Assembly: GCA_043797305.1 (NCBI GenBank)
Contig: JAZDPW010000012.1
Location: 1 to 56,418 of the forward strand
DNA: 56,418 bases
Source of the DNA: Candidatus Jorgensenbacteria bacterium
Lineage (GTDB): Bacteria; Patescibacteriota; Minisyncoccia; UBA6257; GWB1-50-10
Direction of reading: 5' to 3'
In this document: positions 1-56,418 of the stretch, in pieces
Numbering within the stretch: the stretch's first letter is position 1
Layout: each line of letters begins with the position of its first letter
Notes under the pieces: generated by a model
Databases searched by the model: none
What the model was told of the DNA's origin: nothing
What the model saw: only the letters and a program-made list of their open reading frames with translations
Translations under genes and position numbers: made by a program

Positions 1-99
1 TTAGCGCAACAACTCCTCTGAAAAAAGTTCATTTCTCTCTCCCGAGAGTTTTTGCCTGATTCGGCGCTTGCCCACAGACCTACTTTGGGAAGGAACTTT

Positions 100-1773
100 T
101 TATTCAAGCCACTCTATCTTACCGGTCGTTCTTTCCACTTCGTCAACGCTCGTTATTCCTTTCAAAACTTTCAGGATGCCGTCTTCCTGCATATTAACCA
201 TTTCTTGTTCTTTTGCCAAGCTCTTCAGCTCGATTTCGGTAGGATTTTTGTAGATCGCCTCTTCCATTTTTTCGTTTATGACGAAAAGCTCGAAAATCGA
301 GGTCCGGCCCTTAAATCCCAACCCCCCGCATTTATCGCATCCGCCGGGCGAGTAAATTCTAAAATCCTGGTAACCTTTTCTGTTTACTCTCTTGGGCAGG
401 TTTTCGATAAACTTTTTTATTTTCTCTTTCAGTGTTTCCCCGACTTCTTTTTCAACCTTGCATTTGGAGCAGAGGACGCGCACCAGGCGCTGAGCAATGA
501 CGAGAGACAGGGCCGGTCCCAAAACCTGGGGTTTGGCACCTAAATCGATAAAGCGGGGGATGGCACCGACCGCGTCGTTGGTGTGGAGCGTGGAGAAAAC
601 CAGGTGGCCGGTAAGGGACGCGTTTAGGGCGATTTCGGACGTTTCCTTGTCCCTTATTTCACCGACGAGAATTACGTCCGGGTCCTGCCTCAAGATCGAT
701 CTTAAGCCGCTTGCGAAGGTATAACCTACGGCCGAATCAACCTGAGTTTGGGAAATGCCGGGCAGATGGTATTCAATCGGGTCTTCGATGGTGATTATTT
801 TCACTTCCGGGGTGGTGATTTTCCGGAGGAAGGCGTAGAGGGTGGTGGTCTTTCCCGAACCGGTTGGACCGGTGTTCAAGATGAGGCCGTTCGGTTTTTC
901 CAACTCGTCCTTCACTATTTCCAGGTCATCTTTGCGCCAGCCCAAATCTTCCAAATTAACCTTGAGCGACTTCGGGTCGAGCAAGCGGAGCACAGCCGTT
1001 TCGCCGTACTCCGAGGGGATGAGAGAAGTTCTTATCTCTATATCGCGGTCGGAGAGAGATATGGTAAAGCGGCCGTCCTGGGGCCGGTCGTGAACGTTGA
1101 GTTTCAAATTGGAAAGGAGCTTAATGCGGGTTATTATCGACAGTTGTTTTTGTTTTTCGATTTCGTTGGAGACGTTATGAAGAAGGCCGTCGATTCTCAA
1201 ACGGAGAACGCTTGCCGCATCGGTCGGTTCGAGGTGAATGTCGGAGGAATTCAAAGCCATGCCGCCGGCAAGGATTATTTCCAAAAGCTCCGAAGTATAG
1301 GGGCTTTTAAAGTTATCGATCGTTTCGCCCAGCTCTTCCAGGTTATGGAACGTTCCTTCAAGCTCTCTTATTTTTTTTTCGTTTATCTCAACCCGCCCGC
1401 TTATTTCACCCGCCTCCTTAGTGACATATTGGTAGTGGTCCCAGGCGTGGGTGAGGCCGGTTTTCGAAACCACAAGTACCTCAAGTTCGTAGTTTTTTTT
1501 GAGCTTATCTATGAGGGTCTTGGTTTTCGGCAGTTCCGGGTCGAAAACGGCAAGAACGAGCTTTTTTCTCACGATCTGGAGCGGCACGGCAAGAGCCGCT
1601 TTGGCTTCCTCCTCTGGGACAATGCTCATTGCCTTTATCTCGGTTGGTACCCTAACCGAGATAAGATTCAAGTACTTCGCGCTGAGCTTCTCCGCTCTCC
1701 TTTGAGCGTCTTTTTCTTCAGCTTCCCGCCTCCCTTTCTCAAGGCGTTCGGAAAGTTCCTTGATTTGGGTCAT
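100..1773 (-). CDS. pilB: Type II/IV secretion / type IV pilus assembly ATPase (GspE/PilB family)
   Basis: 557-aa ORF. Walker A GPTGSGKTTT, ILVGEIRD Asp-box region, and a C-terminal tetracysteine CSKC...CDKCGG typical of GspE/PilB ATPases. Confidence 0.85.
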   Translation of the reverse strand: MTQIKELSERLEKGRREAEEKDAQRRAEKLSAKYLNLISVRVPTEIKAMSIVPEEEAKAALAVPLQIVRKKLVLAVFDPELPKTKTLIDKLKKNYELEVLVVSKTGLTHAWDHYQYVTKEAGEISGRVEINEKKIRELEGTFHNLEELGETIDNFKSPYTSELLEIILAGGMALNSSDIHLEPTDAASVLRLRIDGLLHNVSNEIEKQKQLSIITRIKLLSNLKLNVHDRPQDGRFTISLSDRDIEIRTSLIPSEYGETAVLRLLDPKSLKVNLEDLGWRKDDLEIVKDELEKPNGLILNTGPTGSGKTTTLYAFLRKITTPEVKIITIEDPIEYHLPGISQTQVDSAVGYTFASGLRSILRQDPDVILVGEIRDKETSEIALNASLTGHLVFSTLHTNDAVGAIPRFIDLGAKPQVLGPALSLVIAQRLVRVLCSKCKVEKEVGETLKEKIKKFIENLPKRVNRKGYQDFRIYSPGGCDKCGGLGFKGRTSIFELFVINEKMEEAIYKNPTEIELKSLAKEQEMVNMQEDGILKVLKGITSVDEVERTTGKIEWLE

Positions 1774-1825
1774 TTAATTCAGATTATATCTTTTAAACCC
1801 GCCTTACAAGGCGGTTTTCTCCCAT

Positions 1826-1854
1826 TTGACAAAACCTATAAAATATGTAATAAT
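1826..1854 (+). promoter_or_regulatory. Candidate sigma70-type promoter for the 1937 ORF
   Basis: TTGACA (1826-1831), a 17-nt spacer, then AATAAT (1849-1854). Confidence 0.4.
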
Positions 1855-1936
1855 TTGGTCAGGACATTAAGTCTTTGTTTGACACAACTACCACGGACTT
1901 CATAGGTACGCCAACAGATGATAGAGGAGGTGGACA

Positions 1937-2371
1937 ATGAAGAAGACGTTGCTTTTGGTTCCGCTCTTCGCGCTCCTCTCTTCCGGGTGCGCGACCTACA
2001 CCATTCGGACATCTGACGTTCGGGAAACCGTCCGGAGCGGCTTCCGAGGGTTCCCGATTGCCACCTTGAGCGTCCGCAACAACAGCGGTCGCCCGGTGGT
2101 GATCGACGCTTTCCTCGGTGGGCCGGTCGAGCTGGAACTCAGCCCGCCAACCGAGGTCGGGCCAGGCGAGAAGTTCGTTGTGGAGGTTCGCCGCTACTTG
2201 CGGTCAGGTCTCCACTACACGGTTGAGGTCGGCGCGGTCGCCGCGACCGCGCCGAACGGCCGACCCGTCCGGGCGGCCGTGAGATCCTGGAGTTTCCACG
2301 ACATGTCCCGTTCCGTGAGGAACGAGACGTGGTATGTGGAAGAAGGAGGCGGCGGCCTGAGATTCCGCTAA
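1937..2371 (+). CDS. Hypothetical lipoprotein in a GC-rich islet
   Basis: 144-aa ORF. Signal peptide with lipobox MKKTLLLVPLFALLSSGC. Strong SD (GGAGG, 6 nt before the ATG). Visibly higher GC than the flanks. Confidence 0.6.
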   Translation: MKKTLLLVPLFALLSSGCATYTIRTSDVRETVRSGFRGFPIATLSVRNNSGRPVVIDAFLGGPVELELSPPTEVGPGEKFVVEVRRYLRSGLHYTVEVGAVAATAPNGRPVRAAVRSWSFHDMSRSVRNETWYVEEGGGGLRFR

Positions 2372-2386
2372 CCTCCAACGCATGAC

Positions 2387-2417
2387 GGCGCCCGCCCTCG
2401 AACAGAGAGCGGGCGCC
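2387..2417 (+). terminator. GC-rich hairpin after the lipoprotein ORF
   Basis: GGCGCCCGC (2387-2395) pairs with GCGGGCGCC (2409-2417). The T-tract is weak. Confidence 0.4.
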
Positions 2418-2437
2418 GATTCGTTTATAATGAACTC

Positions 2438-3343
2438 ATGCCCGAAATGCCGGAGGTTGAAACTATCGCAAGAGGCCTCAATCGAAAAATTAAAAATCGG
2501 AAAATCATGGACATTTGGACCGACTGGCCGAGATATTCTTCTTTACGCAAGCGCGTAGTCGGCAAAAAAATCACCGGCGTCACCCGCCGAGGCAAGAACG
2601 TTTTAATTCATCTCTCCGGCAATCATCTCCTCCTCATCCACCAAAAAATGAGCGGCCATCTTATGGTCGGAAAATGGAAACCGAAATCGGAATTAACGGC
2701 CTCGCAAATTGCTGACTTGCCGGAAGGGTGGCGGGAACAAAAATGGATTCCGGTGCCGCCACGGGGACCGCTTACGGACCCGATGAACAGATTCATCCGG
2801 CTTATTTTCTTTTTGGATAACGGTGAGATGTTTGCTCTCTCCGACCTTCGGCGATTTGCCAAAGTTCTTTGCGCCCCCGAGCGGGAAATTTTAAATTTGC
2901 CGGAGATAAAAAAATTGGGGCCGGAACCGCTCGACAAAAAATTTAACTTTCGCAAATTCGAGGAGCTTTTCCGTGGCAGGAAAGGCAGGATCAAGCAGGT
3001 GTTGATGGACCAGAATTTCATTACCGGCATCGGCAACATTTATGCCGACGAGATTCTCTGGCTAGCAAAAATCCACCCCACCGCGAGGATTGAGACTCTA
3101 AACGAGCGGGCGCTGAAGGTAATTTACGGTTCAATGAGAAAGATTTTAGGAAAAGCCCTCCGGCTCCGGGGAACTTCAATAGACGATTATCGCGACTCCG
3201 GCGGGGAGCGGGGCGGGTACGACCTTACCCGTTACGTTTATCAGCGGGAAGGCGAGCCCTGCAAACGTTGCGGCACCGAAATCAAAAGATTGAAATTGGG
3301 AGGCCGATCGGCCCATTATTGCCCGAAATGCCAGAAGATTTAG
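2438..3343 (+). CDS. fpg: Formamidopyrimidine-DNA glycosylase
   Basis: N-terminal MPEMPEVE (catalytic Pro2/Glu3), an H2TH region, and a C-terminal zinc finger CKRCG...CPKCQ. TATAAT lies 6 nt upstream of the ATG. Confidence 0.9.
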   Translation: MPEMPEVETIARGLNRKIKNRKIMDIWTDWPRYSSLRKRVVGKKITGVTRRGKNVLIHLSGNHLLLIHQKMSGHLMVGKWKPKSELTASQIADLPEGWREQKWIPVPPRGPLTDPMNRFIRLIFFLDNGEMFALSDLRRFAKVLCAPEREILNLPEIKKLGPEPLDKKFNFRKFEELFRGRKGRIKQVLMDQNFITGIGNIYADEILWLAKIHPTARIETLNERALKVIYGSMRKILGKALRLRGTSIDDYRDSGGERGGYDLTRYVYQREGEPCKRCGTEIKRLKLGGRSAHYCPKCQKI

Positions 3344-3358
3344 AATTGTTCAGGACCC

Positions 3359-4171
3359 ATGATTATCCACCTCTACGGTAAAGATTCTTATCGCCGCAAC
3401 CGCAAACTGAAAGAGCTTAGCGAAGCCTATCAAAAAAAGCACGCGCCGATCGACATGACCGTTTTCGACCTTGAAAACGATCCCGACGACTGGCAAAGAG
3501 CGGGAGATTTTTTCAACCAGCCGTCGATGTTCGTTGATTCCAAACTCGCTGTGGTAAGGGGAGCTCAGGCGGCGGACAATAAGGAATGGACCAGTATCTT
3601 GAAAGCCCAAGTCGATGCCGAAAAAGTTTTTGTCATCATCTCCGACAATAATCCGCCCAAGAAAGAATTCAGGTTTTTATCGAAAGAAACGGTGATGTCC
3701 CAAAAGTTCGACGAGCTTGAAGGAGCGACCCTTGCCGGTTTCCTGGAAAAAGAAGCCGCCCTCCGCGGTCTTCGGTTCACCGAAGACGCCTGGCATTTCT
3801 TTCTTTCCTACATCGCCGATTCCGAGGAGCGGAGCGCTCTTGCCGTAAACGAACTGGAAAAACTTCTCCTTTTGGGATTTCGGGAAGAAGTCACGCTTGC
3901 TCGCCTTCGGACGGTCATTAATTTCGAAAGAAGAGAAGAGGTTTTCAGAATTGCTTCGGTGATTTTGGGAAACGGGGGAATCGGCCGCAAACTCGGCGCG
4001 TTCGAAAAAGCCCTTCTTCAACGGGAAGCGCCGAGCTATATTTTCAATTCACTCGGTTTTCAGGCGCAAGGCAAACCGGCTCTTCAGCTTGCCGATTACG
4101 ACATTTCCTTGAAGAGCGGCGGTTTGGAGTACGAAGAAGCGGTTACGGACTTTATTTTATCTTCTTCGTAA
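3359..4171 (+). CDS. holA: DNA polymerase III delta subunit-like protein
   Basis: 270-aa ORF with the general layout of short HolA proteins (N-terminal 'IHLYGKD' start, helical C-terminal domain). Similarity judged by eye only. Confidence 0.55.
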   Translation: MIIHLYGKDSYRRNRKLKELSEAYQKKHAPIDMTVFDLENDPDDWQRAGDFFNQPSMFVDSKLAVVRGAQAADNKEWTSILKAQVDAEKVFVIISDNNPPKKEFRFLSKETVMSQKFDELEGATLAGFLEKEAALRGLRFTEDAWHFFLSYIADSEERSALAVNELEKLLLLGFREEVTLARLRTVINFERREEVFRIASVILGNGGIGRKLGAFEKALLQREAPSYIFNSLGFQAQGKPALQLADYDISLKSGGLEYEEAVTDFILSSS

Positions 4172-4406
4172 GGCGCGATTTCAGGCGATTGGCTTTATTT
4201 TTCTTGATGAGCCCAGTTTTCGCCACCTTATCGAGTGCTTTATAAACTTTCGGCAAAAAAGCCCGAGCCTCCTCGGTTTTGCCGCTCAAAACGAGCTTCT
4301 TAAACTCTCTTATTGTTTCCTTTACTTTTCTCTGCCGGTCAAGGTTTCTCGCCCGGCGGCGGGTTGCCTGCCGAAGAGCCTTTTTAGCCGATTTGATTTT
4401 TGGCAT
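4152..4406 (-). CDS. rpsT: 30S ribosomal protein S20
   Basis: 84-aa basic protein starting MPKIKSAKKALRQ..RRR.RN, typical of S20. Confidence 0.9.
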   Translation of the reverse strand: MPKIKSAKKALRQATRRRARNLDRQRKVKETIREFKKLVLSGKTEEARAFLPKVYKALDKVAKTGLIKKNKANRLKSRLTKKIK

Positions 4407-4519
4407 GTCGTTTTATTAAAGCTGACGGGCGAAGCGAAGTCAAGCTTTATCATAAAACGAGCACTCTGAAGCCCGCTGAAGAGTTACCTTATTTTAATAA
4501 AAGTCCTTATAATAAAAGT

Positions 4520-5101
4520 ATGATTTATTCCGTAAAAGGGAAGGTAACCGGCCGGGGCGACTCTTTCGTGGTTATTGAAGTCGGTGGAGTCGGTTTCAAG
4601 GTTTCGACCGACAGCCGGACCCTGAGAGAAATTGCCGGCACGAACGAGGAAGTGAAGCTTTTTTGTTACACCTACTTTCGCGATGACCGTCTCGAACTTT
4701 ACGGATTCAAGGAAGAAGAGACTCTCCGCCTTTTCGAAATGTTGAACACGGTAGGCGGCATCGGCCCCAAAACCGCCCTTGGGATTCTCGACGTCGATAC
4801 GATTCCGAACATTATGGCGGCGATTATTGAAAAGCGAGCCGAGCTCCTTACCCGCACTTCCGGCATCGGCCGCAAGACTGCCGAGCGGATAATCTTGGAG
4901 CTCCACGGTAAAATCAAATTGCCGAAAGCCAAGATGCTCACCGAAAAGATGGATATCGACAGGGAAATCGAAGAAGCGCTCGCGGGTTTGGGTTACGGCC
5001 GGGGCGACATAAGACGGGCGATTGAGGCCGTTCCCGAGAGCGAGAAAACTCTTGAAGAGCGCCTGAAGTACGCCCTAAAGTCGCTCGGCCGGCGGAAATA
5101 A
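4520..5101 (+). CDS. ruvA: Holliday junction DNA helicase RuvA
   Basis: MIYSVKGKV... N-terminus with an OB fold, then HhH motifs (GIGPKTA, GIGRKTAERI). Start taken at internal ATG 4520, which has TATAAT (4508-4513) 6 nt upstream. The track ORF starts at 4400. Confidence 0.9.
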   Translation: MIYSVKGKVTGRGDSFVVIEVGGVGFKVSTDSRTLREIAGTNEEVKLFCYTYFRDDRLELYGFKEEETLRLFEMLNTVGGIGPKTALGILDVDTIPNIMAAIIEKRAELLTRTSGIGRKTAERIILELHGKIKLPKAKMLTEKMDIDREIEEALAGLGYGRGDIRRAIEAVPESEKTLEERLKYALKSLGRRK

Positions 5102-5105
5102 GATA

Positions 5106-6395
5106 ATGCTCGAGAAGATTTTACGCTTTTCCAAAAAGTATCTCATTCCCAGACCGGTTTTTCGGCTGGTTCAGCCGTTTTATCACTATTTTCTCGCTTG
5201 GCTCGGCGCCGTGATTTGCGGCGCGCCGTCAAAGAAGATTTTCGTGGTGGGTATCACCGGCACCAAAGGCAAAACGACAGCTCTTGAGATGGTAAACGCC
5301 GTTCTCGAATCGGCCGGAAAAAAGACGGCAATGTTTTCCTCGGTCAGCCGGAAGATAGGAAGCGAGCGGCGGGGGAACCCAACCGAAACAACCATGCCGG
5401 GCCGGTTTGCTCTCCAGAGGTTTTTTGAGGAAGCGGTCCAAGCCGGTTGTACCCACGCCCTGGTTGAAGTCACCTCCGAGGGCGTGACCAGGCACCGTCA
5501 CCGTTTCATCCACTGGGACGCGGCGGTTTTTTTGAATATTCATCCCGAACACATCGAAGCCCACGGCACGTTCCACGCCTACCTTAAAGCCAAGCTCGGT
5601 TTCTTCCGTTATCTCAAGCATTCCGCCAAGGAGAAAAAGTATTTCCTCATTAACAAAGACGACTCTCACGCCCCCGATTTTGTGGAAGCGGCCGACGAAA
5701 CGAAGAGAAAAGAAGTGATACTTTTCAGCCGGGACGATGTTTCGAGGGTTTTGAACGAAATTAAGGAAGAGCACAGCCCGGACTGGCTCTCCGCCGACTT
5801 CAATTTTGAAAACGCGGCCGCCGCAAACGCCCTCGCCAAGGTCTTAGGAATAAAAGATGAGGAAATTTGGGAGGCTTTCCGGAATTTCAAAACCCTGAAA
5901 GGGAGAATGGACTTCGTCCAAAAGGAGCCCTTTGCGGTCGTCATTGATTACGCCCACACCCCGCTCTCGCTTCTTTCGGTTTACGAAAACCTGCGCCGGG
6001 AGCCGATTTTCAAAAAAGGTTCGCGCCTGATTTGCGTTTTGGGCTCGGCTGGCGGCGGCCGGGACAAATGGAAACGGCCCGAGCTCGGTAAAATCGCCGC
6101 CCACCACTGCGACCAGATTTTCATTACCGACGAAGACCCTTATGAAGAAGACCCCCGCCGAATCATGGAAGAAATAAAGTCCGGCATTCCGGGGGATGAA
6201 TTGCCGGCGCCGAAAATGGAAATGGTTTTGGATAGAAGAGAGGCTATTGAGAAAGCGATTTTTACCGCCCAAAAAGGCGACGTGGTTGCGATAACGGGGA
6301 AAGGAAGCGAAGAGTGGATTCACATGAAAGGCGGCGCAAAAATTCCCTGGGACGACCGCAAAATTGTCGAAGAGATTCTCTTTGACACTCGGTGA
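5106..6395 (+). CDS. murE: Mur ligase family protein (MurE-like UDP-MurNAc-tripeptide synthetase)
   Basis: P-loop GITGTKGKTT, DYAHTP motif, GSAGGGRDKWKRPELG and ITDEDPYEEDP motifs of MurE-type ligases. Confidence 0.7.
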   Translation: MLEKILRFSKKYLIPRPVFRLVQPFYHYFLAWLGAVICGAPSKKIFVVGITGTKGKTTALEMVNAVLESAGKKTAMFSSVSRKIGSERRGNPTETTMPGRFALQRFFEEAVQAGCTHALVEVTSEGVTRHRHRFIHWDAAVFLNIHPEHIEAHGTFHAYLKAKLGFFRYLKHSAKEKKYFLINKDDSHAPDFVEAADETKRKEVILFSRDDVSRVLNEIKEEHSPDWLSADFNFENAAAANALAKVLGIKDEEIWEAFRNFKTLKGRMDFVQKEPFAVVIDYAHTPLSLLSVYENLRREPIFKKGSRLICVLGSAGGGRDKWKRPELGKIAAHHCDQIFITDEDPYEEDPRRIMEEIKSGIPGDELPAPKMEMVLDRREAIEKAIFTAQKGDVVAITGKGSEEWIHMKGGAKIPWDDRKIVEEILFDTR

Positions 6396-6445
6396 TTATT
6401 AACGTATAACTTCTCTAGTTCCACTCTCTGACGGAGGTAAGAAAC

Positions 6446-6652
6446 ATGCCGTGGGACATACCATGGGCGGTCCCCATCATCGGCGCCATCTGTGTAGCGG
6501 CCGGGTTTCTCACCGCCTGCCTTTTCGGTGAGGCCGTCGCCTCGTCGATGCAGATCCGGATCGTCGATGGGCAGACGACCCGGAGGAAATCGTGGATTCT
6601 CCTCCTGGTCGGGCTCGTACTCACCTTCTTCGGGATCGTGCTCCTGTGGTAG
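6446..6652 (+). CDS. Small two-TM membrane protein in a GC-rich islet
   Basis: 68-aa ORF with two hydrophobic segments separated by a basic loop. GGAGG lies 8 nt before the ATG. The segment is GC-rich. Confidence 0.4.
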   Translation: MPWDIPWAVPIIGAICVAAGFLTACLFGEAVASSMQIRIVDGQTTRRKSWILLLVGLVLTFFGIVLLW

Positions 6653-6731
6653 CCGATCCCGCGACAAAGCAACACACCCTGGTTGTCTCAATGGATTTTA
6701 GTCCAGCGAGGCGGCCGGGGTGTTGTATTTT

Positions 6732-6773
6732 ATCTGCCCTAGGTTTTAACCTAGGTTAAAACCTAGGGCAGAT
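6732..6773. repeat. Perfect 42-bp palindrome (candidate operator or terminator)
   Basis: ATCTGCCCTAGGTTTTAACCT|AGGTTAAAACCTAGGGCAGAT is self-complementary with no mismatch and contains CCTAGG three times. Confidence 0.9.
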
Positions 6774-6791
6774 GTGGTATGATAATTTAAT

Positions 6792-6965
6792 ATGACAAGG
6801 AGGGAAATTTTTGACGAAGACGTAAGGAATATTCAAAAATCGAAACGGAGCTATTACATCACGCTCCCCATTCGCCACGTGCGGGAATTGGGATGGCGGG
6901 AGACCCAAAAGGTGGTGGTGAAAAAAGAAGGAAAGAAATTAATCGTCGAAGATTGGAAACCATGA
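6792..6965 (+). CDS. AbrB/SpoVT-like small DNA-binding protein (57 aa, absent from the ORF track)
   Basis: Own translation: MTRREIFDEDVRNIQKSKRSYYITLPIRHVRELGWRETQKVVVKKEGKKLIVEDWKP*. The 'YYITLPIRHVRELGW...VVV...GKKLIV' pattern resembles swapped-hairpin AbrB/MazE domains. Its stop overlaps the next gene's start (ATGA at 6962-6965). Confidence 0.6.
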   Translation: MTRREIFDEDVRNIQKSKRSYYITLPIRHVRELGWRETQKVVVKKEGKKLIVEDWKP

Positions 6966-8308
6966 CGCTTACTTTTTACGGCGGCGTCAAAGAAGTGACC
7001 GGCGCCAACTATTTGTTGGAATCGGCCGGGGTGAAGATCCTCGTTGACTGCGGGATGATTCAGGGCGGGAATTACGCCGAGCGGCAGAACTTCGAGCCGT
7101 TTCCCTACGACCCCAAGGGCATAAAAGCGGTTCTCGTAACCCACGCTCACATTGACCATACCGGCCGCCTGCCGAAACTCGTCAAAGACGGGTTTCGCGG
7201 AGAGGTGCTTTCCACTTCGCCGACCCGGGAGTTCGCGAAGCACTTACTCGAAGATTCGGTTGATATTCTCTCCCGGGAAGCGAAAAAACACGGTCGGGAA
7301 CCGTTCTGTGAACCGGAGACGCTCGGGATTCTCGCGAATTTGTGGCAGGGAGTAGGGTACGGCGAAGAAACCGCTATCGGGCCTTTCAGAATTATTTTCC
7401 GCAATGCCGGCCATATTTTGGGTTCGGCCTTCATTGAAATGGAAGCGGAAGGCAAAAAAATAATTTTCTCGGGCGATTTGGGCAACTCCCCGGCGCCGCT
7501 TATCAAACCCCTTGAGTACGCAAGCGGAGCCGATTATTGCCTAATAGAGTCCACTTACGGCGGCCGCGCTCACGAAGGGGTGGATAAAATGAGGGACGAT
7601 TTGGAGGATGTGGTTGAAGATACGGTGCGGGCCGGCGGAGTGCTCCTTATCCCGGCTTTTGCTATGGAGCGGACTCAGTCGCTTCTCCACCACTTGGACG
7701 GCCTGATGGGGGAAGGGCGCATCCCTGAGGTGCCGGTATTTCTCGATAGCCCCCTTGCTATTCGTCTTACCACCGTCTATCAGAGCTTCGGCGAGTACTT
7801 AAGTGAAGAGACGCGGGAATTTTTAAAAAAAGACAAAACCCTTTTCGATTTTCCTTATCTTAAGAAAACCTCCAAGACAGAAGAATCGAAAGCGATTTCC
7901 CGGGTGCTGCCGCCTAAAATCATAATTGCCGGTTCGGGGATGTCTCAGGGCGGTCGGATTCTTTATCACGAAAGGGATTATCTCTCCGACCCGAAAAGCA
8001 CGATTTTGTTCGTCGGTTACCAGGTAAAAGGTTCGCTGGGCCGCCGCATTTTGGACGGCGAAAAACAAGTCAGAATCTTAGGCGAGGAAGTGCCGGTGCG
8101 GGCGAAGGTGGTTGTTATCCACGGCTATTCGGCTCACGCCGACCAGGGACAGCTTCTGGAGTGGCTCTCGCCGATGCGGCAAGGCCTGAAAAAAGTTTTC
8201 GTGGTTCAGGGCGAAGAGGAACAGTCAACTTTGCTTGCCCAAAAAATCGAGGATGAGCTTGCTGTTTCCGCCCATCTTCCTTCTTCGGGCGAGCGCCTGA
8301 TGTTATAA
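6962..8308 (+). CDS. MBL-fold metallo-hydrolase with beta-CASP domain (RNA-metabolising nuclease)
   Basis: HAHIDHTG (HxHxDH) and C-terminal HGYSAHADQ motifs. Start taken at MTLTFYGG (6962) rather than the track start 6893. Confidence 0.85.
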   Translation: MTLTFYGGVKEVTGANYLLESAGVKILVDCGMIQGGNYAERQNFEPFPYDPKGIKAVLVTHAHIDHTGRLPKLVKDGFRGEVLSTSPTREFAKHLLEDSVDILSREAKKHGREPFCEPETLGILANLWQGVGYGEETAIGPFRIIFRNAGHILGSAFIEMEAEGKKIIFSGDLGNSPAPLIKPLEYASGADYCLIESTYGGRAHEGVDKMRDDLEDVVEDTVRAGGVLLIPAFAMERTQSLLHHLDGLMGEGRIPEVPVFLDSPLAIRLTTVYQSFGEYLSEETREFLKKDKTLFDFPYLKKTSKTEESKAISRVLPPKIIIAGSGMSQGGRILYHERDYLSDPKSTILFVGYQVKGSLGRRILDGEKQVRILGEEVPVRAKVVVIHGYSAHADQGQLLEWLSPMRQGLKKVFVVQGEEEQSTLLAQKIEDELAVSAHLPSSGERLML

Positions 8309-8394
8309 TTACTAGCGAGGAGAAAAATGTAAAAGAGAGGTTTGCATTTTTTCCGAGCGACGTAATTATGAGCGAAGCGATATAATAAAAACGC

Positions 8395-9018
8395 ATGAAG
8401 AAAAAAGAACAGATTCTTGTTAACCCGAACCACAATCGCAATTACAAATTGAAGTATAAAATCTGCGTTTCCGGCGCGGCTGAGACCGGGCACTGCGGTC
8501 CCGACGCGCTCGAGCAGGCGGAAACGATCGGCCGGGAAATCGCCCGCCACGGCCTTGTTCTCGTGACCGGCGCGACGACCGGTATTCCGTATTGGGCGGC
8601 CAAGGGCGCGAAAGCCGAAGGCGGCATCGTTATCGGTCTTTCGCCGGCCGTTTCCAAAGCCGCTCACATAAAAACCTATCGTCTTCCGACTGACTACCAC
8701 GACTTGATAATTTATACCGGCTTCGAGTATTCGGGCCGGAACCTGCTTCTTACTCGCGCATCGGACGCCGTAATCGTCCTTTGCGGCCGGGTTGGGACCT
8801 TGAACGAATTTACGATTGCTTTCGAAGACGAAAAACCGATAGGCGTTCTCGAGGGGCCTTGGTCCACCGACGATATCGTTCATGACATCATTAATAAAGG
8901 CCATCGCGGCCAGGGGAAAGTCATATTTTCGAAAAAACCGGCGGAACTTGTCGATAAACTGGTAAACTTAATAGAGAGCGAAGAGGCGAAAAATGGCATT
9001 AAAGGTCGGGTACTTTAA
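8395..9018 (+). CDS. LOG/TIGR00725-like Rossmann-fold protein
   Basis: VTGATTGIP...GGIVIGLSP and GRVGTLNEF (PGGxGTxxE-like) motifs. Confidence 0.55.
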   Translation: MKKKEQILVNPNHNRNYKLKYKICVSGAAETGHCGPDALEQAETIGREIARHGLVLVTGATTGIPYWAAKGAKAEGGIVIGLSPAVSKAAHIKTYRLPTDYHDLIIYTGFEYSGRNLLLTRASDAVIVLCGRVGTLNEFTIAFEDEKPIGVLEGPWSTDDIVHDIINKGHRGQGKVIFSKKPAELVDKLVNLIESEEAKNGIKGRVL

Positions 9019-9025
9019 TTGGAAA

Positions 9026-9301
9026 ATGGGATTTTTTTTCAAAAGTAAAAAAGACGAACTCAAGCCCATCGGTCAGGTTACCCATTACTACGGCGGTATT
9101 GGCGTTGCCATCGTTAAGTTCAAAAAAGGAGTGAAAGTCGGCGATCGGGTGCGTTTCAAGGGTGCTACCAGCGATTTTGAAGAGACGATAAAGTCAATGC
9201 AGTACAACCACGAAGATGTTAAGGAAGCGAAGAAGAACCAGGACATCGGTATCAAAGTGGGTGACAAGGTAAGAGAAGGGGACGAGGTTTTCGAAGTTTA
9301 A
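9026..9301 (+). CDS. Small beta-barrel protein (EF-Tu domain II-like 'elongation factor-like' family)
   Basis: 91 aa from an internal ATG, with a VTHYYGGIGVAIVKF...VGD.V.F...DFEE...SMQ pattern. Family recalled from memory, not searched. Confidence 0.4.
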   Translation: MGFFFKSKKDELKPIGQVTHYYGGIGVAIVKFKKGVKVGDRVRFKGATSDFEETIKSMQYNHEDVKEAKKNQDIGIKVGDKVREGDEVFEV

Positions 9302-9309
9302 GGATTTTC

Positions 9310-10413
9310 ATGAAGGGTTTTACTCTTTCGGTCGGGCTTCTTGCCGGGACGATTATTGGCGCAGGAATTTTTTCTCTGCCTTACGTTATAAACCAAATAG
9401 GCCTTATCACAGGCGTTTTTTATTTGGGTTTTTTTGCCCTCGTTTATTTTTTGATTTTCATAATGTACGCCACCCTCCTTGAAAGTTCCGAAGGAGAGCA
9501 CCGCTTTATTTTTTTGGCCCGGAAGTTCCTGCCCCGGCCCATCGCCGGTCTCGCTTCTTTTACGGCCATTACCGACCTTATCTTTACCCTTACCATTTAT
9601 CTTATTCTCGGCGTTTCTTTCCTGGGGTTGATTGCCGACATGTCGGTTCTTACCGCTCTCTTCGCTTTTTGGTTTTTCAGTTCGATTTTTATTTTCGCGA
9701 AACTTTCGTTTCAAGGCGTGGCGGAGGTTTTAGGGACGCTCGCAATTGTTGCGGTCGTAGTTCTTGTTTTCTTCTCGGGTAGCGGCGTGCCGGATGTGCC
9801 GCTTTTCAAGGAACTGGACCTCAATAAGCTTCTTCTTCCTTTCGGGCCGCTTCTCTTCGCCTACGCGGCGAGAGTCGCCATTCCCAAAATTATCGGCGAA
9901 TACAGGCGGGGAAAATCGGCCGGCCGCCCCTTTTCTTTCAAAAAGGCGATATTTTTCGGTACTTTCCTGCCGGCCGTCGTTTATCTGGTATTCGTTTTCG
10001 GAGTTTTGCGGCTCGCCCCCGACGTTTCACCGGAGACGCTCGGTAGTTTAACTTTTCTTTCTCCCATCGTTCTTCTTCTCCTCGGTATTTTAGGAATCCT
10101 CGCCTTATGGACTTCGTATTTTATGATTGGAGCGGACGTGCGGGAAACGTTGAAATACGATCTTAAGATTCCCGGTTGGGCGAGTTCTCTTTTCGTTCTG
10201 GCTCTACCCCTCGGTCTTTATTTTGCCGGTTTTCAGGAGTTTTTGACCGTTTTGAGTTTTACGGGCGGCGTTTTCCTGGGGCTTGAGGGAATCTTCATAA
10301 TCGCCATGTGGTGGCGGGCGTTTCCTTCGCACCGCCTGCGGTATTTCACTCTTCCACTTTCCGCCGTTTTCGTCCTCGCTCTTATTTACTCCTTAGTCGA
10401 TTTCGTTCTATAG
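9310..10413 (+). CDS. Amino-acid permease-like polytopic membrane protein
   Basis: 367 aa, about 11 hydrophobic segments. The N-terminal GTIIGAGIFSLPY resembles APC / aromatic amino-acid permeases. Confidence 0.5.
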   Translation: MKGFTLSVGLLAGTIIGAGIFSLPYVINQIGLITGVFYLGFFALVYFLIFIMYATLLESSEGEHRFIFLARKFLPRPIAGLASFTAITDLIFTLTIYLILGVSFLGLIADMSVLTALFAFWFFSSIFIFAKLSFQGVAEVLGTLAIVAVVVLVFFSGSGVPDVPLFKELDLNKLLLPFGPLLFAYAARVAIPKIIGEYRRGKSAGRPFSFKKAIFFGTFLPAVVYLVFVFGVLRLAPDVSPETLGSLTFLSPIVLLLLGILGILALWTSYFMIGADVRETLKYDLKIPGWASSLFVLALPLGLYFAGFQEFLTVLSFTGGVFLGLEGIFIIAMWWRAFPSHRLRYFTLPLSAVFVLALIYSLVDFVL

Positions 10414-10425
10414 TAGATGGATAAT

Positions 10426-10502
10426 GCCCTCGTCGTTTAACTCCGACGCTCGCAAAGCGAGGTCGGAGCTCCGACCCCAGAGGGGCGTCGGAGCGGATAG
10501 GA
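10426..10502 (+). pseudogene. Duplicated 5' fragment of tRNA-Arg(CCG), interrupted by a double-hairpin element
   Basis: gccctcgtcgttTaa + [53-nt insert, 10441-10493] + cggatagga. The intact tRNA reads gccctcgtcgttCaacggatagga at 10777-10800. Confidence 0.7.
10441..10493 (+). repeat. Double-hairpin element, copy A (CTCCGAC...GTCGGAG twice)
   Basis: ctccgac-gctcgcaaagcgag-gtcggag followed by ctccgac-cccagaggggc-gtcggag. Related copies lie at 21239-21293 and 26469-26512. Confidence 0.8.
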
Positions 10503-10510
10503 TAACATTT

Positions 10511-10771
10511 ATGAAAGGGTATGTTTATGTTTTAAAGGACAGTCTTGGTAGGTTCTATGTTGGAAGCACTGATAGGCCAGAGAGAAGAATGCGGCAACAC
10601 CAAGGAGGACATACACAGACCACACGTAATATGAAATCATGGGGTTTGGTGCTTCTCCAAGAATATGAATCGCTTCCAGAAGCCAGACGAATTGAAAGAA
10701 AAATTAAGCGAATGAAAAGGAAAGATTACATTGAGAAAATGATTCGTGAAAAATGTATTAGAATAAAGTAA
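10511..10771 (+). CDS. GIY-YIG nuclease family protein
   Basis: MKGYVYVLKDSLGRFYVGSTDRPERRMRQH carries the GIY...YIG motif plus the conserved Arg. Start taken at internal ATG 10511. Confidence 0.8.
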   Translation: MKGYVYVLKDSLGRFYVGSTDRPERRMRQHQGGHTQTTRNMKSWGLVLLQEYESLPEARRIERKIKRMKRKDYIEKMIREKCIRIK

Positions 10772-10776
10772 CCCTT

Positions 10777-10848
10777 GCCCTCGTCGTTCAACGGATAGGA
10801 CGTGAGCTTCCGGAGCTTAAGATAGGGGTTCGATTCCTCTCGAGGGCG
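10777..10848 (+). tRNA. tRNA-Arg (anticodon CCG)
   Basis: Hand-folded cloverleaf: acceptor GCCCTCG/CGAGGGC, anticodon loop TTCCGGA, T-loop TTCGATT. CCA is not encoded. Confidence 0.85.
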
Positions 10849-10860
10849 CAAAAACAAAAA

Positions 10861-10889
10861 GCCGGGCTTTATATCCGGCATTTTATTTT
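10861..10889 (+). terminator. Intrinsic terminator after tRNA-Arg
   Basis: GCCGG-gctttatat-CCGGC followed by ATTTTATTTT. Confidence 0.55.
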
Positions 10890-11017
10890 CTCGTGAGGAA
10901 TCGAACACGAGAGGGGGTCGGGGAGAAGTTCAAGGTCTCCCCGTGTCGGATTGAGGTCGCCTGAGGCGACCGGACACAAAACCGAGGGTTTTGTGGGAGC
11001 AAATGAAGATGAGCGAC

Positions 11018-11041
11018 GTTCGCTTCCTTCGAGGGCGCAAA
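11018..11041 (+). repeat. Degenerate direct repeat of the tRNA-Arg 3' end (att-like)
   Basis: gttcgcttcct-tcgagggcgcaaa compared with the tRNA 3' end gttcgattcctctcgagggcgcaaa (10828-10852): about 23 of 25 positions match, with one gap. Confidence 0.6.
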
Positions 11042-11045
11042 CTTC

Positions 11046-11076
11046 AAAAACGGCTCAACCTGGTTGAGCCGTTTTT
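11046..11076. terminator. Bidirectional hairpin terminator
   Basis: AAAAA-CGGCTCAAC-ctg-GTTGAGCCG-TTTTT. Confidence 0.6.
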
Positions 11077-11133
11077 GCTTTCCTGTAAATAATTTTGTAA
11101 AATCCTCACAGAACCCTTACAGGAGGAAGGCCC

Positions 11134-11469
11134 ATGTCTGATAACTCTAAGGAATTCCCGTCGGTTGAGAACTTGGAGGCGGTCGCTTGGCTCTGCTTGG
11201 AAGGAGCGGCTATGACCGATCTCGATCAGTTCCCGCCCGGCTCCGGGATGAGCAGTGCCCGCAGGCTTCACGCGCGCAAGAGGCAATTCGAGGAAGCCGC
11301 GGTCAGGCTGAAGGCCGGAACCGGCATCCGGGAACTCGGTCTCTCTTTCACGGACTTCGCCTGGGCCGCTTCCATGGCGTACAGAGCAATCGATAAGGAG
11401 GGATGGCGGCGCCGTTTCGAGGCGGCGGCCGACGAGATGAAGGAACCGGAGTCGGTGGAAGGAGGATAG
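11134..11469 (+). CDS. Hypothetical protein in a GC-rich islet
   Basis: 111-aa ORF. AGGAGG lies 7 nt before the ATG. Third codon positions are GC-rich. No recognisable motif. Confidence 0.45.
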   Translation: MSDNSKEFPSVENLEAVAWLCLEGAAMTDLDQFPPGSGMSSARRLHARKRQFEEAAVRLKAGTGIRELGLSFTDFAWAASMAYRAIDKEGWRRRFEAAADEMKEPESVEGG

Positions 11470-11473
11470 GGTC

Positions 11474-11743
11474 ATGCCCAAAGGAACCGTCGTTTACCGC
11501 GCCGAGAACTATATCCTCGTCAGTCTGGCAGCCAGGCGGGTCAGGGTTGGTGCCAGGCAGAGCGTACACCCACAGACGCTTCTTCGTTGGGTTAAGACTC
11601 GGAAGGAAGTGAACGGACAGCCGATCCGAGCGATTCAGGACCCGATGAGTCGCCGCTACTACGTCCTCGAGAAGGACGTTGAGCGGATGTCCGATCCGGA
11701 CAGGTTCTTCGAAGTGGTGGTGCCGAAGCCGAATGGAGGCTAG
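11474..11743 (+). CDS. Small HTH protein (excisionase/MerR-like), GC-rich islet
   Basis: 89-aa ORF. GGAGG lies 8 nt before the ATG. The segment SLAARRVRVGARQSVHPQTLLRWVKT looks like an Xis/AlpA-type helix-turn-helix. Confidence 0.4.
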   Translation: MPKGTVVYRAENYILVSLAARRVRVGARQSVHPQTLLRWVKTRKEVNGQPIRAIQDPMSRRYYVLEKDVERMSDPDRFFEVVVPKPNGG

Positions 11744-11783
11744 GACTTACCACTGCAGTAAGCATTGAGCAGTAGTTTTGCTC

Positions 11784-11819
11784 CCCGCCAACAGCAACGT
11801 TGGCGGGTTTGCTTTTGTT
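11784..11819 (+). terminator. Intrinsic terminator closing the GC-rich islet
   Basis: CCCGCCAAC (11784-11792) pairs with GTTGGCGGG (11799-11807), followed by TTTGCTTTTGTT. Confidence 0.6.
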
Positions 11820-11879
11820 GGGGTTCCTAGCTGCTCAACGCGCTCTGCCGTTTTCTGTTATTATGGTGGAAAGAGATTT

Positions 11880-12788
11880 ATGGTTATTAGAAAAAACGTC
11901 CCGCTCGCGCCGCTTAGCACCTTCCGGATAGGAGGACGGGTTGAACGCTTTTGCGAAATCCGCCGTCCGGAAGAATTATCCGAAGCCGTTAGGTTTGCCC
12001 GCACTAAAAAAATTCCCTATCGGATTCTGGGCGGTGGTTCGAACGTCGTTTTTCCGGACGGCAAGCTAAAAGGACTTTTGATAAAAATATCGGTCGGCGG
12101 GATAAAAAGGGGAAAGAACCGAATCACGGCCGGTGCCGCCGTTCCGTTAACCGACGTGATTAAGACGTCAGTCCGAGCTGGCTTAAAAGGACTTGAAACA
12201 TTATCGGGTATTCCCGGCACGGTGGGAGGCGCCGTGGTGGGAAACGCCGGCGCCTACGGCCACTCTATTTCCGAAGTGGTTGATAAAGTCAGGGTTTGGG
12301 ATGGCAGAAAAATAAGGGAATTGAGGAAAAAAGACTGCCGATTTGGTTATCGGGAGAGTGTTTTGAAACACAAACCCTACATTGTCTTGGGGGCAACGCT
12401 GAGATTTAGAAAAGGAGATGCTAAAAAACTCCAAAAAACATCGGGAGAAATCATAAAAACCCGGGAGAGGAAATATAAGCCGGGAATCCGGTGTCCGGGC
12501 AGTTTTTTCAAAAACGTATTGGCAAAGAACGTTTCCAAAAAAGCGCTCTCAAAAATAGATAAATCAAAAATCATTGAAGGGAAAATCCCGGCTGGCTATC
12601 TTTTGGAAGCAGTGGGCGCGAAAGGCATACGGGTCGGCGGGATAAGGATTGCCGACTTTCACGGTAATCTTTTCGTAAACAACGGTAGGGGTAAAGCGAG
12701 AGACGTTAAGAAATTGTCGCGGATCTTGAAAGATCGGGTAAAGCGGAAATTTGGTATTTGCCTTGAGGAGGAAGTGAGGTATTTTTAA
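11880..12788 (+). CDS. murB: UDP-N-acetylenolpyruvoylglucosamine reductase
   Basis: MVIRKNVPLAPLSTFRIGG..., GGGSNV and GIPGTVGGAVVGNAGAYG motifs. Start taken at internal ATG 11880. Confidence 0.85.
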   Translation: MVIRKNVPLAPLSTFRIGGRVERFCEIRRPEELSEAVRFARTKKIPYRILGGGSNVVFPDGKLKGLLIKISVGGIKRGKNRITAGAAVPLTDVIKTSVRAGLKGLETLSGIPGTVGGAVVGNAGAYGHSISEVVDKVRVWDGRKIRELRKKDCRFGYRESVLKHKPYIVLGATLRFRKGDAKKLQKTSGEIIKTRERKYKPGIRCPGSFFKNVLAKNVSKKALSKIDKSKIIEGKIPAGYLLEAVGAKGIRVGGIRIADFHGNLFVNNGRGKARDVKKLSRILKDRVKRKFGICLEEEVRYF

Positions 12789-12792
12789 ATTT

Positions 12793-13413
12793 ATGGAGAG
12801 CAAGGAGGAAAAGCTCAAAACCCTTGAGGGAGAGATGGAAACCAATACCTCGCTTCCGCTTCGGGAATCGAATTTGGTTTTCGGCGTGGGGAACATCGAT
12901 TCGGAAGTAATGTTTATCGGTGAAGGCCCGGGTTTTTACGAAGACAAAATGAAGCGACCGTTCGTCGGCCGGGCTGGCCAGCTCTTGGACAAACTCATTA
13001 TTGGTATCGGCTGGAAAAGAGAAGATGTTTATATCACGAACATCGTGAAGCGCCGGCCGCCGGGCAACCGCGACCCCCTGCCGGAAGAGATCGAAAGCTA
13101 CAAACCCTACTTGACTTGTCAAATCGAAATCATTAGTCCCAAGATAATCGTGCCGCTCGGCCGTTTCGCGATGAATTACTTTCTGCCGGCGGCAAAAATT
13201 ACCCGCGATAACGGTAAAGTTTTCCGGTCGGGTAAATGCTGTGTTATTCCGCTCTTTCACCCGGCCGCCGCCCTTCGCTCGACGCAGGTTTTAGAAGAAC
13301 TTACGGAAGAGTTTTCCAAACTCCCCCAAAAAATAAAGGAGTGCGAATCCCTGCTTTTACAGCCGGAAGAGCCCCAAAAAGAAAGCCCGGAGAGCCAGAA
13401 AACTTTGTTTTGA
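12793..13413 (+). CDS. Uracil-DNA glycosylase, family 4
   Basis: VMFIGEGPGFYEDKMKRPFVGRAGQLL and HPAA motifs. Confidence 0.85.
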   Translation: MESKEEKLKTLEGEMETNTSLPLRESNLVFGVGNIDSEVMFIGEGPGFYEDKMKRPFVGRAGQLLDKLIIGIGWKREDVYITNIVKRRPPGNRDPLPEEIESYKPYLTCQIEIISPKIIVPLGRFAMNYFLPAAKITRDNGKVFRSGKCCVIPLFHPAAALRSTQVLEELTEEFSKLPQKIKECESLLLQPEEPQKESPESQKTLF

Positions 13414-13427
13414 GCTATAATTAAAAA

Positions 13428-13769
13428 ATGGATTCGGCCCCGGTTTATTTAATCGAGAGATTCTTTTATCGGATTCGGACATTTATCGAACATTGGTATG
13501 TCGTGAGTTTCAAAAAGTACTCCGACTTCGTTTTGAACCTCCTTTCCAAAGTGGATTATTACCTTGCTTGGGAAATCACCCTGAAGCACCTTTTTCACCC
13601 GCTCTACAAGGATTACACCTTCATCGGTTATGTTTTGGGTTTTATTTTCCGTTCGGTGCGGCTTCTCGTCGCCGGCGTCATTTACCTCGTTTTGTTCGCC
13701 ATAATCATCGGATTGTATCTTCTCTGGCTTCTTATTCCGCCGGCCATAGTTTACACGATTTTTACCTGA
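13428..13769 (+). CDS. Hypothetical membrane protein
   Basis: 113-aa ORF with a C-terminal hydrophobic region. Its stop is 1 nt before the start of the next gene. Confidence 0.4.
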   Translation: MDSAPVYLIERFFYRIRTFIEHWYVVSFKKYSDFVLNLLSKVDYYLAWEITLKHLFHPLYKDYTFIGYVLGFIFRSVRLLVAGVIYLVLFAIIIGLYLLWLLIPPAIVYTIFT

Positions 13770-13770
13770 A

Positions 13771-16266
13771 ATGGCTCTCTATTTTAAAGAACCGAGATTG
13801 GGACTTACCAAAATAGGCGAGTTTCTCACCCGGCTCGTTGCTTACTCAACATATATCGGCCTTACGGCCGGCACACTCCTTCTCTTTTTTTCCGACCTGC
13901 CTTCTTTGAAGCGGCTCGCGGTTTTAATCGCTCTCTTTCTTATCGACAGGGTTCTCCATCTCGGCGAAGCCGAAATGTCAATCCGCGACTTGGATAAAAC
14001 GGAAGAAAAAATCAATCTGGCCGAAGTTTTAACGCCGGCCGCCTATAAAATCATCAACCACGCTTTTCGGAAATCGCTCATGGTCGGTCAGAATTTCAAT
14101 CTTCTTATTTTCAGAGAGCTTGTCATGCGACGCGACGTAAGAGAAGCCCTGAGGCGTTTGAGCGTTCCGTTCGGCGAATGCCTCGATAAAGTCGAGGAAC
14201 ACCTCGAAGAAACCGAACATTCCAGCCGACCGGAGCTTTTGAAATCAATCGAGAAACTGGTTTTGGCATCCTACGAGAACGCGGTAAGAACCGATGAACA
14301 GTTTATCGAGCCCCGGAATATTTTCGTCGCCCTTTCCCGGACGGGCGACGAAAAAATCGCCAAGCTTTTTGAGCTTTTTAACCTGACCGGAAAAGATTTG
14401 GAAGAAACGGTCATTTTTGGAAGATATAGCCGGCTCTTTTCTCGCGTCCATCGTCTGCCGGCGGTTTTAGGCGGTTTCGCCCATCGCCCCAATCATCTCA
14501 GGAAAAGAGTCGTTAATCGCGCCTGGACTTCCCGGCCAACGCCTATGCTCGATAGTTTCAGCACTGACTTTACTGCCCTTGCCCGTGCCGAAAAAGTCGG
14601 ATTTCTCGTCGGTCACGAAAAAGACTTCGATTCGATGTTGAATGTCATTTCCCGGTCGGGCAAACCGAATGTTCTGCTTGTGGGAGAACCCGGTGTCGGG
14701 AAATCGACCTTGATTCACCACCTCGCTTTCCGGATGATTAAAGACGAAGTGCCGCCGATTCTTTTCGATAAGCGGCTGATTTCTCTGGAGCTCGGCAATC
14801 TACTTTCCGACGCTCCGGCCGACGTTTTGGCTGCACGTCTCCGGAAAATAACGGAGGAAATAATTCTTGCCGGCAATATTGTTCTTTTTATTCCCAACAT
14901 CCACGACTTGTTCCGAACGGCCGAGAAAGACGCCTTAAACGCGATAGACATTATTTTGCCGGTAATAAAGAACGCCGAGATACCGACAATCGGCGAAACA
15001 TTTCCGAAAGAATTCAAGCGCTACATCGAGTCGCGTTCGGATTTTCTGGAGCAGTTTGAAGTTGTTGAAGTGGCTGAAATCACCAAAGAAGAAGCGTTGC
15101 GGTTTCTTGTTTACATGAGCTTAATTCTCGAGAGGGAATTTAAAGTCGTTATTACCTTGAGGGCGATAAGCAAAGCGGTAGAACTGGCCAGCCGTTATTT
15201 CCGGAAAAAGCCCTTGCCGGGGTCGGCTGTTGACCTCTTGAAGCAAGCTCTTGCCTGGGCGAGCGAGCAAAAATTGAAGGTTCTGGAAGAAAATCTCGTT
15301 GTCGAAGTAGCCGAGGGACAAAGCAAGATACCGATAGAGAAAGCCGGAACGGAAGAAACGGCAAAACTGCTCGACTTGGAAAACATCATCCACCGAAGGT
15401 TGGTTAACCAAGAAACGTCGGTCCGGGCGGTCTCGCGGGCGCTCCGGGAATATCGGAGCGGCCTTTCCCGGCGCGGCGGCCCGATTGCCGTTTTTCTCTT
15501 TGTGGGGCCGACCGGTGTCGGCAAAACGGAACTGGCCAAAATTTTAACCCAGACCATGTTTGGTTCGAAAGAATCAATGGAGCGTTTTGACATGTCCGAA
15601 TATCAGGACAAGACAAGCGTTTTCCGTCTCATCGGCAATCCGGACGGTTCGCGCACCGGTTCTTTGACGGACGCGATTTTAAAGAAGCCCTACAGCTTAA
15701 TTCTCCTCGACGAGTTCGAAAAATCACATCCGGATATCTTAAATATTTTCCTTCAGGTTTTTGACGACGGGCGCCTGACCGACAGTTTGGGCCGGACCGC
15801 CGGTTTCGAAAACACCATCATCATCGCTACCTCGAACGCCCATTCCAACTTCATCAAAGAAGAAGTCGAAAAAGGGAAGTCGATTGAAGAAATCAGCGAG
15901 GAGTTGAAGAAGAAACTGACCGAATATTTCAAGCCCGAGCTTCTGAACCGTTTCTCCGACATCATTGTTTTCAGGAATTTGAAGATTGAAGAAATTCAGG
16001 TAATTGCCGGCATCCTGGTCGGAGAAGTGACGGAGCTTTTAAAGGAAACTCACGGCATCGTTCTTCGGGTCGAGGAATCAGCCATAAGAGAAATAGCCAA
16101 GCAAGGTTTCAGCCCCGTTTACGGCGCAAGGCCTCTCCGGCAGGTCATTTCGGAGAAAATAAAGAGCCCGCTTGCCGAAAAGATTCTCAAAAAAGAAATA
16201 GCGCGGGGCAACGAAATTTCGGTTGTTTTCGAAAAGGGCCGTTTTGAATTTAAACTGACCTCATAG
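13771..16266 (+). CDS. Membrane-anchored Clp/Hsp100-type AAA+ ATPase (ClpC-like) with a degenerate first ATPase module
   Basis: N-terminal hydrophobic segments and Clp_N-like repeats. D1 has P-loop GEPGVGKST but FIPNIHDL in place of the Walker B FIDEIH. D2 has [16 protein letters not shown] and GARPLRQ intact. Confidence 0.8.
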   Translation: MALYFKEPRLGLTKIGEFLTRLVAYSTYIGLTAGTLLLFFSDLPSLKRLAVLIALFLIDRVLHLGEAEMSIRDLDKTEEKINLAEVLTPAAYKIINHAFRKSLMVGQNFNLLIFRELVMRRDVREALRRLSVPFGECLDKVEEHLEETEHSSRPELLKSIEKLVLASYENAVRTDEQFIEPRNIFVALSRTGDEKIAKLFELFNLTGKDLEETVIFGRYSRLFSRVHRLPAVLGGFAHRPNHLRKRVVNRAWTSRPTPMLDSFSTDFTALARAEKVGFLVGHEKDFDSMLNVISRSGKPNVLLVGEPGVGKSTLIHHLAFRMIKDEVPPILFDKRLISLELGNLLSDAPADVLAARLRKITEEIILAGNIVLFIPNIHDLFRTAEKDALNAIDIILPVIKNAEIPTIGETFPKEFKRYIESRSDFLEQFEVVEVAEITKEEALRFLVYMSLILEREFKVVITLRAISKAVELASRYFRKKPLPGSAVDLLKQALAWASEQKLKVLEENLVVEVAEGQSKIPIEKAGTEETAKLLDLENIIHRRLVNQETSVRAVSRALREYRSGLSRRGGPIAVFLFVGPTGVGKTELAKILTQTMFGSKESMERFDMSEYQDKTSVFRLIGNPDGSRTGSLTDAILKKPYSLILLDEFEKSHPDILNIFLQVFDDGRLTDSLGRTAGFENTIIIATSNAHSNFIKEEVEKGKSIEEISEELKKKLTEYFKPELLNRFSDIIVFRNLKIEEIQVIAGILVGEVTELLKETHGIVLRVEESAIREIAKQGFSPVYGARPLRQVISEKIKSPLAEKILKKEIARGNEISVVFEKGRFEFKLTS

Positions 16267-16270
16267 GACT

Positions 16271-16939
16271 ATGAAGTTTAAAAAATTCAAAGCCTTCGCG
16301 GATATTCGGGTCAACAAAGTTGTCAGGCATTTTATTATTTCCGACCTTTTCTTCGTCGCCGGCTGGGGATTTATAAACCCCGTTTTGGCAGTTTTCATCA
16401 TCGATAAAATAACCGGCGCCACCATTGAAACCGTGGGTTTAGCCGCCGCCGTCTATTGGATCTTGAAAGCAATTTTCCAGATGCCGATTGGTATGTATCT
16501 TGATAAAAATGAGGGCGAGAAAGACGACTTTTACACTCTTGTAATGGGCCTGGTTCTGGCTTCGGTCACGGCCTTTCTTTTCGTCTTTATTGATAAAATT
16601 TGGCAGCTGTTCGCTCTTGAGGCGCTTCACGCTCTCGCTTTCGCTTTTTACAGTCCGGCTTGGAACTCGATTTTTTCCCGCCACATCGACAGGGATCATT
16701 ACGCTTTCGACTGGTCGCTCGATAGTACTACCGTCGCTCTTGCGGCCGGCGTAAGCGGCGCCTTGGGCGGCTGGATCGCCCAGTCGTTCGGTTTTGACGC
16801 CATCTTTGTCTGCGCTTCCATTCTCACCATGATTGCGGCTATTGTTACCTTCCTTTCGCCGGATATCGTTTTCCCAAAACCTCCGTCGAGGCAGCCTTTT
16901 CCTCCCCAAGACCACAGGCCGCACATTTTCGGCAGCTAA
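16271..16939 (+). CDS. Six-TM membrane protein (MFS half-like)
   Basis: 222 aa, about 6 hydrophobic segments, MFS-like loop 'GMYLDKNEGEKD'. Weak call. Confidence 0.4.
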   Translation: MKFKKFKAFADIRVNKVVRHFIISDLFFVAGWGFINPVLAVFIIDKITGATIETVGLAAAVYWILKAIFQMPIGMYLDKNEGEKDDFYTLVMGLVLASVTAFLFVFIDKIWQLFALEALHALAFAFYSPAWNSIFSRHIDRDHYAFDWSLDSTTVALAAGVSGALGGWIAQSFGFDAIFVCASILTMIAAIVTFLSPDIVFPKPPSRQPFPPQDHRPHIFGS

Positions 16940-16947
16940 AAATTTTT

Positions 16948-18678
16948 ATGATTTCTAACATTGAGGTCGCCAAAGTTTTAAGAGAAATAGGCGAATACTT
17001 GGAAATGCAGGGTGTGGCGTTTAAGCCGCGTGCTTACGAAAAAGCCGCCGACGGAGTGGTTGGACTGGAAAAACAAGTTTCGGAAATTTATGAAGACGGA
17101 GGCCTGAAGGCGCTCGGAGAAATTCCCGGCGTCGGTTTGTCCATCGCCGAGAAAATAGAAGAGCTTCTCAAAACCGGCCGTCTTCGGTACTACAACGAGC
17201 TGAAGAAAAAAACGCCGGTTGACTTGAGCGCTCTTACCGAAATCGAGGGACTAGGCCCGAAAAACATAAAAAAACTTTACGAAAAACTTAAAATCAAAAA
17301 TCTCAGAGATTTGGAAAAAGCGGCTCAGTCCGGGAAGATAAGGCGTCTCGAGGGTTTTGGTGAAAAATCGGAAGAGAGAATTTTGAAAGGCATCGAATTT
17401 TTGAAAAAATCCGGCGGGCGGGCGGTTTTGGGTTTTGTTCTGCCGGTTGTAAGGAGCATCGAGGAACGTCTCAGGATGCTAAAAGAAGTGGAAAAAGTCA
17501 CGGTTTGCGGTTCAATCCGGCGGATGCAGGAGACAATCGGCGATATAGATATTTTGGTGACGTCTCGGAAACCGCGCGCCGTGATGGATTACTTTGCGGC
17601 CATGCCCGAAGTCACTCACGTTTACGGAAAAGGCGAGACAAAAACCATGGTTCGCCTGAAAATCGGGCTGGATGCCGACTTGAGAGTGGTGAAACCCTCT
17701 TCGTACGGCGCGGCAATTCAGTATTTTACAGGCAGTAAGGAGCACAACATCGCTTTAAGGGAGATAGCGATAAAAAAGGGTTATAAGCTCAATGAATACG
17801 GGCTTTTTCGGGGCAAAAAAATAGTGGCTGGCCGGACCGAGGAGGAGATCTATAAAACTCTCGGTTTGGTCTGGATGCCGCCCGAACTTCGGACCGATTC
17901 CGGCGAAATCGAGGCGGCAGGGAAAAACAAACTGCCGGAACTTGTGAAATACGATTCTCTCCGCGGCGACCTTCAGGTCCAGACCAGCTGGACCGACGGC
18001 AAAAACTCTATTGAAGAAATGGCCCGGGCCGCCCAGACCCTCGGCTTGGAATATATCGCGATAACTGACCACACCAAGCGTCTGGCGATGGCCAAAGGAC
18101 TCGACGAAAAAAGAATCATCAAGCAGTGGGCGGAGATAGATAAAGTCAATAAAAAGTTGAAAGTTCAGGGTTTAAAGTTAAAAGTTCTCAAGGGCACCGA
18201 ATGCGACATTTTAAAAAACGGCTCGCTCGACCTACCCGATAAAATTCTTTCCCGGCTTGACGTAGTCGGTGTTGCCGTCCATTCCCATTTCAATTTGAGC
18301 CGAAAGGAGCAAACCGAAAGGATAGTAAGAGCCATTTCCAACAAGCACGTTCATATTCTTTTTCACTCAACCGGCCGGATTTTGAACAGGCGCAAGCCCT
18401 ACGAAGTCGATATGGACGAGATTATCAAAGTGGCGTTAAAAACCGGTACGGTTTTGGAAATAGACGCTTATCCCGATCGGCTGGATTTGAAAGACGAGCA
18501 CATAAGGAAATGCGTTTCCTCCGGCGTTAAGATGTCGATTGATTCCGACGCCCACTCCACTACTCACTTTCAGTATCTCGAACTTGGCGTTGCCCAAGCA
18601 AGAAGAGGTTGGGCCGAGGAAAATGATATAATAAACGCCTGGCCGTTGGAAAAGATGAAAAAATTCTTGAAAAAATGA
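16948..18678 (+). CDS. polX: DNA polymerase X family protein with C-terminal PHP domain
   Basis: HhH motifs, a pol-beta nucleotidyltransferase core (GSIRRMQETIGDIDILV), and PHP motifs (ITDHT, HSH, DSDAH). Confidence 0.9.
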   Translation: MISNIEVAKVLREIGEYLEMQGVAFKPRAYEKAADGVVGLEKQVSEIYEDGGLKALGEIPGVGLSIAEKIEELLKTGRLRYYNELKKKTPVDLSALTEIEGLGPKNIKKLYEKLKIKNLRDLEKAAQSGKIRRLEGFGEKSEERILKGIEFLKKSGGRAVLGFVLPVVRSIEERLRMLKEVEKVTVCGSIRRMQETIGDIDILVTSRKPRAVMDYFAAMPEVTHVYGKGETKTMVRLKIGLDADLRVVKPSSYGAAIQYFTGSKEHNIALREIAIKKGYKLNEYGLFRGKKIVAGRTEEEIYKTLGLVWMPPELRTDSGEIEAAGKNKLPELVKYDSLRGDLQVQTSWTDGKNSIEEMARAAQTLGLEYIAITDHTKRLAMAKGLDEKRIIKQWAEIDKVNKKLKVQGLKLKVLKGTECDILKNGSLDLPDKILSRLDVVGVAVHSHFNLSRKEQTERIVRAISNKHVHILFHSTGRILNRRKPYEVDMDEIIKVALKTGTVLEIDAYPDRLDLKDEHIRKCVSSGVKMSIDSDAHSTTHFQYLELGVAQARRGWAEENDIINAWPLEKMKKFLKK

Positions 18679-18812
18679 ATCCCGTTAGAAGTCCTAGGCA
18701 TAAAAATTCCAATGGAATTTTTATGCAGGGCACTAACGAGAACAAACCAAGCCAATCATTATTCACCAATATGACAAGGTCAATATTAAATAAAACAGAC
18801 TTCTAACGGGAT
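18679..18812 (+). repeat. TIR-bounded intergenic element, copy 1 (134 nt)
   Basis: ATCCCGTTAGAAG (18679-18691) is the exact inverted complement of CTTCTAACGGGAT (18800-18812). An internal perfect 13-bp AT-rich hairpin lies at 18698-18726. The right repeat contains the ATG of the Nudix gene. Confidence 0.85.
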
Positions 18813-19287
18813 GAAAGAACTTTCTGCCGGAATAATAATTTACAGACGGACCAAGGAAGGTCCGAAGTTTTTGCTCCTCTATCACGGCGGGCGGTACTGG
18901 AATTTCCCGAAAGGAAAAATCGACGACTCTTTGGGTAAAGAGACGACTTTCAAAGCCGCTCTTCGGGAAGTGAGGGAAGAAACAGGCATCCTGCCCCGCG
19001 ACTTGCGTATCAACAGCTGGTTCAAGAGTTACGACAAATACGTTTTTACTCAAAAAGGCAAAAAGGTTTTCAAGACGGTCGTTTATTATCTTGCCGAAAC
19101 GAACGAGCGAGACGTGAAAATTTCGGACGAGCATTCCGGTTTCGGCTGGTTTCTCGAGAAAGAAGCCCTAAGAATGCTTCTCTACGGCAACCTGAAAAAT
19201 AATCTGAAAAAAGCTTATGAAGTCGTTCAAGGAAAGCGTTTACCCCCACACCAAACGAGGACTAATCCGAAGCTGGAGAGAAAGTGA
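18811..19287 (+). CDS. NUDIX hydrolase
   Basis: Nudix box GKIDDSLGKETTFKAALREVREETGI. Confidence 0.85.
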   Translation: MKELSAGIIIYRRTKEGPKFLLLYHGGRYWNFPKGKIDDSLGKETTFKAALREVREETGILPRDLRINSWFKSYDKYVFTQKGKKVFKTVVYYLAETNERDVKISDEHSGFGWFLEKEALRMLLYGNLKNNLKKAYEVVQGKRLPPHQTRTNPKLERK

Positions 19288-19598
19288 TGAAGAAAAATCA
19301 TAAATCATCGGCGTTTGGTGTGGGGGTTTACCGAGCCACAAAAAGGATACCCCGCGGTAAAGTTTCCACTTACGCCGCAATTGCCCGCGTTATCGGCCGG
19401 CCCCGCGCCGCTCGGGCGGTCGGCAATGCCTTAAACAAGAATCCGTACGCTCCGCAAGTTCCTTGCCACCGGGTCGTCCGTTCCGACGGTCGGGTGGGCG
19501 GTTTTGCCGGCGGGCCGGCTAAAAAAACGCACCTCCTTAAGAAGGAGGGCGTTGGGGTAGAGTTGGGGAGAATTGACTTAAGGAAGTTTGGGGCTTAA
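19287..19598 (+). CDS. ogt: Methylated-DNA--protein-cysteine methyltransferase (MGMT/Ogt C-terminal domain)
   Basis: PCHRVV active-site motif and the YAAIA...GNAL pattern. The start is either GTG 19284 or ATG 19287. Confidence 0.8.
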   Translation: MKKNHKSSAFGVGVYRATKRIPRGKVSTYAAIARVIGRPRAARAVGNALNKNPYAPQVPCHRVVRSDGRVGGFAGGPAKKTHLLKKEGVGVELGRIDLRKFGA

Positions 19599-19942
19599 TC
19601 TTTGACGAATTCAACTATCTTTTTGAAGGTTTCAGGGCTGTCTTTAGCGAGACCGGACAGGATTTTCCGGTCGATTTTGACGCCTTTTTTCTTCAGGGCG
19701 TTTATGAACTTGCCGTATGTTAAACCCTCTTCCCGGACAGCGGCGTTAATGCGGGTATTCCAAAGGGCGCGGTAGACCCGTTTCTTTTCCTTCCGCCCGC
19801 GGAAAGCGTGAGTCCAAGCGTGGAGAAGAGCCTCTTTGGCGGCCCTTTCTTTCGACTTGCGGCCCCAGCGGAAACCCTTGGTGTATTTCAACACCCGCTC
19901 TCTTTTTTTATGGGCGACTTTGCCCCGTTTTACTCTCGCCAT
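19595..19942 (-). CDS. rplT: 50S ribosomal protein L20
   Basis: MARVKRGKVAHKKRERVLK... is the canonical L20 N-terminus. Confidence 0.95.
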   Translation of the reverse strand: MARVKRGKVAHKKRERVLKYTKGFRWGRKSKERAAKEALLHAWTHAFRGRKEKKRVYRALWNTRINAAVREEGLTYGKFINALKKKGVKIDRKILSGLAKDSPETFKKIVEFVKD

Positions 19943-19944
19943 GT

Positions 19945-20115
19945 TTAGTAATTTTTAATGTTTTCTTTCGGAATATTCAACCCCCGCTTTTTTCTCCTTC
20001 TCAAAATTTGAACGTTGCTCTTATTGGCGCGGGAGTGTCCTAACCCCATCGCCCGGCGTTTTATTTTTCCGGTCTTCGTTATTTTTATTCTGTTTTTAAT
20101 ACTGTTCTTCGCCAT
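19945..20115 (-). CDS. rpmI: 50S ribosomal protein L35
   Basis: MAKNSIKNRIKITKTGKIKRR..GLGH. Sits in the conserved infC-rpmI-rplT order. Confidence 0.85.
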   Translation of the reverse strand: MAKNSIKNRIKITKTGKIKRRAMGLGHSRANKSNVQILRRRKKRGLNIPKENIKNY

Positions 20116-20119
20116 TTTA

Positions 20120-20632
20120 TTATTTCGCATCTATTTGCATTATGAATCCTTTGCCGCCCCATTTCGGTTCCATCGTCACTTTGTAGGGAACTCTGATTAG
20201 TTTCAAGAAATCACCCAGTTTTTCCAATCCCCAACTCTTGTTGGCTTTTTCCCGGCCCCTCAAGAAAAGATTCAATTCCACTTTGTGGCCTTCCTTAAGA
20301 AATTCGTCGGCTTTTCTCGCCTTGATCTGGAGATCGTTTATGGCGGCGCGGGGCGTGACTCTTATCTGTTTTAACTCTTTGCGTTTTTCTCCCAGTCTTT
20401 GTTTTTTTTCTTCTTTCTCTTTCTGGTAGCGGAACTTGTCGAAACTGATTATCTTCGCCACCGGAGGCTTGGCATGGGGCGCGACCTCGATAAGATCAAG
20501 TTCCTTTTCTTCGGCGAGACGGAGAGCCTCTTCAGTTTTAAGGACGCCGAGGCTGTTTCCCTTTTCATCAATGACCCTGAGCTCGCGTGCTGATATTTCC
20601 TTGTTTATTCTGTAATTTATGACAATCAGCAT
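20120..20632 (-). CDS. infC: Translation initiation factor IF-3
   Basis: INYRINKEISARELRVIDEKG..LGV and the C-terminal domain. The start is uncertain because IF-3 often uses a non-ATG start. Confidence 0.85.
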   Translation of the reverse strand: MLIVINYRINKEISARELRVIDEKGNSLGVLKTEEALRLAEEKELDLIEVAPHAKPPVAKIISFDKFRYQKEKEEKKQRLGEKRKELKQIRVTPRAAINDLQIKARKADEFLKEGHKVELNLFLRGREKANKSWGLEKLGDFLKLIRVPYKVTMEPKWGGKGFIMQIDAK

Positions 20633-20697
20633 AGTCGGTTTTGATTGACATTGCAAGCTTCCGCCCTCCTGCTATAATTTTTACCATTATAAAATCA

Positions 20698-21024
20698 ATG
20701 GCTTTTTCTAAAAGACCGGTAATAAAATTCGTAAAATACGTCCTTAGTTTTTTTGAACTTTTCCTGGGGTTGCGGCTTATTCTTCGCCTGCTTGGCGCCA
20801 ATCCCTCGACGCCGATTGTCGATTTGCTCTACACCCTCACCGACACCATCATGATTCCTTTCCAGGGGATATTTTCCAATATGCGGTTTCAAAACGGGAG
20901 CGTTCTTGATGTCGTTGCCATAACCTCGATGATCGGTTACCCGATTATCGTTTATTTATTGATAGAACTAATTGACGCCATCGCCAAAGAGAAAAAGCGC
21001 GGAGTGGGAGACATCGAAATTTAA
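20698..21024 (+). CDS. YggT-like small membrane protein
   Basis: FELFLGLRLILRLLGANPSTPIVDLLYTLTD..IMIPFQ resembles the YggT/Ycf19 family. Start taken at internal ATG 20698. Confidence 0.45.
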   Translation: MAFSKRPVIKFVKYVLSFFELFLGLRLILRLLGANPSTPIVDLLYTLTDTIMIPFQGIFSNMRFQNGSVLDVVAITSMIGYPIIVYLLIELIDAIAKEKKRGVGDIEI

Positions 21025-21238
21025 ATGAGGGCCCCGGGTGGGTCCTCTTTGATAATTCTGTAAAACTAATACAAAAACTAATACATCCCGAAGCACAAGT
21101 GCCGCGGGATGTAATGCGATTGGGTCTTTTGACCCGATATCTTCCGTGGGCCTGGGAAACCCACGAGATGAGGCACGTATTCAACTGTGGAGAACTGAAC
21201 TTATTATAACCTTATCGGGAAACCTGTCTTGTGGATAA

Positions 21239-21293
21239 CTCCGACACCCCGACTAATACGGTTGGGGGTCGGAGTCCGACTGAAACGTCGGAC
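21239..21293 (+). repeat. Double-hairpin element, copy C
   Basis: ctccgac(a)cccc-gactaatacggtt-ggggGTCGGAG followed by GTCCGAC-tgaaac-GTCGGAC and TTTTT. Confidence 0.75.
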
Positions 21294-21321
21294 TTTTTAT
21301 AAGCTATAATAGACTTAGAAT

Positions 21322-21921
21322 ATGGGCTTTTCGAAGAAATTTTTCATTGCCTTGGTCGTGCTGGGAGTGCTAGGCGGGGTTTTTTATTTTGTTCTTGATA
21401 AGCCCAAAGAGTTGGGGGCGAAGGGGAACCCCCTTTTGAATTTATTCCTCGGCGACCCGGAGGATGCGTCCGATGGCGGAATAATTTCGGACGCCAAAGA
21501 ATTTATCAGTGACAAAACCTCTGCTTTGAAAGAAAGTATTAGTGGGAGCGTTAAAGAGAGCATTGAAGAAAAAGAGGGAGAGTTGGTGAATTACCTGAAA
21601 GAGGGGGCGAATGAGGCGATTGATACCGCTCAGGAGAAAATAGTCGGTGTGGGCAAAAGCGGGAGTGGTGGCAGTATCACGGTTTTGCCGGTAGTAAAAG
21701 CCGGGGCGAGTGCTTATTTTCTGATATCAAACCCGGAATCATCGGGAGAAGTTAAGTACGAGGTGGACTGGGGCGACGGTTCGGCGGAAAACGGGGTTTT
21801 GGCCACCAAAAACAAGACCGTTTCCCATTCGTGGGATAATGCGGGAGAATTCTCGGTAATTTTTAAAATTTCCGGCGCCGATTCCGTGAGCAAATCCATT
21901 AAGGTTATCGTGACCGAATAA
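21322..21921 (+). CDS. Membrane-anchored protein with a C-terminal PKD-like domain
   Basis: N-terminal TM segment. The C-terminal YEVDWGDGS...SHSWDNAGEFSVIFKI matches the PKD signature (WDFGDG...H.Y...G.Y). Confidence 0.55.
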   Translation: MGFSKKFFIALVVLGVLGGVFYFVLDKPKELGAKGNPLLNLFLGDPEDASDGGIISDAKEFISDKTSALKESISGSVKESIEEKEGELVNYLKEGANEAIDTAQEKIVGVGKSGSGGSITVLPVVKAGASAYFLISNPESSGEVKYEVDWGDGSAENGVLATKNKTVSHSWDNAGEFSVIFKISGADSVSKSIKVIVTE

Positions 21922-21922
21922 C

Positions 21923-21956
21923 AAAAAACCGCCTTAAACAAGGCGAGTTTTTGTTT
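21923..21956. terminator. Bidirectional hairpin between the PKD gene and the tmRNA 3' end
   Basis: AAAAAA-CGCCTT-aaac-AAGGCG-AGTTTTTGTTT. Confidence 0.45.
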
Positions 21957-21957
21957 G

Positions 21958-22277
21958 TGGACATGGCGAGAGTCGAACTCGCGTGTAGAGAGTTTCTCAA
22001 AAATCGTCTACAGGCTTACCCGCCGTAGAGGCGAGGAAATTTGGTTCCATGGTTTAGCTTACGACTATCGAACCGTTTCATCGTAAGCGAGCTCAATGTA
22101 TTACACCGGTTGAACCCTTATTGAGCATCAGGAACCGATGCCCGCTTAAGCGAAAGCTAAAGCAGGAGCTGCAACTTTGTTGTTGGCAGTTAAATTTGTT
22201 TGCCGAATTTTTAACGAGTTTCGGCGGCTCGGCCTGCAAATTCTCGAAAACGCACTCTGTCAAAGCCCATCATGCCC
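21958..22277 (-). ncRNA. ssrA: tmRNA (SsrA)
   Basis: The 5' GGGCAUG pairs with the 3' CAUGUCC-A, including G3:U70. T-arm GCGAG-UUCGACU-CUCGC. The tag reading frame GCC AAC AAC AAA GTT GCA GCT CCT GCT TTA GCT TTC GCT TAA encodes ANNKVAAPALAFA* (22146-22187). Lies directly downstream of smpB. Confidence 0.85.
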
Positions 22278-22700
22278 GCGAATTTCCCGTTCCGTTTCCC
22301 GTTTTTTAATGAGCTCGCGCTTGTCCTTTTTCTTTCTTCCTCTCCCGAGTCCCAATTCAACCTTTACCAATCCGCGGTCAGTATAGACGCGAAGGGGTAC
22401 CAGAGTCAAATTCGCCTCTAGTTTACCGATGAGATAATTTATCTCCTCCCGATTCATAAGGAGTTTTTTGGTTCGTTTCGGGTCGTAGTCGGTTGGAGCG
22501 TTTCCCGGTTGGAAAGAAGGGACTTCCATTCCGAGAACGTAGAGTTCGCCGCCGCGAATTATCGCGTGGCTTCCGGCAATATTTATCCGGCCCATTTTTA
22601 TGGATTTTGCCTCATGGCCGGTAAGTTCAATACCCGCCTTGAATTTCTCGAGGATTTCGTAATCAAAGCCGGCTCGCTTGTTTAAGGCCAATACCTTCAT
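22260..22700 (-). CDS. smpB: SsrA-binding protein SmpB
   Basis: NKRA.FDYEI.EKF.AGIEL.G.E.KS... is the canonical SmpB N-terminus, and the C-terminal tail is basic. Confidence 0.9.
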   Translation of the reverse strand: MKVLALNKRAGFDYEILEKFKAGIELTGHEAKSIKMGRINIAGSHAIIRGGELYVLGMEVPSFQPGNAPTDYDPKRTKKLLMNREEINYLIGKLEANLTLVPLRVYTDRGLVKVELGLGRGRKKKDKRELIKKRETEREIRGHDGL

Positions 22701-22712
22701 AAACCCATTTTA

Positions 22713-22841
22713 CCCCGTTAGAAGTTCGTATCAATCCACCCCCCTTTATTACATTTATGTTTTTGTTTTTTTATCCTTATTTTAAGCCTTTGACAAGAAA
22801 AAATTTTCTGAAATTTTTTCTGTCCAGAATTTCTAACGGGG
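22713..22841 (+). repeat. TIR-bounded intergenic element, variant copy 4 (129 nt)
   Basis: CCCCGTTAGAA (22713-22723) is the inverted complement of TTCTAACGGGG (22831-22841). An internal AT-rich hairpin with one bulge lies at 22792-22824. Confidence 0.65.
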
Positions 22842-22877
22842 TTTACCGCCCAGTCCGGAACGGGGTATAGTTATAGG

Positions 22878-24554
22878 GTGAGAAACAAAATCATCGGCTA
22901 CCTCAAAAAAATCGTCCCGAAGGGCGTAGAAATTGACCTTTCTGTTCCCGAGAGCGGGAAATTCGGCCATTACTCCACAAGCATCGCTTTTGGGCTTTCC
23001 AAGCAGGAGAAGAAAAGCCCGAAGGTAGTTGCCGAGGAAATCGTCCAAAGGCTTAAAAAAGCGGCGCCAAAAGGCTTTTTCCGGAAGATAGAAATCGTAA
23101 ACGGTTTTATTAACCTTTGGATTGGCGACGGGGTGTTTTACAGGGAAATCGTGGAGGTTTTGAAAAAGAAAGGTGAATACGGCCGCAACAACAATTTGAA
23201 AGGCCAGAAGACGATAGTGGAGTACACCGACCCCAATCCCTTCAAGGAGTTTCATATCGGCCACCTGATGCCTAACGTGATCGGCGAAGCCGTCTCGCGC
23301 CTCGTCGAATGGAACGGCGCGAAAGTGCGGCGGGCCTGTTACCAGGGTGATGTCGGTTTGCATGTTGCCAAAGCCGTTTGGGGTCTCCAAAAATCGGGAA
23401 TAAAAAAGATTGTTTCGGTATCGGATTTGGCAAAAGCTTACGCTTTGGGAACACAGGCATATGAGACCGCCGATTTGGCGAGAAGTGAAATTAACACCAT
23501 CAACAAAAAAATATACGAGCGGAGCGATAAGGAAATAAACCGCCTGTATGATGCCGGCCGCAAATTATCCCTCAAATATTTTGAAGGCATCTATAAAAAG
23601 CTCGGCACCAAATTCGATTATTACTTCTTCGAATCCGAGAGCGGCGAACACGGGAAAAAGACGGTTCTTGCGGGGCTAAAGAAAGGCATTTTTGAAAAGA
23701 GCGACGGGGCGATTGTATTCCGGGGCGAGAAATACGGTTTGCATACCCGGGTCTTTATAAACACCGAAGGTTTGCCTACCTATGAAGCCAAGGAGCTGGG
23801 TTTGGCCGAGATTAAATACAGAAAATACGCTTACGATAAGTCTATAATCGTTACCGGCAACGAGGTAAACGACTATTTCCGGGTTCTTTTGAAGGCGATG
23901 GCGGAAATTTTTCCGAAACTCGCCGAGAGGACCGAACATCTTTCCCACGGCATGATGCGGCTTGCAAGCGGCAAGATTTCTTCGCGAACCGGCGAGGTGA
24001 TTACGGCCGAGTCGCTTATAGACAAAGTGGAAAAACTGGTTGCCGGAAAGATGAAAAACGAAGACTTGAGCGTTAAGGAGAAAAACGAGGTAAAAGAAAA
24101 GGTAGCGATAGCCGCCTTGAAGTACTCGATTTTGAAGCAGGCGATCGGCGGCAGCATTATTTTTGATTTTGGGAAATCCATATCTTTCGAGGGCGATTCT
24201 GGTCCTTATCTCCAATACGCCTACGTGCGTGCGAAGTCGGTTCTGGAAAAAGCCAAGCAGGAAAAAATTAATGCGTCTTTGAAACGTTTGCCGGAGAAAA
24301 TTTCCGAAATCGAGCCGGTGCTTGCCCGTTTTCCGGAGATTGTGGAGAGAGCCGGCCGGGATTACGCGCCGCAATACCTCTCGACTTACCTCATAGAACT
24401 CGCCAGGATTTTTAATTCCTACTACGCCAAGGTCAAGATTGTTAAAGCGGGGGATAAAGAGTCACCTTATCGGGTGGCTTTAACTTCCGCTTTCAGTGAG
24501 GTAATGAGAAACGGTCTTCGGATTCTGGGAATCTCCGTCCCGGAGAAAATGTAG
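22878..24554 (+). CDS. argS: Arginine--tRNA ligase
   Basis: EYTDPNPFKEFHIGHL (HIGH), a class-I core, and an anticodon-binding C-terminus ending in M. GTG start at 22878. Confidence 0.9.
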   Translation: MRNKIIGYLKKIVPKGVEIDLSVPESGKFGHYSTSIAFGLSKQEKKSPKVVAEEIVQRLKKAAPKGFFRKIEIVNGFINLWIGDGVFYREIVEVLKKKGEYGRNNNLKGQKTIVEYTDPNPFKEFHIGHLMPNVIGEAVSRLVEWNGAKVRRACYQGDVGLHVAKAVWGLQKSGIKKIVSVSDLAKAYALGTQAYETADLARSEINTINKKIYERSDKEINRLYDAGRKLSLKYFEGIYKKLGTKFDYYFFESESGEHGKKTVLAGLKKGIFEKSDGAIVFRGEKYGLHTRVFINTEGLPTYEAKELGLAEIKYRKYAYDKSIIVTGNEVNDYFRVLLKAMAEIFPKLAERTEHLSHGMMRLASGKISSRTGEVITAESLIDKVEKLVAGKMKNEDLSVKEKNEVKEKVAIAALKYSILKQAIGGSIIFDFGKSISFEGDSGPYLQYAYVRAKSVLEKAKQEKINASLKRLPEKISEIEPVLARFPEIVERAGRDYAPQYLSTYLIELARIFNSYYAKVKIVKAGDKESPYRVALTSAFSEVMRNGLRILGISVPEKM

Positions 24555-24590
24555 TATGCGAATAGTCTTTCAGGAATTTATATATGAATA

Positions 24591-24628
24591 AAATTAGGGT
24601 GGTATACTTAAGTATACCACCCTAATTT
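24591..24628. repeat. Perfect 38-bp palindrome
   Basis: AAATTAGGGTGGTATACTT|AAGTATACCACCCTAATTT, with no mismatch. Lies between the argS stop and the Cys-rich ORF start. Confidence 0.9.
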
Positions 24629-24640
24629 AGTAAAGAAGTT

Positions 24641-26452
24641 ATGTATAAATCAGAAACAAAAAACTGTCAGAATTGCAAAAAGGATTTCGTTATAGAACCG
24701 GACGATTTTGCTTTTTACAAGAAAATAGATGTCCCGCCGCCAACTTTTTGTCCAGAGTGTAGAGTGGTTCGGCGGCTTGTCTGGGTTAATGACAGGTCAC
24801 TTTATAGACGTAAGTGCGGTTTCTGCCCCAAAGAAGTGATTTCAGCTGTTCCTCCAACGTCGCCTATGCCCGTATATTGCAATCATTGTTGGTGGTCCGA
24901 TAAGTGGGATCCGAAGGACTACGGTGTCGATGTTGATTTCTCTCGTCCTTTTTTGGAACAATTCTCGGAGCTTTTGAGCCGCGTACCCTGGCCTGCGCTT
25001 GACACAATCGAGTCGTCAAACGTGCGGAGTGAGTACACTCACCACACATCTTATCTTAAAGATTGCTACTTAATGGCAAACACCGATTATAGTGAGGATT
25101 GTGCTTATGGAGCTTATGTGGAATACAGTAGAAACTCCTTTGATCTTTTGTTTTCCGATTACTGCACGGAGTGTTATGAAGGAGCAAACCTGTCAAAATG
25201 TAATAAAGTTTTTTTCTCATTAAATTGCGAGGATTGTTACAACGTTGCCCTTTCAATTAATTGTGTTGGTTGTTCTGACTGTTTCGGTTGCGTCAATCTT
25301 AGGAACAAGCAATACCACATTTTTAATGAGCCGTACTCGAAAGACGACTATAAAAAGAAAATTCAAGAGTTTGATTTAGGCTCTTTTAAAACCATTAATT
25401 TAGTAAGGCAGAAACTCAATGAACTATCCACCCGTTCTGTGCATCGGTATATGCATGGCAGAATGAACCGCGATGTATCCGGAGAGTATATTTATCGTTC
25501 CAAGAACGTAAAAGACAATTATCAGGTGATGGATACGGAGGATAGCAGATATTGCCATTTTATGATTCTTCCTACGACAAAAGACAGTTATGATTTCACG
25601 ATGTGGGGTGGGAATGCAGTTCGGATGTATGAGTGCGTATCATGCGGAGGAGGTAGCAATAACGTGCGATTCACTTTTCAGTGTTGGACCGAGCCGATAA
25701 TAAACGTGGAATACTGTACTTATCTCACTGCCGCCCCATGCCAAAATCTTTTTGGCTGTATAGCGTTGAAAAAAAGCAAAAACTGTATTTTAAACAAACA
25801 ATATACGGAAGAAGGGTTTAAGAAACTAAAGAAGAAAGTTATTGAGCACATGAATAAAATGCCCTATGTCGATAGAAGAAACAGGATTTATAAATACGGA
25901 GAATTCTTTCCAATAAATTTTTCACCATTTGCTTATAACGAAACCATTGCCCAGGAGTACTTCCCCCTGACCAAGGAACAAGCTATATCTCAAGGATATC
26001 GTTGGAAAGACCTCGAAACCAAGGAATACAAGGTCACCAAGCGCCCGGAAGACCTCCCAGACCAAATCAAGGACGTAGACGACAGAATCTTGAAGGAAAC
26101 CATCGGTTGTACCCACGCCAGTCCGCCAGCCGGCGGATGCAACGAACAATGCACTACCGCTTTCAAAATTATCGAACCGGAACTTCAATTCTACCGCAAG
26201 ATGAACCTTCCCTTACCTAGATTATGTCCCAATTGTCGTCACTACCAACGCTTAAAACAAAGAAACCCCCTTAAGTTGTGGCATCGCACTTGCCAGTGTG
26301 CCGGAGATAAATCAGAAAATAGTATCTATTCAAACAACACAAAACACTTCCATGAGAACGGTCATTGCCCCAATGAGTTTGAAACACCTTATTCTCCGGA
26401 CAGGAAAGAAATTGTGTATTGCGAAAGCTGCTACAATGCTGAAATTGCATGA
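24641..26452 (+). CDS. Cys-rich hypothetical protein with related zinc-ribbon-like modules at both termini
   Basis: 603-aa ORF with many CxxC pairs. The N-terminal and C-terminal segments share the same FY.K...P.P..CP.CR...R....N...L..R.C ... VYC..C pattern. The gene is AT-rich. Confidence 0.7.
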   Translation: MYKSETKNCQNCKKDFVIEPDDFAFYKKIDVPPPTFCPECRVVRRLVWVNDRSLYRRKCGFCPKEVISAVPPTSPMPVYCNHCWWSDKWDPKDYGVDVDFSRPFLEQFSELLSRVPWPALDTIESSNVRSEYTHHTSYLKDCYLMANTDYSEDCAYGAYVEYSRNSFDLLFSDYCTECYEGANLSKCNKVFFSLNCEDCYNVALSINCVGCSDCFGCVNLRNKQYHIFNEPYSKDDYKKKIQEFDLGSFKTINLVRQKLNELSTRSVHRYMHGRMNRDVSGEYIYRSKNVKDNYQVMDTEDSRYCHFMILPTTKDSYDFTMWGGNAVRMYECVSCGGGSNNVRFTFQCWTEPIINVEYCTYLTAAPCQNLFGCIALKKSKNCILNKQYTEEGFKKLKKKVIEHMNKMPYVDRRNRIYKYGEFFPINFSPFAYNETIAQEYFPLTKEQAISQGYRWKDLETKEYKVTKRPEDLPDQIKDVDDRILKETIGCTHASPPAGGCNEQCTTAFKIIEPELQFYRKMNLPLPRLCPNCRHYQRLKQRNPLKLWHRTCQCAGDKSENSIYSNNTKHFHENGHCPNEFETPYSPDRKEIVYCESCYNAEIA

Positions 26453-26468
26453 AGAAAGAAATTGTCTA

Positions 26469-26512
26469 CTCCGACGCCCAAAGAGGTCGGAGCCCCGACT
26501 GGAACGTCGGGG
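26469..26512 (+). repeat. Double-hairpin element, copy B
   Basis: CTCCGAC-gcccaaagag-GTCGGAG followed by CCCCGAC-tggaac-GTCGGGG. Confidence 0.8.
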
Positions 26513-26693
26513 CTGCGAACAATGCTATAACGCCGAAATCGTTTAAAGGTAATCTCTCGGTAAATCTCGGGACTCAAATTTATGGTAGAATTTATATCAC
26601 TGAAGGTTGTGTGAGCACAGATCATAAGGCAACCCCGCCTCTGGCGGGATGCTCAAATTTATAGCTTCACTTCGTTTCAGATAAATTTGGCAC

Positions 26694-29600
26694 ATGCTAA
26701 GAAAAATAAAGGATTTTTCGCTGCCGGAAGTTGAGGAGAAAGTTCTCAAGTTCTGGACCGAAAACAAGGTTTTTGAGAAGTCGCTCAATAACCGAAAAAA
26801 CAAAAAGAAATTTGTTTTCTTCGAAGGTCCGCCGACGGCAAACGGCCGGCCAGGTCTTCATCACGTTCTAGTCCGTTCCTTTAAAGACATAATCCTCCGC
26901 TACAAAACGATGACGGGGTTTTTCACGCCGCGGCGCGGCGGTTGGGACACTCACGGTCTCCCGGTTGAAATCGAGGTGGAAAAGGAGCTGGGCTTGAAAT
27001 CCAAGCAGGGGATTGAAAAATACGGTATCGCCGAATTCAATCGAAAATGCCGTGAATCGGTTTGGCGGTACAAGGACGAATGGGAAAAGCTCACCCGCCG
27101 CATCGGTTTCTGGTTGGACATGGACAATGCTTACGTTACTTACGAGCCAAAATACATCGAAACGCTTTGGTGGATAATTTCCGAAATTTGGAAAAAGAAA
27201 CTTTTATACAAAGGTTACAAAGTCGTGCCGTGGTGCACTCGTTGCGGCACCGGCCTTTCTTCCCACGAACTCGCCCTGGGGTACAAGGAGGTTGAAGAAA
27301 ACTCGGTTTATTTGAAATTCAGGAGTAAAAGCGGAAAATTGAAGAACGCTTATATCCTTTCGTGGACTACCACTCCCTGGACGTTGCCGGGGAATGTCGC
27401 TCTTGCGGTAAACGCCAAAGTGAAATACGTATTGGCGGAAAAGAACGGGGAAAAGTTAATTTTAGCCAAAGAACGGATCTCAGCTCTCGGCGAGTCACCG
27501 GAAGTTTTGAAAGAATTTTCAGGCAAAGAACTTTTGGGCTTGGAATACGAGCCGCTTTTTAAGGTTTCGGCGCTTAAGTCCAGGACTTCATACAAAGTTT
27601 ATGCCGCCGATTTCGTGACAATCGAAGAGGGTACGGGCGTGGTCCATACCGCGGTGATGTACGGCCCGGACGACTATGATCTCGGGATAAAAGTCGGCTT
27701 GCCTCAGTACCACACCGTCGACGAGAAAGGATTTTTCCTGAAGAACGTGCCGGTTGTGGGCGGTATGTATGTCAAGGACAAAAAGACCGAAGAAAAAATC
27801 ATAGATTATTTAAAAACCAAAAAGTATTTGCTGAAAACCGAACTCTACAAGCACGATTACCCATTTTGCTGGCGTTGCAGCACGCCGCTTCTCTACTACG
27901 CCCGCGATTCCTGGTTTGTGGCGATGTCGAAGCTTCGGGCGAAACTTATCGCTTCCAACAATAAAATCAACTGGATTCCGGAGAACATAAAACAAGGCCG
28001 TTTCGGCGAATGGCTTCGGGAAGCGAAAGATTGGGCTTTTTCCCGCGAACGTTATTGGGCAACGCCGTTACCCGTCTGGATTTGCGATAAATGCGGTGCG
28101 GCGGAGGTTGTGGGCGGCGTGGAGGAACTCGAGAAGCACTTAGGTAAGAGCACGAATAAGTACATTCTTGTACGGCACGCGGAGGCCAAGAATAACGTAG
28201 AAGGTATCGTTAGTTGTTGGCCGGAGAAGAAGAAATACCCTCTCACCACTATTGGAAAAGACCAGGCTTTCCAGCTCGGTCAGGAAATGAAAAAACGGAA
28301 AGTAGATTTGATATTTGCTTCCGATGTGCAAAGAGCCAAAGAAACTGCCGAGATAATTTCCAAGGAAACCGGTCTAAAAGTCGTTTATGACCCGCGGTTA
28401 CGGGAGTTGAACATCGGCGATTTTAACGGTAAACGCCACGAGGAATACAGCCGTTATTTCAGCGATCCCCGCGAACGTTTTAGTCGCCCGGTTCCCAACG
28501 GCGAATCTCTTTATGAAGTAAAGAAACGAGTTTTTGATTTTATAAAGTCCGTCGAAAAGAAATACAAAAATAAAACTATTATTGTGGTAGGCCACGGCGA
28601 TCCTTTATGGATGATGCAAAGCGTAATGGCCGGGCTTTCGGACGGAGACATGACTGGGGAAGACGGTCTTAAAAATTTATATCCCGAAAAAGGCAAAGCC
28701 TATCCGGCGCATTTTAGAAACATCTCCCGCAACGAAATTGGCGAGTTGGACCTACACCGTCCTTACATTGATGGAATTCATTTCCCTTGTCCCAAACCGC
28801 GGTGTAAAGGCAAAATGGCGCGGGTAAAAGAAGTTGTTGACGGTTGGTTCGATTCCGGAGCAATGCCTTTCGCCCAAAATTATTACCCTTTCGATAAAAA
28901 ATTGGAGTTTCCGGCCGATTTCATAGTTGAAGGCGTTGACCAGACCCGGGGCTGGTTTTATACCCTCCTTGCTACCGCTGTCCTCTTAGGCAAGGGCGCG
29001 CCTTATAAGAACGTGATTTCCCTGGGACTGATCTTGGATAAAAACGGCCAGAAGATGTCTAAGTCCAAGGGCAACGTCGTGAATCCCTGGGAAATGGTCC
29101 AAAAATTCGGAGCGGACGCGATTCGCTGGTATTTCTACACCATAAACCCGCCCGGCGAGTTCAAGCGCTTCGACGAAAAAGACATCATAAAAGGAGCCCG
29201 CCAATTCATTTCTCTTCTCTATAATTCATTCGCTTTCCTGAACACCTATGATACCGGAACGCATAGGATTCCGCAGTTTACCGCTAAAACCGCAAACTCA
29301 AACGTTTTGGACAGGTGGATTGTTGCCCGTCTTCATCAAACCATTGATTCGACAACCAAGGATCTGAATCGTTATGAGGTCGGGGGAGCGGCTCGCGGAA
29401 TCGAGAGTTTCGTAAACGATCTCTCGCGTTGGTATATCCGTCGTTCCCGTCGCCGGTTCCAAAAACCAGAGAGCCGAAAAGATTACGAGATGGCTCTTAG
29501 CACGCTAAATTACGTGCTTTTGGAAACGAGCAAGCTTATTGCGCCGTTTACGCCGTTCTTCGCCGAAGCTTTGTATAAGTCATTAGTCATAAATCATTCG

Positions 29601-30179
29601 TCATCAGTTCACCTGGAGGACTGGCCCACAGCGAATAAAAAGTTAATTGATAAGAGATTACTGAGCGAAATGGAGGCGATTCGCTTAGTTGCAAGTTTGG
29701 CGCTTGCCAAAAGAGCGGAACTGGGAATTAAGGTTCGCCAGCCGTTGCCGGGATTGAAAATCAAGAACCAGGAATTAAAGGACAAAGAGCTTTTGGAAAT
29801 ATTGAAAGATGAAGTAAACGTCAAAAAGATAACAATTGACAAGAAGTTAAAAGAAAATATTGAGCTTGATATCAAAATTACTCACGAGCTAAAGGAAGAA
29901 GGGTGGCTAAGAGAGCTGGTGCGGCTTACCCAGGGCTTGCGGCAGGACGCGGGTCTAGAGCCGAAAGACGTAATCGTGTTTGTTGCTGAACTTCCCAAGG
30001 AACTGCAATTTGTCTTGGAGAAGAATGAAGCCTTTTTCAAAAAAGAAGTTAATGCAAAAGGCATCGAGTACCGCCGCTCGGATAAGTTTGAAGCCGAACT
30101 TGAGACGAAACTGGGCGAATGGCCGGTTTGGCTTGCCCTGAGGCGTCTCGAAGGGATTGGTTTGAGAAAGCCACGATAA
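26694..30179 (+). CDS. ileS: Isoleucine--tRNA ligase with an inserted histidine-phosphatase (PGAM-like) domain
   Basis: GPPTANGRPGLHHV (HIGH region), KMSKSKGN, zinc motifs WCTRCGT / CWRCSTP / CDKCG...CPKPRCKG, WFDSGAMPF. An extra domain of about 194 aa lies at 28158-28740. Confidence 0.9.
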   Translation: MLRKIKDFSLPEVEEKVLKFWTENKVFEKSLNNRKNKKKFVFFEGPPTANGRPGLHHVLVRSFKDIILRYKTMTGFFTPRRGGWDTHGLPVEIEVEKELGLKSKQGIEKYGIAEFNRKCRESVWRYKDEWEKLTRRIGFWLDMDNAYVTYEPKYIETLWWIISEIWKKKLLYKGYKVVPWCTRCGTGLSSHELALGYKEVEENSVYLKFRSKSGKLKNAYILSWTTTPWTLPGNVALAVNAKVKYVLAEKNGEKLILAKERISALGESPEVLKEFSGKELLGLEYEPLFKVSALKSRTSYKVYAADFVTIEEGTGVVHTAVMYGPDDYDLGIKVGLPQYHTVDEKGFFLKNVPVVGGMYVKDKKTEEKIIDYLKTKKYLLKTELYKHDYPFCWRCSTPLLYYARDSWFVAMSKLRAKLIASNNKINWIPENIKQGRFGEWLREAKDWAFSRERYWATPLPVWICDKCGAAEVVGGVEELEKHLGKSTNKYILVRHAEAKNNVEGIVSCWPEKKKYPLTTIGKDQAFQLGQEMKKRKVDLIFASDVQRAKETAEIISKETGLKVVYDPRLRELNIGDFNGKRHEEYSRYFSDPRERFSRPVPNGESLYEVKKRVFDFIKSVEKKYKNKTIIVVGHGDPLWMMQSVMAGLSDGDMTGEDGLKNLYPEKGKAYPAHFRNISRNEIGELDLHRPYIDGIHFPCPKPRCKGKMARVKEVVDGWFDSGAMPFAQNYYPFDKKLEFPADFIVEGVDQTRGWFYTLLATAVLLGKGAPYKNVISLGLILDKNGQKMSKSKGNVVNPWEMVQKFGADAIRWYFYTINPPGEFKRFDEKDIIKGARQFISLLYNSFAFLNTYDTGTHRIPQFTAKTANSNVLDRWIVARLHQTIDSTTKDLNRYEVGGAARGIESFVNDLSRWYIRRSRRRFQKPESRKDYEMALSTLNYVLLETSKLIAPFTPFFAEALYKSLVINHSSSVHLEDWPTANKKLIDKRLLSEMEAIRLVASLALAKRAELGIKVRQPLPGLKIKNQELKDKELLEILKDEVNVKKITIDKKLKENIELDIKITHELKEEGWLRELVRLTQGLRQDAGLEPKDVIVFVAELPKELQFVLEKNEAFFKKEVNAKGIEYRRSDKFEAELETKLGEWPVWLALRRLEGIGLRKPR

Positions 30180-30182
30180 TTC

Positions 30183-30863
30183 ATGAAAATAGAAAAAGAA
30201 AAATTGTTTTTTGAGCAGGAAGAAAAATCACGCCGGCTTGAAGATGTTATGGATTTGCTCAAAACGGAAACCGACGAAGAAAAAATAAAGGAACTTACGA
30301 AAGAGGCATATCCGCTTATTAAAATCAGGTTTTTGGAATCCGGCGGAGTTTTTCACGATGACATTGAAGAGCTTTATCACGGCTTGAGAGGGAATTTTAT
30401 TGTCAGAATGGATAGTCCCGAGAGGGTCGTGAGTTCCATCGGGACGCATGAAGATTTGAGGATTTTGCCGAAAAAAGACCATCCTAATGCCGTGGAGTGG
30501 CGAAGCGAATACGGTTCAATAGGTCTTCAAGATGCTTTCTCGGAAGGAACGGGTATGTTGGGCGGCCTTATTACGGTCATTGGTTTCAAAAAAGGGAGAG
30601 ATATTAAGGTGGGCGATGTCGGAGAAGAAGAAAAAGACATGTTTGGCCGGGAACGCGGCCTGGTAAGGGTTGCAAAAGGCAGGGTGCACCCCAAGGACGT
30701 GCAGTTTGTCATCCTTCGCTTACCGACAGATTGTTTCCCGGAAGAGGAAATTACACCGCAGGAGAAAATGGATATCCAGAAACGTAATCGGCACTTTATT
30801 TTTAGAGGATTCGCTTTCAACGAAAGTGCCAAACCTGCAAGAGAGGAAAGAATAGCGGCTTAG
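30183..30863 (+). CDS. Hypothetical protein
   Basis: 226-aa ORF starting 3 nt after the ileS stop. No motif recognised. Confidence 0.5.
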   Translation: MKIEKEKLFFEQEEKSRRLEDVMDLLKTETDEEKIKELTKEAYPLIKIRFLESGGVFHDDIEELYHGLRGNFIVRMDSPERVVSSIGTHEDLRILPKKDHPNAVEWRSEYGSIGLQDAFSEGTGMLGGLITVIGFKKGRDIKVGDVGEEEKDMFGRERGLVRVAKGRVHPKDVQFVILRLPTDCFPEEEITPQEKMDIQKRNRHFIFRGFAFNESAKPAREERIAA

Positions 30864-30869
30864 CCCTGG

Positions 30870-31850
30870 TTAAATAAAAAGTCCAATTTTCTTTTTGACT
30901 TCCAAGAGTTTTTTGGAGGCGACAGCGTTTGCTTTTTTGTTCCCCGAAGCGAGCGCTTTTTTAATTTCCGCAGTTTTTATTCTTTTCTTCCTTTCCTGGA
31001 ACGGCCGGAGGGCGCGGATTACGATTTCAGCCAGACCCTTTTTAAACTCGGCGTAGCCCTTACCGGCATACATTTTTTCAATCGCATTCACCGGTTTGCC
31101 GGAGAGCTCGGAATAAATCAAGAGCAGATTACTCACACCGGGCTTCGACTTCTCGTCGTATTTGATTTCTTTCCCCGAATCAGTCGTTGCCCGCATTACT
31201 TTCTCGCGGATTTTTTCGGGCGAGTCTTCTAGGAAAAGACAACCGGTAGGCTGAGATTTGGACATTTTTTTAGTTGGGTCATCCAAACTCATCAGGCGCG
31301 GCACTTTGGTAAGAAGCGGTTTTGGTTCGATAAAAGTTTTACCGAATTTGTTGTTGAACTTTCTTACAAGCGTCCGAGAAAGCTCAAGGTGTTGTAGCTG
31401 GTCTTCGCCGACCGGCACCACCGCCGCGTCGTAGAGGACGATGTCGGCAGCCATGAGCGCCGGGTAGGTCAAGAGACCGATATTGATGTTTTGTTTTTGG
31501 GCTTCGGATTTGTTTTTAAACTGCGTCATCCGCTCCATTTCCCCCAAAGGGGCGACGGTTTCGAAAATCCAACCAAGTTCCGGGTGAGCCGGCACTTCCG
31601 ACTGCTGAAAAATGACGGAGTTTTTGCCGATGCCGGCGGCAAGATAATCGGCCGTGAGGTCTAGAATTTGCTTCGGTTTCTCCCGCGGGTCGAAAAATTC
31701 CGTAAGCGAATGGAGGTCAGCGATGAAAAAATAACACTCGTATTTGCCGGAATTCTGGAGCTCGACGAAGTTTTTAAGAGCGCCCAAATAGTTTCCTAAG
31801 TGGAGTTTCCCTGTGGGCTGGATGCCCGATACAAGAATTGGTTTTGCCAT
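30870..31850 (-). CDS. trpS: Tryptophan--tRNA ligase
   Basis: GIQPTGKLHLGNYLG (HIGH) and KMSKS. Confidence 0.9.
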   Translation of the reverse strand: MAKPILVSGIQPTGKLHLGNYLGALKNFVELQNSGKYECYFFIADLHSLTEFFDPREKPKQILDLTADYLAAGIGKNSVIFQQSEVPAHPELGWIFETVAPLGEMERMTQFKNKSEAQKQNINIGLLTYPALMAADIVLYDAAVVPVGEDQLQHLELSRTLVRKFNNKFGKTFIEPKPLLTKVPRLMSLDDPTKKMSKSQPTGCLFLEDSPEKIREKVMRATTDSGKEIKYDEKSKPGVSNLLLIYSELSGKPVNAIEKMYAGKGYAEFKKGLAEIVIRALRPFQERKKRIKTAEIKKALASGNKKANAVASKKLLEVKKKIGLFI

Positions 31851-33595
31851 TATACCTCTATTATAACCGGTAAAATCATCGGTCGGCGCTTGGTCTTATT
31901 GTAGAGGAATTGACCGATTTGGTCGCGAATCAGAGACTTGATGTAGTCGGCGTCAACCGTCTGATGCCGCGGGATGCGGCCTAAAATCCCCCTGATTCTC
32001 CGGCGAATTTCATCCAATAATTCCTTGTGGTCCTTGAGGTAAATGAAGCCGCGGGAGATGATATCCGGATTTTTGAGAACCCGGCCGCTCTGGCGGCTTA
32101 GTGTCGCGATGACAACCACCATTCCTTCCTGGGCAAGAGTGAGTCGGTCGCGGAGGACCACCTCACCGACATCGCCCACTCCCAAGCCGTCAACCATGAC
32201 GTAGAAGGCCGGAATTTTTTCGCCGCTTATGACGGCGGAATTTTTGGTAAACTCCACCACCAAGCCGTTGTCGGCAATCAGGGTTTCTTCCGGTTTCAGG
32301 CCCACTTCATTCTGGGCGAGTTTCGCGTTTTGGGCGCGCATAAAGTAGTAGCCGTGGATGGGCAGGAAAAAGCGGGGCTTTACGAGCCTTATTACGGTTT
32401 TCAGCTCTTCCTGAGGAGCGTGGCCCGACGAGTGAATGTCGAGCATCTTGTAGTGATAAATGGTCGCACCCTGGCGGGTGAGATTGTCTTTGAGGTTCTG
32501 AACGCTTCTTTCGTTTCCCGGCACGATTGAGGCAGAGAGGACAACCGTATCGGTTTTCTTTATTCTTACGTGCTTGTGTTCGCCGTTTGCAATGCGCATC
32601 AGAGCCGCATTCGGTTCGCCTTGGGCGCCGGTCGCAAGGACCATTACTTGCTCGTCCGGATGCTTATTCACTTCTTCTATCGGGATAAGCGTGCCTTTTT
32701 GGATTTTAAGGTAGTTAAGATTTTGGGCTATCTGGATGTTGGTTTTCATCGAGTAGCCGCTTATCGCCACTTTTCTTTTCAGCCGTTCGGCAATTTTTAT
32801 GATTTCGCCCAAACGGTCCAAGAGCGAAGAGAAAGTGCCGACGACTATTCTGCCTTTAGCCGACTTGAATATTTTTTCGAGTTCCTTTTCAACCACTCTT
32901 TCGGAAAGGGAAAAGCCCGGCGTCTCCGCTCCGGTTGAGTCGAGCATTAAGGTGTGGATTTTTTGTTCGCCGACCCATTTCCAGGCATCCAGTCCCCGGG
33001 GCTTGCCCTCGTTGTCGTAATCGAACTTGAATTCGCCGGGATGGACAATATTGCCTACCGGCGTGTGAAAAATCATTCCGACTCCTTCGGGAATATTGTG
33101 GATGACGTCGAAGAAAGTGACCGAAAAGTGCTCTCCCAGCCTGTGAGTTTCTTTGCCCTTCACGATTACGAAGGCGGGTTTCGGCGAGTTCGGGAAATCT
33201 TCCTGTCTTTTAAGGATTATTTCCTTGCTGATTTCAGTCGTGTAAATCGGCGGGTTGCCGAGTTTGTGGAGGACGTAAGGAATGGCGCCAATGTGGTCAT
33301 AGTGGCCGTGGGTGATGATGAGCGCCTTGATGTGCTGTTTTCTGGTTTCAAGATAAGAGACGTTGGGGATAATGTAGTCGATGCCGGGCGTTTCTTCTTC
33401 GGGAAACTGCAAACCGGCGTCAACAATGACGATTTCATCCTTGTATTCCAGGAACATCATGTTGCGGCCGATTTCTTCCAAGCCGCCGAGCGCCGCCCAG
33501 CGGACTATTTCTTCCTTGCCGGTTCTCATCGGTTTTTTGACCGGCGCCGCGGCTCTTGTTCTTCTTCTCATTGTTTTTGCTGTTTGTGTAACCAT
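31850..33595 (-). CDS. rnj: Ribonuclease J
   Basis: MBL motif ITHGHYDHIG, beta-CASP region, and the HSSGHA motif. Confidence 0.9.
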   Translation of the reverse strand: MVTQTAKTMRRRTRAAAPVKKPMRTGKEEIVRWAALGGLEEIGRNMMFLEYKDEIVIVDAGLQFPEEETPGIDYIIPNVSYLETRKQHIKALIITHGHYDHIGAIPYVLHKLGNPPIYTTEISKEIILKRQEDFPNSPKPAFVIVKGKETHRLGEHFSVTFFDVIHNIPEGVGMIFHTPVGNIVHPGEFKFDYDNEGKPRGLDAWKWVGEQKIHTLMLDSTGAETPGFSLSERVVEKELEKIFKSAKGRIVVGTFSSLLDRLGEIIKIAERLKRKVAISGYSMKTNIQIAQNLNYLKIQKGTLIPIEEVNKHPDEQVMVLATGAQGEPNAALMRIANGEHKHVRIKKTDTVVLSASIVPGNERSVQNLKDNLTRQGATIYHYKMLDIHSSGHAPQEELKTVIRLVKPRFFLPIHGYYFMRAQNAKLAQNEVGLKPEETLIADNGLVVEFTKNSAVISGEKIPAFYVMVDGLGVGDVGEVVLRDRLTLAQEGMVVVIATLSRQSGRVLKNPDIISRGFIYLKDHKELLDEIRRRIRGILGRIPRHQTVDADYIKSLIRDQIGQFLYNKTKRRPMILPVIIEV

Positions 33596-33600
33596 AAAAA

Positions 33601-33636
33601 TAAATTTCTAATTTCTAATTACTAATTTCTAATTTC
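33601..33636. repeat. Five tandem copies of a 7-mer (TAATTTC; GAAATTA on the minus strand)
   Basis: taaatttc taatttc taattac taatttc taatttc, lying between the tRNA-Leu 3' end and the rnj start codon. Confidence 0.85.
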
Positions 33637-33640
33637 GATG

Positions 33641-33722
33641 TGCCCCCGAGAGGATTTGAACCTCTAACCCTTTCGGGATACGCTCCTGAAGCGTACGCGT
33701 ATACCAGTTCCGCCACGGGGGC
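33641..33722 (-). tRNA. tRNA-Leu (anticodon CAG)
   Basis: Acceptor GCCCCCG/CGGGGGC, anticodon loop TTCAGGA, long variable arm, T-loop TTCAAAT. Confidence 0.85.
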
Positions 33723-33726
33723 GCGG

Positions 33727-35328
33727 TTATCTGATGATTCTTACCTCCGAAACGTGCCACTTATTGATATTTTTGAACCGGTCTGACGGCGTGACGATGA
33801 ACTCGGATTTATCGGAAAAACCGAAACCTTTCAAATCGGAATCGTGAACATAAGTATAGGGAATTGAGTAGAGGAATATTGCCGGCCTTTCATTTACGAT
33901 AATTTCTTCAGCCGCTCCGGCAAGCTCTTTTTGCTCCTCTTCGCCTTCCGCCTGGCGAACCTTCTCTATAAGAGTATCAACTTCCGAATTTTTATAAAGG
34001 GACAGGTTAAGGCCGGGCGAAAACCGCTTCGACGAGTGCCAGAAAGGAAAGAGGTCGAGCGGATGCTCTAGGACATTGCCGAAAAGAATCATTTCGTAGT
34101 TGTTGGTTTTTACAACCCCCTCGATAAACTCGGCGGCCGGGGGAGTAATGACGTTGACTTTATCGATGCCGATGGCGGTCCAATCATCCCTTATCATTTC
34201 GGCGGTCTTTTTCAAGAATTCAATGTCCGGGGTAATAATAGTAAGCTCGATGTTTTCCTCTCCCAAGGATTCGATATACTCTTTTGCCTCTTCGGGGTTG
34301 TAAGACGTTTCAGGCGCGTTCCCGAGCCGGCCCAAGGGACCGTTTACGGCCTCAGCGCCGTTTCCGAGCGCTTCTTCAATGATGCGCCTTTTATTGAGAC
34401 CAACGTCGAGCACTTCGCGAAAATCGGCGTCTTTCAAAATAGGCTTCAGGTTTTCGTTGAAGAATATTGCGTAATAGCTTGGCATCGGAACGAGACTTAT
34501 GGAAGCGCTCGAGGGCAGAGCTTCCGGATTAATGGGCGTAAGACTGCCCACGCTGTCAACTCTTCTCAACTTGAAATCCTTCAGGAGAGCTTCCTGGTTT
34601 TCGTAGAAGATGAAATGAAATTCTTTTAGGAACGGTTTCTCGTCTTGGTAGTTTTCATTGGTCTCCAGATTATAAGCGCTTATGAAACCGTCTTTTCTTT
34701 TGGTAAAGGACTGGAATTTATAAGGGCCAGAGCTCACCGGTTCCAGGTTGTAAGCCGAGAGTCGGAGATTGGCCGCTGGGATGCTGCCGAAGATATGGAC
34801 CGGGATAATGAAAAGGTTTTTCAGATTTTCGGTAAAGTAGGTGTAAGGTGCGGGAAGAGCCAAGCTTACCCTTACTTCACTCAATCTTTCGGCAACCACG
34901 CCTTCCCAGCTTGTGGCATAAGGCGAGCGGGCGTCGGGGTTTTGGATGGTTTCAATCGTGAAAATAACGTCGTCGCTCGTAAGCGGTTGCCCGTTTGACC
35001 AAAGAAGCCCCTCTTTGAGTTTTAGAACGTAGGTTCGGCCTTCGTCTTCCGTTTCGAAACTCTCGGTAATGTCGTAGAGGGAGCTGTAGATGAGCCGGCT
35101 TATGTCCTGGTCGGCTTGATTTTCGGAGATGACCGGATTTACGGCAACGGGTTGGCCGACCATTCCCTCGCGATACGAACCGCCCCGGACGGGGACCCAT
35201 TCGCTCGACTCCTGGAAAGCCAGAGCAAACCTTGTGGTTGAAGCAAGGACAAGAATCGCCCCGGCGATTATGAACACCAAGCGCTCTTTTTTGGTCAGGG
35301 CGCCGAAAAACAGTTTAAATACCGTCAT
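33727..35328 (-). CDS. ABC transporter substrate-binding protein (family 5, peptide/nickel type)
   Basis: 533 aa with an N-terminal TM/signal segment. Overall family-5 SBP-like layout judged by eye. No adjacent permease genes. Confidence 0.6.
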   Translation of the reverse strand: MTVFKLFFGALTKKERLVFIIAGAILVLASTTRFALAFQESSEWVPVRGGSYREGMVGQPVAVNPVISENQADQDISRLIYSSLYDITESFETEDEGRTYVLKLKEGLLWSNGQPLTSDDVIFTIETIQNPDARSPYATSWEGVVAERLSEVRVSLALPAPYTYFTENLKNLFIIPVHIFGSIPAANLRLSAYNLEPVSSGPYKFQSFTKRKDGFISAYNLETNENYQDEKPFLKEFHFIFYENQEALLKDFKLRRVDSVGSLTPINPEALPSSASISLVPMPSYYAIFFNENLKPILKDADFREVLDVGLNKRRIIEEALGNGAEAVNGPLGRLGNAPETSYNPEEAKEYIESLGEENIELTIITPDIEFLKKTAEMIRDDWTAIGIDKVNVITPPAAEFIEGVVKTNNYEMILFGNVLEHPLDLFPFWHSSKRFSPGLNLSLYKNSEVDTLIEKVRQAEGEEEQKELAGAAEEIIVNERPAIFLYSIPYTYVHDSDLKGFGFSDKSEFIVTPSDRFKNINKWHVSEVRIIR

Positions 35329-35336
35329 TTGAAATT

Positions 35337-35549
35337 CTAGGCAATAAAGAGATTTACGATTGCGAGCGCCGCGAATATTACGGCCGAAACTATCGTGCCC
35401 CAGAAAATTCCTTTTTCGAGTCCCCGCCGGGTCTGGTAAGGCGTACCGCCGGCGCCGCCGAAAATGGAACCCATTCCGCCGCCGCGTTCCTGAAGAAGGA
35501 TGAGGGTAATGAGAACTATCGATATTATAACTTGTGCGGCAATTAACAT
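35337..35549 (-). CDS. secG: Preprotein translocase subunit SecG
   Basis: 70 aa, two TM segments, LLQ..GGGMGSIFGG motif. Confidence 0.7.
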   Translation of the reverse strand: MLIAAQVIISIVLITLILLQERGGGMGSIFGGAGGTPYQTRRGLEKGIFWGTIVSAVIFAALAIVNLFIA

Positions 35550-35562
35550 ACTTTAACAGTCA

Positions 35563-35928
35563 TTAATCTTTATGCGTCGATCTTGCAGAAAAGCCGATAA
35601 GGCCATTTACGATGCTAAAAAGCAGGGTAGCAAGAAGGAGTGGAAAATACCCTTCTATTGTAAGGGGATTGCTCAGGATGTCAAGTAGGTAAAGCGTTAA
35701 GGCGTTTAAGACGATTATAAAAAGACCGAAGGTAAGCACTATGAACGGTCCCAGGATGAGTTTTAAAACAGGGCGGAGGATGAGATTTATGGCGGTAAGA
35801 ATAGCGGCTGCGATAAAGAGGGCGACAAAGTCGCCGGAAAAATCAAAGCCGGTTATAAAGTAAGCCGCCGCAAGAATGGCGATGGCGTTGGAGACGACGT
35901 GGAGGATGATATTGCCTAAGAGTTTCAT
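35563..35928 (-). CDS. Four-TM membrane protein (phage holin family 4_2 / DUF360-like)
   Basis: 121 aa. ...AAILTAINLILRPVLKLILGPFIVLTFGLF... resembles PF04020. Recalled from memory, not searched. Confidence 0.45.
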   Translation of the reverse strand: MKLLGNIILHVVSNAIAILAAAYFITGFDFSGDFVALFIAAAILTAINLILRPVLKLILGPFIVLTFGLFIIVLNALTLYLLDILSNPLTIEGYFPLLLATLLFSIVNGLIGFSARSTHKD

Positions 35929-35941
35929 CTTTATATTGTAT

Positions 35942-35986
35942 CAAAAAAAGCGCGCCGAGGGTCAGATACAGATAGACCATCGGCGC
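35942..35986 (-). terminator. Intrinsic terminator at the 3' end of the candidate large ncRNA
   Basis: On the minus strand: GCGCCGA-U-GGUC...GACCC-UCGGCGC followed by GCUUUUUUUGA. Confidence 0.7.
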
Positions 35987-36592
35987 ACGGGTGCTGGATC
36001 GGCGGGGGGCGAAGCCGGAACGTTCCCTCCCCCGGAACACGGGAACGATTCCCGGTTCCTTGGCGTTTCGGCAACGCCCCACCGCCTATGTGGTGCCGGT
36101 AGCACATCGAGAACGCCAACAGGTCCGGAATCCGTGGACTTATACCTGTCAACGCTTCGGTGTGCTACCGGCGGGTGGGGAGCACAGGTCAGGGCCACAA
36201 GGAAACCCTCGGGAATCCTCGGACACAAACCGTGTGCTCCACCACCGTGTATGTACCCGTACTGATGGAGCGCTGCTGACGACCCCTACGTTCCGAGGCG
36301 TGGGGTCAACAGACGGATAAGAAGAACCTCCCACAGGCCTCCTTGCCCGAGAGCGCCTATCAGCAACACTCTACCAGTACGGGTCGGTGTGGTACGAGCG
36401 TACCACTGCTCTGTTTAGGGGAAGAGCTGACCACGTCGTCGCCTTGGCGGCTCGTTGTGGTTCCACTCACTTTCTCCCCAGATCCGTTGGTTGAAGGACC
36501 CGGTCATGACTATCGGCCCTTTTTGGATCGGAGTAGCGCGGTACAACCCGTACCACACCTATTTATGTCAAATAGCTTACCACTTTAGGGTA
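35945..36592 (-). ncRNA. Candidate large structured ncRNA (about 650 nt, unclassified)
   Basis: GC-rich, with only short overlapping ORFs in all frames. Many nested helices. Bounded by its own promoter and terminator. Confidence 0.5.
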
Positions 36593-36598
36593 ATAGCT

Positions 36599-36627
36599 AT
36601 TGTATAGCCCCCCTTTTAGAGTGTCAA
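36599..36627 (-). promoter_or_regulatory. Near-consensus sigma70-type promoter for the candidate ncRNA
   Basis: On the minus strand: TTGACA (36627-36622), a 17-nt spacer, then TACAAT (36604-36599). The -35 hexamer overlaps the gpmI stop codon. Confidence 0.55.
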
Positions 36628-38195
36628 GAAGTCAGTTGCCTAAGCAGGCTCTCGCCGGTCATTTCTTCCGGTTTGGGGATTTTCATAAGTTCCAGGAGAG
36701 TTGGAGCCACATCCGAGAGGATGCCGATAACCGGCATTTTCCGGGGGCTGGTGTCGGGGATGGAAAAAGGTTTTTCAAATTCCCGGGCCACAAGATAAAT
36801 CGGCACGGGGTTTGGGTCGTGAAAAGTTTCCGGCTCGCCGGTCTGGAGATTTAAAACCGATTCGGCATTGCCGTGGTCGGAAGTGACGACAAGAACATGG
36901 TTTCCTTCCAGTACTTCCTTTACCAATCGCCCCAGCTCCTGGTCAACGATTTTTACGGCCTTAAGAGTCGCCTCGTAATTGCCGGTATGGGCGATAAGGT
37001 CGGGGTTTGCGTAGTTTATAAGGATGAAATCGAATCCGCCTTCCCTTAAAGCGATAATCGCCCGGTCGGTTACTTCTTTTGCCATCATTTCCGGATTCTC
37101 CTCGTGCCGGATAGTGGTTTTCGAAGGGACGAGAACCCGGAACTCGTTCGGATAGGGAGCCTCCCGCAGGCCGTTGAAAAAGTAGGTGATGTGGGCGTAT
37201 TTTTCCGTTTCGGCAATCCGGAGCTGGGTAAGGCCCTTATCGGATAGCAGTTTCCCGAGAGGATTTTCCACCTTGCTTTTCGGGAAAGCGGCCGGGGTTT
37301 TTTGGTCATCGGTGTACCCGGTCATCGTGACTACAAAAGTATTTTTAAGGGGTTTAATCGGGAACTTATTGAAATCCGGGTTCAGAAACGGTTCGGAAAT
37401 TTGGCGCATGCTGTCTTCCCGGAAATTGAAGAAGATGATGGTGTCGTTGTCCTTGACTGGGTGCGGCTCGATGACGGTCGGTTCAATGTATTCGTCGTCG
37501 AGGTCCCGGCCGTAAATTTTGTTTATTGCTTCTTCCAGATTTGCCGCCGTTTGATTTTCGCCGGTAATGGTCTGATAAGCTTTTTCGGTTCTTTCCCAGA
37601 GATTGTTTCTGTCCATGCCGAAATAGCGGCCCGTCACGCTCGCGATAACGCCCACGCCGGTTTTGGCAATAACTTCATTGAGTTTTTTGAGAAGAGGAAG
37701 AACCGAACGAGGCGGACTGTCGCGGCCGTCGGAGAAAAGATGAAGATAAAGATTTTGCATTTTCTCTTTTGCCGCCATTTCAATTAAGGCGGCGAGGTGG
37801 TCGAAGGAAGCGTGGACGTTGCCTTGGGTGAGAAGGCCGATGAGGTGAACCGAAGAAATATTCTCTTTGGCGTGGGAGAAGGCGTTTTTAAGTTCGGGTA
37901 CCTGGAAAAAGGAGCCGTCTTCAATCGCCATCGATATTTTCGGGAAATACTGATAGATAATTTTTCCGGCGCCGAGGGTAAGGTGTCCTACTTCGCTGTT
38001 GCCTTCTTCTTCCCAGGGGAGGCCGATGGCGATGCCGGAGGCCTGAAGAGCACCCTTGGGAAATTTCGTTTCCAGTTCCTTTATGGTTTCCAAATCTGCC
38101 TTATAAATGGGGTTTGACTCGTTGAATTCGCCCAAACCCCAGCCGTCGAGGATTGCGAGAATAAAGGTTCTTTTCATTAAATCTAATTCTATCAT
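36624..38195 (-). CDS. gpmI: 2,3-bisphosphoglycerate-independent phosphoglycerate mutase
   Basis: LAILDGWG start, GNSEVGH motif, and C-terminal TSDHGNAE. Confidence 0.9.
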   Translation of the reverse strand: MIELDLMKRTFILAILDGWGLGEFNESNPIYKADLETIKELETKFPKGALQASGIAIGLPWEEEGNSEVGHLTLGAGKIIYQYFPKISMAIEDGSFFQVPELKNAFSHAKENISSVHLIGLLTQGNVHASFDHLAALIEMAAKEKMQNLYLHLFSDGRDSPPRSVLPLLKKLNEVIAKTGVGVIASVTGRYFGMDRNNLWERTEKAYQTITGENQTAANLEEAINKIYGRDLDDEYIEPTVIEPHPVKDNDTIIFFNFREDSMRQISEPFLNPDFNKFPIKPLKNTFVVTMTGYTDDQKTPAAFPKSKVENPLGKLLSDKGLTQLRIAETEKYAHITYFFNGLREAPYPNEFRVLVPSKTTIRHEENPEMMAKEVTDRAIIALREGGFDFILINYANPDLIAHTGNYEATLKAVKIVDQELGRLVKEVLEGNHVLVVTSDHGNAESVLNLQTGEPETFHDPNPVPIYLVAREFEKPFSIPDTSPRKMPVIGILSDVAPTLLELMKIPKPEEMTGESLLRQLTS

Positions 38196-38327
38196 CTTGC
38201 GGGTTTATAAACCCTAAAAATAGGAAAATTAAGAGATTAGCCAAATTGACAAAAGCGAAATCCCGGTTTATCCTAAAAAGAATAAATTCGTTAAAAAAGT
38301 CGATGAACATCAAACTTGCATACTTAT

Positions 38328-39857
38328 ATGATTTTAGGAACCAGTTTGCCGGTGGCGCTGGGTTTGGTTGCTCTTGGAGTTGCGATAGGGTACCTTATTC
38401 GGCGTCAGCTGGCCTTGGGCAAGATATCTTCGCTCGAGCGCAAAATTCAGGAAAAATCTTCCTCGGCCGAGCAAGAAGCTAAAGAGGTCGTTTTGGCGGC
38501 TAAGACACAGGCCGCTTCAATCTTAACCGAAGCTCAAAAAGAAGAGCGGGAGCGGAAACACGAGCTCCGGCGGCTTGAAGAGCGTCTTTTGAACAAGGAA
38601 GACTCGCTTGAGAAACAGCGGGTAGACTTTGAGTCTCAGGAGGGGGCTCTGAAAAAAGAGCAAGTCCAGCTTAAGGAGAAAGAAGAAGATTTCAAAAATC
38701 TTGAGGAAAAAATAAAAGTTGAACTGGAAAAAGTTTCGGGACTCACTCGGGAAGAAGCGAAGAGCAAGCTTTTTGAAGAAATTCAGAAATCCCACGGAGA
38801 AGAAATGGTTGAAATGCTGGGGCGGTTTGAGCGGGAGAAAAAGGAAGCGGCAGAAGCCAAAGCGCTCGATGTCATCACCTCGAGCATCCAGCGTTATGCC
38901 CGAAATCACGTTGCCGATATCACTACCAGCATTGTTAATCTTCCGAACGAAGATATAAAAGGAAAAATAATCGGCCGGGAGGGGAGGAACATCAGAACTT
39001 TCGAGCGGCTGACCGGAGTGGAAGTCATAATCGACGAGACGCCGGAGAGCTTGCTTCTTTCTTCTTTCGACCCCCTGCGTCGGGAGGTGGCGCGTATCGC
39101 TCTTGAAAAGCTTATTGCCGACGGCCGGATTCAGCCGGCGAAAATCGAAGAGAAGTTTGAAGAAGCCAAAGAAGAGCTTGAGGAGCGGATAGGACGCATC
39201 GGCGAAGAAGCCACTTATGAAGTTGGTATTCTTGACCTACCTAAGGAAATTTTGAAACTGCTCGGCCGCTTGAATTATCGCACCAGTTACGGCCAGAACG
39301 TGCTTACGCACTCAATCGAAATGACTCACATTGCCGGAATGATGGCCTCCGAACTGGGATTGAACGTCGAGGTAACCAAGAAAGGCGCTCTTCTCCACGA
39401 TATCGGCAAAGCGATTGACCACGAGGTGGATGGAACCCACGTTGAACTCGGCCGGAAAATCCTTCAGAAATATGGGGTTGCTCCGGAGGTGATAAAAGCA
39501 ATGGAGGCTCACCACGAAGAATATCCTTTCTCGTCTCCGGAATCGTATGTAGTTGCAGCGGCTGACGCGATTTCGGCTGCCCGGCCCGGTGCCCGGCGTG
39601 ATACCCTCGAAAAATACCTGAAACGACTGGAAGATATCGAGAAAGTAGTGAAAAGCTTCTCGGGAGTGCGGGACGCTTATGCCGTTTCCGCCGGCCGGGA
39701 GGTGAGAGTGTTCGTTACGCCCGAGAAAATTGACGACTTCGGGGCGCTTCAACTCGCCAAACAGATTGCCGGGAAAATAAAATCGGACGTTAACTACCCG
39801 GGTGAGATAAAAGTGACCGTTATCCGGGAAATTAAGGCTGTGGAATATGCCCGGTAG
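38328..39857 (+). CDS. rny: Ribonuclease Y
   Basis: N-terminal TM segment, coiled coil, KH domain (GKIIGREGRNIRTFE), HD domain (LLHDIGKA). ATG 38328 preferred over the track start 38316 (TTG). Confidence 0.9.
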   Translation: MILGTSLPVALGLVALGVAIGYLIRRQLALGKISSLERKIQEKSSSAEQEAKEVVLAAKTQAASILTEAQKEERERKHELRRLEERLLNKEDSLEKQRVDFESQEGALKKEQVQLKEKEEDFKNLEEKIKVELEKVSGLTREEAKSKLFEEIQKSHGEEMVEMLGRFEREKKEAAEAKALDVITSSIQRYARNHVADITTSIVNLPNEDIKGKIIGREGRNIRTFERLTGVEVIIDETPESLLLSSFDPLRREVARIALEKLIADGRIQPAKIEEKFEEAKEELEERIGRIGEEATYEVGILDLPKEILKLLGRLNYRTSYGQNVLTHSIEMTHIAGMMASELGLNVEVTKKGALLHDIGKAIDHEVDGTHVELGRKILQKYGVAPEVIKAMEAHHEEYPFSSPESYVVAAADAISAARPGARRDTLEKYLKRLEDIEKVVKSFSGVRDAYAVSAGREVRVFVTPEKIDDFGALQLAKQIAGKIKSDVNYPGEIKVTVIREIKAVEYAR

Positions 39858-39946
39858 CCAAAAAAGCCCTGATTTGCTATAATAATCAGAGTTTAGACAT
39901 AAACCCAAAAGGTCGATTTTCTCTAAATAAGTCCAAAAATCCGATC

Positions 39947-40222
39947 ATGAAAAAAGACGGTCTCGTAGAAGCAGTAATGAAAGCTGCTGAGATTGAAACA
40001 AAAAAGAAGGCTCAGGAAGCGGTTGAAGCGATGTTTGACACAATTGTGAAAACACTCGGCCGCGGTGAGGAGGTTGGAATTACCGGTTTCGGTACCTTTC
40101 GGGTCGTAAAGAGAGCGGCAAGAATGGGTGTAAACCCCAAAACGGGCGAAAAAATCCAAATTGCAGCTTCAACCAAACCAAAGTTCCGAGCTGGCAAGGT
40201 TTTGAAAGAAGCAGTCAAATAG
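39947..40222 (+). CDS. hup: HU family DNA-binding protein
   Basis: ...GFGTFRVVKRAARMGVNPKTGEKIQI...P.F.AGK.LK. Confidence 0.9.
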   Translation: MKKDGLVEAVMKAAEIETKKKAQEAVEAMFDTIVKTLGRGEEVGITGFGTFRVVKRAARMGVNPKTGEKIQIAASTKPKFRAGKVLKEAVK

Positions 40223-40248
40223 TTTATCTAAACGAGCTCGTTTAGACG

Positions 40249-40296
40249 AAAAACAATTCCGCCCCGACTTGAATCGGGGCGGAATTGTTTTATTTA
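40249..40296. terminator. Strong bidirectional terminator
   Basis: ACAATTCCGCCCCGA-cttgaa-TCGGGGCGGAATTGT, flanked by an A-run and a T-run. It is preceded by a perfect 20-bp palindrome, TCTAAACGAGCTCGTTTAGA (40227-40246). Confidence 0.75.
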
Positions 40297-40327
40297 CCCT
40301 TTTTCCCGCCCCATCGGCGGGAGGGTT

Positions 40328-41236
40328 TTAATTGAGCAATTTCCTCACCAAACTGCTCATTTCAATAAAGACCTGATAGGCATCCTTGATTTTCACCAAG
40401 GAGTCTTCCACCAGATCTCTTATTGACGGGGGTTGAATCGCGAGAGTGCTCGAAGCGCTCTCGTCGGTGCTGGTTGAATTGACTTCTGTTGAGCTTGCCG
40501 TAGTAGTTGCGTTCAATTCTTCCGGCAGGACCGGGGTTACTACAACCGAAGCCGGAGTAGAGGTGGTGGAAGAAGCGTCGGTTAAAATGTAATTTTCCCA
40601 AAAGAGACCCCCCGCTTCGCGGTTCAGGTTCTTTCCCTCGCCTATAATAGTCCCGGCATCATTAAGAAGTTGTCTTAATTCACTTACGCCTTTAATCTTG
40701 GCTTTCTCCAATTTTTTGATATCCTCGTCGATTTTTTGCCACCGGCGTTCGGCAATTTCAATGGCATTCTCTTCCTGGTGAATCAGGAGAAATTCGTTTA
40801 TTTTTTCGGCAATGGGGAGGTAAGTCGTATCGCGCCACTCTTTAAAATCGGTGGCAAGAGCCTTAATTTCGTCCAGGTCGATTTTCGACGTGTCTTCGAT
40901 GGCTGCTTTTTCGCTCTCGTAATAAACGAGGGCGTTGTTTAACTCTTTAATCACGTTTTCACGCCAGGCGTTTTCATCTTCGCTTAAGTTCTCCAAGGCA
41001 AGGAGCTTTATTTTCAGGTCTTTGGCTTCGGAGACGGAAAACTCTATGACCTTCTTGAAAGTTTCAATCCGAAGAGCAAGCTCGCTTCCGCTTTTCTCGT
41101 CTTTGGCAGTGACGAGGTTTTCAACCTGGCCCTTAACGCCTTCGAGGGTTGATTCAAGTTTTGTCTCCGCCCGAACGGCGCTTGCCGGGAGAAAGGTGGT
41201 CGCGAGAATCGTTAATGTGAGTAAAAATTTTTTCAT
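40328..41236 (-). CDS. Secreted coiled-coil hypothetical protein
   Basis: Signal peptide MKKFLLTLTILATTFLPASAVRA, a helical Glu/Lys-rich body, and a Ser/Thr-rich stretch. Last gene of the sigma-factor operon. Confidence 0.4.
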   Translation of the reverse strand: MKKFLLTLTILATTFLPASAVRAETKLESTLEGVKGQVENLVTAKDEKSGSELALRIETFKKVIEFSVSEAKDLKIKLLALENLSEDENAWRENVIKELNNALVYYESEKAAIEDTSKIDLDEIKALATDFKEWRDTTYLPIAEKINEFLLIHQEENAIEIAERRWQKIDEDIKKLEKAKIKGVSELRQLLNDAGTIIGEGKNLNREAGGLFWENYILTDASSTTSTPASVVVTPVLPEELNATTTASSTEVNSTSTDESASSTLAIQPPSIRDLVEDSLVKIKDAYQVFIEMSSLVRKLLN

Positions 41237-41240
41237 AACT

Positions 41241-41705
41241 CTAAAAAATAACCGTTTCAAGGAGAGCGTCTATCTCCGGGTTGGTTGATTCGTCAAGGTG
41301 GATGCCCTCCGCTTCGCCGCGAAGCAGAGAATCGTTTAGGTGTTTTACGTTCGTATTCTCAATCTCCTGCAACGCCGAAACAATGGTTTCGTTGGCTCTT
41401 TCCTGGGATTTGGTTTCTTCAATCTGGGTGTTTATGGAGAGGCCATCAAATTCCTTCTGAAGGGAGCTCGAATTAAAAGACGATGAAAGAACGGGGGTAG
41501 GGGAGAATTCAAAGACGACGGCGGTTACTACGATTATAAGAACGGCAAAAGCTCCAACCACCTTCAAAAACGGCATTCCAAAGAACACATTCTTTTCGGA
41601 TTTGTAATTCAAAATCAGCGCCCGTGACGTCCTTTTAAATCCCGGGTCGGGCTCTATAACTTTCAACCCCTCTAAACTTTTTTTGATATTTTCGCTTGTA
41701 ATCAT
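41241..41705 (-). CDS. Single-pass membrane protein (putative anti-sigma factor)
   Basis: 154 aa with a central TM segment. Its start overlaps the sigma gene's stop (ATGA). The function is inferred from position only. Confidence 0.35.
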   Translation of the reverse strand: MITSENIKKSLEGLKVIEPDPGFKRTSRALILNYKSEKNVFFGMPFLKVVGAFAVLIIVVTAVVFEFSPTPVLSSSFNSSSLQKEFDGLSINTQIEETKSQERANETIVSALQEIENTNVKHLNDSLLRGEAEGIHLDESTNPEIDALLETVIF

Positions 41706-42241
41706 ATTTCTTCAATCAGCTTTTTCAGTTGGCGCAGAGCGCGATGCTGGATGACTCTTATTGCTCCTTCGCTTTTGCCCAAGGCCTCGGCTATCTCTTT
41801 ATTCGAGAGCTCGTCCACGAATTTCATTACTATCACGTCCTGCTGGTCCGGTTCCAGTTTGGCGATGGCGTTTCTCACGTGCCCCAAACTGATTTTCTGG
41901 TCAACCTCTTCATGAAATGCGGGCAACTCCGAGAGCAGGTCGTCTTTCACGAGATCGATGCTCACACTCGGTTTTCTCGTCCGCCAGTGGTCAATCACGG
42001 CGTTCAAAGCAATTTTGTAAAGCCAGCTCGAAAAAGGAAATCCCCGGAATTGATAATTTTCTATTTTTTGCCAAGCCGAGAGGAATACCTGGTGAGAAAT
42101 GTCTTCGGCGTCGGTTTTGTTACCCGTTTTGAGGTATATAAACCTGTAGATTGAATTGAAGTACTTGTCGTAGAGCAACCCGAATGCCTCACCCTCTCTT
42201 TTCCTGGCTTTTTCAATTAAATCCCGTTCTTCCTTATTCAT
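41702..42241 (-). CDS. ECF-type RNA polymerase sigma factor (sigma-70 family)
   Basis: Region 2 (FGLLYDKYFNSIYRFIYLKT..DAEDISHQVFL) and region 4 HTH (LSNKEIAEALGKSEGAIRVIQHRALRQL). Confidence 0.85.
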   Translation of the reverse strand: MNKEERDLIEKARKREGEAFGLLYDKYFNSIYRFIYLKTGNKTDAEDISHQVFLSAWQKIENYQFRGFPFSSWLYKIALNAVIDHWRTRKPSVSIDLVKDDLLSELPAFHEEVDQKISLGHVRNAIAKLEPDQQDVIVMKFVDELSNKEIAEALGKSEGAIRVIQHRALRQLKKLIEEI

Positions 42242-42405
42242 ATGCTAAAACGATAAAATTCCATATATGTTTCTTGGGGCTCCCGAAGGGACCCCCTTGG
42301 GGCTGTAACAAGGCGTTTTTTAAGTGTAACGTTACAAGCGAAATCTATCAAATCGGGCGATTATAAGCAAATTCAGCCTCCTACTGGAAGCTGTTTTTGA
42401 TTGGA

Positions 42406-42479
42406 TGGTGCGGGATGGGAGAATCGAACTCCCGTCCACAGTTTGGAAAACTGTTATTCTGCCACTAAACTAATCCCGC
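42406..42479 (-). tRNA. tRNA-Gly (anticodon UCC)
   Basis: GCGGGAT/ATCCCGC acceptor, anticodon loop TTTCCAA, T-loop TTCGATT. CCA is encoded. Confidence 0.85.
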
Positions 42480-42528
42480 TTTCTTTAGCTATATCAATAT
42501 ACTATTTTTAAATCTCTCTTCATATTTT

Positions 42529-42603
42529 TGGTCGGGCCGCCGAGACTCGAACTCGGACTAAATCCTCCCAAAGGACTCGTGCTAGCCATTACACTACGGC
42601 CCG
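42529..42603 (-). tRNA. tRNA-Pro (anticodon UGG)
   Basis: CGGGCCG/CGGCCCG acceptor (C1:G72), anticodon loop TTTGGGA. CCA is encoded. Confidence 0.85.
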
Positions 42604-42648
42604 CCTCCTCTTTAAATTATCCGATTTACGGTTTAAAATCAAAAGCCT

Positions 42649-42720
42649 CCCCTCGTAGTTCAATGGACAGAACGAAAGGTTTCTAACCTTTTAATGCGGG
42701 TTCGATTCCTGCCGAGGGGA
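42649..42720 (+). tRNA. tRNA-Arg (anticodon UCU)
   Basis: CCCCTCG/CGAGGGG acceptor, anticodon loop TTTCTAA, T-loop TTCGATT. Confidence 0.8.
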
Positions 42721-42728
42721 CAAAAACC

Positions 42729-43469
42729 TTACTCCGGAACCATTACGCCAATGGTCCAGAGGAGAACTAAGCCAAGGATTATAAGTAAGAGGTGGGTGAA
42801 CTCTTCCGGTTTGCCTTTATGGTGAAGCTCGGGCATCAAATCGGACATGGCGATGTAGATGAATATCCCGCCGGCAAAGGCGGTGAGGATCGGGACGGCG
42901 TTCGGAATAAAGGGAATAAGAAAATACCCCGCAATTGCGCCAACCGGAGTGGTAAGAGCGGTCAAGAAATTATAAAGGAGAACCTTGCTTTTGCTGTAAC
43001 CGGCGTGGAGCAGAACTCCGAAGTCGCCGATTTCCTGTGGCACTTCGTGGAAAAAGATGGCAATGGTGGTGGCGATTCCGACCGGAGTGCCGAGGCTGAA
43101 ACTCAAAGCGATGATTACCCCGTCAATGAAATTGTGAATAGTATCACCAAAAAGGATAGTACCCGAAAAACTGTGGAACTCGCACCCTTCTATGTCGTGG
43201 CAGTGATACCAGCGGAGAAACTTTTCGAAGATAAAGAGCAGGAGGATGCCCGCCAGGGTAAAAATGAAAACATTTTTCCCGTCGCCGGCCGCTTCGAGCG
43301 CTTCGGGCAGAAGGTCAAAAAAGGCGGCGCCCAAAAGAGCTCCGATTGCAAAACTCACGAAAAAAAGAGAAGCCTTTCTTGCAACAACCTCCCTGGTAAG
43401 CAAAATAATCCCGCCCACGAGGGCGAAGACGCTGCCGACTAAACTTGCGATGATGATTTGGGCTAACAT
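42729..43469 (-). CDS. zupT: ZIP family metal transporter
   Basis: HNFIDG and HEVPQEIGDFGVL motifs in a polytopic protein. Confidence 0.8.
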   Translation of the reverse strand: MLAQIIIASLVGSVFALVGGIILLTREVVARKASLFFVSFAIGALLGAAFFDLLPEALEAAGDGKNVFIFTLAGILLLFIFEKFLRWYHCHDIEGCEFHSFSGTILFGDTIHNFIDGVIIALSFSLGTPVGIATTIAIFFHEVPQEIGDFGVLLHAGYSKSKVLLYNFLTALTTPVGAIAGYFLIPFIPNAVPILTAFAGGIFIYIAMSDLMPELHHKGKPEEFTHLLLIILGLVLLWTIGVMVPE

Positions 43470-43474
43470 TTATG

Positions 43475-43546
43475 TGCCGCGGGAGGGAATCGAACCCCCG
43501 ACGCCAGCCTCTTCGGGGCTGCGCTCTGCCACTGAGCTACCGCGGC
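43475..43546 (-). tRNA. tRNA-Phe (anticodon GAA) with C at position 33
   Basis: GCCGCGG/CCGCGGC acceptor, anticodon stem CAGCC/GGCTG, loop CCGAAGA. Confidence 0.75.
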
Positions 43547-43652
43547 GTTTTACCTCCTTTTCCATTCCAAAAGCTTTTAGCATTTTATTGTATTTTTTCT
43601 TGAGAAACAAGGTCGGAGAACGATTTCATTTTCGCCGCCAAAATTAACGCCA

Positions 43653-44294
43653 TTACTTAATAATCTGCCCGCCGATTTTCTCCGCCGTTTCCTCGGCCGC
43701 CGCTTCTTTTTTGATGAACGATTTCAGGAAATGCTTGGTGCCGAAGATGATAATCAAGATAATGACGACAACTACAATCTGTAAATTCCGGAAGAGGTCT
43801 ACTCCTTGGAGAACAATAAAGCCGGAAGCAATGAGAAAATAAACTATGCTGTTGCCGCCAAGCCAGAGGGCGTTTGCTATTAGTCTTGTCTTGGAGAATT
43901 TTACCCAGCTCATTTTCGTCCAGCCGCTCAAAGTCAGCATCGCGATGTTCATGTAAGCTACGAACCGGGAAAGAATGAGGAGTAGAGTAGCGTTTTTATT
44001 GACGTGAAACTCCACCCGGGCGTAATGAGGAATTTTCCTTTCAATGAAACGGCCAAAGCGGCTGTCGTTGAAATAGCGTCCGAGAAAATAAAAAAAATTT
44101 TCGTAGACGAATACGCTCATCCCGGCCGCGAACAGGAAACTACCAATTGTGAGGTGCCCTGTAACGACGAGATACATCGAAAGAAGCATCGTAATTTCAC
44201 CCTGAAGGAGTATTCCCACGGCAATTATCACGTGCCGCCAGGCATAATGGGTCATTATGAATTGTCCGGCCGTCTCAATTATCTGGTTGTCCAC
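43653..44294 (-). CDS. DedA/VTT-domain family membrane protein
   Basis: 213 aa and polytopic, with a general DedA-like pattern (…GE.T.L....LV..G….F..G…). Judged by eye. Confidence 0.5.
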   Translation of the reverse strand: MDNQIIETAGQFIMTHYAWRHVIIAVGILLQGEITMLLSMYLVVTGHLTIGSFLFAAGMSVFVYENFFYFLGRYFNDSRFGRFIERKIPHYARVEFHVNKNATLLLILSRFVAYMNIAMLTLSGWTKMSWVKFSKTRLIANALWLGGNSIVYFLIASGFIVLQGVDLFRNLQIVVVVIILIIIFGTKHFLKSFIKKEAAAEETAEKIGGQIIK

Positions 44295-44334
44295 GAGTCC
44301 ATTATACCTTAAAATTATTTAGGGAGATTAAGCC

Positions 44335-44724
44335 ATGATTATTAATTCGGAAAACGTGAGATTCAAAGCGGCGCGCTCTTCGGGTCCGGGTGGACAAAAA
44401 GCCAACCGCCGTTCGACAAAGGTCCAGCTTTGGGTTAAAATAGGGGACCTGGCCTTAAGTTCTCTGGAAAAGAAGAGATTAAGGAAGAAACTTGTGCGTC
44501 ACATCAATCATCTCGACGAACTTCAGGTAGAGAACGAAGAAGAGCGCTCGCAGAAAATGAATCGGGAGAATGCGTTCAGAAAGTTAAATGAATTGATAAG
44601 CGGGGCGCTTAAAGTTCCCAAGAAACGAGTCCCGACCTTGCCGCGCCGGAGCGCCGAGGAGGCGAGAATTCGCGCCAAGAAAATTAAAAGCGAGAAAAAG
44701 AGGGGCAGGCGGATAGTTCATTAG
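44335..44724 (+). CDS. arfB: Alternative ribosome-rescue factor ArfB-like peptidyl-tRNA hydrolase
   Basis: GGQ motif SGPGGQKANRRSTKV in a 129-aa protein with a basic C-terminal tail. Confidence 0.8.
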   Translation: MIINSENVRFKAARSSGPGGQKANRRSTKVQLWVKIGDLALSSLEKKRLRKKLVRHINHLDELQVENEEERSQKMNRENAFRKLNELISGALKVPKKRVPTLPRRSAEEARIRAKKIKSEKKRGRRIVH

Positions 44725-44752
44725 TAATTAGAAATTTGTAAGATTAAGATAT

Positions 44753-44827
44753 GGTGCCTATGGTGTAGTGGTAACACAACGCTCTGTGGCAGCGTTATCA
44801 CCGGTTCAAATCCGGTTAGGCACCCCA
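44753..44827 (+). tRNA. tRNA-His (anticodon GUG)
   Basis: An extra G-1 opposite C73, anticodon loop CTGTGGC. CCA is encoded. Confidence 0.85.
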
Positions 44828-44874
44828 CAAATTAAGTGTAAGAAACGTTTTAACGTAAGAGTCGTTTTAAATAT

Positions 44875-45684
44875 ATGGCAAAAATAATACTTTCGTTATT
44901 AGTCGCGTTCACTCTCGTCGCACCGGCGGCGGCGCAGACTACAACCGACGGTTTTCGTGACAAAAATCGCGAGGTTAAGGAAGAGTTTCAAAAAGAGAGG
45001 GAGGAGTTCAAGGCAACGACGACGGCAATAAAGGAAGAGTTCAGAACCGATATAAAAACTCTCCGGGGCGAGGACCGTGAGGCTTTTGAGAAAAAGAGGG
45101 AAGAGGCCAAAGATGAGCTTGAGAAACGTCGGGAGGAATTCAAACAAAAACTCGAAAACGAGAGAGAAGAGGTCAAAGAGCGCTTGGAAACCGCCCGGGA
45201 AGAATTGAAGGTGCGCCTGAAAAAAATTAAAGACGAAAAGAAAGTGGAAATCGTTGGCCGCTTAAGCGGGAGCGTAAACTCCTTAAATGAGAAGCTGACA
45301 AATCATTTCCTGGAAGTTTTGGAGAAATTAGACAAGGTTTTAGACAACGTTACGAGCCGGACCGACAAGGCCGAAGCTCACGAGCTTGACGTTTCGGCGG
45401 TTCGGACCGCCATCACTGCGGCCGAGATCGCCATTGCTTCCGCGAGGGGTGCAGTTGAAACCCAGGCCGGGAAAACTTACTCGTTCAACATTACCACGGA
45501 GGAAAATCTGAAAGTTGACGTGGGCGCGGCGCGGCAGGCGCTCCATAACGACTTAACGGCGGTGAAAGAGATTGTCCGGACCGCCCACGTTGCCGTAAAA
45601 GATGCGGCGGTTAAGCTCGCTCAAATTCCGCGGGTTGACGACCTGGAGGTTGAAACGGACGACGCAACCTCAACAACGCCTTAA
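44875..45684 (+). CDS. Secreted Glu/Lys-rich coiled-coil hypothetical protein
   Basis: Signal peptide MAKIILSLLVAFTLVAPAAAQ and repeated (K/R)EEFK segments. Confidence 0.5.
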   Translation: MAKIILSLLVAFTLVAPAAAQTTTDGFRDKNREVKEEFQKEREEFKATTTAIKEEFRTDIKTLRGEDREAFEKKREEAKDELEKRREEFKQKLENEREEVKERLETAREELKVRLKKIKDEKKVEIVGRLSGSVNSLNEKLTNHFLEVLEKLDKVLDNVTSRTDKAEAHELDVSAVRTAITAAEIAIASARGAVETQAGKTYSFNITTEENLKVDVGAARQALHNDLTAVKEIVRTAHVAVKDAAVKLAQIPRVDDLEVETDDATSTTP

Positions 45685-45693
45685 TAAAAATGA

Positions 45694-45827
45694 ATCCCGT
45701 TAGAAGTCCTTGGCACTAAAAATTTCACAGAAATTTTTATGCTCGGTGCTAACAGGGACAAACCAAAAAATCACTATTTACTAATATAACAAGGTCAACA
45801 TCAAATAAAACAGGCTTCTAACGGGAT
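45694..45827 (+). repeat. TIR-bounded intergenic element, copy 2 (134 nt)
   Basis: ATCCCGTTAGAAG (45694-45706) is the inverted complement of CTTCTAACGGGAT (45815-45827). Colinear with copy 1 across its full length, with mostly matching sequence. The right repeat contains ATG 45826. Confidence 0.85.
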
Positions 45828-46047
45828 GAAAAAAACCTTAACGATTGTTATCATAGTAATCGTTCTTGCCTTGGTTATCTGGTTTATTTTTCGCTCGCCC
45901 GAGCCGGTTTTTTCGCCGGAGGCGGGGACGACTGGGGTTTTGGGAGGTGACACAACTTCGGCTATTAATAACGACTTAAACAGCCTGGACTTAGGTGACC
46001 TGGATAGTGAATTCCAGCAGATTGACGCTGATTTAAACCAACTCTAG
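45826..46047 (+). CDS. Small N-terminally anchored protein
   Basis: 73 aa. MKKTLTIVIIVIVLALVIWFIF TM segment followed by an acidic tail. Confidence 0.5.
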   Translation: MKKTLTIVIIVIVLALVIWFIFRSPEPVFSPEAGTTGVLGGDTTSAINNDLNSLDLGDLDSEFQQIDADLNQL

Positions 46048-46065
46048 AAACGAAATAATGCTAAT

Positions 46066-46100
46066 CGGCGCGAAGGCGTTTCGCGCCGGTTCGCGTTTTG
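46066..46100 (+). terminator. Hairpin terminator
   Basis: CGGCGCGAA-ggcgt-TTCGCGCCG followed by GTTCGCGTTTTG. An outer pairing AATCGGCGC/GCGCCGATT is also possible. Confidence 0.5.
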
Positions 46101-46131
46101 ATTGGCGCCGATTCGCTTCTATAATATTTAT

Positions 46132-46701
46132 ATGAAGACCAGGTTTTTTACGGGTGACGGCGATAACGGAGAGAGCAAAATCGGCAACAATAAGGTATCA
46201 AAAAGCAGTCCGGTTATCGATTTGCTCGGTTCTCTCGATGAGCTTAATTCCTGGGTCGGTTTTTCCAAAGTCGAAGCCCAAAAAAATTCCGCCGGATTAT
46301 CGGACGTTGCCATCCCAACCGTCTTAAAAGAAGTGCAGGAAATACTCTTTATCATTCAAGCCGAGGTTGCCGGCATAAGCTTCGGTTATGAGAAGCATCC
46401 GAAGACGGAAGAAAAGCACACCAGGGGACTGGAAGAAACCATAGGGGAAATAGACACGATTCTCCCGCCGCTCAAGAGTTTCGTCATTGTCGGCGGCAGC
46501 GAGCTTTCAGCCCGGCTTGATGTTGCAAGGACGTTTGCCCGCCGGACCGAGCGGATTGCCAAAAGAGTGAGCGAGGAAAAGGAGTTGCCGACCCCACTCC
46601 TTCAATACTTGAACCGGCTCTCAAGCCTGTTTTTCGCTCTCGCCCGATACGTCAATTTCAAACTCGGTTACGAAGAAGAACACCCTAATTACTCCGCTTG
46701 A
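46132..46701 (+). CDS. ATP:cob(I)alamin adenosyltransferase, PduO type
   Basis: FTGDGDNGES... and LGSLDELNSWVG motifs. TATAAT lies 6 nt upstream of ATG 46132. Confidence 0.8.
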   Translation: MKTRFFTGDGDNGESKIGNNKVSKSSPVIDLLGSLDELNSWVGFSKVEAQKNSAGLSDVAIPTVLKEVQEILFIIQAEVAGISFGYEKHPKTEEKHTRGLEETIGEIDTILPPLKSFVIVGGSELSARLDVARTFARRTERIAKRVSEEKELPTPLLQYLNRLSSLFFALARYVNFKLGYEEEHPNYSA

Positions 46702-46704
46702 ATT

Positions 46705-47868
46705 ATGAAGAAAATATATTTGGATTGCGCGGCAACGACGCCGGTTGATAAGAGAGTGCTTGAAGCAATGCTGCCTTATTTCGGCAGTCCGCCGGCTGGC
46801 GGATACGGCAATGCCGGGTCGCTCCACTCTTTCGGCCGGGAAGCGATTGCCGCCATCGATTCGGCCCGCAACGATGTCGCGAAAGCGATCGGCGCGGAGT
46901 ACGGAGACGTAATTTTTGCCGGAAGCGCCACCGAGGCGAATAACTTGGTGCTTCGCGGCGTCCTAAAAACCGGCAACCGTAAATCGAAACCAAAAATCAT
47001 CGTATCGGCAATAGAGCATGAATCGGTTTTGGAAACCGCCCGGGATTTGGGGAAAGAAGGCGTCGAGGTTGTTATTCTGCCGGTAAACGGGGAGGGCTTT
47101 GTCGATTTGGAAAAATTCAAATCTTCCCTGGACGAACGGATTGTTCTGGTTTCGGTGATGTATGCCAATAACGAAATCGGAACGATTCAGCCGATTGCCG
47201 AAATTTCCAAAATCGTAAAAGAATTCAATTATAAAATCTTTTTCCATACTGACGCGGTCCAGGTATTCCAGTACCTGGACTGCAACGTAAACGTGCTCGG
47301 GGTGGATTTCCTGACCTTATCGGCTCATAAGATTTATGGGCCCAAAGGAGTTGGTGCGCTTTTTATCCGCAACCGGCAATCAGCGGCCCATAATCTGAAA
47401 CCCGTGATTACCGGCGGCGGCCAGGAATTCGGCCTACGTTCCGGCACCGAGAACGTTCCGTCAATTGTTGGTTTTGCCAAAGCCGTGGAATTAGTGAACC
47501 ATTCGCGCGAATCGGAGAATGGACGGGTCGCAAAATTGCGTGATTACTTTTTTGAAGAGATTAGGAAGATATACCCGCCGTCCTTGCGGAACGGCGGAGA
47601 GCCGGCGTTGCCGAATATTTTAAACGTTTATTTCCCCGGCCACCGGGCCGAGGACTTGCTTGTTAAGTTCGACAGAGCCGGTATCGCGGTTTCCGCCGGT
47701 TCGGCTTGCCAATCCCGTGCCGCCCGCCCCTCGCACGTGCTCCAGGCACTCGGATTTCCCGAAGAGCGGGTAAAATCAAGCATCCGTTTCAGTTTTGGAA
47801 GACCTACCACCGATTCTGAAATCAAAACCGTTTTGAAAAGAGTAGAAGAGATGAAGATTTTAGCTTAA
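46705..47868 (+). CDS. Cysteine desulfurase (NifS/IscS family)
   Basis: YLDCAATTP start, PLP lysine SAHKIYGPKG, and active-site GSACQS. Confidence 0.9.
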   Translation: MKKIYLDCAATTPVDKRVLEAMLPYFGSPPAGGYGNAGSLHSFGREAIAAIDSARNDVAKAIGAEYGDVIFAGSATEANNLVLRGVLKTGNRKSKPKIIVSAIEHESVLETARDLGKEGVEVVILPVNGEGFVDLEKFKSSLDERIVLVSVMYANNEIGTIQPIAEISKIVKEFNYKIFFHTDAVQVFQYLDCNVNVLGVDFLTLSAHKIYGPKGVGALFIRNRQSAAHNLKPVITGGGQEFGLRSGTENVPSIVGFAKAVELVNHSRESENGRVAKLRDYFFEEIRKIYPPSLRNGGEPALPNILNVYFPGHRAEDLLVKFDRAGIAVSAGSACQSRAARPSHVLQALGFPEERVKSSIRFSFGRPTTDSEIKTVLKRVEEMKILA

Positions 47869-47872
47869 TTTT

Positions 47873-47909
47873 AGCAAATACGAACGATCGCTCGTATTTG
47901 CTATTTTTG
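47873..47909 (+). terminator. Intrinsic terminator after the cysteine desulfurase gene
   Basis: AGCAAATACGA-acgatcgc-TCGTATTTGCT followed by ATTTTTG. Confidence 0.8.
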
Positions 47910-48006
47910 ATTCGCCGGGGTTTTTACTATATCTTTTTAAGTAGCTCATGGATATGTGAAGCTCGAAGATATTGTGGCTCGAGACTTAACTTGGAGGGTG
48001 GAAGCC

Positions 48007-48171
48007 ATGCTAACTTTCGTTCCGTTGCTGGCTGCCCCGTTTCTGGTGGTGGCCGCGGTTCTCGCGTTTGAAGGGTGGATCAGCAAGGGCGGCCGGTTGC
48101 GAGGTCTTTTGTTGGTCTCGGCGATCGTCGCTCTTTTCACCTGCGGTTGGCTGATAAGCCCTACTCCCTAA
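48007..48171 (+). CDS. Small two-TM membrane protein in a GC-rich islet
   Basis: 54 aa from the internal ATG, which has GGAGGG 8 nt upstream. Two hydrophobic segments are separated by KGGRLRG. Confidence 0.4.
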   Translation: MLTFVPLLAAPFLVVAAVLAFEGWISKGGRLRGLLLVSAIVALFTCGWLISPTP

Positions 48172-48199
48172 CTATAGGAATGGCCTTCCTCATCGCGCT

Positions 48200-48240
48200 C
48201 GCCCCGGAGGTGAAACTATCCCCGGGGCGGTTCGTTTTAA
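48200..48240 (+). terminator. GC-rich hairpin terminator closing the islet
   Basis: CGCCCCGG (48200-48207) pairs with CCGGGGCG (48222-48229), followed by GTTCGTTTTA. Confidence 0.5.
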
Positions 48241-48291
48241 AGAATATGAGGGTTGACTACCTCATTTAATTAATTAAAATTAATTCTATGA

Positions 48292-48423
48292 ATCCCGTTA
48301 GAAGTTCTCGGCAGAAAATTTTAGGTTAAAATTTTTTGCTCGGAACGAACGGGTCAAGTGAGAAAATCAAAATTATTTTAGAATAAATACAAAAGTCGCG
48401 TAAATACAAACTTCTAACGGGAT
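48292..48423 (+). repeat. TIR-bounded intergenic element, copy 3 (132 nt)
   Basis: ATCCCGTTAGAAG (48292-48304) is the inverted complement of CTTCTAACGGGAT (48411-48423). The internal hairpin is retained through compensatory changes. The right repeat contains ATG 48422. Confidence 0.85.
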
Positions 48424-49213
48424 GAAAGAAACAACAAAAAATTATTTGGGGGTCGCGATAATCATTTCCATTCTCATTGTCGCTTTTTCGTCCTGGAGCT
48501 TCGTTCGTTCCTATTCCCGCTCGATTGAGCCGTCGTCTTTCCGGAGCTTTTCGGTTTCCGGTGAGGGAAAAATTGTCGCTGTGCCCGACGTGGCGGAATT
48601 CTCTTTTAGTGTGATTACCCAGGGCGGTACCGATATCGCGAGCTCCCAGAAAACAAACACGGAAAAAACCAATGCCGCGATAGATTTCGTTAAATCCAAA
48701 GGAGTGGACGCGAAAGATATAAAAACGGCGAGCTACAACCTAGAACCGCGCTACCAGTATTACAACTGCCTCCCGAATTACCTTGAGGACGGCAGTGTGC
48801 GGCCCTGTCCGCCGGCCGAGATTGTCGGCTACACCGTGACCCAAACCGTTCTCGTGAAAGTCCGGGACTTTACCAAAATCGGTGATATCTTGGGAGGGGT
48901 TGTTGGCGCGGGCGCAAACAGCGTTTCCCAACTGAGCTTTACGATTGACGACGAAGAAAAAGTTCAGGCGGAAGCAAGGGAAGAAGCAATAAACGTAGCC
49001 AAGGGAAAAGCCGAGTCTATTGCCAAAGCCGCGGGTTTTAGCGTGGGCCGCCTTCTCTCCATCAGCGAATCGGGTGTTTATCCGCGGGCCTATTACGCTA
49101 AGGAAATGGCTTACGGCCTAGGCGGTGGAGATACGGCCGCCGCCGTGCCGAGCATAGAACCCGGCTCGCAAGAAGTAACCGTAGACGTTACTCTCACTTA
49201 CGAAATTCGTTAA
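48422..49213 (+). CDS. SIMPL (DUF541) domain protein
   Basis: N-terminal anchor, then GEGKIVAVPDVAEFSFSV...NLEPRY...GYTV.Q.V.V, typical of SIMPL / 26-kDa periplasmic proteins. Confidence 0.7.
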   Translation: MKETTKNYLGVAIIISILIVAFSSWSFVRSYSRSIEPSSFRSFSVSGEGKIVAVPDVAEFSFSVITQGGTDIASSQKTNTEKTNAAIDFVKSKGVDAKDIKTASYNLEPRYQYYNCLPNYLEDGSVRPCPPAEIVGYTVTQTVLVKVRDFTKIGDILGGVVGAGANSVSQLSFTIDDEEKVQAEAREEAINVAKGKAESIAKAAGFSVGRLLSISESGVYPRAYYAKEMAYGLGGGDTAAAVPSIEPGSQEVTVDVTLTYEIR

Positions 49214-49234
49214 AACCAATAAGTTAAATTTCGC

Positions 49235-50452
49235 ATGAAGAGCAGAAACCTATTAGTAATAGTGATTGTTTCGGCCCTCCTGGGCGGAGTTTTCGGTTCC
49301 CTGATTTCCGCCGAAACGTCCCGGGCGAATTTTTTTGAGGATATCCTTAAATTTTTCCAGCCGGTCGAAATCGGGTGGCAGGAAGAAACGGTTCCGTCCG
49401 GTGAAACCGGGCTTTATAAACCCGCCCTCGATTACGAAGAGGCGGTGATAGCGGCGGTTGAAGAGGCGGCCCCCAGCGTTGTTTCGATAGCCGTTACCAA
49501 AGATTTGCCGATTATCGTCAATTGTCAGCGTGACCCGTTTGAAGGCGTTGTCCCGCCGGAGTTTTGGGAGTTTTTCGGCGGGTTTGATTTTTCGGTGCCT
49601 TGCGAGCAGGGGACGGAAAGGAAAGAAGTCGGCGGCGGCAGCGGATTTGTCGTTTCCGAGGACGGCCTTATTTTAACCAACAAGCACGTGGTGGCGGATA
49701 CGGAGGCCGAATACACCGTTCTTACCAATGACGGCGAGAAATACGAGGCTCGGGTTTTGGCAAGGGACCCGGTTCAGGATATCGCCATTATAAAAATCGA
49801 GGCCCAGGGATTGAAACCGGCTAAACTTGGCGATTCCGATTCAATCAAGCTTGGTCAAACCGCTATTTCAATCGGCAACTCCTTGGGGGAGTTTCGTAAT
49901 ACCGTCTCGGTTGGGGTAATTTCCGGCCTTTCGAGAACGATTACGGCAAGCGGCGAAGGTATCGGCACCGAAGTTATTCAGGGAGTGATTCAGACGGATG
50001 CGGCCATAAATCCGGGCAATTCCGGCGGCCCGCTCCTTAACCTTAAAGGCGAGGTAATTGGCATAAATGTAGCCGTTGTTTCCGACGCCCAAAGCATCGG
50101 TTTTGCCATTCCGGTGAATTTTGCCCGTCGCGATATCGAATCGGTTAAAATTTCCGGCGATATCAAAGTTCCTTATTTGGGCGTCCGTTACCTTTCGGAA
50201 GAAGAAGGAGCGCGCCTTCGGGGGAACGAAGACGGTCCGGCGGTAATGCCCGGTTCGCCGGCGGAGGTTGCCGGACTTAAAGCGGAGGACATCATTCTTG
50301 AATTGAACGGCGAGAAAGTTTCTTCCGAGAAACTGCTCGGCTTTTTAATCCAAAAATACAATATTGGCGATACAGTTACTTTGAAGATAAAAAGAGGGGA
50401 AGAAGCCTTGGAATTAAAAGCAACTCTTGAAGAGAGGCCGGAACTACCTTAA
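49235..50452 (+). CDS. HtrA/DegP-type serine protease with PDZ domain
   Basis: Catalytic triad contexts TNKHVV, DIAIIK and GNSGGPLLN, with a C-terminal PDZ domain. Confidence 0.85.
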
Positions 50453-50481
50453 TATACGAATCAAGCGCGGATAAAAGTTAT

Positions 50482-53112
50482 ATGCCAAACTTCCATCGTT
50501 TCACAATCAAAGCTCAGGAAGCGCTCCAAAATGCTCAGGAGCTCATTTCGAAATACAATCACGGCGAACTCAAAGCCGTTCATCTTCTTTTTGCGCTTCT
50601 TGGCGATGACACCACCCTCGTCCGGCCGATGCTTATCCGGGCGAACGTCAATTTAGCTGAACTGGAAAAAGAACTGGAGAGCGAGCTTCAAAAATTGCCT
50701 AAAATTTTCAGCGCTTCCGGCAACGTAAGCCAGCTTTATCTTTCCCAGGAACTGATGCGGGTCCTGGATAAAGCTGCCGACATCGCGATGCGCCAGCGGG
50801 ACGAATTCGTCTCCTGCGAGCATTTGGTTCTCGCCTTGAACGAAGTGCCGTCGCTTGCCCGGGAAATTCTCGCCCGTTTCGGTGCGCGGCGCGACGTTCT
50901 CATCCGGACATTGGCCCAGCTTCGCGGTTCGGTGCGGGTGACCGACGAGACGCCCGAGAGCAAGTTCCAGGTGCTTGAGAAATACGCCGTAAATCTTACC
51001 AACAAAGCCAGAGAGGGAAAACTTGACCCGGTTGTCGGCCGCGAAGACGAACTGCGGAGAGTAACCCAGATTCTTTCGAGGCGCACCAAAAACAACCCCG
51101 TTTTGATAGGCGAACCCGGGGTCGGCAAAACCGCGATCGTGGAAGGCCTCGCTCAGCGAATCGTCTCCGGCGACATTCCGGAATCGTTGAAAGAAAAAGA
51201 AGTGATAATGCTTGACCTTGGGTCGCTTATTGCCGGCACCAAGTTCCGGGGGGAATTTGAAGACCGCTTAAAAGCGTTCTTGAAGGAAGTCCAGCAATCG
51301 GCCGGGCGGATAATCCTTTTTATTGACGAAATCCATATGATTGTCGGCGCCGGCGCGGCCGAAGGCGCGGTTGACGCTTCCAACCTTCTGAAGCCGGCTC
51401 TGGCAAGGGGCGAGCTCCACGCCGTGGGCGCTACCACTCTTAAGGAATATCAAAAACACATTGAGAAGGACCCGGCCCTGGAGCGTCGTTTCCAGCCCGT
51501 CATTGTTGAAGAACCGGGTATTGAAGACAGCGTGAATATCTTGAGGGGGCTCAAAGAAAAATATGAGATGCATCATGGTTTGAAAATTTCGGACGACGCC
51601 TTGGTTGCGGCGGTAAACTTGGGTGCTCGCTACATTACCGACAGATTTTTGCCTGACAAGGCCGTTGACTTGATTGATGAAGCGGCCGCCGCCCGGCGCC
51701 TTGAATCGGACAGTACCCCGATCCAGATTGAAAAGCTGCGCCGGGAAATTACCCGGCTCGAAATCGAGCAGTCCGCCCTTACTAAGGCCAAGTCCAAAAA
51801 GAATATTGAACGGATGAAGGAAGTGAACAATAAACTGAAAGTTTTGAAGGAGGAAAATGACGCGCTCTCCGCGGGCTGGCACGCCGAAAAAATCGCCGCT
51901 CAAGACCTTCATAATTTGAGAAAAACCGTCGATGACTTGCGGCATTTTGCCGAGATTGCCGAACGGGACGGCGACCTGGAGCGGGTAGCCGAAATAGTTT
52001 ACGGCGAACTTCCGAAAGCCGAGCGCGAATTAAAATCTCTTGAGAAAAAAAGTTTCAAAACCGAAGGCGGCAATTTCATTAAAGAATCGGTTGACGAAGA
52101 AGACATTGCAATGGTCGTTTCCCGCTGGACCGGCATTCCGATTTCCCGGATGCTCGAGTCGGAAATGAAAAAACTCGTCCGGATTGAGGAAGAATTGTCC
52201 CACCGGGTAGTCGGCCAGGAAGAAGCGATCTCCGCCGTTTCACGCGCTCTCCGTCGGTCGCGGGCGGGTCTGAGCGATGAAGACAAACCGGCCGGCTCTT
52301 TCATGTTTTTGGGACCGACCGGCGTGGGCAAGACCGAGCTGGCTCGGGCTCTAGCAAGCTTTATGTTTAACGACGAGAAAGCGCTGATACGCATCGACAT
52401 GTCGGAATATATGGAGCGCCACACCGTTTCGCGCCTTATTGGCTCGCCGCCGGGCTATGTCGGCCACGAGGAAGGGGGACAGCTTACCGAAATCATCCGC
52501 CATCGGCCTTATTCTTTGGTTCTTTTCGATGAGATTGAGAAAGCCCATCCGGAGGTTTTTAATATTCTTCTCCAGGTATTGGATAACGGGCGGCTCACCG
52601 ACAGCAAGGGCAAAACCGTCAATTTCAAAAACGCCGTCATAATTCTTACCTCGAACGTGGGCAGCGAGTACTTCCGGCAGATTTCCTCGCTCGGATTCAA
52701 AGCCGGCGGGGACGAGGACGAAATCTCCTCGGGAGAAGAGGAGTTCCGGGAAAAAGCGATGGATTCCCTCAAACGGACTTTCAAGCCGGAATTCCTGAAC
52801 CGATTGGACGAAATAGTGGTCTTTAGGGCGCTCACGCCCGCCGATATCAGGCAGATTGTCGATTTGGAACTGAAAGAGGTTGAGGAAAAACTTAAAGAGA
52901 GGGGAATAACCATAACCGTAGCGGCGAAGGTCAAAGAACATCTGGCTCGGGAGGGTTTCGACCCCGATTACGGGGCAAGGCCGCTGAAGCGCCTGATTCA
53001 GAAGACGATCGTTGACGGGCTTGCCGATAAAATAATAAAAGGCGAAGTTAATGACGGCTCGCGTGTTAAAGTTTCTATCAACCGAAAAGACGCTGTGGAA
53101 ATTACTGCTTAA
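50482..53112 (+). CDS. clpB: Chaperone ClpB
   Basis: Clp_N repeats, D1 ([16 protein letters not shown]), a long coiled-coil M-domain, and D2 ([25 protein letters not shown]). Confidence 0.9.
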
Positions 53113-53779
53113 GACCTTTTTAGGGTCGCTTGCGGTTTTCCTCGTCTATAATTCCGGTTTTAATCCCTTTTTGGTTATTGTCGCGGCGCTTGTTTTTGCC
53201 GTGATTTATTTCAGGGAAATTGAAGAAAAAGCGTTTTTCCGGACTTCTTTCTGGCTTTTGCCGATTCTCGCACTTGCGGCATCCGGCGTTATGGGTTCTG
53301 TAGGACCCATTGCCGTTTTCGCCGCCTTATTCTTCGTTCTTCTCGGGCTTATAAACCTCTTCTTTAAGGAGAGGTTTCTGGTTTACGGCATTTTTAATGC
53401 CGCCTTTCTCGTCGCTCTTTTGCTTTTCTTCTTTTATCTCGTCGGGCCGGGCAGCTTTTGGATTTTGGGAGCGGTAAGTCTTGTCACCGTGTTTTTGGTG
53501 TTAAAAGAAGCCTTTAACTTCCTGGGGCCTCTTTCGGGCCGGCGGGCGGTCATTTTTGCCGGAGTTCTCGCCTTTCTCGGCTTGGAGCTATCCTATATTT
53601 TGCAGTTTTTACCCCTGGGTTTTATAAATGCCGCCGTTTACCTTACTCTTTTCCTAGTTTTGGGGAGAGAAACAGTCGTCTCTTCCGTAAAGGGCAGTCT
53701 TAATTTCTCCCAAACGATGAAGCAAATAACCCTCTTTGTGGTTCTTTCAATCGTCGTTTTTGCCGTTTCATTCTCCTGA
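53051..53779 (+). CDS. Polytopic hypothetical membrane protein (start uncertain)
   Basis: 242-aa ORF with about 7 hydrophobic segments. The track start overlaps clpB by 62 nt, so the true start may be downstream. Confidence 0.45.
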
Positions 53780-53913
53780 AAAGACGGGTAACGTCTTTAA
53801 GGCACGTTCGTTCTATTACTTGAAGGCAGGAAAAATTCCCCGAAGGGGCGCCTTAGGTGGACTTATCCACAACTTGCTTTTTAACAGTTGCCTGCCTAGT
53901 ATATAATGTATTC

Positions 53914-54075
53914 GTTAATCCCCCCTGGGCGCCGAAGGTGTCCCTCTGGGGAGGCTTAGAGTGAGGCTAAGCTAGTGTTAGACGGTGACTTATGACAATG
54001 ACGATGACAGTCGTTGTCATAGTTATGGTAATGGTCATTGTCAAACAACGCCTCGCTCTAAGAGCGAGTTTTTTG
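53914..54075 (+). ncRNA. Candidate small RNA or terminated leader upstream of the surface-protein gene
   Basis: TATAAT at 53902-53907. Hairpins include TGACAATGAC...GTCATTGTCA (53993-54043). Terminator CTCGCT-ctaag-AGCGAG plus TTTTTTG at 54052-54075. Confidence 0.3.
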
Positions 54076-54259
54076 TTTGACACCAACCCTATTTTCTGTA
54101 GTCTTCTGCCCGACGAATCCTCACTAAGTTCGGCAGGCGGTCGAAATTACAAGGAAATAGCGCCGAAAACAATAAAAGGTCGATGTAGTGCCTATTGGTC
54201 TTATAAGTCCTATAGGTCCTACAAAAAACTGAATAATAGTCGAAAAGAAAGAAATAAAA

Positions 54260-56418
54260 ATGAATAAATTAACGAAAAGAATTGCAACGATTGGTGTGGT
54301 TGGAGTAGTGGCCTTATCAATGATAGGTACCAGCGCTTCAGCCGCATTAACTCAAGCTCAGATTGATGCCATCGTAACTATGGTCCAGTCTTTTGGAGCT
54401 GATGCAACCACAGTCGCGAATGTTCGTGCCTCCCTTACGGGCGGTACAACTACGACCGGTGGCACCACTGTCGCCACTGCTTGTTCCTTTACTAAGGACC
54501 TCACCCTTGGTTCAACAGGCACTGACGTACAGTGTTTGCAGCAGTACCTGAACTCTGCGGGCTATTCGGTGGCTTCAACCGGCGTGGGTTCGGCTGGCAA
54601 CGAGAGCACCTACTTTGGTTCTCTCACCCAGACGGCTCTCGCCAAGTGGCAAGCCGCAATGAGCGTTAGCCCAGCAGCCGGCTACTTTGGCTCGATTTCA
54701 CGGGCCAAGTACGCTTCGGTTGCCGGAACAACGACTGGCGGCACCACGACGGTTCCCGGAGTTGTCGTTCCCGGAACCGGCTTGGCGGTTAGTGTTGCCT
54801 CTGGCAACCCGGCTGGGACTACAATCCCGAAGGGCGGCACAGGTATTACTTACCTCAAGTTCAACATTGCCGGAACTGGAACAGTCCAGACACTCGTCGT
54901 TAAACGGACCGGAGCCGGTGCGACCACCGACTTCTCGAGCGTCTATCTTTATGAAGGCGGAACCCGTTTGACTTCCGGTCGTTCGGTTAACTCTTCCAGC
55001 CACGAAGTGACTTTCACTTCCCTTGCCTTAGCGGTAAATGGAGTAAGAACATTCTCCGTGGTGGCAGATATGTCGGCTACGGCAGCGGCCGCTGACAGAA
55101 ATGCTCTCCAAATAAGTTCAATCGTAGCGGATAGCAGTGTCAGCGTTTCCGGCTTGCCGGTTTCCGGTAATGAAATGGCTGTCTCCGGTACGGCGGCTGG
55201 TTCCGTTACCTTAACGAAAAGCGGTTCGATTGCTAACCCGAATATCGGGCAGCTGGCTGCTCAGGTTTCCCAGTTCCGCATCACTGCGGCTACCGAGAAC
55301 GTGAATGTCAGCCGAATAGCGCTTTTTAGCGGTGGTACGATTTCCAAGTCCAATCTTTCAAACTTCGTTTTGAAAGAGTACGCGACTGGCAACACCTTGG
55401 CGACAGCTACGGGTGTAAACGCCAAAGACCTGGTGGTTTTTGAGCTCGCTACGCCTTACCAAATCTTGAAAGGCGAGAACAAAACTTTTAGTGTCTACGC
55501 GGACATCGGCGGTGGAGCCAAGGTAGACGACACCATCAAGCTCTACATTGACGAGACAACCGATGTTTTCGCGATTGGCCAGCAATACGGCCAGGGCGTT
55601 ACGGTTACGAGAACCGACTTCGATTCTACCGCGGCTGACCACCACGTCCTGACTCTTCAGGGTGCGACGGTCACCATCACTTTCAATGGCCCGAACACGG
55701 GTGATATCAGGAAGAACGGGAAAGACCTGTCTCTCTTTGATTTCAACTTCGCTTCGGCGAACAACATTGAAGTCCGGAACCTTCGTTTCACGATTACGGC
55801 TTCCACGACCGGTGCCGGTGTTGACGACTTGAAAGTCGTTGACGTCGACTCGGGTTTGGTTGTGGCCGGTCCGATGGACGACGCTTCCGGTGCTGAGGTA
55901 TTTACCGACGTCTTTAACATTAACGCCGGTCAGTCCCGTCACTTGAAGTTGACGGGCGACACGGACACCACTTACCTTAACAGTGAAACTATCTTGGCGC
56001 AGTTGACCGCTTTCGCGGCAAGCGACGTCAAGAACCTAGACAACAACCAGTTCTTGACTGTTGCGACCGAAATTTCGCCTGCGGGGACCGTCTCTGGTAA
56101 CACCCTGACGGTGCAAGCGCCGACTCTTAATGTTGGTCTGGCCGGTACTCCGGTTTCTGACGTCTTCATTAAGGGCACTACACTCGTTCCTTTCCTCGGC
56201 CTTAGCTTGCAGGCTATCGCCGATGATATTAAGGTGACGACGATTAAATTGACGTCATCGGGGTCCAGTTCCACTAACCCTGAGGATAAAGACGAACTGA
56301 CGGCCATCAAGCTTTACGATGGCACGACTCAGGTTGGCACGGTAAAATCGCTTACCGGTACGGCTGATGATTACAAGGCGACCTTCGACAACTTGACTCT
56401 TTTGATTCCGAAGGGCAC
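54260..56418 (+). CDS. Large secreted surface protein with a peptidoglycan-binding domain and repeated beta-rich modules (5' complete, runs off the window; absent from the ORF track)
   Basis: Own translation from ATG 54260 gives 719 codons with no stop up to the window end. Signal peptide MNKLTKRIATIGVVGVVALSMIGTSASA. PG_binding_1-like segment LGSTGTDVQCLQQYLNSAGY...FGSLTQTALAKWQ. Gly/Thr linkers, then about four modules of roughly 110 aa. Confidence 0.8.
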   Translation, partial: MNKLTKRIATIGVVGVVALSMIGTSASAALTQAQIDAIVTMVQSFGADATTVANVRASLTGGTTTTGGTTVATACSFTKDLTLGSTGTDVQCLQQYLNSAGYSVASTGVGSAGNESTYFGSLTQTALAKWQAAMSVSPAAGYFGSISRAKYASVAGTTTGGTTTVPGVVVPGTGLAVSVASGNPAGTTIPKGGTGITYLKFNIAGTGTVQTLVVKRTGAGATTDFSSVYLYEGGTRLTSGRSVNSSSHEVTFTSLALAVNGVRTFSVVADMSATAAAADRNALQISSIVADSSVSVSGLPVSGNEMAVSGTAAGSVTLTKSGSIANPNIGQLAAQVSQFRITAATENVNVSRIALFSGGTISKSNLSNFVLKEYATGNTLATATGVNAKDLVVFELATPYQILKGENKTFSVYADIGGGAKVDDTIKLYIDETTDVFAIGQQYGQGVTVTRTDFDSTAADHHVLTLQGATVTITFNGPNTGDIRKNGKDLSLFDFNFASANNIEVRNLRFTITASTTGAGVDDLKVVDVDSGLVVAGPMDDASGAEVFTDVFNINAGQSRHLKLTGDTDTTYLNSETILAQLTAFAASDVKNLDNNQFLTVATEISPAGTVSGNTLTVQAPTLNVGLAGTPVSDVFIKGTTLVPFLGLSLQAIADDIKVTTIKLTSSGSSSTNPEDKDELTAIKLYDGTTQVGTVKSLTGTADDYKATFDNLTLLIPKG

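Follow-up and report, generated by a model that had tools for sequence, protein, structure and literature searches.

The 351 bases immediately upstream of the tRNA-Arg(CCG) gene in a 669-kb genome of Candidatus Jorgensenbacteria bacterium (contig JAZDPW010000012.1, of which 56,418 nt, here called the window, were analysed) are probably one copy of a family of selfish cassettes in Patescibacteria. The cassette unit would consist of a GC-rich double hairpin and a minimal Slx1/UPF0213-like GIY-YIG nuclease gene, seated inside a tRNA transcription unit with the promoter on one side and the mature tRNA on the other. That this is an inserted, once-mobile cassette is very likely, and that hairpin and nuclease form one unit is likely; that the nuclease drives the movement is a tentative proposition, a little short of even. 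A literature search of incomplete coverage brought up nothing that describes minimal GIY-YIG genes lodged in tRNA genes, and the locus is apparently one member of a large undescribed family. Its parts, by position in the window, are as follows.

10385 to 10414, + strand: promoter-like site (TTTACT-18-TATAGT), overlapping the permease stop codon
10426 to 10440, + strand: 5' remnant part 1, a copy of tRNA-Arg nt 1-15, GCCCTCGTCGTTTAA, with one change (C13T)
10441 to 10493, + strand: double-hairpin element of 53 nt (hairpin 1, 10441-10468; hairpin 2, 10469-10493)
10494 to 10502, + strand: 5' remnant part 2, CGGATAGGA, a copy of tRNA-Arg nt 16-24
10511 to 10771, + strand: single-domain GIY-YIG nuclease gene, 86 aa, Slx1/UPF0213 type by its sequence (Pfam PF01541)
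10777 to 10849, + strand: intact tRNA-Arg(CCG) (ARAGORN, 10777-10849; Rfam RF00005, 10777-10848, 54.8 bits)
10861 to 10879, + strand: intrinsic-terminator-like hairpin, the first on this strand after the promoter, closing the remnant-nuclease-tRNA unit
10890 to 11043, + strand: gene-less 'tRNA-tail' module (inverted T-arm copy, conserved structured core, decayed tRNA 3' copy)

The original prediction held that the first 24 nt of tRNA-Arg(CCG) are duplicated 351 nt upstream, that the upstream copy is split in its D-loop by a 53-nt double hairpin, and that the lone gene between the copies encodes a stand-alone GIY-YIG nuclease of 86 aa. All of this was recovered: a repeat search pairs TGCCCTCGTCGTTTAAC (10425-10441) with TGCCCTCGTCGTTCAAC (10776-10792) at a spacing of 351, the copy of nt 1-15 carries a single mismatch, and the hairpins lie exactly between sequential nt 15 and 16, within the D-loop (between AA and CGGATA). 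The GIY-YIG ORF, whose stop codon is 5 nt from the start of the intact tRNA, is the sole plausible gene between the two copies, and no tyrosine or serine recombinase gene accompanies it inside the insert; the flanking ORFs are a permease, two small ORFs and MurB. Remnant part 1 begins 12 nt past the permease stop, which is the exact start point of the intact tRNA at the empty site of a congener (G001, below). A chance alignment, raised as a possible refutation, is far from explaining the match, since the joint expectation for parts 1 and 2 together is ~1.6e-8 (a 15-mer with at most one mismatch within 1 kb, then the exact next 9-mer within 100 nt). The proposed search for the 350-bp unit elsewhere in the genome showed the full unit to be single-copy, with only part of the hairpin found again (C1:26789-26837). 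A tRNA intron and a split or permuted tRNA were considered and ruled out, as the downstream tRNA is complete and the upstream piece stops at nt 24. Rfam, searched at the gathering threshold and at E up to 10, matches nothing in 10300-11200 except the tRNA; the hairpins and the downstream module are outside all catalogued RNA families.

The promoter-like site is the only + strand match of its kind from 10250 to the tRNA, and in the three close relatives described below (G001, G002 and G003) identical hexamers precede the tRNA or remnant at the corresponding position. It is presumed, from these matches, to be the promoter of the tRNA transcription unit, now separated from the tRNA by the remnant and the nuclease gene; between it and 10861 there is no + strand terminator. 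Since this sole promoter is upstream of the remnant, the nuclease gene, which has none of its own, probably depends on the tRNA promoter and is carried in a long 5' leader that would be freed by the RNase P cut at the tRNA 5' end. The AGGA of remnant part 2 sits 8 nt before the nuclease ATG and may act as its ribosome-binding site.

Behind the tRNA, the tail module combines an inverted T-arm copy (10890-10906) with a decayed direct copy of the tRNA 3' end (~11018-11043), so that the 3' end is also duplicated (10840-10852 = 11029-11041). Homologous modules, with ends matching their own tRNA, follow tRNA-Arg(GCG) and tRNA-Leu(GAG) of this genome, and others lie behind 11 further tRNA/tmRNA genes in 13 of 41 relatives. 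The module folds with z = -2.7 on the + strand and -4.25 on the - strand, and has no Rfam match. It adjoins the nuclease cassette yet is independent of it. A GC-rich two-ORF islet encoding an Xis-like protein is also found downstream.

The studied genome (G000) was compared with 41 relatives, among them two congeners (G001, G003) and a sister species (G002). Both congeners have empty sites: in G001 the permease stop is followed by 12 nt and a 100%-identical tRNA, and in G003 by 32 nt and the tRNA. The tRNA-Arg(CCG) is 100% identical in the studied genome, G001 and G002. Permease DNA identity is 77% between G000 and G002 against 69-72% otherwise, making these two sisters, and G002 is also occupied, with two hairpin-split remnants at tRNA-Arg. 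Its order is remnant with hairpins and a nuclease gene (59% identical), a second remnant with hairpins like ours, 31 nt, and the tRNA. In alignment, these 31 nt match the opening and closing bases of our nuclease gene, identifying an internally deleted copy of our cassette type. By parsimony over four genomes, this order would fit a later unit entering at the remnant only if cassette A is ancestral. A related cassette is present at tRNA-Arg(GCG) in another relative (G022), at a locus that is empty in the studied genome. An exact search of public metagenome contigs for the junction of this species, empty or occupied, gave 0 matches. Within one genus the cassette is thus seen live, decayed and, at two sites, absent, which makes the locus a good test case. 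The comparison proposed to check the original prediction accordingly turned up both kinds of site as well as many other copies of the cassette, and the claim that a GIY-YIG cassette was inserted, with an intact tRNA regenerated and a 5' remnant left behind, is borne out by empty G001 and G003 and occupied G000 and G002.

The nuclease matches PF01541 along positions 1-74 of the 78 in the profile (E = 1.6e-12; 47.9 bits, where the cut-off is 22.6), and its gene has a G+C content of 37.5% against 48.6% for the genome. The catalytic set (GIY Tyr, YIG Tyr, Arg, His/Tyr, Glu) is complete, with Y16, R26, H30 and E62 invariant and Y6 at least 90% conserved among 26 homologues of 42-71% identity, and the active site is apparently intact. 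No invariant Asn follows E62 among these homologues, the subfamily has a conserved basic tail (LKRKDYIEK), and a DNA-binding or auxiliary domain is absent from the 86 aa by Pfam and by the structural model. That AlphaFold model (pLDDT 91.8) has the element order E-E-H-H-E-H-H, with a predicted three-stranded sheet and flanking helices (GIY-YIG fold). Its top Foldseek matches are 1zg2, 1ywl and Slx1 nuclease domains (rmsd 2.5-2.9 A over 71 columns), with I-TevI ranked 27 (E = 1.2) and UvrC 34, and phmmer against the PDB finds 1ywl (E = 1.5e-6), 1zg2 (E = 9.3e-6) and SLX1 (E = 2.4e-3). By these comparisons the protein is assigned to the Slx1/UPF0213 branch and not to I-TevI/Seg-like nucleases. 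NCBIfam names neither the nuclease nor the two downstream ORFs, and PHROGs gives weak endonuclease matches only. A 115-aa in-frame ORF (10424-10771) running through remnant and hairpins is probably spurious; the homologues begin MKGYVY, and G002 has no ATG there.

Both hairpins have the stem CTCCGAC/GTCGGAG. Folded as single-stranded DNA, the element forms two adjacent hairpins at -23 kcal/mol (z = -3.85; 0 of 200 shuffles as good). Among related cassettes, 20 hairpins from 12 of them were compared: the core of the stem, CCGA/TCGG, is the same in all 20, and the outer pairs covary. Two sense-strand T.G wobbles are seen in hairpin stems. About a dozen further places in this genome carry hairpins with this stem, some with no nuclease gene nearby; at one of these, away from any nuclease gene, a solo hairpin interrupts a protein gene's duplicated 3' end (26453-26546). 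The TCCGAC...GTCGGA hairpin family is present in 31 of the 41 relatives, including G001 (6 copies) and G003 (5), two genomes without this nuclease subfamily. The hairpin is therefore not restricted to nuclease-subfamily genomes among these relatives, and it can persist or spread alone; a cognate pair is unsupported by this comparison, and support for the pairing comes instead from a survey of loci.

That survey, GTDB-wide, covered 80 representative-genome loci, with tRNA genes sought from -30 to +150 nt of the nuclease stop, and shows the subfamily to be widespread in Patescibacteria. The gene ends at a same-strand tRNA in 72 of 80 loci (about 90%), and in 69 of those 72 it is preceded by CCGAC hairpins, whose conserved stem is NNCCGAC/GTCGGNN. 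The recurring layout is hairpins, ~19 nt (the median distance from hairpins to start codon is 19 nt), a gene of 80-90 aa, a few nt, and the tRNA. Insertion is mostly at tRNA nt 15/16 or 10/11; 27 loci have a remnant ending at nt 15 and 9 have one ending at nt 10, and tRNA numbering runs on across the hairpins, as in a clean insertion, at 29 of the 34 loci with both flanks mapped. Targets are tRNAs for Arg (31), Thr (15), Phe (6), His (6), Val (6) and Ile (5), and also Ala, Asn and Pro. Down to ~45% protein identity, and over nine or more tRNA targets, the hairpin stem core is unchanged; because the tRNA type varies while the stem stays, the mobile unit is likely to comprise hairpin and nuclease together, as against a scar in which a hairpin happened to form. 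Clades of the nuclease correspond to hairpin type and to the sequence of the D-arm (an Arg clade; a Val-CAC/Ala-TGC pair with 99% support), and several divergent paralogues can share one 0.6-0.7-Mb genome at different tRNAs. At locus L065 the middle, intact tRNA differs in its acceptor stem from the flanking split copy, and the tRNA there is therefore cargo.

Two smaller samples agree. The best GIY-YIG loci in the 41 relatives lie within 300 nt of a tRNA in 22 of 30 cases (expected p = 0.042, P = 2.6e-24), with upstream-type cassettes on the strand of the tRNA in 16 of 16, and homologues of 56-66% identity in metagenomes are at tRNA-Arg in 9 of 9 contexts, 8 of them with a hairpin-split remnant, in most of which the split falls between TTCAA and YGGATAG. 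The S20-cassette-tRNA-Arg(GCG) synteny is kept in L067 and L071, and given such loci much of the distribution may be vertical and movement rare.

The geometry at the studied locus would be that of a single D-loop insertion at nt 15/16, in the order [hairpins][tRNA nt 16-24][nuclease gene][tRNA nt 1-15], with the resident nt 1-15 remaining upstream as a hairpin-capped remnant; as the downstream tRNA is complete, the host loses nothing. Most likely the nuclease nicks or breaks a structured site, either the hairpin junction or the D-arm of a tRNA gene, and host recombination or repair would then copy or paste the unit into a tRNA gene with the same short 5' segment. Classical double-strand homing at nt 15/16 is unlikely. 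The tRNA adjoining the cassette is identical to the tRNA of the empty site, so a D-loop-cutting nuclease would cut its own host, which argues against simple homing, and recognition of a long double-stranded site is more than one would expect from an 86-aa domain that lacks a DNA-binding module. The Slx1/UPF0213 likeness, as opposed to an I-TevI/Seg likeness, likewise makes classical homing doubtful, and the mode of movement is one that we infer. As the protein has no DNA-binding domain, the 'homing-type' of the original prediction describes the outcome of the insertion and not its mechanism.

A bolder version, which we consider doubtful, is an autonomous transposable element of a new class, built of a double hairpin and an Slx1-like nuclease with no transposase or integrase. 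Its structure-reading nuclease would cut after the same short tRNA segment at both unit ends and at the target, any tRNA gene sharing that segment could then receive the unit in its D-loop, by pasting or copying, and excision would restore a perfect tRNA gene. Such an element would borrow the tRNA promoter and be invisible to selection on the host tRNA, with the solo hairpins and the hairpin-split protein-gene end (26453-26546) as non-autonomous forms derived from it.

Integration into tRNA genes is a classical event, and the elements found there have part of the tRNA directly repeated on either side. This favours taking the duplication for att-type repeats of a lost phage or island at a tRNA-Arg attB, with the nuclease as the last cargo and the hairpins added later, as do the duplicated 3' end of the same tRNA and the downstream GC-rich two-ORF islet with its Xis-like protein. 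Such a scar is nevertheless extremely improbable: there is no integrase in or near the unit, the duplication is of the 5' end where the usual one is of the 3' end and it brackets 351 nt only, the empty sites of G001 and G003 are clean, and the minimal layout recurs in 69-72 of 80 loci across many lineages, a pattern that independent decay of large islands would not yield. The original prediction had also called the insertion possibly 'integrative', for which no integrase speaks. It is very improbable, too, that the double hairpin is an unrelated small mobile repeat that landed in a dead tRNA remnant. The same stem does occur at about a dozen other places here, one splitting a protein-gene 3' duplicate, and in genomes without the nuclease subfamily; but hairpins accompany 69 of 72 tRNA-linked members at the near-fixed nt 15/16 or 10/11, a median of 19 nt before the start codon, and their stem core is invariant to ~45% protein identity over nine or more tRNA targets. 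A later, incidental insertion is thus contradicted by a hairpin that is a constant cassette part at these 69 loci and at least nine tRNA types.

Two further explanations keep the nuclease and deny it the role of mobiliser. A domesticated leader gene, that is, a host nuclease co-transcribed with tRNAs for a tRNA- or RNA-related role, with remnant and hairpins as a structured 5' UTR or processing signal and presence or absence reflecting loss, would account for the strict co-orientation, the near-abutment with the tRNA and the single upstream promoter, and also for the long persistence with catalytic residues intact and the two sense-strand T.G wobbles in hairpin stems; an Slx1-like prokaryotic nuclease fused to TrmH (tRNA G18 methyltransferase) offers a parallel (PMC1564403). 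We think this improbable, given divergent paralogues at different tRNAs, several per 0.6-0.7-Mb genome, and the many marks of insertion: tRNA-fragment duplications, stacked or deleted copies, clean empty sites in congeners, an AT-rich gene, and the L065 cargo tRNA that replaces a split resident gene. Rather unlikely, though a possibility of more weight, is that the unit is real and inserted and the nuclease does not mobilise it. The nuclease would then serve, for example, in Ssn-like cutting of hairpin ssDNA in transformation, in defence, or in repair at heavily transcribed tRNA genes, and the unit would have spread by ordinary homologous recombination alone, embedded in conserved tRNA sequence and borrowing a strong promoter. 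Ssn proteins are single-domain GIY-YIG enzymes with hairpin repeats, ssDNA nucleases that act on their own hairpins and modulate transformation (PMC11893778), the closest structures to ours are Slx1-type structure-specific nucleases, the hairpin family is scattered in genomes with and without the nuclease, and synteny is kept at some loci (L067, L071). Yet on one side the unit offers homology arms of only 10-25 nt, a length at which RecA does not recombine efficiently unless there is a break; it has moved between nine or more tRNA types sharing little beyond D-arm motifs; stacked and decayed cassettes at one site resemble repeated active invasion; and the SRM motif that partners Ssn is neither present in the flanks nor enriched genome-wide.

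If the selfish-cassette reading is true, the tRNA transcription units of ultra-small Patescibacteria are home to a whole class of tiny selfish elements, and the long-unassigned UPF0213/YhbQ/Slx1-like mini-nucleases gain a biological role. The element would occupy an essential gene, present once in a 0.67-Mb genome, and cost its host nothing, since it brings along the piece of the gene that it displaces. It would also account for many 'partial tRNA' and pseudo-tRNA calls that confuse genome annotation, and would supply natural nuclease-hairpin pairs with exploitable specificity, as done for Ssn.

Among known systems, the Slx1-like/UPF0213 (YhbQ-type) proteins, 1ywl (EF2693) and 1zg2 (BH0048), are the best sequence and fold matches to the cassette nuclease, and share with it a minimal GIY-YIG domain of ~90 aa, no auxiliary domain and no invariant C-terminal Asn, the last a trait of the Slx1 branch (Dunin-Horkawicz et al., 2006, PMC1564403). 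That paper reports these proteins neither next to tRNA genes nor with tRNA-fragment duplications, and the cassette subfamily differs from them in its conserved tail LKRKDYIEK and constant hairpin partner. SegB, in the T4 tRNA gene cluster, is a free-standing GIY-YIG gene that promotes inheritance of itself and its flanks (PMC2330249), and the T-even systems resemble ours in having a GIY-YIG gene among tRNA genes, with empty and occupied alleles among relatives. Seg and I-TevI are phage-borne two-domain enzymes with a DNA-binding module, whereas the cassette nuclease is a single domain of 86 aa, and the T-even systems have no duplicated tRNA segment, hairpin or nesting in a tRNA transcription unit. 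Measured against classical homing, our locus does have empty and occupied alleles in close relatives (G001 and G003 versus G000 and G002), and it has no N-terminal GIY-YIG domain tethered to a C-terminal DNA-binding domain; nor is any immunity polymorphism visible, the intact tRNA beside the cassette being identical to that of the empty site. Integrase islands and prophages in tRNA genes are similar in that they regenerate the tRNA and have a segment of it directly repeated on either side of the insert; here that repeat is present at both insert ends, but it is of the 5' end and interrupted by the cassette's own hairpins, the insert is 351 nt, and there is no integrase.

Mitochondria offer a likeness of another kind. 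Paquin et al. are said to have described, in 1994, a mitochondrial mobile endonuclease ORF carrying a replacement gene end; in such cases the ORF enters with a spare terminal gene segment, the gene stays functional and the old end becomes a remnant. As far as the citing account goes, mobile double hairpins, known as elements of Allomyces mtDNA, are found in the same genomes as endonuclease ORFs (Paquin, Laforest and Lang, 2000, cited in PMC3787672). These cases differ in being organellar, in affecting protein-gene 3' ends, in having larger endonucleases, and in that the ORF unit does not regularly include the hairpins. The Ssn family (SsnA, 94 aa, with NTS/SRM hairpin repeats; Chenal et al., Nat Commun 2025, PMC11893778) mentions tRNA 0 times in its description, and our hairpins lie on one side only, within a tRNA remnant, with the stem NNCCGAC...GTCGGNN. 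The SRM motif HGTCWYN(0-2)YYVSBRHN(0-5)WNVSBRGN(0-2)RNCYNB has 0 matches in 9901-11400 and is not enriched genome-wide (5 matches against 2-7 in shuffles), and we therefore do not file the locus as an Ssn/SRM pair. The likeness lies in a single-domain GIY-YIG gene of ~90 aa with GC-rich hairpin repeats and a hairpin variant for each homologue (PMC11893778), and for hairpin recognition by a protein of this size Ssn is the best precedent.

The source assembly (G000) comprises 669 kb in 35 contigs, the window being contig C12. Every part of the tRNA-Arg(CCG) locus described in the original prediction, including an upstream remnant of the tRNA 5' part split by hairpins, was found in place by repeat, hairpin, fold, tRNA and profile searches; a promoter-like site and a terminator-like hairpin came in addition:

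10385-10414, + strand: promoter-like site TTTACT-18-TATAGT, the only + strand match, overlapping the upstream permease's stop codon
10426-10440, + strand: remnant part 1, tRNA nt 1-15 with one change, C13T (repeat search, family D1, spacing 351)
10441-10493, + strand: double hairpin, 53 bases, two adjacent hairpins with common stem CTCCGAC/GTCGGAG
10494-10502, + strand: remnant part 2, tRNA nt 16-24, CGGATAGGA (sequence reading)
10511-10771, + strand: GIY-YIG nuclease ORF, 86 aa (clear GIY-YIG profile match)
10777-10849, + strand: intact tRNA-Arg(CCG) (tRNA prediction and Rfam)
10861-10879, + strand: first + strand terminator-like hairpin, 3' of tRNA-Arg(CCG)

The hairpins split the remnant in the D-loop, between sequential tRNA nt 15 and 16, and the remnant runs to nt 24, one base short of the D-stem's end; the two-part repeat has a joint chance expectation of ~1.6e-8. 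As DNA, the double hairpin folds at -23 kcal/mol (z = -3.85). G+C content is 72% in the hairpins and 37.5% in the AT-rich nuclease gene, versus 48.6% for the genome, and 5 nt separate the ORF end from the tRNA. With the sole promoter before the remnant and the first terminator after the tRNA, the remnant, hairpins, nuclease gene and tRNA form one predicted transcript, from which we infer that the nuclease mRNA would be the 5' leader of the tRNA precursor. TTTACT/TATAGT hexamers also precede the tRNA or remnant in three other species of the genus (G001, G002, G003).

Comparison with relatives supports and sharpens the proposal that a GIY-YIG cassette (double hairpin plus mini-nuclease gene) inserted here and the tRNA was regenerated; both empty sites and further copies are clearly present. 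In G001, the permease stop codon is followed by 12 nt and a tRNA 100% identical to that of G000, and no remnant, hairpin or nuclease gene was found at this locus; the G000 remnant starts exactly 12 nt past the permease stop, the same spacing. The G003 site is also empty (32-nt spacer, tRNA 99% identical). The G003 tRNA (locus L036) is one base apart from those of the other three species of the genus, and the differing base lies at the exact insertion point (D-loop CAA/AGG vs CAA/CGG). In G007, from a different genus, the permease is followed directly by the tRNA and the tRNA by murB, with no nuclease gene; ~45 nt upstream of its tRNA-Arg(CCG) (L038), a single TTCCGAC...GTCGGAA hairpin beside a GCCCTG motif (GCCCTG + TTCCGACGCAAGGTCGGAA) is possibly the old scar of a lost cassette. 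The unit regenerates the tRNA.

G002, the sister species of G000 by permease DNA identity (77% vs 69-72%), is occupied, and shows that units decay and stack. Its permease stop is followed by a first remnant, in which a double hairpin of another subtype separates nt 1-15 from nt 16-24, and by a nuclease gene with 59% identity to that of G000; next come a second remnant, whose double hairpin resembles that of G000 and lies between nt 1-15 and nt 16-25, then 31 nt and the intact tRNA. These 31 nt align with the first bases and last 21 bases of the G000 nuclease region and are an internally deleted copy of the G000 cassette type. The subtype of the first G002 cassette also occurs in G022, before tRNA-Arg(GCG), which has its first 25 bases in common with tRNA-Arg(CCG). 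The orthologous tRNA-Arg(GCG) locus in G000 (contig C31) is an empty site, where the tRNA directly abuts the stop codon of the gene before it.

G000 carries ~9 GIY-YIG mini-genes, six of them with a tRNA at most 300 nt away (P = 4e-7). Matches were found in 35 of 41 relatives; among the best 30 loci, 22 lie at most 300 nt from a tRNA (P = 2.6e-24). At 16 of these, a same-strand tRNA (Arg, Ala, Val, Gln, Tyr, Cys, Glu) begins just past the end of the gene, mostly with a hairpin-interrupted copy of the tRNA 5' part preceding the start codon. In tRNA-Gln cassettes of relatives (L011, L014, L017), the nuclease ORF has no stop codon before the tRNA and reads into it (tail ...AAGSSNGRT...), so that gene and tRNA overlap. 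The closer subfamily of the G000 nuclease comprises 117 clusters (42-71% identity), and all source names giving a taxon are Patescibacteria lineages. All nine contexts examined lie directly upstream of tRNA-Arg (GCG, UCU, CCU), and in eight CCGAC hairpins split the remnant, mostly at TTCAA/YGGATAG.

Species-representative genomes were then scanned with the subfamily profile, yielding 80 loci, of which 72 have a same-strand tRNA starting at -30 to +150 nt from the stop codon (Arg 31, Thr 15, Phe 6, His 6, Val 6, Ile 5, Ala 1, Asn 1, Pro 1). At least one NNCCGAY...RTCGGNN hairpin lies in the upstream 260 nt at 69 of the 72, with two adjacent hairpins in 50 of these 69 and a median of 19 nt from hairpin end to ATG. 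In 27 loci the remnant breaks off after tRNA nt 15, in 9 after nt 10; of the 34 loci with both flanks mapped, 29 resume the tRNA numbering past the hairpins without a break. The stem core CCGA/TCGG is invariant in 20/20 hairpins, and the outer pairs change in a compensatory way. Since the stem is constant and the tRNA-derived flanks vary by target, the hairpins are part of the element, which has switched tRNA target many times; hairpin and nuclease probably form one unit. In the mini-nuclease tree, clades track the kind of hairpin and the D-arm sequence. Support is 99% both for the Arg clade and for a Val(CAC)/Ala(UGC) pair, which has the same hairpin at the same D-arm position. The window locus is thus a well-preserved representative of a large family of cassettes, each a hairpin plus mini-nuclease gene nested at a tRNA, that apparently has not been described before.

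G000 also has mirror-image cassettes on the 3' side of tRNAs:

C23:16126-16530: mirror cassette, tRNA-Leu(UAG); the GIY-YIG gene starts 2 nt past the tRNA and is followed by two hairpins splitting a T-loop remnant
C24:50596-51030: mirror cassette, tRNA-Asn, then a gene running into a 3' remnant
C7:6045-6500: mirror cassette, tRNA-Gly, 3' remnant, then a GIY-YIG gene lying between the arms of a 15-nt inverted repeat, CCCCGTTAGAAGTCA

Also on C24 (49582-49792), tRNA-Lys(UUU) has an upstream 29-nt perfect copy of its nt 8-36 and a downstream 27-nt copy of its nt 38-64. In Ca. Harrisonbacteria (JAHFLF010000001.1; L065 / L142, locus positions ~1410-1970), a remnant split by a double hairpin is followed by a nuclease gene, an intact tRNA-Arg(UCU) and a second, almost full-length tRNA-Arg(UCU). 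The second copy has the same double hairpin in its D-loop and an acceptor 3' strand, CGGGGAC, matching the upstream remnant, unlike the acceptor stem of the intact tRNA (ACCCCCA/TGGGGGT). Here the functional tRNA arrived as cassette cargo, and the resident tRNA gene was split.

Among proteins with structures, the nearest by sequence are two UPF0213 members, EF2693 and BH0048, followed by SLX1. The confident structure model (pLDDT 91.8) has the GIY-YIG fold; in a structure search, 1zg2, 1ywl and the nuclease domains of Slx1 are much closer to it than I-TevI or UvrC. Y16, R26, H30 and E62 do not vary in the homologue alignment, and Y6 hardly does; the basic tail LKRKDYIEK is subfamily-specific. 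The 86-aa enzyme thus looks active, and belongs with structure-specific (Slx1) or hairpin-reading (Ssn) nucleases rather than with two-domain homing endonucleases.

Downstream of the tRNA, the order is a gene-less module, terminator, two-ORF islet and murB:

10890-11043: tRNA-tail module, with an inverted T-arm copy, core and decayed direct copy of the tRNA 3' end
11134-11743: islet, 60.5% GC, two ORFs (111 and 89 aa), between module and murB
C31 ~5230-5375 and C17 ~37700-37845: further modules in G000, behind tRNA-Arg(GCG) and tRNA-Leu(GAG)

The conserved core (~100 nt) reads GGGGGTCGGGGA...TCCCCGTGTCGGA...AAAACCGAGGGT...GAGCGACGT, and the module has no Rfam match. Of the 41 relatives, 13 carry it too, behind 11 other tRNA/tmRNA genes (tRNAs for Met, Arg, Leu, Ser, Pro, Gly, Gln, Asp and Lys, plus a tmRNA-like 3' end), its arms matching their own tRNA except in G024, where they match each other and a G000 tRNA-Leu, not the adjacent tRNA. 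An RNA made from the tRNA's strand is hinted at by a G.T wobble on the + strand and by an A.G mismatch that recurs in its AAACCGAGGGTG hairpin. Because it occurs without any nuclease gene, the module is a second, independent kind of tRNA-end insertion. Neither islet ORF has a Pfam, NCBIfam or PHROGs match; the second resembles an Xis/MerR-type helix-turn-helix protein. G007 lacks the islet, its murB coming directly after the tRNA. With module and islet downstream and the cassette upstream, the tRNA-Arg(CCG) gene was hit on both sides.

Elsewhere in the window, a double hairpin of the CTCCGAC/GTCGGAG family (26469-26512), with no nuclease gene nearby, cleanly splits a tandem duplicate (26453-26546) of the last ~48 nt of ORF 24641-26452. 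This is a protein-gene case of the same logic, in which a spare gene end is paired with a hairpin-split remnant. Two more (window 21230-21293 and C34:37139-37200) lie directly 3' of TGTGGATAA, a DnaA-box-like nonamer.

The unit is very probably an inserted, once-mobile cassette. The geometry is most simply one event at tRNA nt 15/16, the inserted piece being [hairpins][nt 16-24][linker, gene, linker][nt 1-15]. This could arise by a single crossover within nt 1-15 between the tRNA gene and a circular or linear unit copy, by break repair with an occupied allele as template, or by cuts after nt 15 at both unit ends and the target followed by ligation, in which case excision would restore a perfect tRNA gene. 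If, by parsimony over four genomes, the G000 cassette type (type A) is assumed ancestral to G000 and G002, the second G002 cassette entered at the remnant's nt 15/hairpin junction and not at an intact D-loop, so that only the 5' 15 nt would be needed as target. Such entry would be easier to reconcile with a crossover, or with cuts after nt 15, than with classical homing at an intact site. Classical double-strand homing at nt 15/16 is unlikely, and faces an immunity problem because an occupied genome retains the unaltered target.

In the model we favor, a hairpin-ended cassette would be expressed from the tRNA promoter and moved by recombination that the nuclease initiates at a short segment of the tRNA 5' part; that the nuclease drives the movement is held tentatively, and its role and substrate are ones that we infer. 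That the nuclease is passive, Ssn-like cargo is fairly unlikely, though the likeliest of the rival readings. Rivals generally gain from the hairpin family also being found without the nuclease and from conserved synteny at some loci. A domesticated leader gene is improbable. A double hairpin that is an unrelated repeat landed in a dead remnant is more improbable still, given the constant stem, and an integrase scar is the least credible of all.

A literature search found no published account of this tRNA-nested layout of hairpins and mini-nuclease. Mitochondrial endonuclease ORFs reportedly bring a spare gene end. Double-hairpin elements are described in Allomyces (PMC3787672). Both systems share logic with the cassette, not parts. 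A 2006 superfamily survey recorded minimal prokaryotic Slx1-like proteins and a TrmH fusion, with no tRNA-gene linkage (PMC1564403). SegB is a GIY-YIG homing enzyme within a phage tRNA cluster (PMC2330249), but it belongs to another superfamily branch and has another architecture. Ssn proteins are 94-aa GIY-YIG nucleases whose genes are flanked by their own hairpin repeats; their description nowhere mentions tRNA (PMC11893778), and the window locus lacks the Ssn motif.

Follow-up and report, generated by a model that had tools for sequence, protein, structure and literature searches.

The four repeated elements found in the window (the whole stretch of DNA analysed, 56,418 nucleotides) are non-autonomous DNA transposons (MITEs), and together with their relatives in other genomes they form one large superfamily which has apparently not been described before. 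We consider it highly probable that this superfamily is mobilised in trans and that its 4-bp target duplication spares the overlapping signals into which the elements insert; where the insertion is at a start codon, that codon is rebuilt. Genomes of the CPR/Patescibacteria are tiny and densely packed and are regarded as poor in mobile elements.

Elements in the window and their empty sites

Three of the copies end at the start of an ORF, encoding a Nudix hydrolase, a 73-aa membrane protein and a SIMPL protein, respectively, and the fourth lies between the divergent genes smpB and argS (Table 1). An unfiltered covariance-model search of the window returned exactly these four copies and no more. 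The 11-mer CCCGTTAGAAG, with at most one mismatch allowed, is found at 10 places in the window, where 1.03 would be expected, and eight of these ten make up the paired ends of the elements. All four copies had been noticed in an initial annotation made from the letters alone, in which the minus orientation of the fourth, evident from its covariance-model scores on the two strands, was overlooked.

The termini of the window elements are YCCCGTTAGAAG...CTTCTAACGGGR, and the elements are flanked by a 4-bp target-site duplication, which is TGAA in three cases and TTTA in one. The paired ends had earlier been described as a 13-nt terminal inverted repeat, but its outermost A and T are part of the TGAA duplication; the repeat proper is T/C-CCCGTTAGAAG... 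and at least 12 nt long, and the flanking direct repeats had gone unnoticed. The (A)TGA recorded ahead of copies 1 to 3 is indeed present, with its TGA serving as the PolX stop codon in copy 1, and these three copies do terminate in GGGATGAAA, the ATG of which begins the downstream ORF. These ATGs are real start codons, since the N-termini of the Nudix, 73-aa and SIMPL orthologues in relatives align with them. The start codon, previously placed inside the right repeat, sits at the edge of the element, where its first base is the last base of that repeat.

Each of the four sites is precisely empty in syntenic Jorgensenbacteria-like relatives (PolX 81% and aminotransferase 62-66% identical), where the difference consists of the element and one 4-bp repeat, and where the single 4-mer corresponds to the flanking repeats of the filled site. 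The empty site of copy 1 reads ttgaaaaaATGAAggag in the relatives and PolX and Nudix overlap by 4 nt there, that of copy 2 reads ...acATGAAaa in L205 and L208, and that of copy 4 reads aaacccatTTTAccgcc in L199. In about 106 kb from these syntenic relatives there are zero copies of the element. The insertion polymorphism was settled by protein-identity look-ups; metagenome relatives of the aminotransferase (at most 53% identical), with no element in 509 kb, were unhelpful in this respect.

Table 1. Positions of the elements, their flanking sequences, neighbouring ORFs and promoter-like sites in the window.
Feature	Position	Strand	Details
MITE copy 1	18680..18811	+	132 nt; ends TCCCGTTAGAAGTC...GACTTCTAACGGGA; covariance model 106.5 bits; A18811, its last base, supplies the A of the Nudix ATG; site empty in L199, L203, L204
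Left TGAA target-site duplication, copy 1	18676..18679	+	TGA 18676-18678 is the PolX stop codon
Displaced ancestral Nudix start ATG, copy 1 left flank	18675..18677	+	Remnant of the original ATGA stop/start overlap
Right TGAA target-site duplication, copy 1	18812..18815	+	Bases 2-5 of the Nudix ORF
AT-rich internal hairpin, copy 1	18698..18726	+	Compensatory changes across 23 members
Equivalent hairpins, copies 2, 3, 4	about 45717-45740, 48310-48340, 22792-24
MITE copy 2	45695..45826	+	132 nt; covariance model 99.2 bits; TGAA duplications 45691-45694 and 45827-45830; old ATG 45690-45692; A45826 is the first base of the 73-aa membrane-protein ORF; empty in L205, L208
MITE copy 3	48293..48422	+	130 nt; covariance model 104.2 bits; TGAA duplications 48289-48292 and 48423-48426; old ATG 48288-48290; A48422 is the first base of the SIMPL ORF; empty in L205, L208, N-termini align
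MITE copy 4	22713..22841	-	129 nt; C...G termini; 84.9 bits minus strand, 29.8 plus strand; between divergent smpB and argS; TTTA duplications 22709-22712 and 22842-22845; empty in L199
Promoter-like site near SIMPL, outside copy 3	48253..48280	+	TTGACT-16-TAAAAT; consensus match only
Hybrid promoter-like site for smpB	22707..22734	-	TTGATA in MITE, 16 nt, TAAAAT; consensus match only
Promoter-like site for argS	22842..22871	+	TTTACC-18-TATAGT; ends 6 nt before GTG 22878
smpB ORF	22260-22700	-	Copy 4 end 12 nt from smpB ATG
PolX ORF	16948-18678
Nudix ORF	18811-19287
73-aa ORF	45826-46047
SIMPL ORF	48422-49213

The family beyond the window

Elements bounded by these termini number at least 146, in at least 118 loci of a species-representative genome collection; by our own arithmetic about 17 chance matches are expected across the whole collection. 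Among the matches listed, most belong to MAGs of Patescibacteria and some to MAGs of Desulfobacterota, Planctomycetota and Omnitrophota. The termini, Y-CCCGTTAGAA-R...Y-TTCTAACGGG-R, are near-invariant in the family and extremely conserved across phyla, while the interiors diverge and are highly variable between subfamilies. Perfect inverted repeats measure 13 nt in the median (mostly 10-17), the terminal bases are complementary in 137 of 146 elements, and stem and terminal pair covary. From nucleotide 14 inward the two ends differ consistently (..ARY-CGCG.. and ..CCTRY..), and the gene-proximal arm of subfamilies b to d has a conserved bulge of 3-5 nt. The 146 analysed elements are 102-145 nt long, a size range set by the gap limits of the scan; shorter versions with flanking repeats (24-78 nt) also exist, and the minimal ones are a hairpin of 24-31 nt.

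A perfect 4-bp flanking repeat was found in 99 of the 146 elements, compared with a mean of 13.8 and a maximum of 22 for shuffled partners. At least 15 different repeat sequences occur (TGAA 47, TAAA 14, TGGA 9, TGAG 7 and TATG 6 being the most frequent), with a roughly symmetric consensus TNNA. A tyrosine-recombinase or lox-like core is ruled out, as both flanking 4-mers are the target 4-mer, and it is also contradicted by the occurrence, at non-start sites, of both polarities of one duplication within one subfamily (TTGA/TCAA, TATG/CATA).

The interior is variable and non-coding, and the initial annotation was right that no ORF is conserved; reading from the old ATG meets a stop at varying places. 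The AT-rich internal hairpin that it proposed from compensatory changes is valid across 23 family members, with 12 pairs changed on both sides. In the single-strand folds predicted for the 146 elements the terminal pair is closed in 134 (median -40 kcal/mol), and the predicted folds of the window copies have z-scores of -4.2 to -7.9. Sequestration of the AUG by pairing of the repeats, as the initial annotation proposed, is a prediction from folding, and the predicted stem takes in only the first base of the start codon.

Comparison with Rfam, which had been suggested as a check, matched no family: nothing reached the gathering score, and in E-value mode the best hits, with 20-24 bits where the cut-offs are 38-92, were to models of eukaryotic miRNAs and snoRNAs. 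A BLAST search of copy 1 against plasmids and phages gave nothing meaningful, and the two matches in viral contigs were both arrays of unrelated short palindromes. A search for an autonomous partner, covering repeat pairs 300-4000 bp apart and orphan ends in about 1.5 Mb of fetched loci, gave no convincing candidate. In a literature check that was incomplete, we found no paper on such MITEs or on leaderless starts in Patescibacteria.

Start codons and orientation

In 87 of the 146 cases the end of the element is the first base of an ATG or GTG (ORFs of at least 50 codons), whereas a uniform model over non-coding TNNA sites predicts a share of about 2%. These 87 elements adjoin 83 distinct gene groups in many lineages, on their upstream side. 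The geometry at such sites is A|TGNN, so that the terminal purine of the element and the duplicated TG give ATG or GTG, and the old ATG is kept on the left flank in 57 of the 87. In 11 copies the left side reads ATG but the right side GTG, which amounts to a conversion of ATG to GTG; the terminal base must therefore come from the element, and a five-bp duplication with a target-derived terminal purine is ruled out by the same copies. Among the 48 copies with TGA-initial duplications, 11 (copy 1 and ten others) lie in ATGA stop/start overlaps. About 40% of all copies are found away from starts, frequently at sequences that resemble -35 or -10 boxes (for example TTGAC, TTTAC and TAAAAT). Essential genes appear to survive insertion at their start codon.

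Within subfamilies nearly all elements face the same way relative to the gene (24-25:0 and 13:1), and this holds across independent genes. Several possible causes gave null results. An outward sigma-70 promoter scored alike in forward and reverse direction (p = 0.27), -10 boxes were not enriched at any position of the elements, and an inward promoter using the TTAGAA of the repeat as -35 box was seen in 11/87 versus 3/87 (p = 0.45 overall). The length of the uORF that runs from the old ATG was the same in real and inverted orientations (p = 0.18), and element length modulo 3 was unbiased (26/19/17). Only 14 of 62 such uORFs stop at the TAA in the right repeat, so that tight termination-reinitiation is not the general mode.

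Expression context of the host

The host gene starts look leaderless in their sequence, with a Shine-Dalgarno-like motif in only 8 of 51 genes and a TAnnnT box ending 4-12 nt before the ATG in 20 of 51. The promoter-like site near SIMPL ends 7 nt before the old ATG, a spacing that fits this leaderless pattern; if the site is used, transcripts would begin at the old ATG and copy 3 would form a 5' leader. The TAAAAT box of smpB is made up of the duplicated TAAA and AT and ends 6 nt before the ATG at 22700. Because the first hexamer of the argS site begins with the right TTTA duplication, the overlapping divergent smpB and argS boxes are both intact. Regarding the elements themselves, the sense strand is A-rich in 69 of 87 (p = 3e-8), and -10-like hexamers are about twice as frequent on the sense strand (ATATAA 28 sense versus 6 antisense); the strand-biased k-mers mirror this general A-richness.

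Mechanism and alternatives

According to the explanation that we favour, an enzyme supplied in trans, most likely a DDE-type transposase, would insert the element at a 4-bp staggered cut and so duplicate the target, usually TNNA and most often TGAA. The duplication would allow the element to split overlapping signals without destroying either of them, and hence to survive in packed genomes. At A|TGNN the upstream copy retains the old ATG, together with the TGA stop where genes had overlapped as ATGA, and the terminal purine of the element plus the downstream TG restore ATG or GTG; at copy 4 the duplicated TTTA would preserve the -10 box of smpB as well as the -35 box of argS. The excess of start codons and the orientation bias would arise mainly from survival of harmless insertions. 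The element would presumably be co-transcribed with the downstream gene, and ribosomes arriving from the retained upstream stop or old start could open the repeat stem and expose the rebuilt start, in a host where initiation is probably independent of Shine-Dalgarno sites. Several observations count against this explanation: the fetched loci yielded no autonomous element with these termini, symmetric DDE transposition predicts random orientation and not the almost fixed one observed, the promoter and uORF features examined do not account for that bias, few uORFs end in the right repeat, and the 24-78-nt versions offer uncomfortably little length for bringing together two ends of the same DNA molecule.

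The initial annotation had left the choice between a MITE and a cis-regulatory 5' UTR structure, and it is the former that the duplications, the empty sites and the 83 unrelated gene groups bear out. A vertically inherited regulatory RNA (a riboswitch or a translational operator) that is palindromic by chance would fit the stable predicted fold, the compensatory changes and the location directly upstream of start codons, but with no Rfam match, an interior that is highly variable between subfamilies, and absence from the orthologous sites of relatives, it is hardly tenable, and as an origin of the element the inherited leader is effectively refuted by the empty sites, the duplications and the diversity of downstream genes. 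The same annotation had named an Rfam or Dfam match, copies that are the only ones in the genome and have no covariation support, or genes starting elsewhere as outcomes that would speak against its view; what was found is a very large family with no Rfam counterpart and genes that start at the element edge. A secondary use of the RNA hairpin may occur. That the element has been adopted by the host as a portable expression module, whose function explains both orientation and persistence, seems unlikely. Such a module could act as an internal sense promoter, as an A-rich leader, or as an RNase III-processed hairpin restoring a short or leaderless 5' end; the fixed orientation, the A-richness of the sense strand, the doubled frequency of -10-like hexamers there, the TTGATA supplied by copy 4 at 16 nt from the smpB TAAAAT box and the analogy with the Neisseria Correia/nemis hairpins, which are RNase III substrates, are in line with it. 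So is the retention of RNase III and RNase J in CPR genomes (PMC12641178). Against it, the promoter-like motifs have no conserved position and score alike on both strands, the strand-biased k-mers reflect A-richness in general, and close relatives express the same genes without any element.

Two other alternatives concern the insertion itself. Active targeting to translation or transcription starts in a fixed orientation, by a machinery that reads an asymmetric start feature (a longer motif of the ATGAA type, for instance, or the open promoter complex where starts are leaderless), would make the start-codon excess and the orientation bias properties of the enzyme and not of selection. The 60% of copies at start codons, the strict orientation at independent genes, the inward difference of the ends, which makes an asymmetric complex possible, and the fact that the host start codon is often the predicted transcription start are what this reading would predict. 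It is nonetheless doubtful, as copy 1 and the ten others at ATGA overlaps lie inside operons with no promoter nearby, the duplications are diverse with a near-symmetric consensus, about 40% of the copies are elsewhere, often at promoter-like boxes, and both polarities of a duplication occur at non-start sites of one subfamily. A further candidate is mobilisation of single-stranded hairpins by a structure-recognising enzyme in place of a DDE enzyme acting on double-stranded ends. Such an enzyme could belong to the HUH/Y1 class (REP-RAYT or IS200/IS605 type), or it could be a recombinase that works on folded sites like the attC sites of integrons. Short termini conserved across phyla around divergent interiors, minimal versions that are mere hairpins, the covarying stem and terminal pair, the gene-proximal bulge, the strict orientation and the autonomous IS not found in the fetched loci are consistent with this; we regard it as quite improbable, since the 4-bp duplications are genuine, variable and verified against empty sites, the ends are perfectly symmetric to the terminal base, no GTAG-type REP motif is present, the cores stand in the opposite order to those of attC, where RYYYAAC comes first and GTTRRRY last, and the short versions could be deletion derivatives formed in situ. 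IS200/IS605 and REP elements are not known to produce a 4-bp target duplication.

On a broader view it is possible, and we say so tentatively, that the start-codon association is built into the biology of the element and is not a matter of passive survival. Either the machinery would read gene starts in one orientation, the leaderless-type gene starts of the host being transcription starts, or the transcribed hairpin would be processed (e.g. by RNase III and RNase J) or opened by ribosomes coming from the retained upstream signals, so that a usable start is restored. If this is true, the element would be a phylum-wide, self-neutralising "start-codon cassette".

The superfamily spans Patescibacteria and other anaerobic lineages, and its termini are far better conserved than those of ordinary insertion sequences. 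The 4-bp duplication together with the terminal purine places DNA between overlapping signals with neither broken, and the signals seen to be split in this way are overlapping stop and start codons, a start codon with its adjoining promoter, and -10 and -35 boxes that point in divergent directions. Gene callers may mis-start the genes that adjoin elements, and the 11 ATG-to-GTG changes are caused by the element. More than 80 unrelated genes tolerate, directly against their start codon, a hairpin with a predicted energy of about -40 kcal/mol, and this in a Shine-Dalgarno-poor, leaderless-looking host, which constitutes a natural experiment on translation initiation in such organisms. The strict orientation suggests either that targeting is of a new kind or that the element functions at the transcript level.

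Comparison with known systems

The family resembles in several respects the Correia/nemis elements of Neisseria, which are likewise non-coding, about 100-155 bp long, bounded by inverted repeats that close a hairpin, and present in many copies beside genes. Correia elements are co-transcribed, are RNase III substrates and can contribute promoter boxes. They have, however, unrelated 26-bp repeats and a TA duplication and are confined to one genus, whereas in the present family the 4-bp duplication is of the form TNNA and the 13-nt termini are conserved throughout the phylum and beyond it; both the repeat sequence and the duplication length thus place it outside the Correia group. Neither start-codon rebuilding nor a fixed orientation is known for Correia elements.

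A 4-bp duplication with T...A ends and repeats beginning with CC(C) are features of IS1380/piggyBac, a group diagnosed by duplications of 4-5 bp, and the ends here contain CCCG. The piggyBac duplication is TTAA. The similarity between the piggyBac repeat CCCTAGAAAG and CCCGTTAGAAG is a lead that could be due to chance. In contrast to that group, the duplication here is not fixed to TTAA and an extra covarying terminal Y...R base precedes CCCG; no candidate protein of the IS1380/piggyBac transposase type was found in the fetched loci.

REP/REPIN-RAYT repeats are also short, hairpin-forming and non-autonomous, with a strongly conserved core and a presence in many genomes. Multi-copy autonomous partners are not known for them, and none was found for the present family in the fetched loci; doublets of about 100 nt occur in both. 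REPs have GTAG as their core, are mostly situated 3' of genes and are not known to duplicate their target, whereas our elements have true 4-bp duplications, lack the GTAG core and sit at gene starts. With integron attC sites they share imperfect palindromes, cores similar to YYYAAC and GTTRRR, and unpaired bases on one arm, but the cores follow each other in the opposite order, with GTTAGAA 5' and TTCTAAC 3', and deviate from the attC pattern at the last position. In addition, target duplications form the flanks, the neighbours are housekeeping genes, and the window contains no integrase or cassette array.

The Rickettsia palindromic elements (RPE) are palindromic and mobile and persist in reduced genomes, as these elements do, and in both cases persistence can be attributed to an insertion geometry under which the gene that is hit keeps its function. 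RPEs become in-frame, translated parts of ORFs, whereas the family described here stays outside the ORF and regenerates its start codon.

Results

The repeat core CCCGTTAGAAG, with at most one mismatch, occurs ten times in the window against 1.03 occurrences expected, and eight of the ten are the ends of four inward-facing pairs. A search of the window with a covariance model of 23 family members, filters off, returned exactly four elements. All four copies listed in the initial annotation are present where it had placed them; the orientation it had assumed for copy 4, which lies upstream of smpB, was wrong, since this copy scores far higher on the minus strand and is thus inverted relative to copies 1-3. 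The elements have a GC content of ~33-36%, compared with ~49% for the window. With the terminal base counted, copies 1-3 have the ends TCCCG...CGGGA and copy 4 has CCCCG...CGGGG, and an identical 4-mer stands directly outside both ends, TGAA in copies 1-3 and TTTA (plus strand) in copy 4.

Features of the window (old ATG, ancestral start codon retained to the left of the element)
Feature	Position	Strand	Remark
Copy 1	18680-18811	+	covariance score 106.5 bits
Copy 2	45695-45826	+	covariance score 99.2 bits
Copy 3	48293-48422	+	covariance score 104.2 bits
Copy 4	22713-22841	-	covariance score 84.9 bits (29.8 on +)
Promoter-like TTGACT-16-TAAAAT	48253-48280		in the stretch 47869-48291, its end 7 nt upstream of the old ATG of copy 3; consensus match only
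TTGATA hexamer inside copy 4			16 nt from the retained TAAAAT; consensus match only
Terminator-like hairpin	47872-47903		in the stretch 47869-48291
Hydrophobic 71-aa ORF, GTG start	47956-48171		in the stretch 47869-48291
smpB	22260-22700	-	
tmRNA gene	21955-22277	-	directly downstream of smpB; ~18-nt overlap with the smpB ORF
Five clustered tRNA genes	42406-44827		at 42.4-44.8 kb
Perfect palindrome, 21+21 nt without spacer (ATCTGCCCTAGGTTTTAACCT/AGGTTAAAACCTAGGGCAGAT)	6732-6773		between ORFs 5106-6395 and 6893-8308
138-nt direct repeat, 73% identity	15701-15838 and 52520-52657		inside ORFs of 831 aa and 876 aa

PolX is 81% identical to its counterparts in GWA1_49_17 and GW2011_GWC1_46_20, which have the same gene order, and this places the window near Candidatus Jorgensenbacteria. 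At the copy 1 site three Jorgensenbacteria-like loci (L199, L203 and L204) have PolX and Nudix genes overlapping by 4 nt (...ttgaaaaaATGAAggagctttc), where the window reads ...ttgaaaaaATGAA[TCCCG...CGGGA]TGAAagaactttc; at the copy 4 site the relatives' smpB-argS spacer is aaacccatTTTAccgcc and the window has aaacccatTTTA[CCCCG...CGGGG]TTTAccgcc. For copies 2 and 3 the comparison was with more distant syntenic contigs (aminotransferase 62-66% identical), which contain no element; there the 72-aa membrane gene starts 14 nt and SIMPL 34-71 nt after the preceding gene. The N-termini of both proteins align with those of the window, so the genes do start at the element's edge, as had been claimed. 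No element copies or half-sites were found in ~106 kb of these relatives. All four sites are thus empty in relatives, which is direct evidence of insertion, and together with the 4-bp duplications this settles in favour of MITEs, as far as origin is concerned, the choice left by the initial annotation. The window also has ~420 bp (47869-48291) separating the aminotransferase stop codon from the SIMPL region, in place of the relatives' short spacer, and this stretch may hold a lineage-specific small gene.

The pattern CCCGTTAGAA-N94-124-TTCTAACGGG, scanned against one genome per species (596 Gb), matched at least 118 loci, where by our own arithmetic ~17 chance matches are expected. Among the matches listed, most are Patescibacteria MAGs, including Saccharibacteria, Paceibacterota, Nealsonbacteria, Kaiserbacteria, Nomurabacteria, Staskawiczbacteria, Berkelbacteria, Levyibacteriota and Kazan, and some are MAGs of Deltaproteobacteria/Syntrophaceae, Planctomycetota/Scalinduaceae, Omnitrophota and Gammaproteobacteria. 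These listed loci and the window provided a sample of 146 elements. Their terminal bases are complementary in 137 (T..A 73, C..G 64), and a perfect direct repeat of 4 bp immediately flanks 99 of them, compared with 13.8 on average and at most 22 in a shuffled-partner control. The repeats (TGAA 47, TAAA 14, TGGA 9, TGAG 7, TATG 6, TTGA 4 and others) are mostly of the form TNNA, and are target-site duplications. Copies in Desulfobacterota, Planctomycetota and Omnitrophota MAGs (loci L002, L018, L027, L033, L052, L098, L102, L107 and L116) are GC-rich, with nested 24-31-nt mini-hairpins of the same termini and mostly TTTA/TAAA duplications (flanks ...TTTAC / GTTTA...). Such features point to another target habit or to inter-phylum transfer, with the contigs possibly being mis-binned.

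Each window copy is predicted to form a hairpin closed by the repeats and much more stable than those of shuffled controls, with z-scores of -4.2 to -7.9. The compensatory changes first noticed in the internal hairpin hold across the 23 members, where they maintain the repeat stem and the first internal hairpin, with both-side changes in 12 pairs; the terminal pair is C-G in 18 of the 23 and U-A in 5. In a MITE such compensation can reflect transposase binding, DNA hairpins or RNA, and is by itself no proof of RNA function. Shorter elements (24-78 nt), likewise flanked by repeats, were also found; they may have arisen by deletion in situ, or they may point to an enzyme that recognises hairpins.

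In 87 of the 146 listed elements the terminal base at one end doubles as the initial base of an ATG or GTG that opens an ORF of 50 codons or more, against ~2% expected if insertions were spread uniformly over non-coding TNNA sites, a crude model. These 87 elements precede 83 distinct gene groups, and so represent independent events. The geometry at starts is constant, ...ATGnnY-CCCG...CGGG-RTGnn...: the target is cut between the A and the TG of the start codon, TGnn is duplicated, and the start is re-created by the element's terminal purine. That the element supplies this purine follows from the listed copies with perfect duplications, of which 11 carry ATG at the left flank and GTG at the right one (2 the reverse). 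In 11 of 48 listed copies with a TGA-initial duplication, copy 1 included, the left TGA closes the upstream ORF, an ATGA stop/start overlap being split with both codons intact. Copies away from starts are often found at boxes of the TTGAC, TTTAC or TAAAAT type. At copy 4 the ancestral 35-nt spacer had the -10-like box of smpB (TAAAAT) and the -35-like box of argS (TTTACC) overlapping on opposite strands, and through the duplication of TTTA both have been preserved.

The outer 13 nt of both ends are identical, yet within a subfamily the gene is nearly always on the same side. Among listed elements the counts are 24-25:0 in the GCGATCGC-type subfamily and 13:1 in that of the window; for the latter, when delimited by the covariance model, a hand tally of strands against gene sides gives about 17:3. 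Of the three exceptions at least two, L056 and L067, lie before one and the same gene and probably go back to a single inherited insertion. The ends differ consistently from nt 14 inward (upstream ..ARY-CGCG.., gene-proximal, read inward, ..ARY-AGGwCGC). The orientation is not generally accounted for by a promoter reading inward from the upstream end, and the length of the uORF, the frame running from the old ATG into the element, is the same whichever way the element lies. Scoring with the E. coli promoter consensus gave no difference between element strands. The sense strand is A-rich in 69 of the 87 start-codon elements (p = 3e-8) and has about twice as many -10-like hexamers, and this is the only general asymmetry among those tested. 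In the largest subfamily (b; L013, L022, L031, L062, L113 and others) the extended repeats contain the palindrome GCGATCGC, the cyanobacterial HIP1 motif, and the gene-proximal arm has a conserved 3-5-nt bulge.

Only 8 of the 51 window genes have a Shine-Dalgarno-like motif, and in 20 a TAnnnT box lies upstream of the ATG, its end 4-12 nt away and most often at 6 nt, which from sequence suggests that leaderless or near-leaderless mRNAs are widespread in this Jorgensenbacteria-like genome. If the promoter-like site before copy 3 is used, the transcript would start at the old ATG and copy 3 would be a leader.

Discussion

The preference for start codons probably reflects which insertions would do no harm where a genome has hardly any DNA to spare, while active targeting by the insertion machinery may also account for it. 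Insertion with a 4-bp duplication would be the work of an enzyme acting in trans, most likely a DDE transposase, given the symmetric ends and the staggered cut with TNNA preference. No autonomous partner element was present in the fetched loci; an IS1380/piggyBac-like origin, suggested by the 4-bp duplication and the CCC...TAGAA ends, is no more than a lead.

The downstream gene is most likely expressed by co-transcription with the element. Ribosomes arriving from the retained upstream stop codon or the old start would melt the 5' arm of the stem, through which the frame ATG-nnY-CCC-GTT-AGA is always open, and would thereby expose the rebuilt start in a host without reliance on Shine-Dalgarno pairing. 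A weak point of this model is that only 14 of 62 uORFs end in the right repeat, so that tight termination-reinitiation cannot be the general rule. The alternatives to co-transcription are an internal sense promoter and processing of the element by RNase III, an enzyme retained in CPR genomes together with RNase J (PMC12641178).

Short palindromes (CCGTTAGAAC-N4-GTTCTAACGG) that have a GTTAGAA core in common with the MITE repeats form arrays in two IMG/VR viral contigs (L210, 6246-6671, and L211, 8384-8809); these are GC-rich, differ in architecture and could be operator-like. As to the direct repeat within the window, the positional counterparts of the two ORFs that carry it have ClpB-type AAA+ domains in relatives, so the ORFs may be paralogues.

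The Rfam check proposed in the initial annotation matched no family, and BLAST against plasmids and phages found nothing. No earlier description was found in the literature, the coverage of which was partial, so a prior description is possible. The family is real and well supported, and apparently an undescribed MITE superfamily, of relevance to mobile-element biology, CPR biology and translation initiation. The element cannot be counted among REP/RAYT elements or integron attC sites, whose diagnostic features it lacks. Its behaviour is like that of the bacterial MITE class of Correia/nemis, ERIC and RUP, to none of which it belongs because repeat sequence and duplication differ, and it is the start-codon-rebuilding geometry together with the orientation rule that sets it apart.

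Follow-up and report, generated by a model that had tools for sequence, protein, structure and literature searches.

An isoleucyl-tRNA synthetase (IleRS) gene of a Candidatus Jorgensenbacteria bacterium, ileS::HP, carries within its reading frame a segment that profile searches and a predicted structure confirm as a complete branch-1 histidine phosphatase (PF00300). The case is not isolated: the association between such phosphatases and class Ia synthetases is recurrent across Patescibacteria, as operon neighbor, as insert, at several sites, in tandem, and in valyl-tRNA synthetase (ValRS). We infer that IleRS and the phosphatase are a conserved functional pair that turned covalent in this lineage. 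Our favored reading, to which we give a probability of about one half, is that an active, IleRS-paired phosphatase has been made covalent and would act in cis near the synthetic site. The stretch analyzed, referred to here as the window, comprises 56,418 nt (GCA_043797305.1, JAZDPW010000012.1, positions 1 to 56,418, forward strand).

Profiles and motifs show ileS::HP to encode what is predicted to be a complete type-2 IleRS, with GLHH and KMSKS signatures, a CP1 editing motif, and anticodon-binding and type-2 C-terminal domains. The frame is continuous, as the preliminary description of this DNA had said, and translation meets a single stop, at its end. The whole protein scores 873.7 bits against the NCBIfam model for ileS (TIGR00392; cutoff 621.4) in two stretches split by the insert. 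Its best PDB sequence matches are T. thermophilus IleRS (1ile) and P. megaterium IleRS2; these type-2 relatives reach 784-827 bits, whereas type 1 IleRS reach 360-377. Pfam finds the type-2 C-terminal domain (PF19302) and an anticodon-binding domain (PF08264, aa 873-1018), and an AF2 model of the full protein (pLDDT 91.8, pTM 0.85) has IleRS2 8c8u as its top Foldseek match (E 1e-86). GLHH pairs with the GVHH of P. megaterium IleRS2, and across 114 aligned homologues H57 is invariant and H56 nearly so. In the CP1 motif W224, T225, T226, T227, W229, T230 and L231 are invariant, and the editing site appears intact. Because the motifs are intact, the enzyme probably still charges tRNA-Ile. No second ileS lies within the 56-kb window. 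NCBI labels several proteins of this kind merely 'class I tRNA ligase family protein'.

Features of the window discussed in the text, with the basis of each assignment
Feature	Position	Strand	Basis or remark
argS (arginyl-tRNA synthetase), conserved upstream synteny partner	22878..24554	+	Pfam tRNA-synt_1d + DALR_1 + Arg_tRNA_synt_N
ileS::HP gene	26694..30179	+	type-2 IleRS, 1161 aa, histidine-phosphatase domain embedded
GLHH, type-2 variant of class I HIGH signature, aa 54-57	26853..26864	+	read from sequence
WTTTPWTL, threonine-rich motif of CP1 editing domain, aa 224-231	27363..27386	+	alignment
CP2-CP3 linker AKDWAFSRERYWA, aa 444-456	28023..28061	+	D446, R451, R453, W455 invariant
CP3 zinc knuckle, first half WICDKCGAAEVVGG (C464, C467)	28077..28118	+	C464 invariant, C467 nearly
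Inserted branch-1 histidine-phosphatase domain, aa 489-683, 195 aa	28158..28742	+	PF00300
R494-H495, RHG-type motif (RHA here), nucleophilic histidine	28173..28178	+	R, H in 120/120 homologues
R547, second phosphate-binding arginine	28332..28334	+	120/120 homologues
E571, general acid/base	28404..28406	+	E 117/120, D 3/120 homologues
H634, second catalytic histidine	28593..28595	+	120/120 homologues
CP3 zinc knuckle, second half DLHRPYIDGIHFPCPKPRCKG (C699, C704)	28749..28811	+	alignment
KMSKS signature loop, aa 787-791	29052..29066	+	K787, M788, S789, K790 invariant
Cofactor-independent phosphoglycerate mutase (iPGM)	36624-38195		encoded in window

The preliminary description had placed a PGAM-like histidine-phosphatase domain between the two halves of the IleRS zinc segment, and profile searches, residue conservation and structure prediction all agree. 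The motifs it quoted for both partners are where it put them: VRHAE (aa 493), DVQRAKE (aa 544), RLRELN (aa 568) and VGHGD (aa 632) in the insert, and WICDKCG (aa 462), DLHRPY (aa 686), CPKPRCKG (aa 699) and WFDSG (aa 718) in the IleRS flanks. PF00300 (His_Phos_1) matches aa 491-649 over profile positions 2-162 of 194 (E 1.9e-36, 126 bits; cutoff 21.7), and the segment 28158-28740 searched alone gives E 5.4e-38. The catalytic residues, earlier described as intact, are conserved among the 120 best full-length homologues as listed in the table; the third position of the RHG motif is G in 116 of them and A in 4. By alignment, R494, H495, R547, E571 and H634 fall on identical residues in PhoE (1h2e) and phosphoserine phosphatase (4ij5), positions that we take to be the catalytic residues of both enzymes. 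The pattern RHNREH is kept in 262 of 336 domain instances, the remainder being conservative changes or truncated fragments, and tandem proteins have intact catalytic residues in both copies. Judged by its residues, the domain is probably catalytically active.

In the structure model the domain is predicted with pLDDT 87-97 and adopts the alpha/beta fold of the superfamily. Foldseek matches it to 4ij5/4ij6, 1h2e and 4pza (E 5e-15 to 1e-13, TM ~0.7, rmsd 1.9-2.6 Å), and predicted fold and sequence together group it with short small-substrate phosphomonoesterases (phosphoserine phosphatase, PhoE, GpgP, CobC), not with mutases. This weakens one of the earlier, openly speculative suggestions, a moonlighting metabolic function in a reduced genome, taken here as that of a cofactor-dependent phosphoglycerate mutase (dPGM) in glycolysis. 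The best NCBIfam model is in fact dPGM_arch, but its 111.8 bits fall below the cutoff of 225, as do the scores for pgm_1 (44 vs 81.7) and GpmB (75 vs 261). For solved dPGM/BPGM chains the alignment covers just ~100-105 residues at the N-terminal end of the 208-aa query, and no part of it passes threshold, whereas phosphatases align over ~160; Foldseek puts phosphatases first, with lower TM scores for dPGMs; and the window has its own iPGM. On these four grounds we rejected a glycolytic dPGM, which we regard as very improbable.

Alignment with 1ile pairs query residues 2-482 with 2-479 and 685-1012 with 488-821; about 200 query residues therefore stand in place of about 8, in line with the earlier estimate of roughly 194 extra residues relative to the short linker found elsewhere. 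In known type-2 IleRS a short linker, ~8 residues in 1ile, joins the CP3 knuckle halves, and insert-less CPR relatives read '...GSREELKKLSGQAVNDLHKQYVD...' in this region. Here the junctions are ...GKSTN/KYILVRH... and ...NEIG/ELDLHRPY..., the insert being joined to the knuckle through short linkers; H688, P690, D693, C699 and C704 are the invariant residues of the second knuckle half.

The same insert is found with PF00300 in all 120 best full-length homologues, each of the best 150 clusters at 50% identity is a fusion (with 229 clusters reaching E<=1e-30), and eight independent genome assemblies (L001-L008) show the insert architecture. Because that architecture recurs in homologues, clusters and independent assemblies, the continuity of the open reading frame is well supported. 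An assembly chimera, or a selfish, intein-like insertion without function, might account for the somewhat lower GC3 of the insert (0.48 vs 0.53-0.59 in the flanks), but the same in-frame junctions occur in hundreds of independent assemblies, residues at the junctions are conserved (N488, Y490; P678, R679, G683, D686), and the catalytic residues are strongly constrained. At the insert ends we found neither an intein junction nucleophile nor a C-junction His-Asn plus Cys/Ser/Thr, and no intein or endonuclease Pfam domain on the whole protein; the insert gives PF00300 alone. This explanation is effectively refuted: misassembly is ruled out by the independent assemblies with identical junctions, and an intein or mobile element by the missing junction residues and supporting domains.

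The pairing with IleRS extends to separate genes. In related Patescibacteria a stand-alone homologue of ~190 aa, with the same WPEK motif and 33-50% identity to the insert, is encoded just after argS and just before an ileS that lacks the insert, separated from them by 2-15 nt, giving the order argS-HP-ileS (L036-L040) where other loci, L001 and L003-L008, have argS-ileS::HP. The insert is collinear end to end with stand-alone proteins (P0017-P0030), from about residue 4 to the C terminus, and the window shares NUDIX-MGMT-L20-L35-IF3-SmpB-argS synteny with the stand-alone-gene loci. Among the IleRS loci compared, separate gene and insert are mutually exclusive, each locus type lacking the other, and one orthologous locus shows three states: separate gene, insert and absence. 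A neighbor-joining tree of the IleRS body interleaves these states; because it carries no support values, the gain/loss pattern read from it is suggestive only. As neighbor gene or insert, the pairing recurs in hundreds of related genomes. The preliminary description was thus right about the insert in this IleRS and underestimated its range, which takes in the neighbor gene, other insertion sites, tandem copies and ValRS.

The insert is dispensable for the synthetase, because close relatives lack it both in IleRS (L009, L016-L026) and in ValRS, where L042 and L043 contrast in its presence. It also evolves faster than its host: mean identity is 41% for the phosphatase domain and 66-68% for the IleRS core. 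Both observations would suit a metabolic phosphatase that merely rides on IleRS, an ordinary small-metabolite enzyme (for phosphoserine, a sugar phosphate or phosphoglycerate) with chemistry unrelated to aminoacylation, whose operon linkage and later fusion would have no purpose beyond co-expression, stability or the saving of genes in tiny cells. The structures and profiles nearest to the domain (4ij5, 1h2e, 4pza, 9mmh, CobC), all of metabolite phosphatases, point the same way. What a metabolic rider leaves unexplained is why IleRS and ValRS specifically should have received this type of domain again and again, in four types of loop around the catalytic core and in up to four copies, and why the stand-alone form is locked directly upstream of ileS. 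We hold this explanation to be possible, if on balance unlikely.

The phosphatase is not confined to CP3. Some IleRS have it in tandem or inserted in two further surface loops, and the insertion sites comprise CP2, CP3, the loop after WFDSG and the loop before the anticodon-binding domain. At the locus of one multi-site variant, P0371, the neighbors are POR, SufBD, adenylosuccinate synthase, DAHP synthase and an SLH protein. In ValRS, a paralogous class Ia synthetase, domains of the same superfamily occur mostly in the same place as the IleRS insert: PF00300-type domains were found in 70 of 119 ValRS relatives, mostly in CP3 (between RDWxISR and DTWFSS), in one to three copies, with four in P0348. 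The ValRS with inserts belong to Candidatus Gracilibacteria/Peregrinibacteria (P0387-P0504). Their inserts are nevertheless a distinct phosphatase lineage, without the WPEK motif and with 25% identity to the IleRS inserts, and the two form separate sequence groups (25% vs 33-35% identity). Some ValRS copies are degenerate, having lost the acid or the second His. Neither of the two insert-less valS loci examined has a neighboring phosphatase gene, so the neighbor-or-insert pattern is shown for IleRS only.

Loss of the acid or second His in some ValRS copies is what would be expected of a non-catalytic module, a structural, tRNA-binding or phosphate-ligand-sensing appendage whose phosphate pocket serves for binding only, and tandem arrangement is commoner among binding modules. 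In the IleRS family, however, both catalytic His, both Arg and the acid are essentially invariant, tandem copies included, while the rest of the domain has ~35-41% identity, and we consider a purely non-catalytic role improbable.

HipA/HipT-type toxin kinases phosphorylate the KMSKS loop in GltX and TrpS, and the histidine phosphatase superfamily includes the protein phosphatases SixA, PGAM5 and Sts-1. By extension from that membership, the domain could be a protein phosphatase guarding the synthetase, one that frees IleRS or ValRS of an inhibitory phosphate, for example on a KMSKS-loop serine. Its sporadic, multi-copy, multi-site distribution resembles that of an arms-race module, and every insertion site lies in modules surrounding the catalytic core. 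Yet the domain retains a PhoE-like cap, typical of small-substrate enzymes, and scores 29.8 bits against SixA where 74.5 are needed; neighborhood annotation gives no kinase gene nearby. We know of no report of toxins phosphorylating IleRS or ValRS. A guarding role of this kind strikes us as having little probability.

The phosphatase insert begins 36 residues past R453, the last invariant Arg of the CP2-CP3 linker. The homologous element of yeast IleRS (ScIleRS), 453-ARDWNVSRNRYWG-465, holds Arg454, Arg460 and Arg462 of the CCA-end/reveromycin pocket (PMC7955072), and in T. thermophilus IleRS the zinc-binding motif lies within CP3 (PMC7191050); our placement of CP3 and the CCA-binding linker near the synthetic site is based on the literature (PMC7191050, PMC7955072, PMC12077802). 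We would guess, with low confidence, that the insertion sites cluster in peripheral modules round the synthetic-site entrance and that insertion recurred independently in ValRS. It is because of this clustering and recurrence that we favor action in cis, and the steps that follow are likewise low-confidence guesses. The domain would be an active phosphomonoesterase, adjacent to the pocket for the tRNA CCA end, and would act in cis on a phosphomonoester located in or close to the synthetic site. The likeliest substrate would be of nucleotide type, for instance a nucleoside monophosphate or a tRNA with a phosphorylated 3' end; left in place, its phosphate would block charging or inhibit it. Several observations count against cis action: each of the closest relatives with a solved structure has a small metabolite as substrate; the insert is dispensable, and the two insert-less ValRS loci examined have no neighboring phosphatase gene; and the domain evolves faster than the core, with acid or second His absent from some ValRS copies. 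In the literature on tRNA/RNA repair we found no precedent for a histidine-phosphatase-superfamily enzyme that acts on tRNA ends.

More doubtful is the idea that the inserts and their operon-coupled counterparts are cis-acting repair or immunity modules that strip inhibitory phosphate or pyrophosphate from the tRNA CCA end or the synthetase catalytic loop. They would do so during entry of the substrate into the synthetic site and would shield the charging of tRNA-Ile and tRNA-Val from phosphorylating toxins or RNA damage; an arms race would then have left its mark in the sporadic occurrence of the domain at several sites and in several copies. If true, a repair or immunity role would make these modules a functionally new kind of synthetase accessory domain, and for the superfamily it would be the first activity on nucleic-acid ends (or on a synthetase).

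Few enzymes are conserved as strongly as aminoacyl-tRNA synthetases, and an accessory domain in one of them usually points to added biology such as editing, regulation or complex assembly. The Candidate Phyla Radiation (CPR) accounts for much of bacterial diversity, and little is understood of its minimal, host-dependent physiology. In CPR, two class Ia synthetases have repeatedly acquired a catalytic domain that has no known connection with translation, and they have done so in three forms: as operon partner, inserted into several loops near the active site, and in tandem arrays. We found no description of such a pairing in literature on IleRS or tRNA synthetases, or on CPR/Patescibacteria, together with histidine phosphatase or phosphoglycerate mutase. 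The substrate could expose an overlooked step in the upkeep of tRNAs or synthetases, a new mechanism of resistance against translation-targeting toxins or, at the least, a new way in which ultra-small cells economize on genes. With separate gene, insert and absence all represented at one orthologous locus, natural variation offers ready-made controls.

Among known systems, IleRS2 (P. megaterium 8c8u-8c9d) and 1ile match the protein over their full length, at the bit scores given above and with TM up to 0.79-0.88, and share with it GxHH, KMSKS, the CP1 editing motif, the CP3 knuckle cysteines and PF19302; no PDB IleRS among the structure matches has such a domain. The short branch-1 phosphatases iPSP1 (H. 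thermophilus, 4ij5), PhoE/YhfR (G. stearothermophilus, 1h2e), Rv2419c GpgP and CobC have the same fold and ~190-210 aa, and the ExxxGDF/WxGK segment after the acid in the insert resembles PhoE. They are, however, free-standing and have defined metabolite substrates, whereas the present domain forms part of IleRS or is encoded in an operon with it, and its WPEK-x3-LT loop after the RHG motif is family-specific. The insert misses the equivalog cutoffs of CobC (95.6 vs 162.9 bits) and PspA (89.4 vs 350) as well as that of SixA, and its modeled resemblance to iPSP1 is best taken as a lead, not as membership. NF040702, an IleRS with an N-acetyltransferase domain, is a precedent for a foreign catalytic domain in IleRS, but that domain is a GNAT at another position, and NF005567 (RNase H/acid phosphatase) fuses a branch-1 phosphatase to a nucleic-acid enzyme terminally, not internally; both match partially, far under cutoff (318.8 vs 1999 and 72 vs 326). 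The Patescibacteria 'WPEK' phosphatases (P0020, P0023, P0029; L036-L040) have motifs and genomic locus in common with the insert, but they are separate polypeptides, and the adjoining IleRS has an ordinary short CP3.

A branch-1 histidine phosphatase domain (PF00300) is embedded in the window's isoleucyl-tRNA synthetase (IleRS), as the preliminary description had claimed. NCBIfam model TIGR00392 (isoleucine--tRNA ligase) matches the ORF in two stretches (873.7 bits against a cutoff of 621.4), and Pfam recognizes tRNA-synt_1, Anticodon_1 and DUF5915, with His_Phos_1 (PF00300; amino acids 491-649, E 1.9e-36) sitting between; the segment first delimited, 28158-28740, gives E 5.4e-38 by itself. 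Alignment with T. thermophilus IleRS (1ile) pairs residues 2-482 with 2-479 and 685-1012 with 488-821, fixing the insertion point relative to type-2 IleRS at 482/685 against 479/488, so that about 200 residues replace about 8. GLHH (amino acids 54-57), the type-2 form of HIGH, pairs with GVHH of P. megaterium IleRS2, and both KMSKS (787-791) and the editing motif WTTTPWT (224-230) are invariant in 114 homologues. A full-length AlphaFold2 model based on the homologue alignment reached pLDDT 91.8 and pTM 0.85, with most of the insert at about 92-97. Its top PDB structural matches were IleRS2 8c8u (E 1e-86), yeast IleRS-tRNA complexes and 1ile, none of which has an extra domain at the insert position. 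The host looks from its sequence like a functional type-2 IleRS, and we infer that it is still a working synthetase.

All of the motifs originally quoted are in place, and the catalytic residues are intact: R494, H495, R547, E571 and H634 fall on identical residues of PhoE (1h2e) and H. thermophilus phosphoserine phosphatase (4ij5). Among the best 120 full-length homologues these positions are R in 120, H in 120, R in 120, E in 117 (D in 3) and H in 120, and the full catalytic pattern, RHNREH, occurs in 262 of 336 collected domain instances, most others being fragments or conservative changes. The domain has diverged more than its host (mean identity 41% versus 66-68% for the catalytic body), so that the invariance of its catalytic set reflects selection on chemistry. 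The nearest structural match to a domain-only model (pLDDT 87) is the phosphoserine phosphatase 4ij5/4ij6, with E 5e-15 and rmsd 1.9 Å; PhoE, GpgP, a riboflavin-pathway phosphatase and CobC come next. The domain missed all equivalog cutoffs, including dPGM_arch (111.8 versus 225), pgm_1 (44 versus 81.7), CobC, PspA and SixA, and of the query's 208 residues dPGM chains match just the N-terminal ~100-105. It is a complete phosphatase, predicted to be active, and not a mutase. The idea that it moonlights in metabolism as a glycolytic mutase did not hold up: nothing indicates such a role, and none is needed because the window encodes its own cofactor-independent enzyme.

Published domain maps assign the segment from the RDW..SR.RYW element to the second Rossmann half to CP3 (C. 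albicans 473-534, S. cerevisiae 459-526), a peripheral subdomain that in T. thermophilus IleRS has a zinc-binding motif (PMC7191050, PMC7955072). The window's knuckle cysteines are conserved among homologues, and the phosphatase lies between the pairs C464/C467 and C699/C704. Just upstream of the insert, the CP2-CP3 linker is the counterpart of yeast 453-ARDWNVSRNRYWG-465, where Arg454, Arg460 and Arg462 make the tRNA CCA-end pocket that reveromycin A occupies (PMC7955072); the equivalent arginines, R451 and R453, are invariant among homologues. This placement indicates that the phosphatase is grafted on a module arising straight from the CCA-binding element and bordering the active site (cf. 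PMC12077802).

The architecture recurs widely. All 120 of the best full-protein matches (55-77% identical, 1110-1373 aa) contain PF00133 and PF00300; their source names include Patescibacteria, Candidatus Jorgensenbacteria, Brennerbacteria, Paceibacterota, Minisyncoccia and Parcubacteria, and several lie on contigs of 0.5-0.8 Mb. An exhaustive search with a junction-spanning segment against 1.84 billion cluster representatives returned 229 clusters at E<=1e-30, the best 150 of which all cover the IleRS flanks and the phosphatase. Eight species-representative genomes (L001-L008) carry the insert at the same point. That scan also gave 22 further loci (L009-L030), some of them with IleRS labelled Dojkabacteria, Falkowbacteria, Clostridia or archaea, in which this interval measures about 100 residues. 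CPR IleRS without the insert reads '...WICDKCDEKIVIGSREELKKLSGQAVNDLHKQYVDEITWACKCGG' at the insertion point. The architecture shared by 120 homologues, 150 clusters and eight genomes rules out an artefact, and by these sequence matches the insert is widespread. One locus, L009 (contig CAZQLY010000001.1), encodes an IleRS very near the window's (ileN HMM 787 bits), with neither an insert nor a phosphatase gene nearby; the record is labelled 'uncultured Gammaproteobacteria', a bin label that looks doubtful.

Related phosphatases of ~190 aa also occur as stand-alone proteins. They match the insert at 33-50% identity, run parallel to it without rearrangement from around residue 4 through to their C terminus, and have its WPEK-x3-LT loop. 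Their genes directly follow argS in four distinct loci, and in three of the four (L036, L037/L038, L039/L040) just 2-15 nt separate them from an insert-less ileS directly downstream. The order in L036 and L039 (NUDIX, (MGMT), L20, L35, IF3, SmpB, argS, phosphatase, ileS) parallels that of the window (PolX, NUDIX, MGMT-like, L20, L35, IF3, tmRNA/SmpB, argS, ileS). Insert-bearing loci have argS upstream and no separate phosphatase gene; separate-gene loci have no insert. Mean identity is 33% between stand-alone and inserted domains and 35% among inserted domains. The simplest reading is one functional partnership that takes two physical forms, both at the orthologous locus. In a neighbour-joining tree built from IleRS bodies and computed without support values, the three states (insert, neighbour, absent) are intermixed, suggesting several transitions between them.

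In the window, the exact slot where relatives hold the stand-alone gene is occupied by a 603-aa ORF. Neither this ORF nor the 226-aa ORF after ileS, which may be co-transcribed with ileS, has a Pfam match. The genes argS, ileS and trpS, all for class I synthetases, lie within 9 kb.

Features of the window around the composite synthetase gene
Feature	Position	Strand	Remarks
ClpB/ClpC-type AAA+ chaperone gene 1	13771-16266	+	no recognisable Clp_N domain
PolX-PHP, NUDIX, MGMT-like, L20, L35, IF3, tmRNA, SmpB block	16948-22700		syntenic with L036 and L039/L040
tmRNA	21957-22277		tag ANNKVAAPALAFA
argS	22878-24554		
603-aa cysteine-rich ORF	24641-26452	+	many CxxC pairs; between argS and ileS
ileS with embedded phosphatase	26694-30179	+	one uninterrupted ORF, 1161 aa
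226-aa ORF	30183-30863	+	begins 4 nt past ileS stop codon
trpS	30870-31850		
RNase J	31850-33595	-	near synthetase genes
Cofactor-independent phosphoglycerate mutase	36624-38195	-	PF06415 iPGM_N + PF01676; 6.5 kb downstream of ileS
RNase Y	38316-39857	+	near synthetase genes
ClpB/ClpC-type AAA+ chaperone gene 2	50482-53112	+	second such gene in the 56-kb window

HMMs built from the alignment uncovered variant arrangements. Some IleRS proteins carry the phosphatase in the loop past WFDSGAMPFAQ (~732-735, window numbering; P0371, P0376, P0331) or in the loop just ahead of the anticodon-binding domain (~854-864; P0299, P0334, P0371, P0376), and others have tandem pairs in CP3 (P0359, P0360, P0375); RHNREH is kept in both copies of the tandem proteins. 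The P0371 cluster, some of whose members come from contigs as long as 1.06 Mb, includes a 1419-aa IleRS (L032, 8001-12260) with two phosphatase domains, both outside CP3: one follows the WFDSG helix and the other precedes the anticodon-binding domain. The neighbours of this gene are POR, SufBD, adenylosuccinate synthase, DAHP synthase and an SLH protein. One match is a ValRS with four copies. Among the 119 other matches listed, all ValRS relatives, 70 contain the phosphatase (P0387-P0504; loci L033, L034, L043), their sources being Candidatus Gracilibacteria and Peregrinibacteria, with some contigs up to 1.37 Mb. These 70 have one to three copies each, in most cases in the CP3 equivalent (from RDWxISR to DTWFSS) and in some before RDW (the CP2 region); in a minority of ValRS copies the acid or the second His is gone. 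Within one locus, ValRS relatives differ (L042 is insert-less, L043 is not), and no phosphatase gene lies beside ValRS at the two insert-less loci examined. By sequence the ValRS inserts stand as a group apart (33% identity to one another, 25% to IleRS inserts, no WPEK motif), and secondary-site domains resemble the primary-site domains of the same host, a pattern that points to separate acquisition by IleRS and ValRS followed by intragenic duplication.

We infer that the inserted domain is an active phosphomonoesterase and that it acts together with IleRS. Our guess is that its substrate would be a phosphomonoester encountered where the synthetic site opens, perhaps a nucleotide or a tRNA with a phosphorylated 3' end, and that taking this group away might permit or protect charging. 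In favor of the guess, the insertions cluster in peripheral modules round the catalytic core, CP3 is contiguous with the CCA-binding linker, capture by the two editing synthetases is repeated and specific, and a patchy, multi-copy spread is typical of accessory protective modules. Against it, the nearest solved relatives are metabolite phosphatases, the literature reports no superfamily member acting on tRNA ends, and close relatives dispense with the insert. Chief among the rival readings is a metabolic phosphatase tied to IleRS for co-expression or economy only, which we consider about half as likely as a functional partnership in general.

Full-text searches of PMC and bioRxiv returned no description of a histidine phosphatase joined to IleRS or ValRS; the sequences are public with automatic Pfam matches, and NCBI names several just 'class I tRNA ligase family protein'. 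What is new, as far as we can tell, is the combination, its CP3 position, the way it alternates with an operon form and the fact that it recurs in ValRS. The architecture is directly testable and clearly of interest for work on synthetases and on the CPR. Both components belong to known families, and IleRS has captured other catalytic domains too, given that NCBIfam curates an IleRS family with an embedded N-acetyltransferase domain (NF040702), whose GNAT-specific part seems to span model positions ~276-496, since ordinary IleRS stops and resumes matching there.

Follow-up and report, generated by a model that had tools for sequence, protein, structure and literature searches.

The 56,418-nt stretch of DNA analysed here, referred to as the window (Candidatus Jorgensenbacteria bacterium, contig JAZDPW010000012.1 of GenBank assembly GCA_043797305.1), was found to carry an intergenic gap at positions 35929-36623, flanked by two minus-strand genes that are each intact and separate from it. 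These are gpmI (36624-38195), the product of which matches the Pfam families iPGM_N and Metalloenzyme, and a gene (35563-35928) for a small protein with four transmembrane helices (4-TM), for which Phage_holin_4_2 (PF04020) was the sole Pfam match. Past the holin-like gene lie the genes for SecG and then for an SBP_bac_5 protein. The GC content of the gap is 57-65% (0.58-0.65 in a scan of 35900-36500) versus about 49% for the window, and the gap contains only overlapping open reading frames of at most 129 aa in several frames, with no Pfam match for any of the five that were tested. Both properties, GC richness over the surroundings and a lack of ORFs other than short overlapping ones, had been noticed in the first-pass annotation. 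In one relative, L107, a gene for a 228-aa protein is annotated across the corresponding region, and this was regarded as a mis-annotation by the gene caller.

The gap is predicted to contain a gene for an RNA of about 650 nt, running from 36594 to 35943 on the minus strand. A -35 hexamer TTGACA (36622-36627), which has the gpmI stop codon TGA inside it, is followed after a 17-nt spacer by the -10 hexamer TACAAT (36599-36604), giving 11 of 12 consensus matches, so that the minus-strand promoter originally proposed to overlap the gpmI stop was recovered in full. All 12 of the other GC-rich syntenic gaps have TTGACn where gpmI stops, loci that are missing the RNA do not, and the pattern TTGACn-17-TAnnnT at this stop is kept in all inserts despite their sequence divergence. 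As the distance from the -10 hexamer to a conserved ATTACCC is fixed at 4 nt in the window, L001, L002, L107, L109, L110 and L117, transcription is predicted to start at about 36594.

The 3'-end of the RNA is predicted at about 35943, at an intrinsic terminator (35943-35988, minus strand) composed of GUGCGCCGAUGGUC...GACCCUCGGCGCGC and a run of seven U residues (35949-35943), in which GCGCCGA (35986-35980) is paired with UCGGCGC (35958-35952). This agrees with the GC hairpin and U7 run described at the outset; a simple terminator scan missed it because its loop exceeds 8 nt. The terminator is conserved in L001 with a single change, from G-U to G-C, and a GC hairpin followed by a U-run ends every family member. 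In all inserts the terminator abuts the extended -10 element of the downstream gene, which lies outside the RNA. In the window this element, TGATACAAT (35935-35943, minus strand), is 6 nt before the ATG (35928) of the holin-like/secG operon; every family member has TGnTAnAAT after the terminator, and a -10 element near the ATG is also present in loci that do not have the RNA. As it is there with or without the RNA, the downstream genes appear to have a promoter of their own.

A minimum free energy (MFE) of -338.5 kcal/mol was calculated for the RNA, with a z-score of -13.07 for the minus strand versus -7.58 for the plus strand. Across the 56-kb window, a scan of GC-regressed MFE in 300-nt segments placed the lowest absolute value in this region, which remained 3.8 standard deviations below expectation after GC correction. 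The strand assignment is further reflected in the G-U pairs, which make up 29 of the 153 consensus pairs and in place of which the opposite strand would have C-A mismatches. At the 5'-terminus a hairpin H1 (36577-36593, UUACC-CUAAAGU-GGUAA) is predicted, and an equivalent, (C)AUUACCC-loop-GGGUAA, occurs in 8 of 13 family members, L117 having a perfect 9-bp hairpin. A longer 5' hairpin had been suggested earlier; there is overlap between its outer arm, AATAGCT, and the -10 box, and probably only the inner UUACC/GGUAA part (36593-36577) belongs to the RNA. H1 is followed by a conserved single-stranded linker, UUGACAU (36565-36571), which has the same sequence in the window, L001, L002 and L112, and reads UUGAAAU in L054 and L110, UAGACAA in L107 and L109, and UUUACAU in L113.

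The core domain (CD, 36386-36559) is a three-way junction with a closing helix formed by 36559-36550 and 36395-36386. It contains a small hairpin P1a, a helix P2, hairpin A (36519-36496) and hairpin B (36479-36418). The closing helix has the family consensus GUCGrGGUGyGG/CCGCACCyCGAC, and its base is shorter in the window (AAAUA-GGUGUGG / CCACACC-GACC). The apex of hairpin A exposes an 8-nt palindrome, GUCAUGAC (36510-36503), that stays palindromic between lineages, being either GUCAUGAC or GUCUAGAC, and this would be compatible with self-association by a kissing loop. A kink-turn in hairpin B was also considered and dropped, because L117 does not keep the G-A. One of the helices put forward in the first-pass annotation, a local GTGGTAC-gagc-GTACCAC hairpin (36406-36389), is found neither in the MFE fold nor in the conserved fold; its 3' arm instead forms the CD closing helix with 36559-36550, and a 12-nt segment is missing in L001 and L002.

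In the window, four domains, M2 to M5, are added 3' of the core. M2 (36256-36383) has a 24-bp closing helix around two hairpins (36348-36315 and 36307-36281), and no other block is as well conserved among the window, L001 and L002. A linker UACAUACAC (36255-36247) precedes M3 (36174-36246), a long hairpin (GGUGGUGGAGCACA / UGUGCUCCCCACC) at the tip of which L001 has a 20-nt insertion. M4 (36096-36171) is another long hairpin (CCGGUAGCACA ... UGUGCUACCGG), in which the window and L001 differ solely by one-sided changes of the G-U type. After the linker CACCACAUA (36095-36087) comes M5 (36001-36086), closed by GGCGGUGGGGCG/CGCCCCCCGCC and holding a window-specific extra branch (36061-36010) with a 10-nt palindrome, GGAACGUUCC (36026-36017); in L001, M5 is a simple hairpin without this branch, which leaves a gap of 57 columns in the alignment. 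The three other helices initially picked out by eye, namely GACCCC...GGGGTC (36307-36281), GGCGTT/AACGCC (36078-36062) and the long-range pairing of GGTGG-GGAGCACA with TGTGCTCC-CCACC (36246-36233 with 36186-36174), all form part of the MFE fold and are conserved in L001. Directly 5' of the terminator is a second conserved single-stranded linker, GAUCCAGCACC (35990-36000), with the motif CAGCAC; in this place, yCAGCAC or CAAGCAC is present in the window and in L001, L002, L054, L107, L109, L110, L112, L113, L115 and L117. The idea that UUGACAU and CAGCAC serve as seeds for pairing was set aside, their complements missing convincing gene starts in the window.

Relatives were collected through gpmI synteny from genome and metagenome collections, giving 118 loci. 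The order gpmI, 4-TM protein gene, secG is widespread in Paceibacterota, mostly with a gap of 0-60 nt. A GC-rich insert of 0.4-1.2 kb (400-1170 nt) was restricted to loci with a gpmI identity of at least 63%, and it is missing from L108 and L118, two members of the RNA-bearing clade. The family comprises 13 distinct loci with a patchy distribution, and no second copy of the RNA was detected in the window or in the 118 loci. The RNA is single-copy, syntenic and dispensable, the last following from its narrow and patchy occurrence.

The shared architecture consists of the 5' hairpin, the UUGACAU linker, the three-way-junction CD, the CAGCAC linker and the terminator, and the window has all of these in addition to the promoter. 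Only a core of about 215 nt plus the linkers is common to the family; whole hairpin domains have been gained or lost among lineages, such that length and domain content vary 3-fold. The modules also look duplicated, with recurring units of AyAUA plus a GGyGGGG helix. A covariance model, R1, built from the CD of the window, L054 and L117 recovered the predicted CD position in L107 (E = 7e-5) and L112 (0.013), and gave scores at the predicted CD of L109 (0.13), L002 (0.36) and L001 (0.93) that are each individually not significant. The M5 closing helix of L001 scored 17.2 bits with R1. L003 and L004 have GC-rich folding DNA with a promoter and a terminator at the same position, and homology was not detected for these two.

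The helices evolve as those of a structured RNA. Between the window and L001, 13 of 236 paired columns are substituted, all in a pair-preserving manner, versus 40 of 137 unpaired columns, so that stems evolve about 5-fold more slowly than loops. Comparison of L113 with L115 gave 28 compensatory pairs, versus 1-4 in slid controls and with none of 500 shuffles reaching 28, and the CD of the window, L054 and L117 gave 12 versus 1-3 in slid controls; these counts come from two or three sequences per alignment and lean towards structure, since the RNAalifold structures were derived from the same alignments. Covariation was thus seen in stems that are also protected from change. The indels relative to L001 are situated at hairpin tips. 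No block of invariant junction nucleotides that would suggest a ribozyme was seen in the family.

Among the other explanations of the region, the least credible is that one or several small proteins are encoded there, for instance by the 61-aa ORF at 36149-36334 (minus strand) that follows AAGGAGG, and the probability of this is practically negligible. ORFs of 61-129 aa do exist in several frames, and the AAGGAGG precedes a GTG in M2; however, just 3 nt separate this sequence from the GTG, the conserved fold has it base-paired, the five ORFs tested gave no Pfam match, 14 of the 19 indels relative to L001 are not multiples of 3, and the mismatches with L001 (23/15/17 by phase) have no 3-periodicity. 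The small-ORF reading was rejected on account of the missing Pfam match, the frame-breaking indels and the lack of 3-periodicity, and the homologous regions evolve in an RNA-like manner, without the protein-like conservation that would have counted against the original proposal. The region is non-coding, is assigned to the minus strand and has helices under selection. It is also very improbable that the RNA is an extremely diverged RNase P, SRP or 6S RNA escaping Rfam. A strong promoter and high GC content are like those of housekeeping RNAs, no RNase P, SRP or 6S gene was found by Rfam elsewhere in the 56-kb window, and L054, L117 and L107 contain GGUGyGGUAAGAG, which we take to resemble the J11/12-P12 region of type A RNase P. 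However, GGUAAG is one strand of a covarying helix (GGUAC/GUACC in the window) and not a conserved loop. No alignment to RNase P (RF00010/RF00011) was obtained in the 12 gaps scanned, at gathering or permissive E-values; the P4 motifs CR-I (GGAAAGUCCGG) near the 5'-end and CR-V (ACAGAAnnnGGCUUA) near the 3'-end are absent from the 13 sequences read, as is ACAnAA...GGCUUA, and the sole AAGUCC sits in the tip of the M4 hairpin and is not conserved in L001. SRP RNA helix 8 has a GNRA tetraloop and conserved AGCA/GGAA loops; this GGAA/AGCA motif was absent on inspection of the sequences, SRP models (RF00169/RF01854) gave no match, and a resemblance at GCCAAGGC proved to be the variable loop of hairpin B (GCCAA in the window, CUUGA in L054, UACA in L117). 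Similarly, 6S RNA (RF00013) gave no match, and it is a single irregular hairpin of about 180 nt with a large central bubble, versus a multi-domain fold with a three-way junction here. RNase P RNAs from the Candidate Phyla Radiation (CPR) often fall below Rfam thresholds and have large helix extensions, but all were found by the Rfam model at lowered thresholds (PMC8172020), and no RNase P, SRP or 6S match was returned in the 12 gaps at E-values up to 5-10. L108, L118 and every locus where gpmI is less than 63% identical do not have the RNA at this site, and the 3-fold variation in its length and domain content also speaks against a universal RNA.

A cis-acting element, either a long structured gpmI 3' UTR that stabilises and insulates the mRNA or a very long leader or attenuator with a terminator governing read-through into the holin-like/secG/oppA operon, seems unlikely. 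It is favoured by every member being at exactly the gpmI-holin position, by a terminator 15 nt from the downstream ATG with a U-run touching the downstream -10, and by the lack of a gpmI terminator ahead of the RNA, because of which gpmI transcripts must enter the region. Against it stand the dedicated near-consensus promoter, conserved in all members and absent in loci without the RNA, the lack of any match to a cis-regulatory family in Rfam, and a size of 370-1000 nt with free gain and loss of domains that is unlike known riboswitches or attenuators. A riboswitch or attenuator is part of the 5' UTR of the gene it regulates and has no promoter between itself and the ORF; here it would be separated from its ORF by the conserved TGnTAnAAT, a predicted promoter that is kept, at 6-12 nt from the ATG, whether the RNA is present or not. 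Somewhat more weight is given to the possibility, still rather unlikely, of a selfish or neutral, fast-evolving array of GC-rich hairpins, such as a mobile-element remnant or cargo, that would be transcribed but have no organism-level function. A few other loci carry different, unrelated inserts in the gpmI-holin gap (L028 has a MITE-like element and L022 a long inverted repeat, and there are genes or ORFs in L007, L037 and L045), which fits an insertion hot spot; the loss of the RNA in L108 and L118, the quick turnover of primary sequence and the duplicated-looking modules point in the same direction. A repeat or mobile element was nevertheless rejected, as each locus has one copy, and terminal repeats, a transposase or intron signatures were not seen. 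The slow evolution of the stems, in which every change keeps pairing, argues against neutrality, as does the persistence of core helix, linkers, promoter and terminator across a clade diverged to 63% gpmI identity. Patescibacteria have tiny genomes under strong reduction, in which a neutral insert of 0.4-1.2 kb is unlikely to persist.

Known RNA families did not account for the region. Rfam 15 was searched with cmscan at E-values of up to 10 for the region in the window, up to 1 for L001-L004, L022 and the whole window, and up to 5 for L054, L107, L109, L110, L112, L113 and L115; no relevant match was obtained in 12 GC-rich gaps (the window and 11 relatives), even at E-values of 5-10. ROOL, GOLLD, raiA and HEARO, which are included in Rfam 15, gave no match in the 12 gaps, nor did OLE RNA (RF01071) in the scanned gaps or the Intron_gpI, group-II and D1-D4 models. 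An intron would also be bordered by exons of a split gene, and both neighbours here are whole, separate genes. The initial failure to fit RNase P, tmRNA, SRP RNA or group I/II introns by eye was in this way borne out by the models. Distant-mode blastn against phage and plasmid collections gave no match, and the literature on structured RNAs of CPR/Patescibacteria held nothing relevant beyond the RNase P paper (PMC8172020).

The independent structured RNA gene proposed in the first-pass annotation is therefore supported, and all of the checks it named that were carried out favoured such a gene. Probably, the region is an independent gene for a structured non-coding RNA of about 650 nt, from an undescribed family restricted to a clade of Paceibacterota (Jorgensenbacteria-like Patescibacteria), and it would act in trans as a scaffold, a decoy or a self-associating particle; it is seen as a new, lineage-specific large RNA since no known family matches it and it occurs in one small clade only. 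On the minus strand, a strong sigma-70-type promoter overlapping the gpmI stop would start the RNA at about 36594, the terminator would end it at about 35943, and the two ends would be capped by the 5' hairpin and the terminator hairpin. Its three-way-junction core, closed by a sequence-conserved G-rich/C-rich helix, would be flanked by the linkers UUGACAU, AyAUA and CAGCAC, and GC-rich hairpin domains would be added or lost around it by lineage. A structural role in trans, as protein scaffold or decoy or as a particle and not as a ribozyme or cis-regulator, is suggested because the conserved parts are a helix and linkers and not junction nucleotides, because the peripheral domains are freely exchanged, and because the downstream operon keeps its own promoter. 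OLE has reportedly been seen to self-assemble recently. By analogy, the RNA may be the first of a new class of large modular RNAs peculiar to a lineage of CPR/Patescibacteria, in which the exposed palindromic loop of the core of about 215 nt drives homo-dimerisation or higher-order self-assembly and the exchangeable hairpin arms make up the bulk of a particle, either RNA-only or RNA-protein, a rather doubtful proposal for which recent findings on ROOL and GOLLD (PMC12286853) were the comparison.

Bacterial RNA classes above about 400 nt that lack a known function are, to our knowledge, a handful (OLE, ROOL, GOLLD, HEARO and others of raiA size), and we know of no large class of this kind from the CPR, the members of which have minimal genomes and an unusual RNA biology. 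A strongly promoted non-coding gene of 0.4-1.2 kb in genomes well below 1 Mb suggests a real trade-off of cost and benefit, and modular gain and loss of domains around a small core is a natural experiment on how large RNAs grow. For groundwater Paceibacteria, the family offers metatranscriptomics, cryo-EM and pull-downs a concrete object. Because the RNA is dispensable and confined to a narrow clade, it may be of modest importance in general.

The closest known systems differ in instructive ways. The Weinberg/Breaker sets of 2010 and 2017 are said to consist of lineage-specific orphan RNA motifs from GC-rich intergenic regions, now in Rfam. The RNA described here resembles them in its GC-rich intergenic location in a lower-GC genome, promoter, terminator, covarying helices and restriction to a single lineage, but it is several-fold larger than most, modular and matches no curated family. 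With the CPR RNase P RNAs (PMC8172020) it shares the organism group and a GC-rich structure with helix expansions missed by standard annotation; it differs in having no P4/CR-I/CR-V core and no RF00010/RF00011 alignment, in its absence at the site from close relatives, and in a variable order of domains.

OLE (RF01071), at about 600 nt, is likewise densely paired, multi-domain, dispensable, of no obvious function from its context and directly upstream of the gene for a small protein with four transmembrane helices. However, OLE is hosted by Bacillota and this RNA by Patescibacteria, and OLE has long invariant nucleotide stretches, of which there are none in this family. The OLE partner OapA is a CNNM/CorB-like protein (PMC11332333) with four transmembrane helices and a basic cytoplasmic cluster (PMC11332333, PMC12265935), whereas the neighbour here is Phage_holin_4_2. 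The latter has 4-8 K+R residues (about 5), does not differ in sequence according to whether the RNA is present, and holds the same position in many genomes that do not have the RNA; an OLE-like pairing was rejected on the grounds that the protein is of a different family from OapA and is the same with or without the RNA, and a PDB sequence search gave no match. ROOL (RF03087) and GOLLD (RF01998) are similar in length (0.5-0.8 kb), in their many helices and in being patchy and non-essential, and they assemble into homo-oligomers (PMC12286853). Unlike these, the RNA is not next to tRNAs or prophage genes but occurs once, in strict synteny, among housekeeping genes, with a much narrower phylogenetic range and far less conservation of sequence. 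The early comparison with these two RNAs and OLE is valid only as regards size and helix density; the narrow clade, the fast evolution and the gain and loss of domains set this family apart from them.

The window RNA gene occupies a 695-nt gap (35929-36623), and the genes around it are all on the minus strand. The gap follows gpmI (36624-38195; Pfam iPGM_N and Metalloenzyme) and precedes the gene for a 121-aa four-helix membrane protein, Phage_holin_4_2 (PF04020; 35563-35928); secG and a gene for an oligopeptide-type solute-binding protein come next. As stated in the first-pass annotation, the gap is GC-rich (0.58–0.65 against approximately 0.49 for the window) and contains only short overlapping ORFs, which had no Pfam match. 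In the related locus L107, the source annotation places a 228-aa gene without a Pfam match (2789-3475, minus strand) across the RNA region and the 3'-end of gpmI, probably an artefact of gene calling on a GC-rich RNA that does not code for protein. The locus lies between the genes for RNase Y (38316-39857) and RNase J (31850-33595), and the window also carries an ordinary tmRNA gene (21955-22277, minus strand; 123.8 bits) and a five-tRNA gene cluster (42409-44824).

The promoter proposed earlier, TTGACA (36627-36622) and TACAAT (36604-36599) spaced by 17 nt on the minus strand, proved real, with 11 of 12 matches, and the gpmI stop codon falls within its -35 hexamer. The terminator was likewise verified as GUGCGCCGAUGGUC...GACCCUCGGCGCGC followed by U7 (35988-35943, minus strand). 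These predicted signals define a separate, strongly promoted and terminated non-coding transcription unit.

The source organism belongs to the Paceibacterota (Jorgensenbacteria-like) of the Patescibacteria, and 118 loci were gathered from genome, metagenome and assembly collections with gpmI as the anchor. The gene order gpmI, holin-like gene, secG recurs widely, and most genomes have a gpmI-holin gap of 0–60 nt; such short gaps contain just a -10 box 6–12 nt before the ATG. Among the 118 loci, a GC-rich, strongly folding insert of 400–1170 nt was found only where gpmI shares at least 63% identity with that of the window. The insert measures 652 nt in L001, 418 in L002, 608 in L054, 617 in L112, 1172 in L113, 950 in L003, 550 in L004, 900 in L107 and 790 in L117, and is likewise carried by L109, L110 and L115. 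It is missing in two genomes inside the clade, L108 (gpmI 76%), with a 200-nt AT-rich gap, and L118 (66%), with a 55-nt gap. Each locus has one RNA copy, and no second copy was found in the window. To judge from these loci, the RNA is single-copy, syntenic, clade-restricted and dispensable.

In every GC-rich member, TTGACn-17(±1)-TAnnnT lies directly at the gpmI stop, and the terminator U-run directly adjoins TGnTAnAAT, which is the downstream operon's extended -10 box. This -10 box is also found near the downstream ATG where the RNA is missing, so the RNA gene, bringing its own promoter and terminator, was placed between gpmI and a pre-existing leaderless-type promoter. In 8 of the 13 members a fixed 4-nt spacer precedes AUUACCC-loop-GGGUAA, read as the 5'-terminal hairpin H1 of a transcript predicted to start at the A (window ~36594). 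In the holin-like/secG operon, the -10 box is just 6–12 nt before the ATG and there is no Shine-Dalgarno sequence (window 35935-35943; gaps of L006, L008, L016, L020, L049, L057 and L083), which suggests that these Paceibacterota make mRNAs with little or no leader.

The predicted minus-strand fold has an energy of -338.5 kcal/mol (z = -13.07; plus strand z = -7.58), and the RNA region gave the lowest 300-nt MFE when the entire window was scanned, 3.8 sd under the GC-regression line. With 29 of the 153 consensus pairs being G-U, the minus strand is the sense strand. Read on this strand, the RNA comprises H1 (36593-36577), a UUGACAU linker (36571-36565), a core domain, CD (36559-36386), folded as a three-way junction with small hairpin P1a, helix P2 and hairpins A and B, and the 3' hairpin domains M2 (36383-36256), M3 (36246-36174), M4 (36171-36096) and M5 (36086-36001). 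Linker UACAUACAC (36255-36247) separates M2 from M3, linker CACCACAUA (36095-36087) lies between M4 and M5, and linker GAUCCAGCACC (36000-35990) leads to the terminator (35988-35943). Of five helices drawn in the first-pass annotation, three are within the conserved fold; the local GTGGTAC/GTACCAC hairpin gives way to the long-range closing helix of CD, and the 5' hairpin has the -10 box as its outer arm, only its inner part probably being retained in the RNA as H1. Elsewhere in the window, a 500-nt intergenic stretch (6380-6900) also folds strongly (z = -6.95), with a perfect 19-bp palindromic hairpin (~6724-6782), a second long hairpin and spurious mir-1502 matches on both strands; it probably consists of terminators and a small membrane-protein ORF.

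Covariation was assessed on alignments of 2–3 sequences, with structures predicted on the same alignments. RNAalifold of the window and L001 (~79% identity) gave 153 pairs with 14 compensatory changes against 1–2 in slid controls. In the reliably aligned 3' two-thirds, paired positions differ at 13 of 236, all pair-preserving, and unpaired positions at 40 of 137. Large indels are at hairpin tips (20 nt in M3 of L001) or constitute a whole added branch (57 alignment columns for the extra branch within M5 of the window). L113 and L115 share 145 pairs, with 28 compensatory and 21 one-sided changes; slid controls had 1–4 compensatory changes and none of 500 shuffles reached 28. For CD of the window, L054 and L117, 12 compensatory changes in 54 pairs compare with 1–3 in controls. 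These sequence comparisons demonstrate purifying selection on the helices. Protein-like (3-periodic) conservation, raised earlier as a sign of coding, is absent, the mismatches having no codon phase, and indels are not multiples of three in 14 of 19 cases (window/L001) and 15 of 20 (L113/L115); a protein-coding region is excluded, its probability being practically nil.

A covariance model, R1, built on the CD alignment of the window, L054 and L117, matched at the positions predicted by eye for CD in L107 (19 bits, E = 7e-5) and L112 (E = 0.013). Weaker matches in L109 (E = 0.13), L002 (0.36) and L001 (0.93) are individually not significant, and their value is the exact coincidence with the predicted boundaries. 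R1 also matches CD-like closing helices in M5 of L001 and in a second unit of L113.

Primary sequence turns over quickly, and blastn and nhmmer connect only near neighbours. Every GC-rich member nevertheless keeps the UUGACAU-like linker, the sequence-conserved CD closing helix GUCGrGGUGyGG / CCGCACCyCGAC preceded by an AU-rich AyAUA linker, and a yCAGCAC linker directly 5' of the GC-rich terminator hairpin. L002 consists of H1, CD, M2 and the terminator only; in L107, L109, L117, L112, L113 and L115, a variable domain of 300–570 nt separates the UUGACAU linker from CD, and no sequence element lies between CD and CAGCAC. M2-M5 are therefore lineage-specific 3' additions, and the shared part of the family is a core of ~215 nt. 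Some members carry a second, smaller core-type module, GUCGAGGCGCC...GGCGCCUCGAC-CCCAGCAC with its own terminator (L113 gap 850-1015, L113 ~5390-5560; L107 gap 745-829), which suggests that these RNAs grew as a hairpin module was duplicated in tandem.

An 8-nt palindrome is exposed in the apical loop of hairpin A. Its sequence is GUCAUGAC in both the window and L117; L054 has GUCUAGAC, with a different central dinucleotide but self-complementarity retained. The loop has 6-nt palindromes in L107 (CCAUGG) and L002 (UUUAAA), and none in L001. This may point to self-association but is only a lead, being one independent event with a chance of ~0.2.

Taken together, the window RNA is probably a genuine structural RNA that acts in trans and represents a new family. 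It would be stable, with hairpins closing both ends, and peripheral arms would be exchangeable around the core. The conserved parts, one defined-sequence helix and three short single-stranded linkers, look less like a catalytic core than like a site recognised by a protein or by another RNA. A self-assembling particle is an unlikely form of this RNA.

Other lineages carry unrelated inserts at the gpmI-holin site, which makes it an insertion hot spot as well: L028 has a MITE-like element, L022 a long inverted repeat, and L007, L037 and L045 have ORFs. A selfish or neutral hairpin array residing there is conceivable, though not probable; repeats and a transposase, as in a mobile element, are absent, and the helices are maintained by pair-preserving changes. 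A cis-acting UTR or leader, which the position before the holin-like gene might suggest, is rather improbable; a riboswitch or attenuator is unlikely because the conserved promoter of the downstream genes themselves would separate it from the genes it regulates. A diverged universal RNA is very improbable. The one pertinent publication found describes diverged RNase P RNAs from CPR genomes (PMC8172020). In this RNA no alignment to the RNase P model was obtained, CR-I and CR-V are absent, the RNase P-like sequence GGUGyGGUAAGAG is a strand of a covarying helix (GGUAAG/CUUACC to GGUAC/GUACC), and close relatives lack the element at this site. The SRP and 6S models gave no matches and the architecture is wrong for either RNA, and group I or II intron signatures are absent.

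Other elements were noted. A ~145-nt MITE-like element with terminal inverted repeats AATCCCGTTAGAAGTC ... GACTTCTAACGGGAT has three window copies (18675-18819, 45690-45834, 48288-48430), and the same repeats occur in the L028 gap (~5560-5690) and downstream of the RNA in L109 (~5500-5614). A conserved intergenic motif (window 26620-26700) consists of a GC hairpin and then AUGCUCAAAUUUAUAGCUUCACUUCGUUUCAGAUAAAUUUGGCACAUG; its window copy is immediately preceded by a TGGTAGAAT -10 box. The motif was linked by nhmmer (E = 6e-8) to two tandem copies in L109 (~5340-5480) and may be a leader or small RNA. The RNA of L003 contains a canonical hammerhead core (5785-5839) made up of CUGAUGA, GUCC-AAAA-GGAC and GAAA; stem I has 7 bp, stem III is short, and the score against Hammerhead_3 is 28.7 bits (gathering score 48.5; E = 0.04). 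The window RNA has no counterpart.

Against Rfam 15, cmscan of the whole window at gathering thresholds returned only the tmRNA and seven tRNAs, and nothing further at E up to 1. A permissive search of the RNA region gave nothing credible (best, 18–20-bit matches to unrelated small RNAs), nor did 11 related loci, in keeping with the earlier failure to place the RNA in a known class. Distant blastn of phage and plasmid collections found no match, and no structured RNA of this kind was found in the literature for Patescibacteria. The family is new, having no Rfam family, literature description or sequence relatives found outside the clade; its importance is tempered by how narrowly it is distributed, how fast it turns over and that it is dispensable. 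To our knowledge it is the first candidate orphan large structured RNA in Patescibacteria, and as a kind of object such lineage-specific RNAs have precedents. OLE offers a tempting parallel in layout, as an ornate RNA of ~600 nt immediately upstream of a four-helix membrane protein gene, but the likeness fails on testing: there is no model match, OapA is CNNM-like whereas the window neighbour is PF04020, and this neighbour holds the same position in many RNA-less genomes, with just 4–8 basic residues and no RNA-linked differences.
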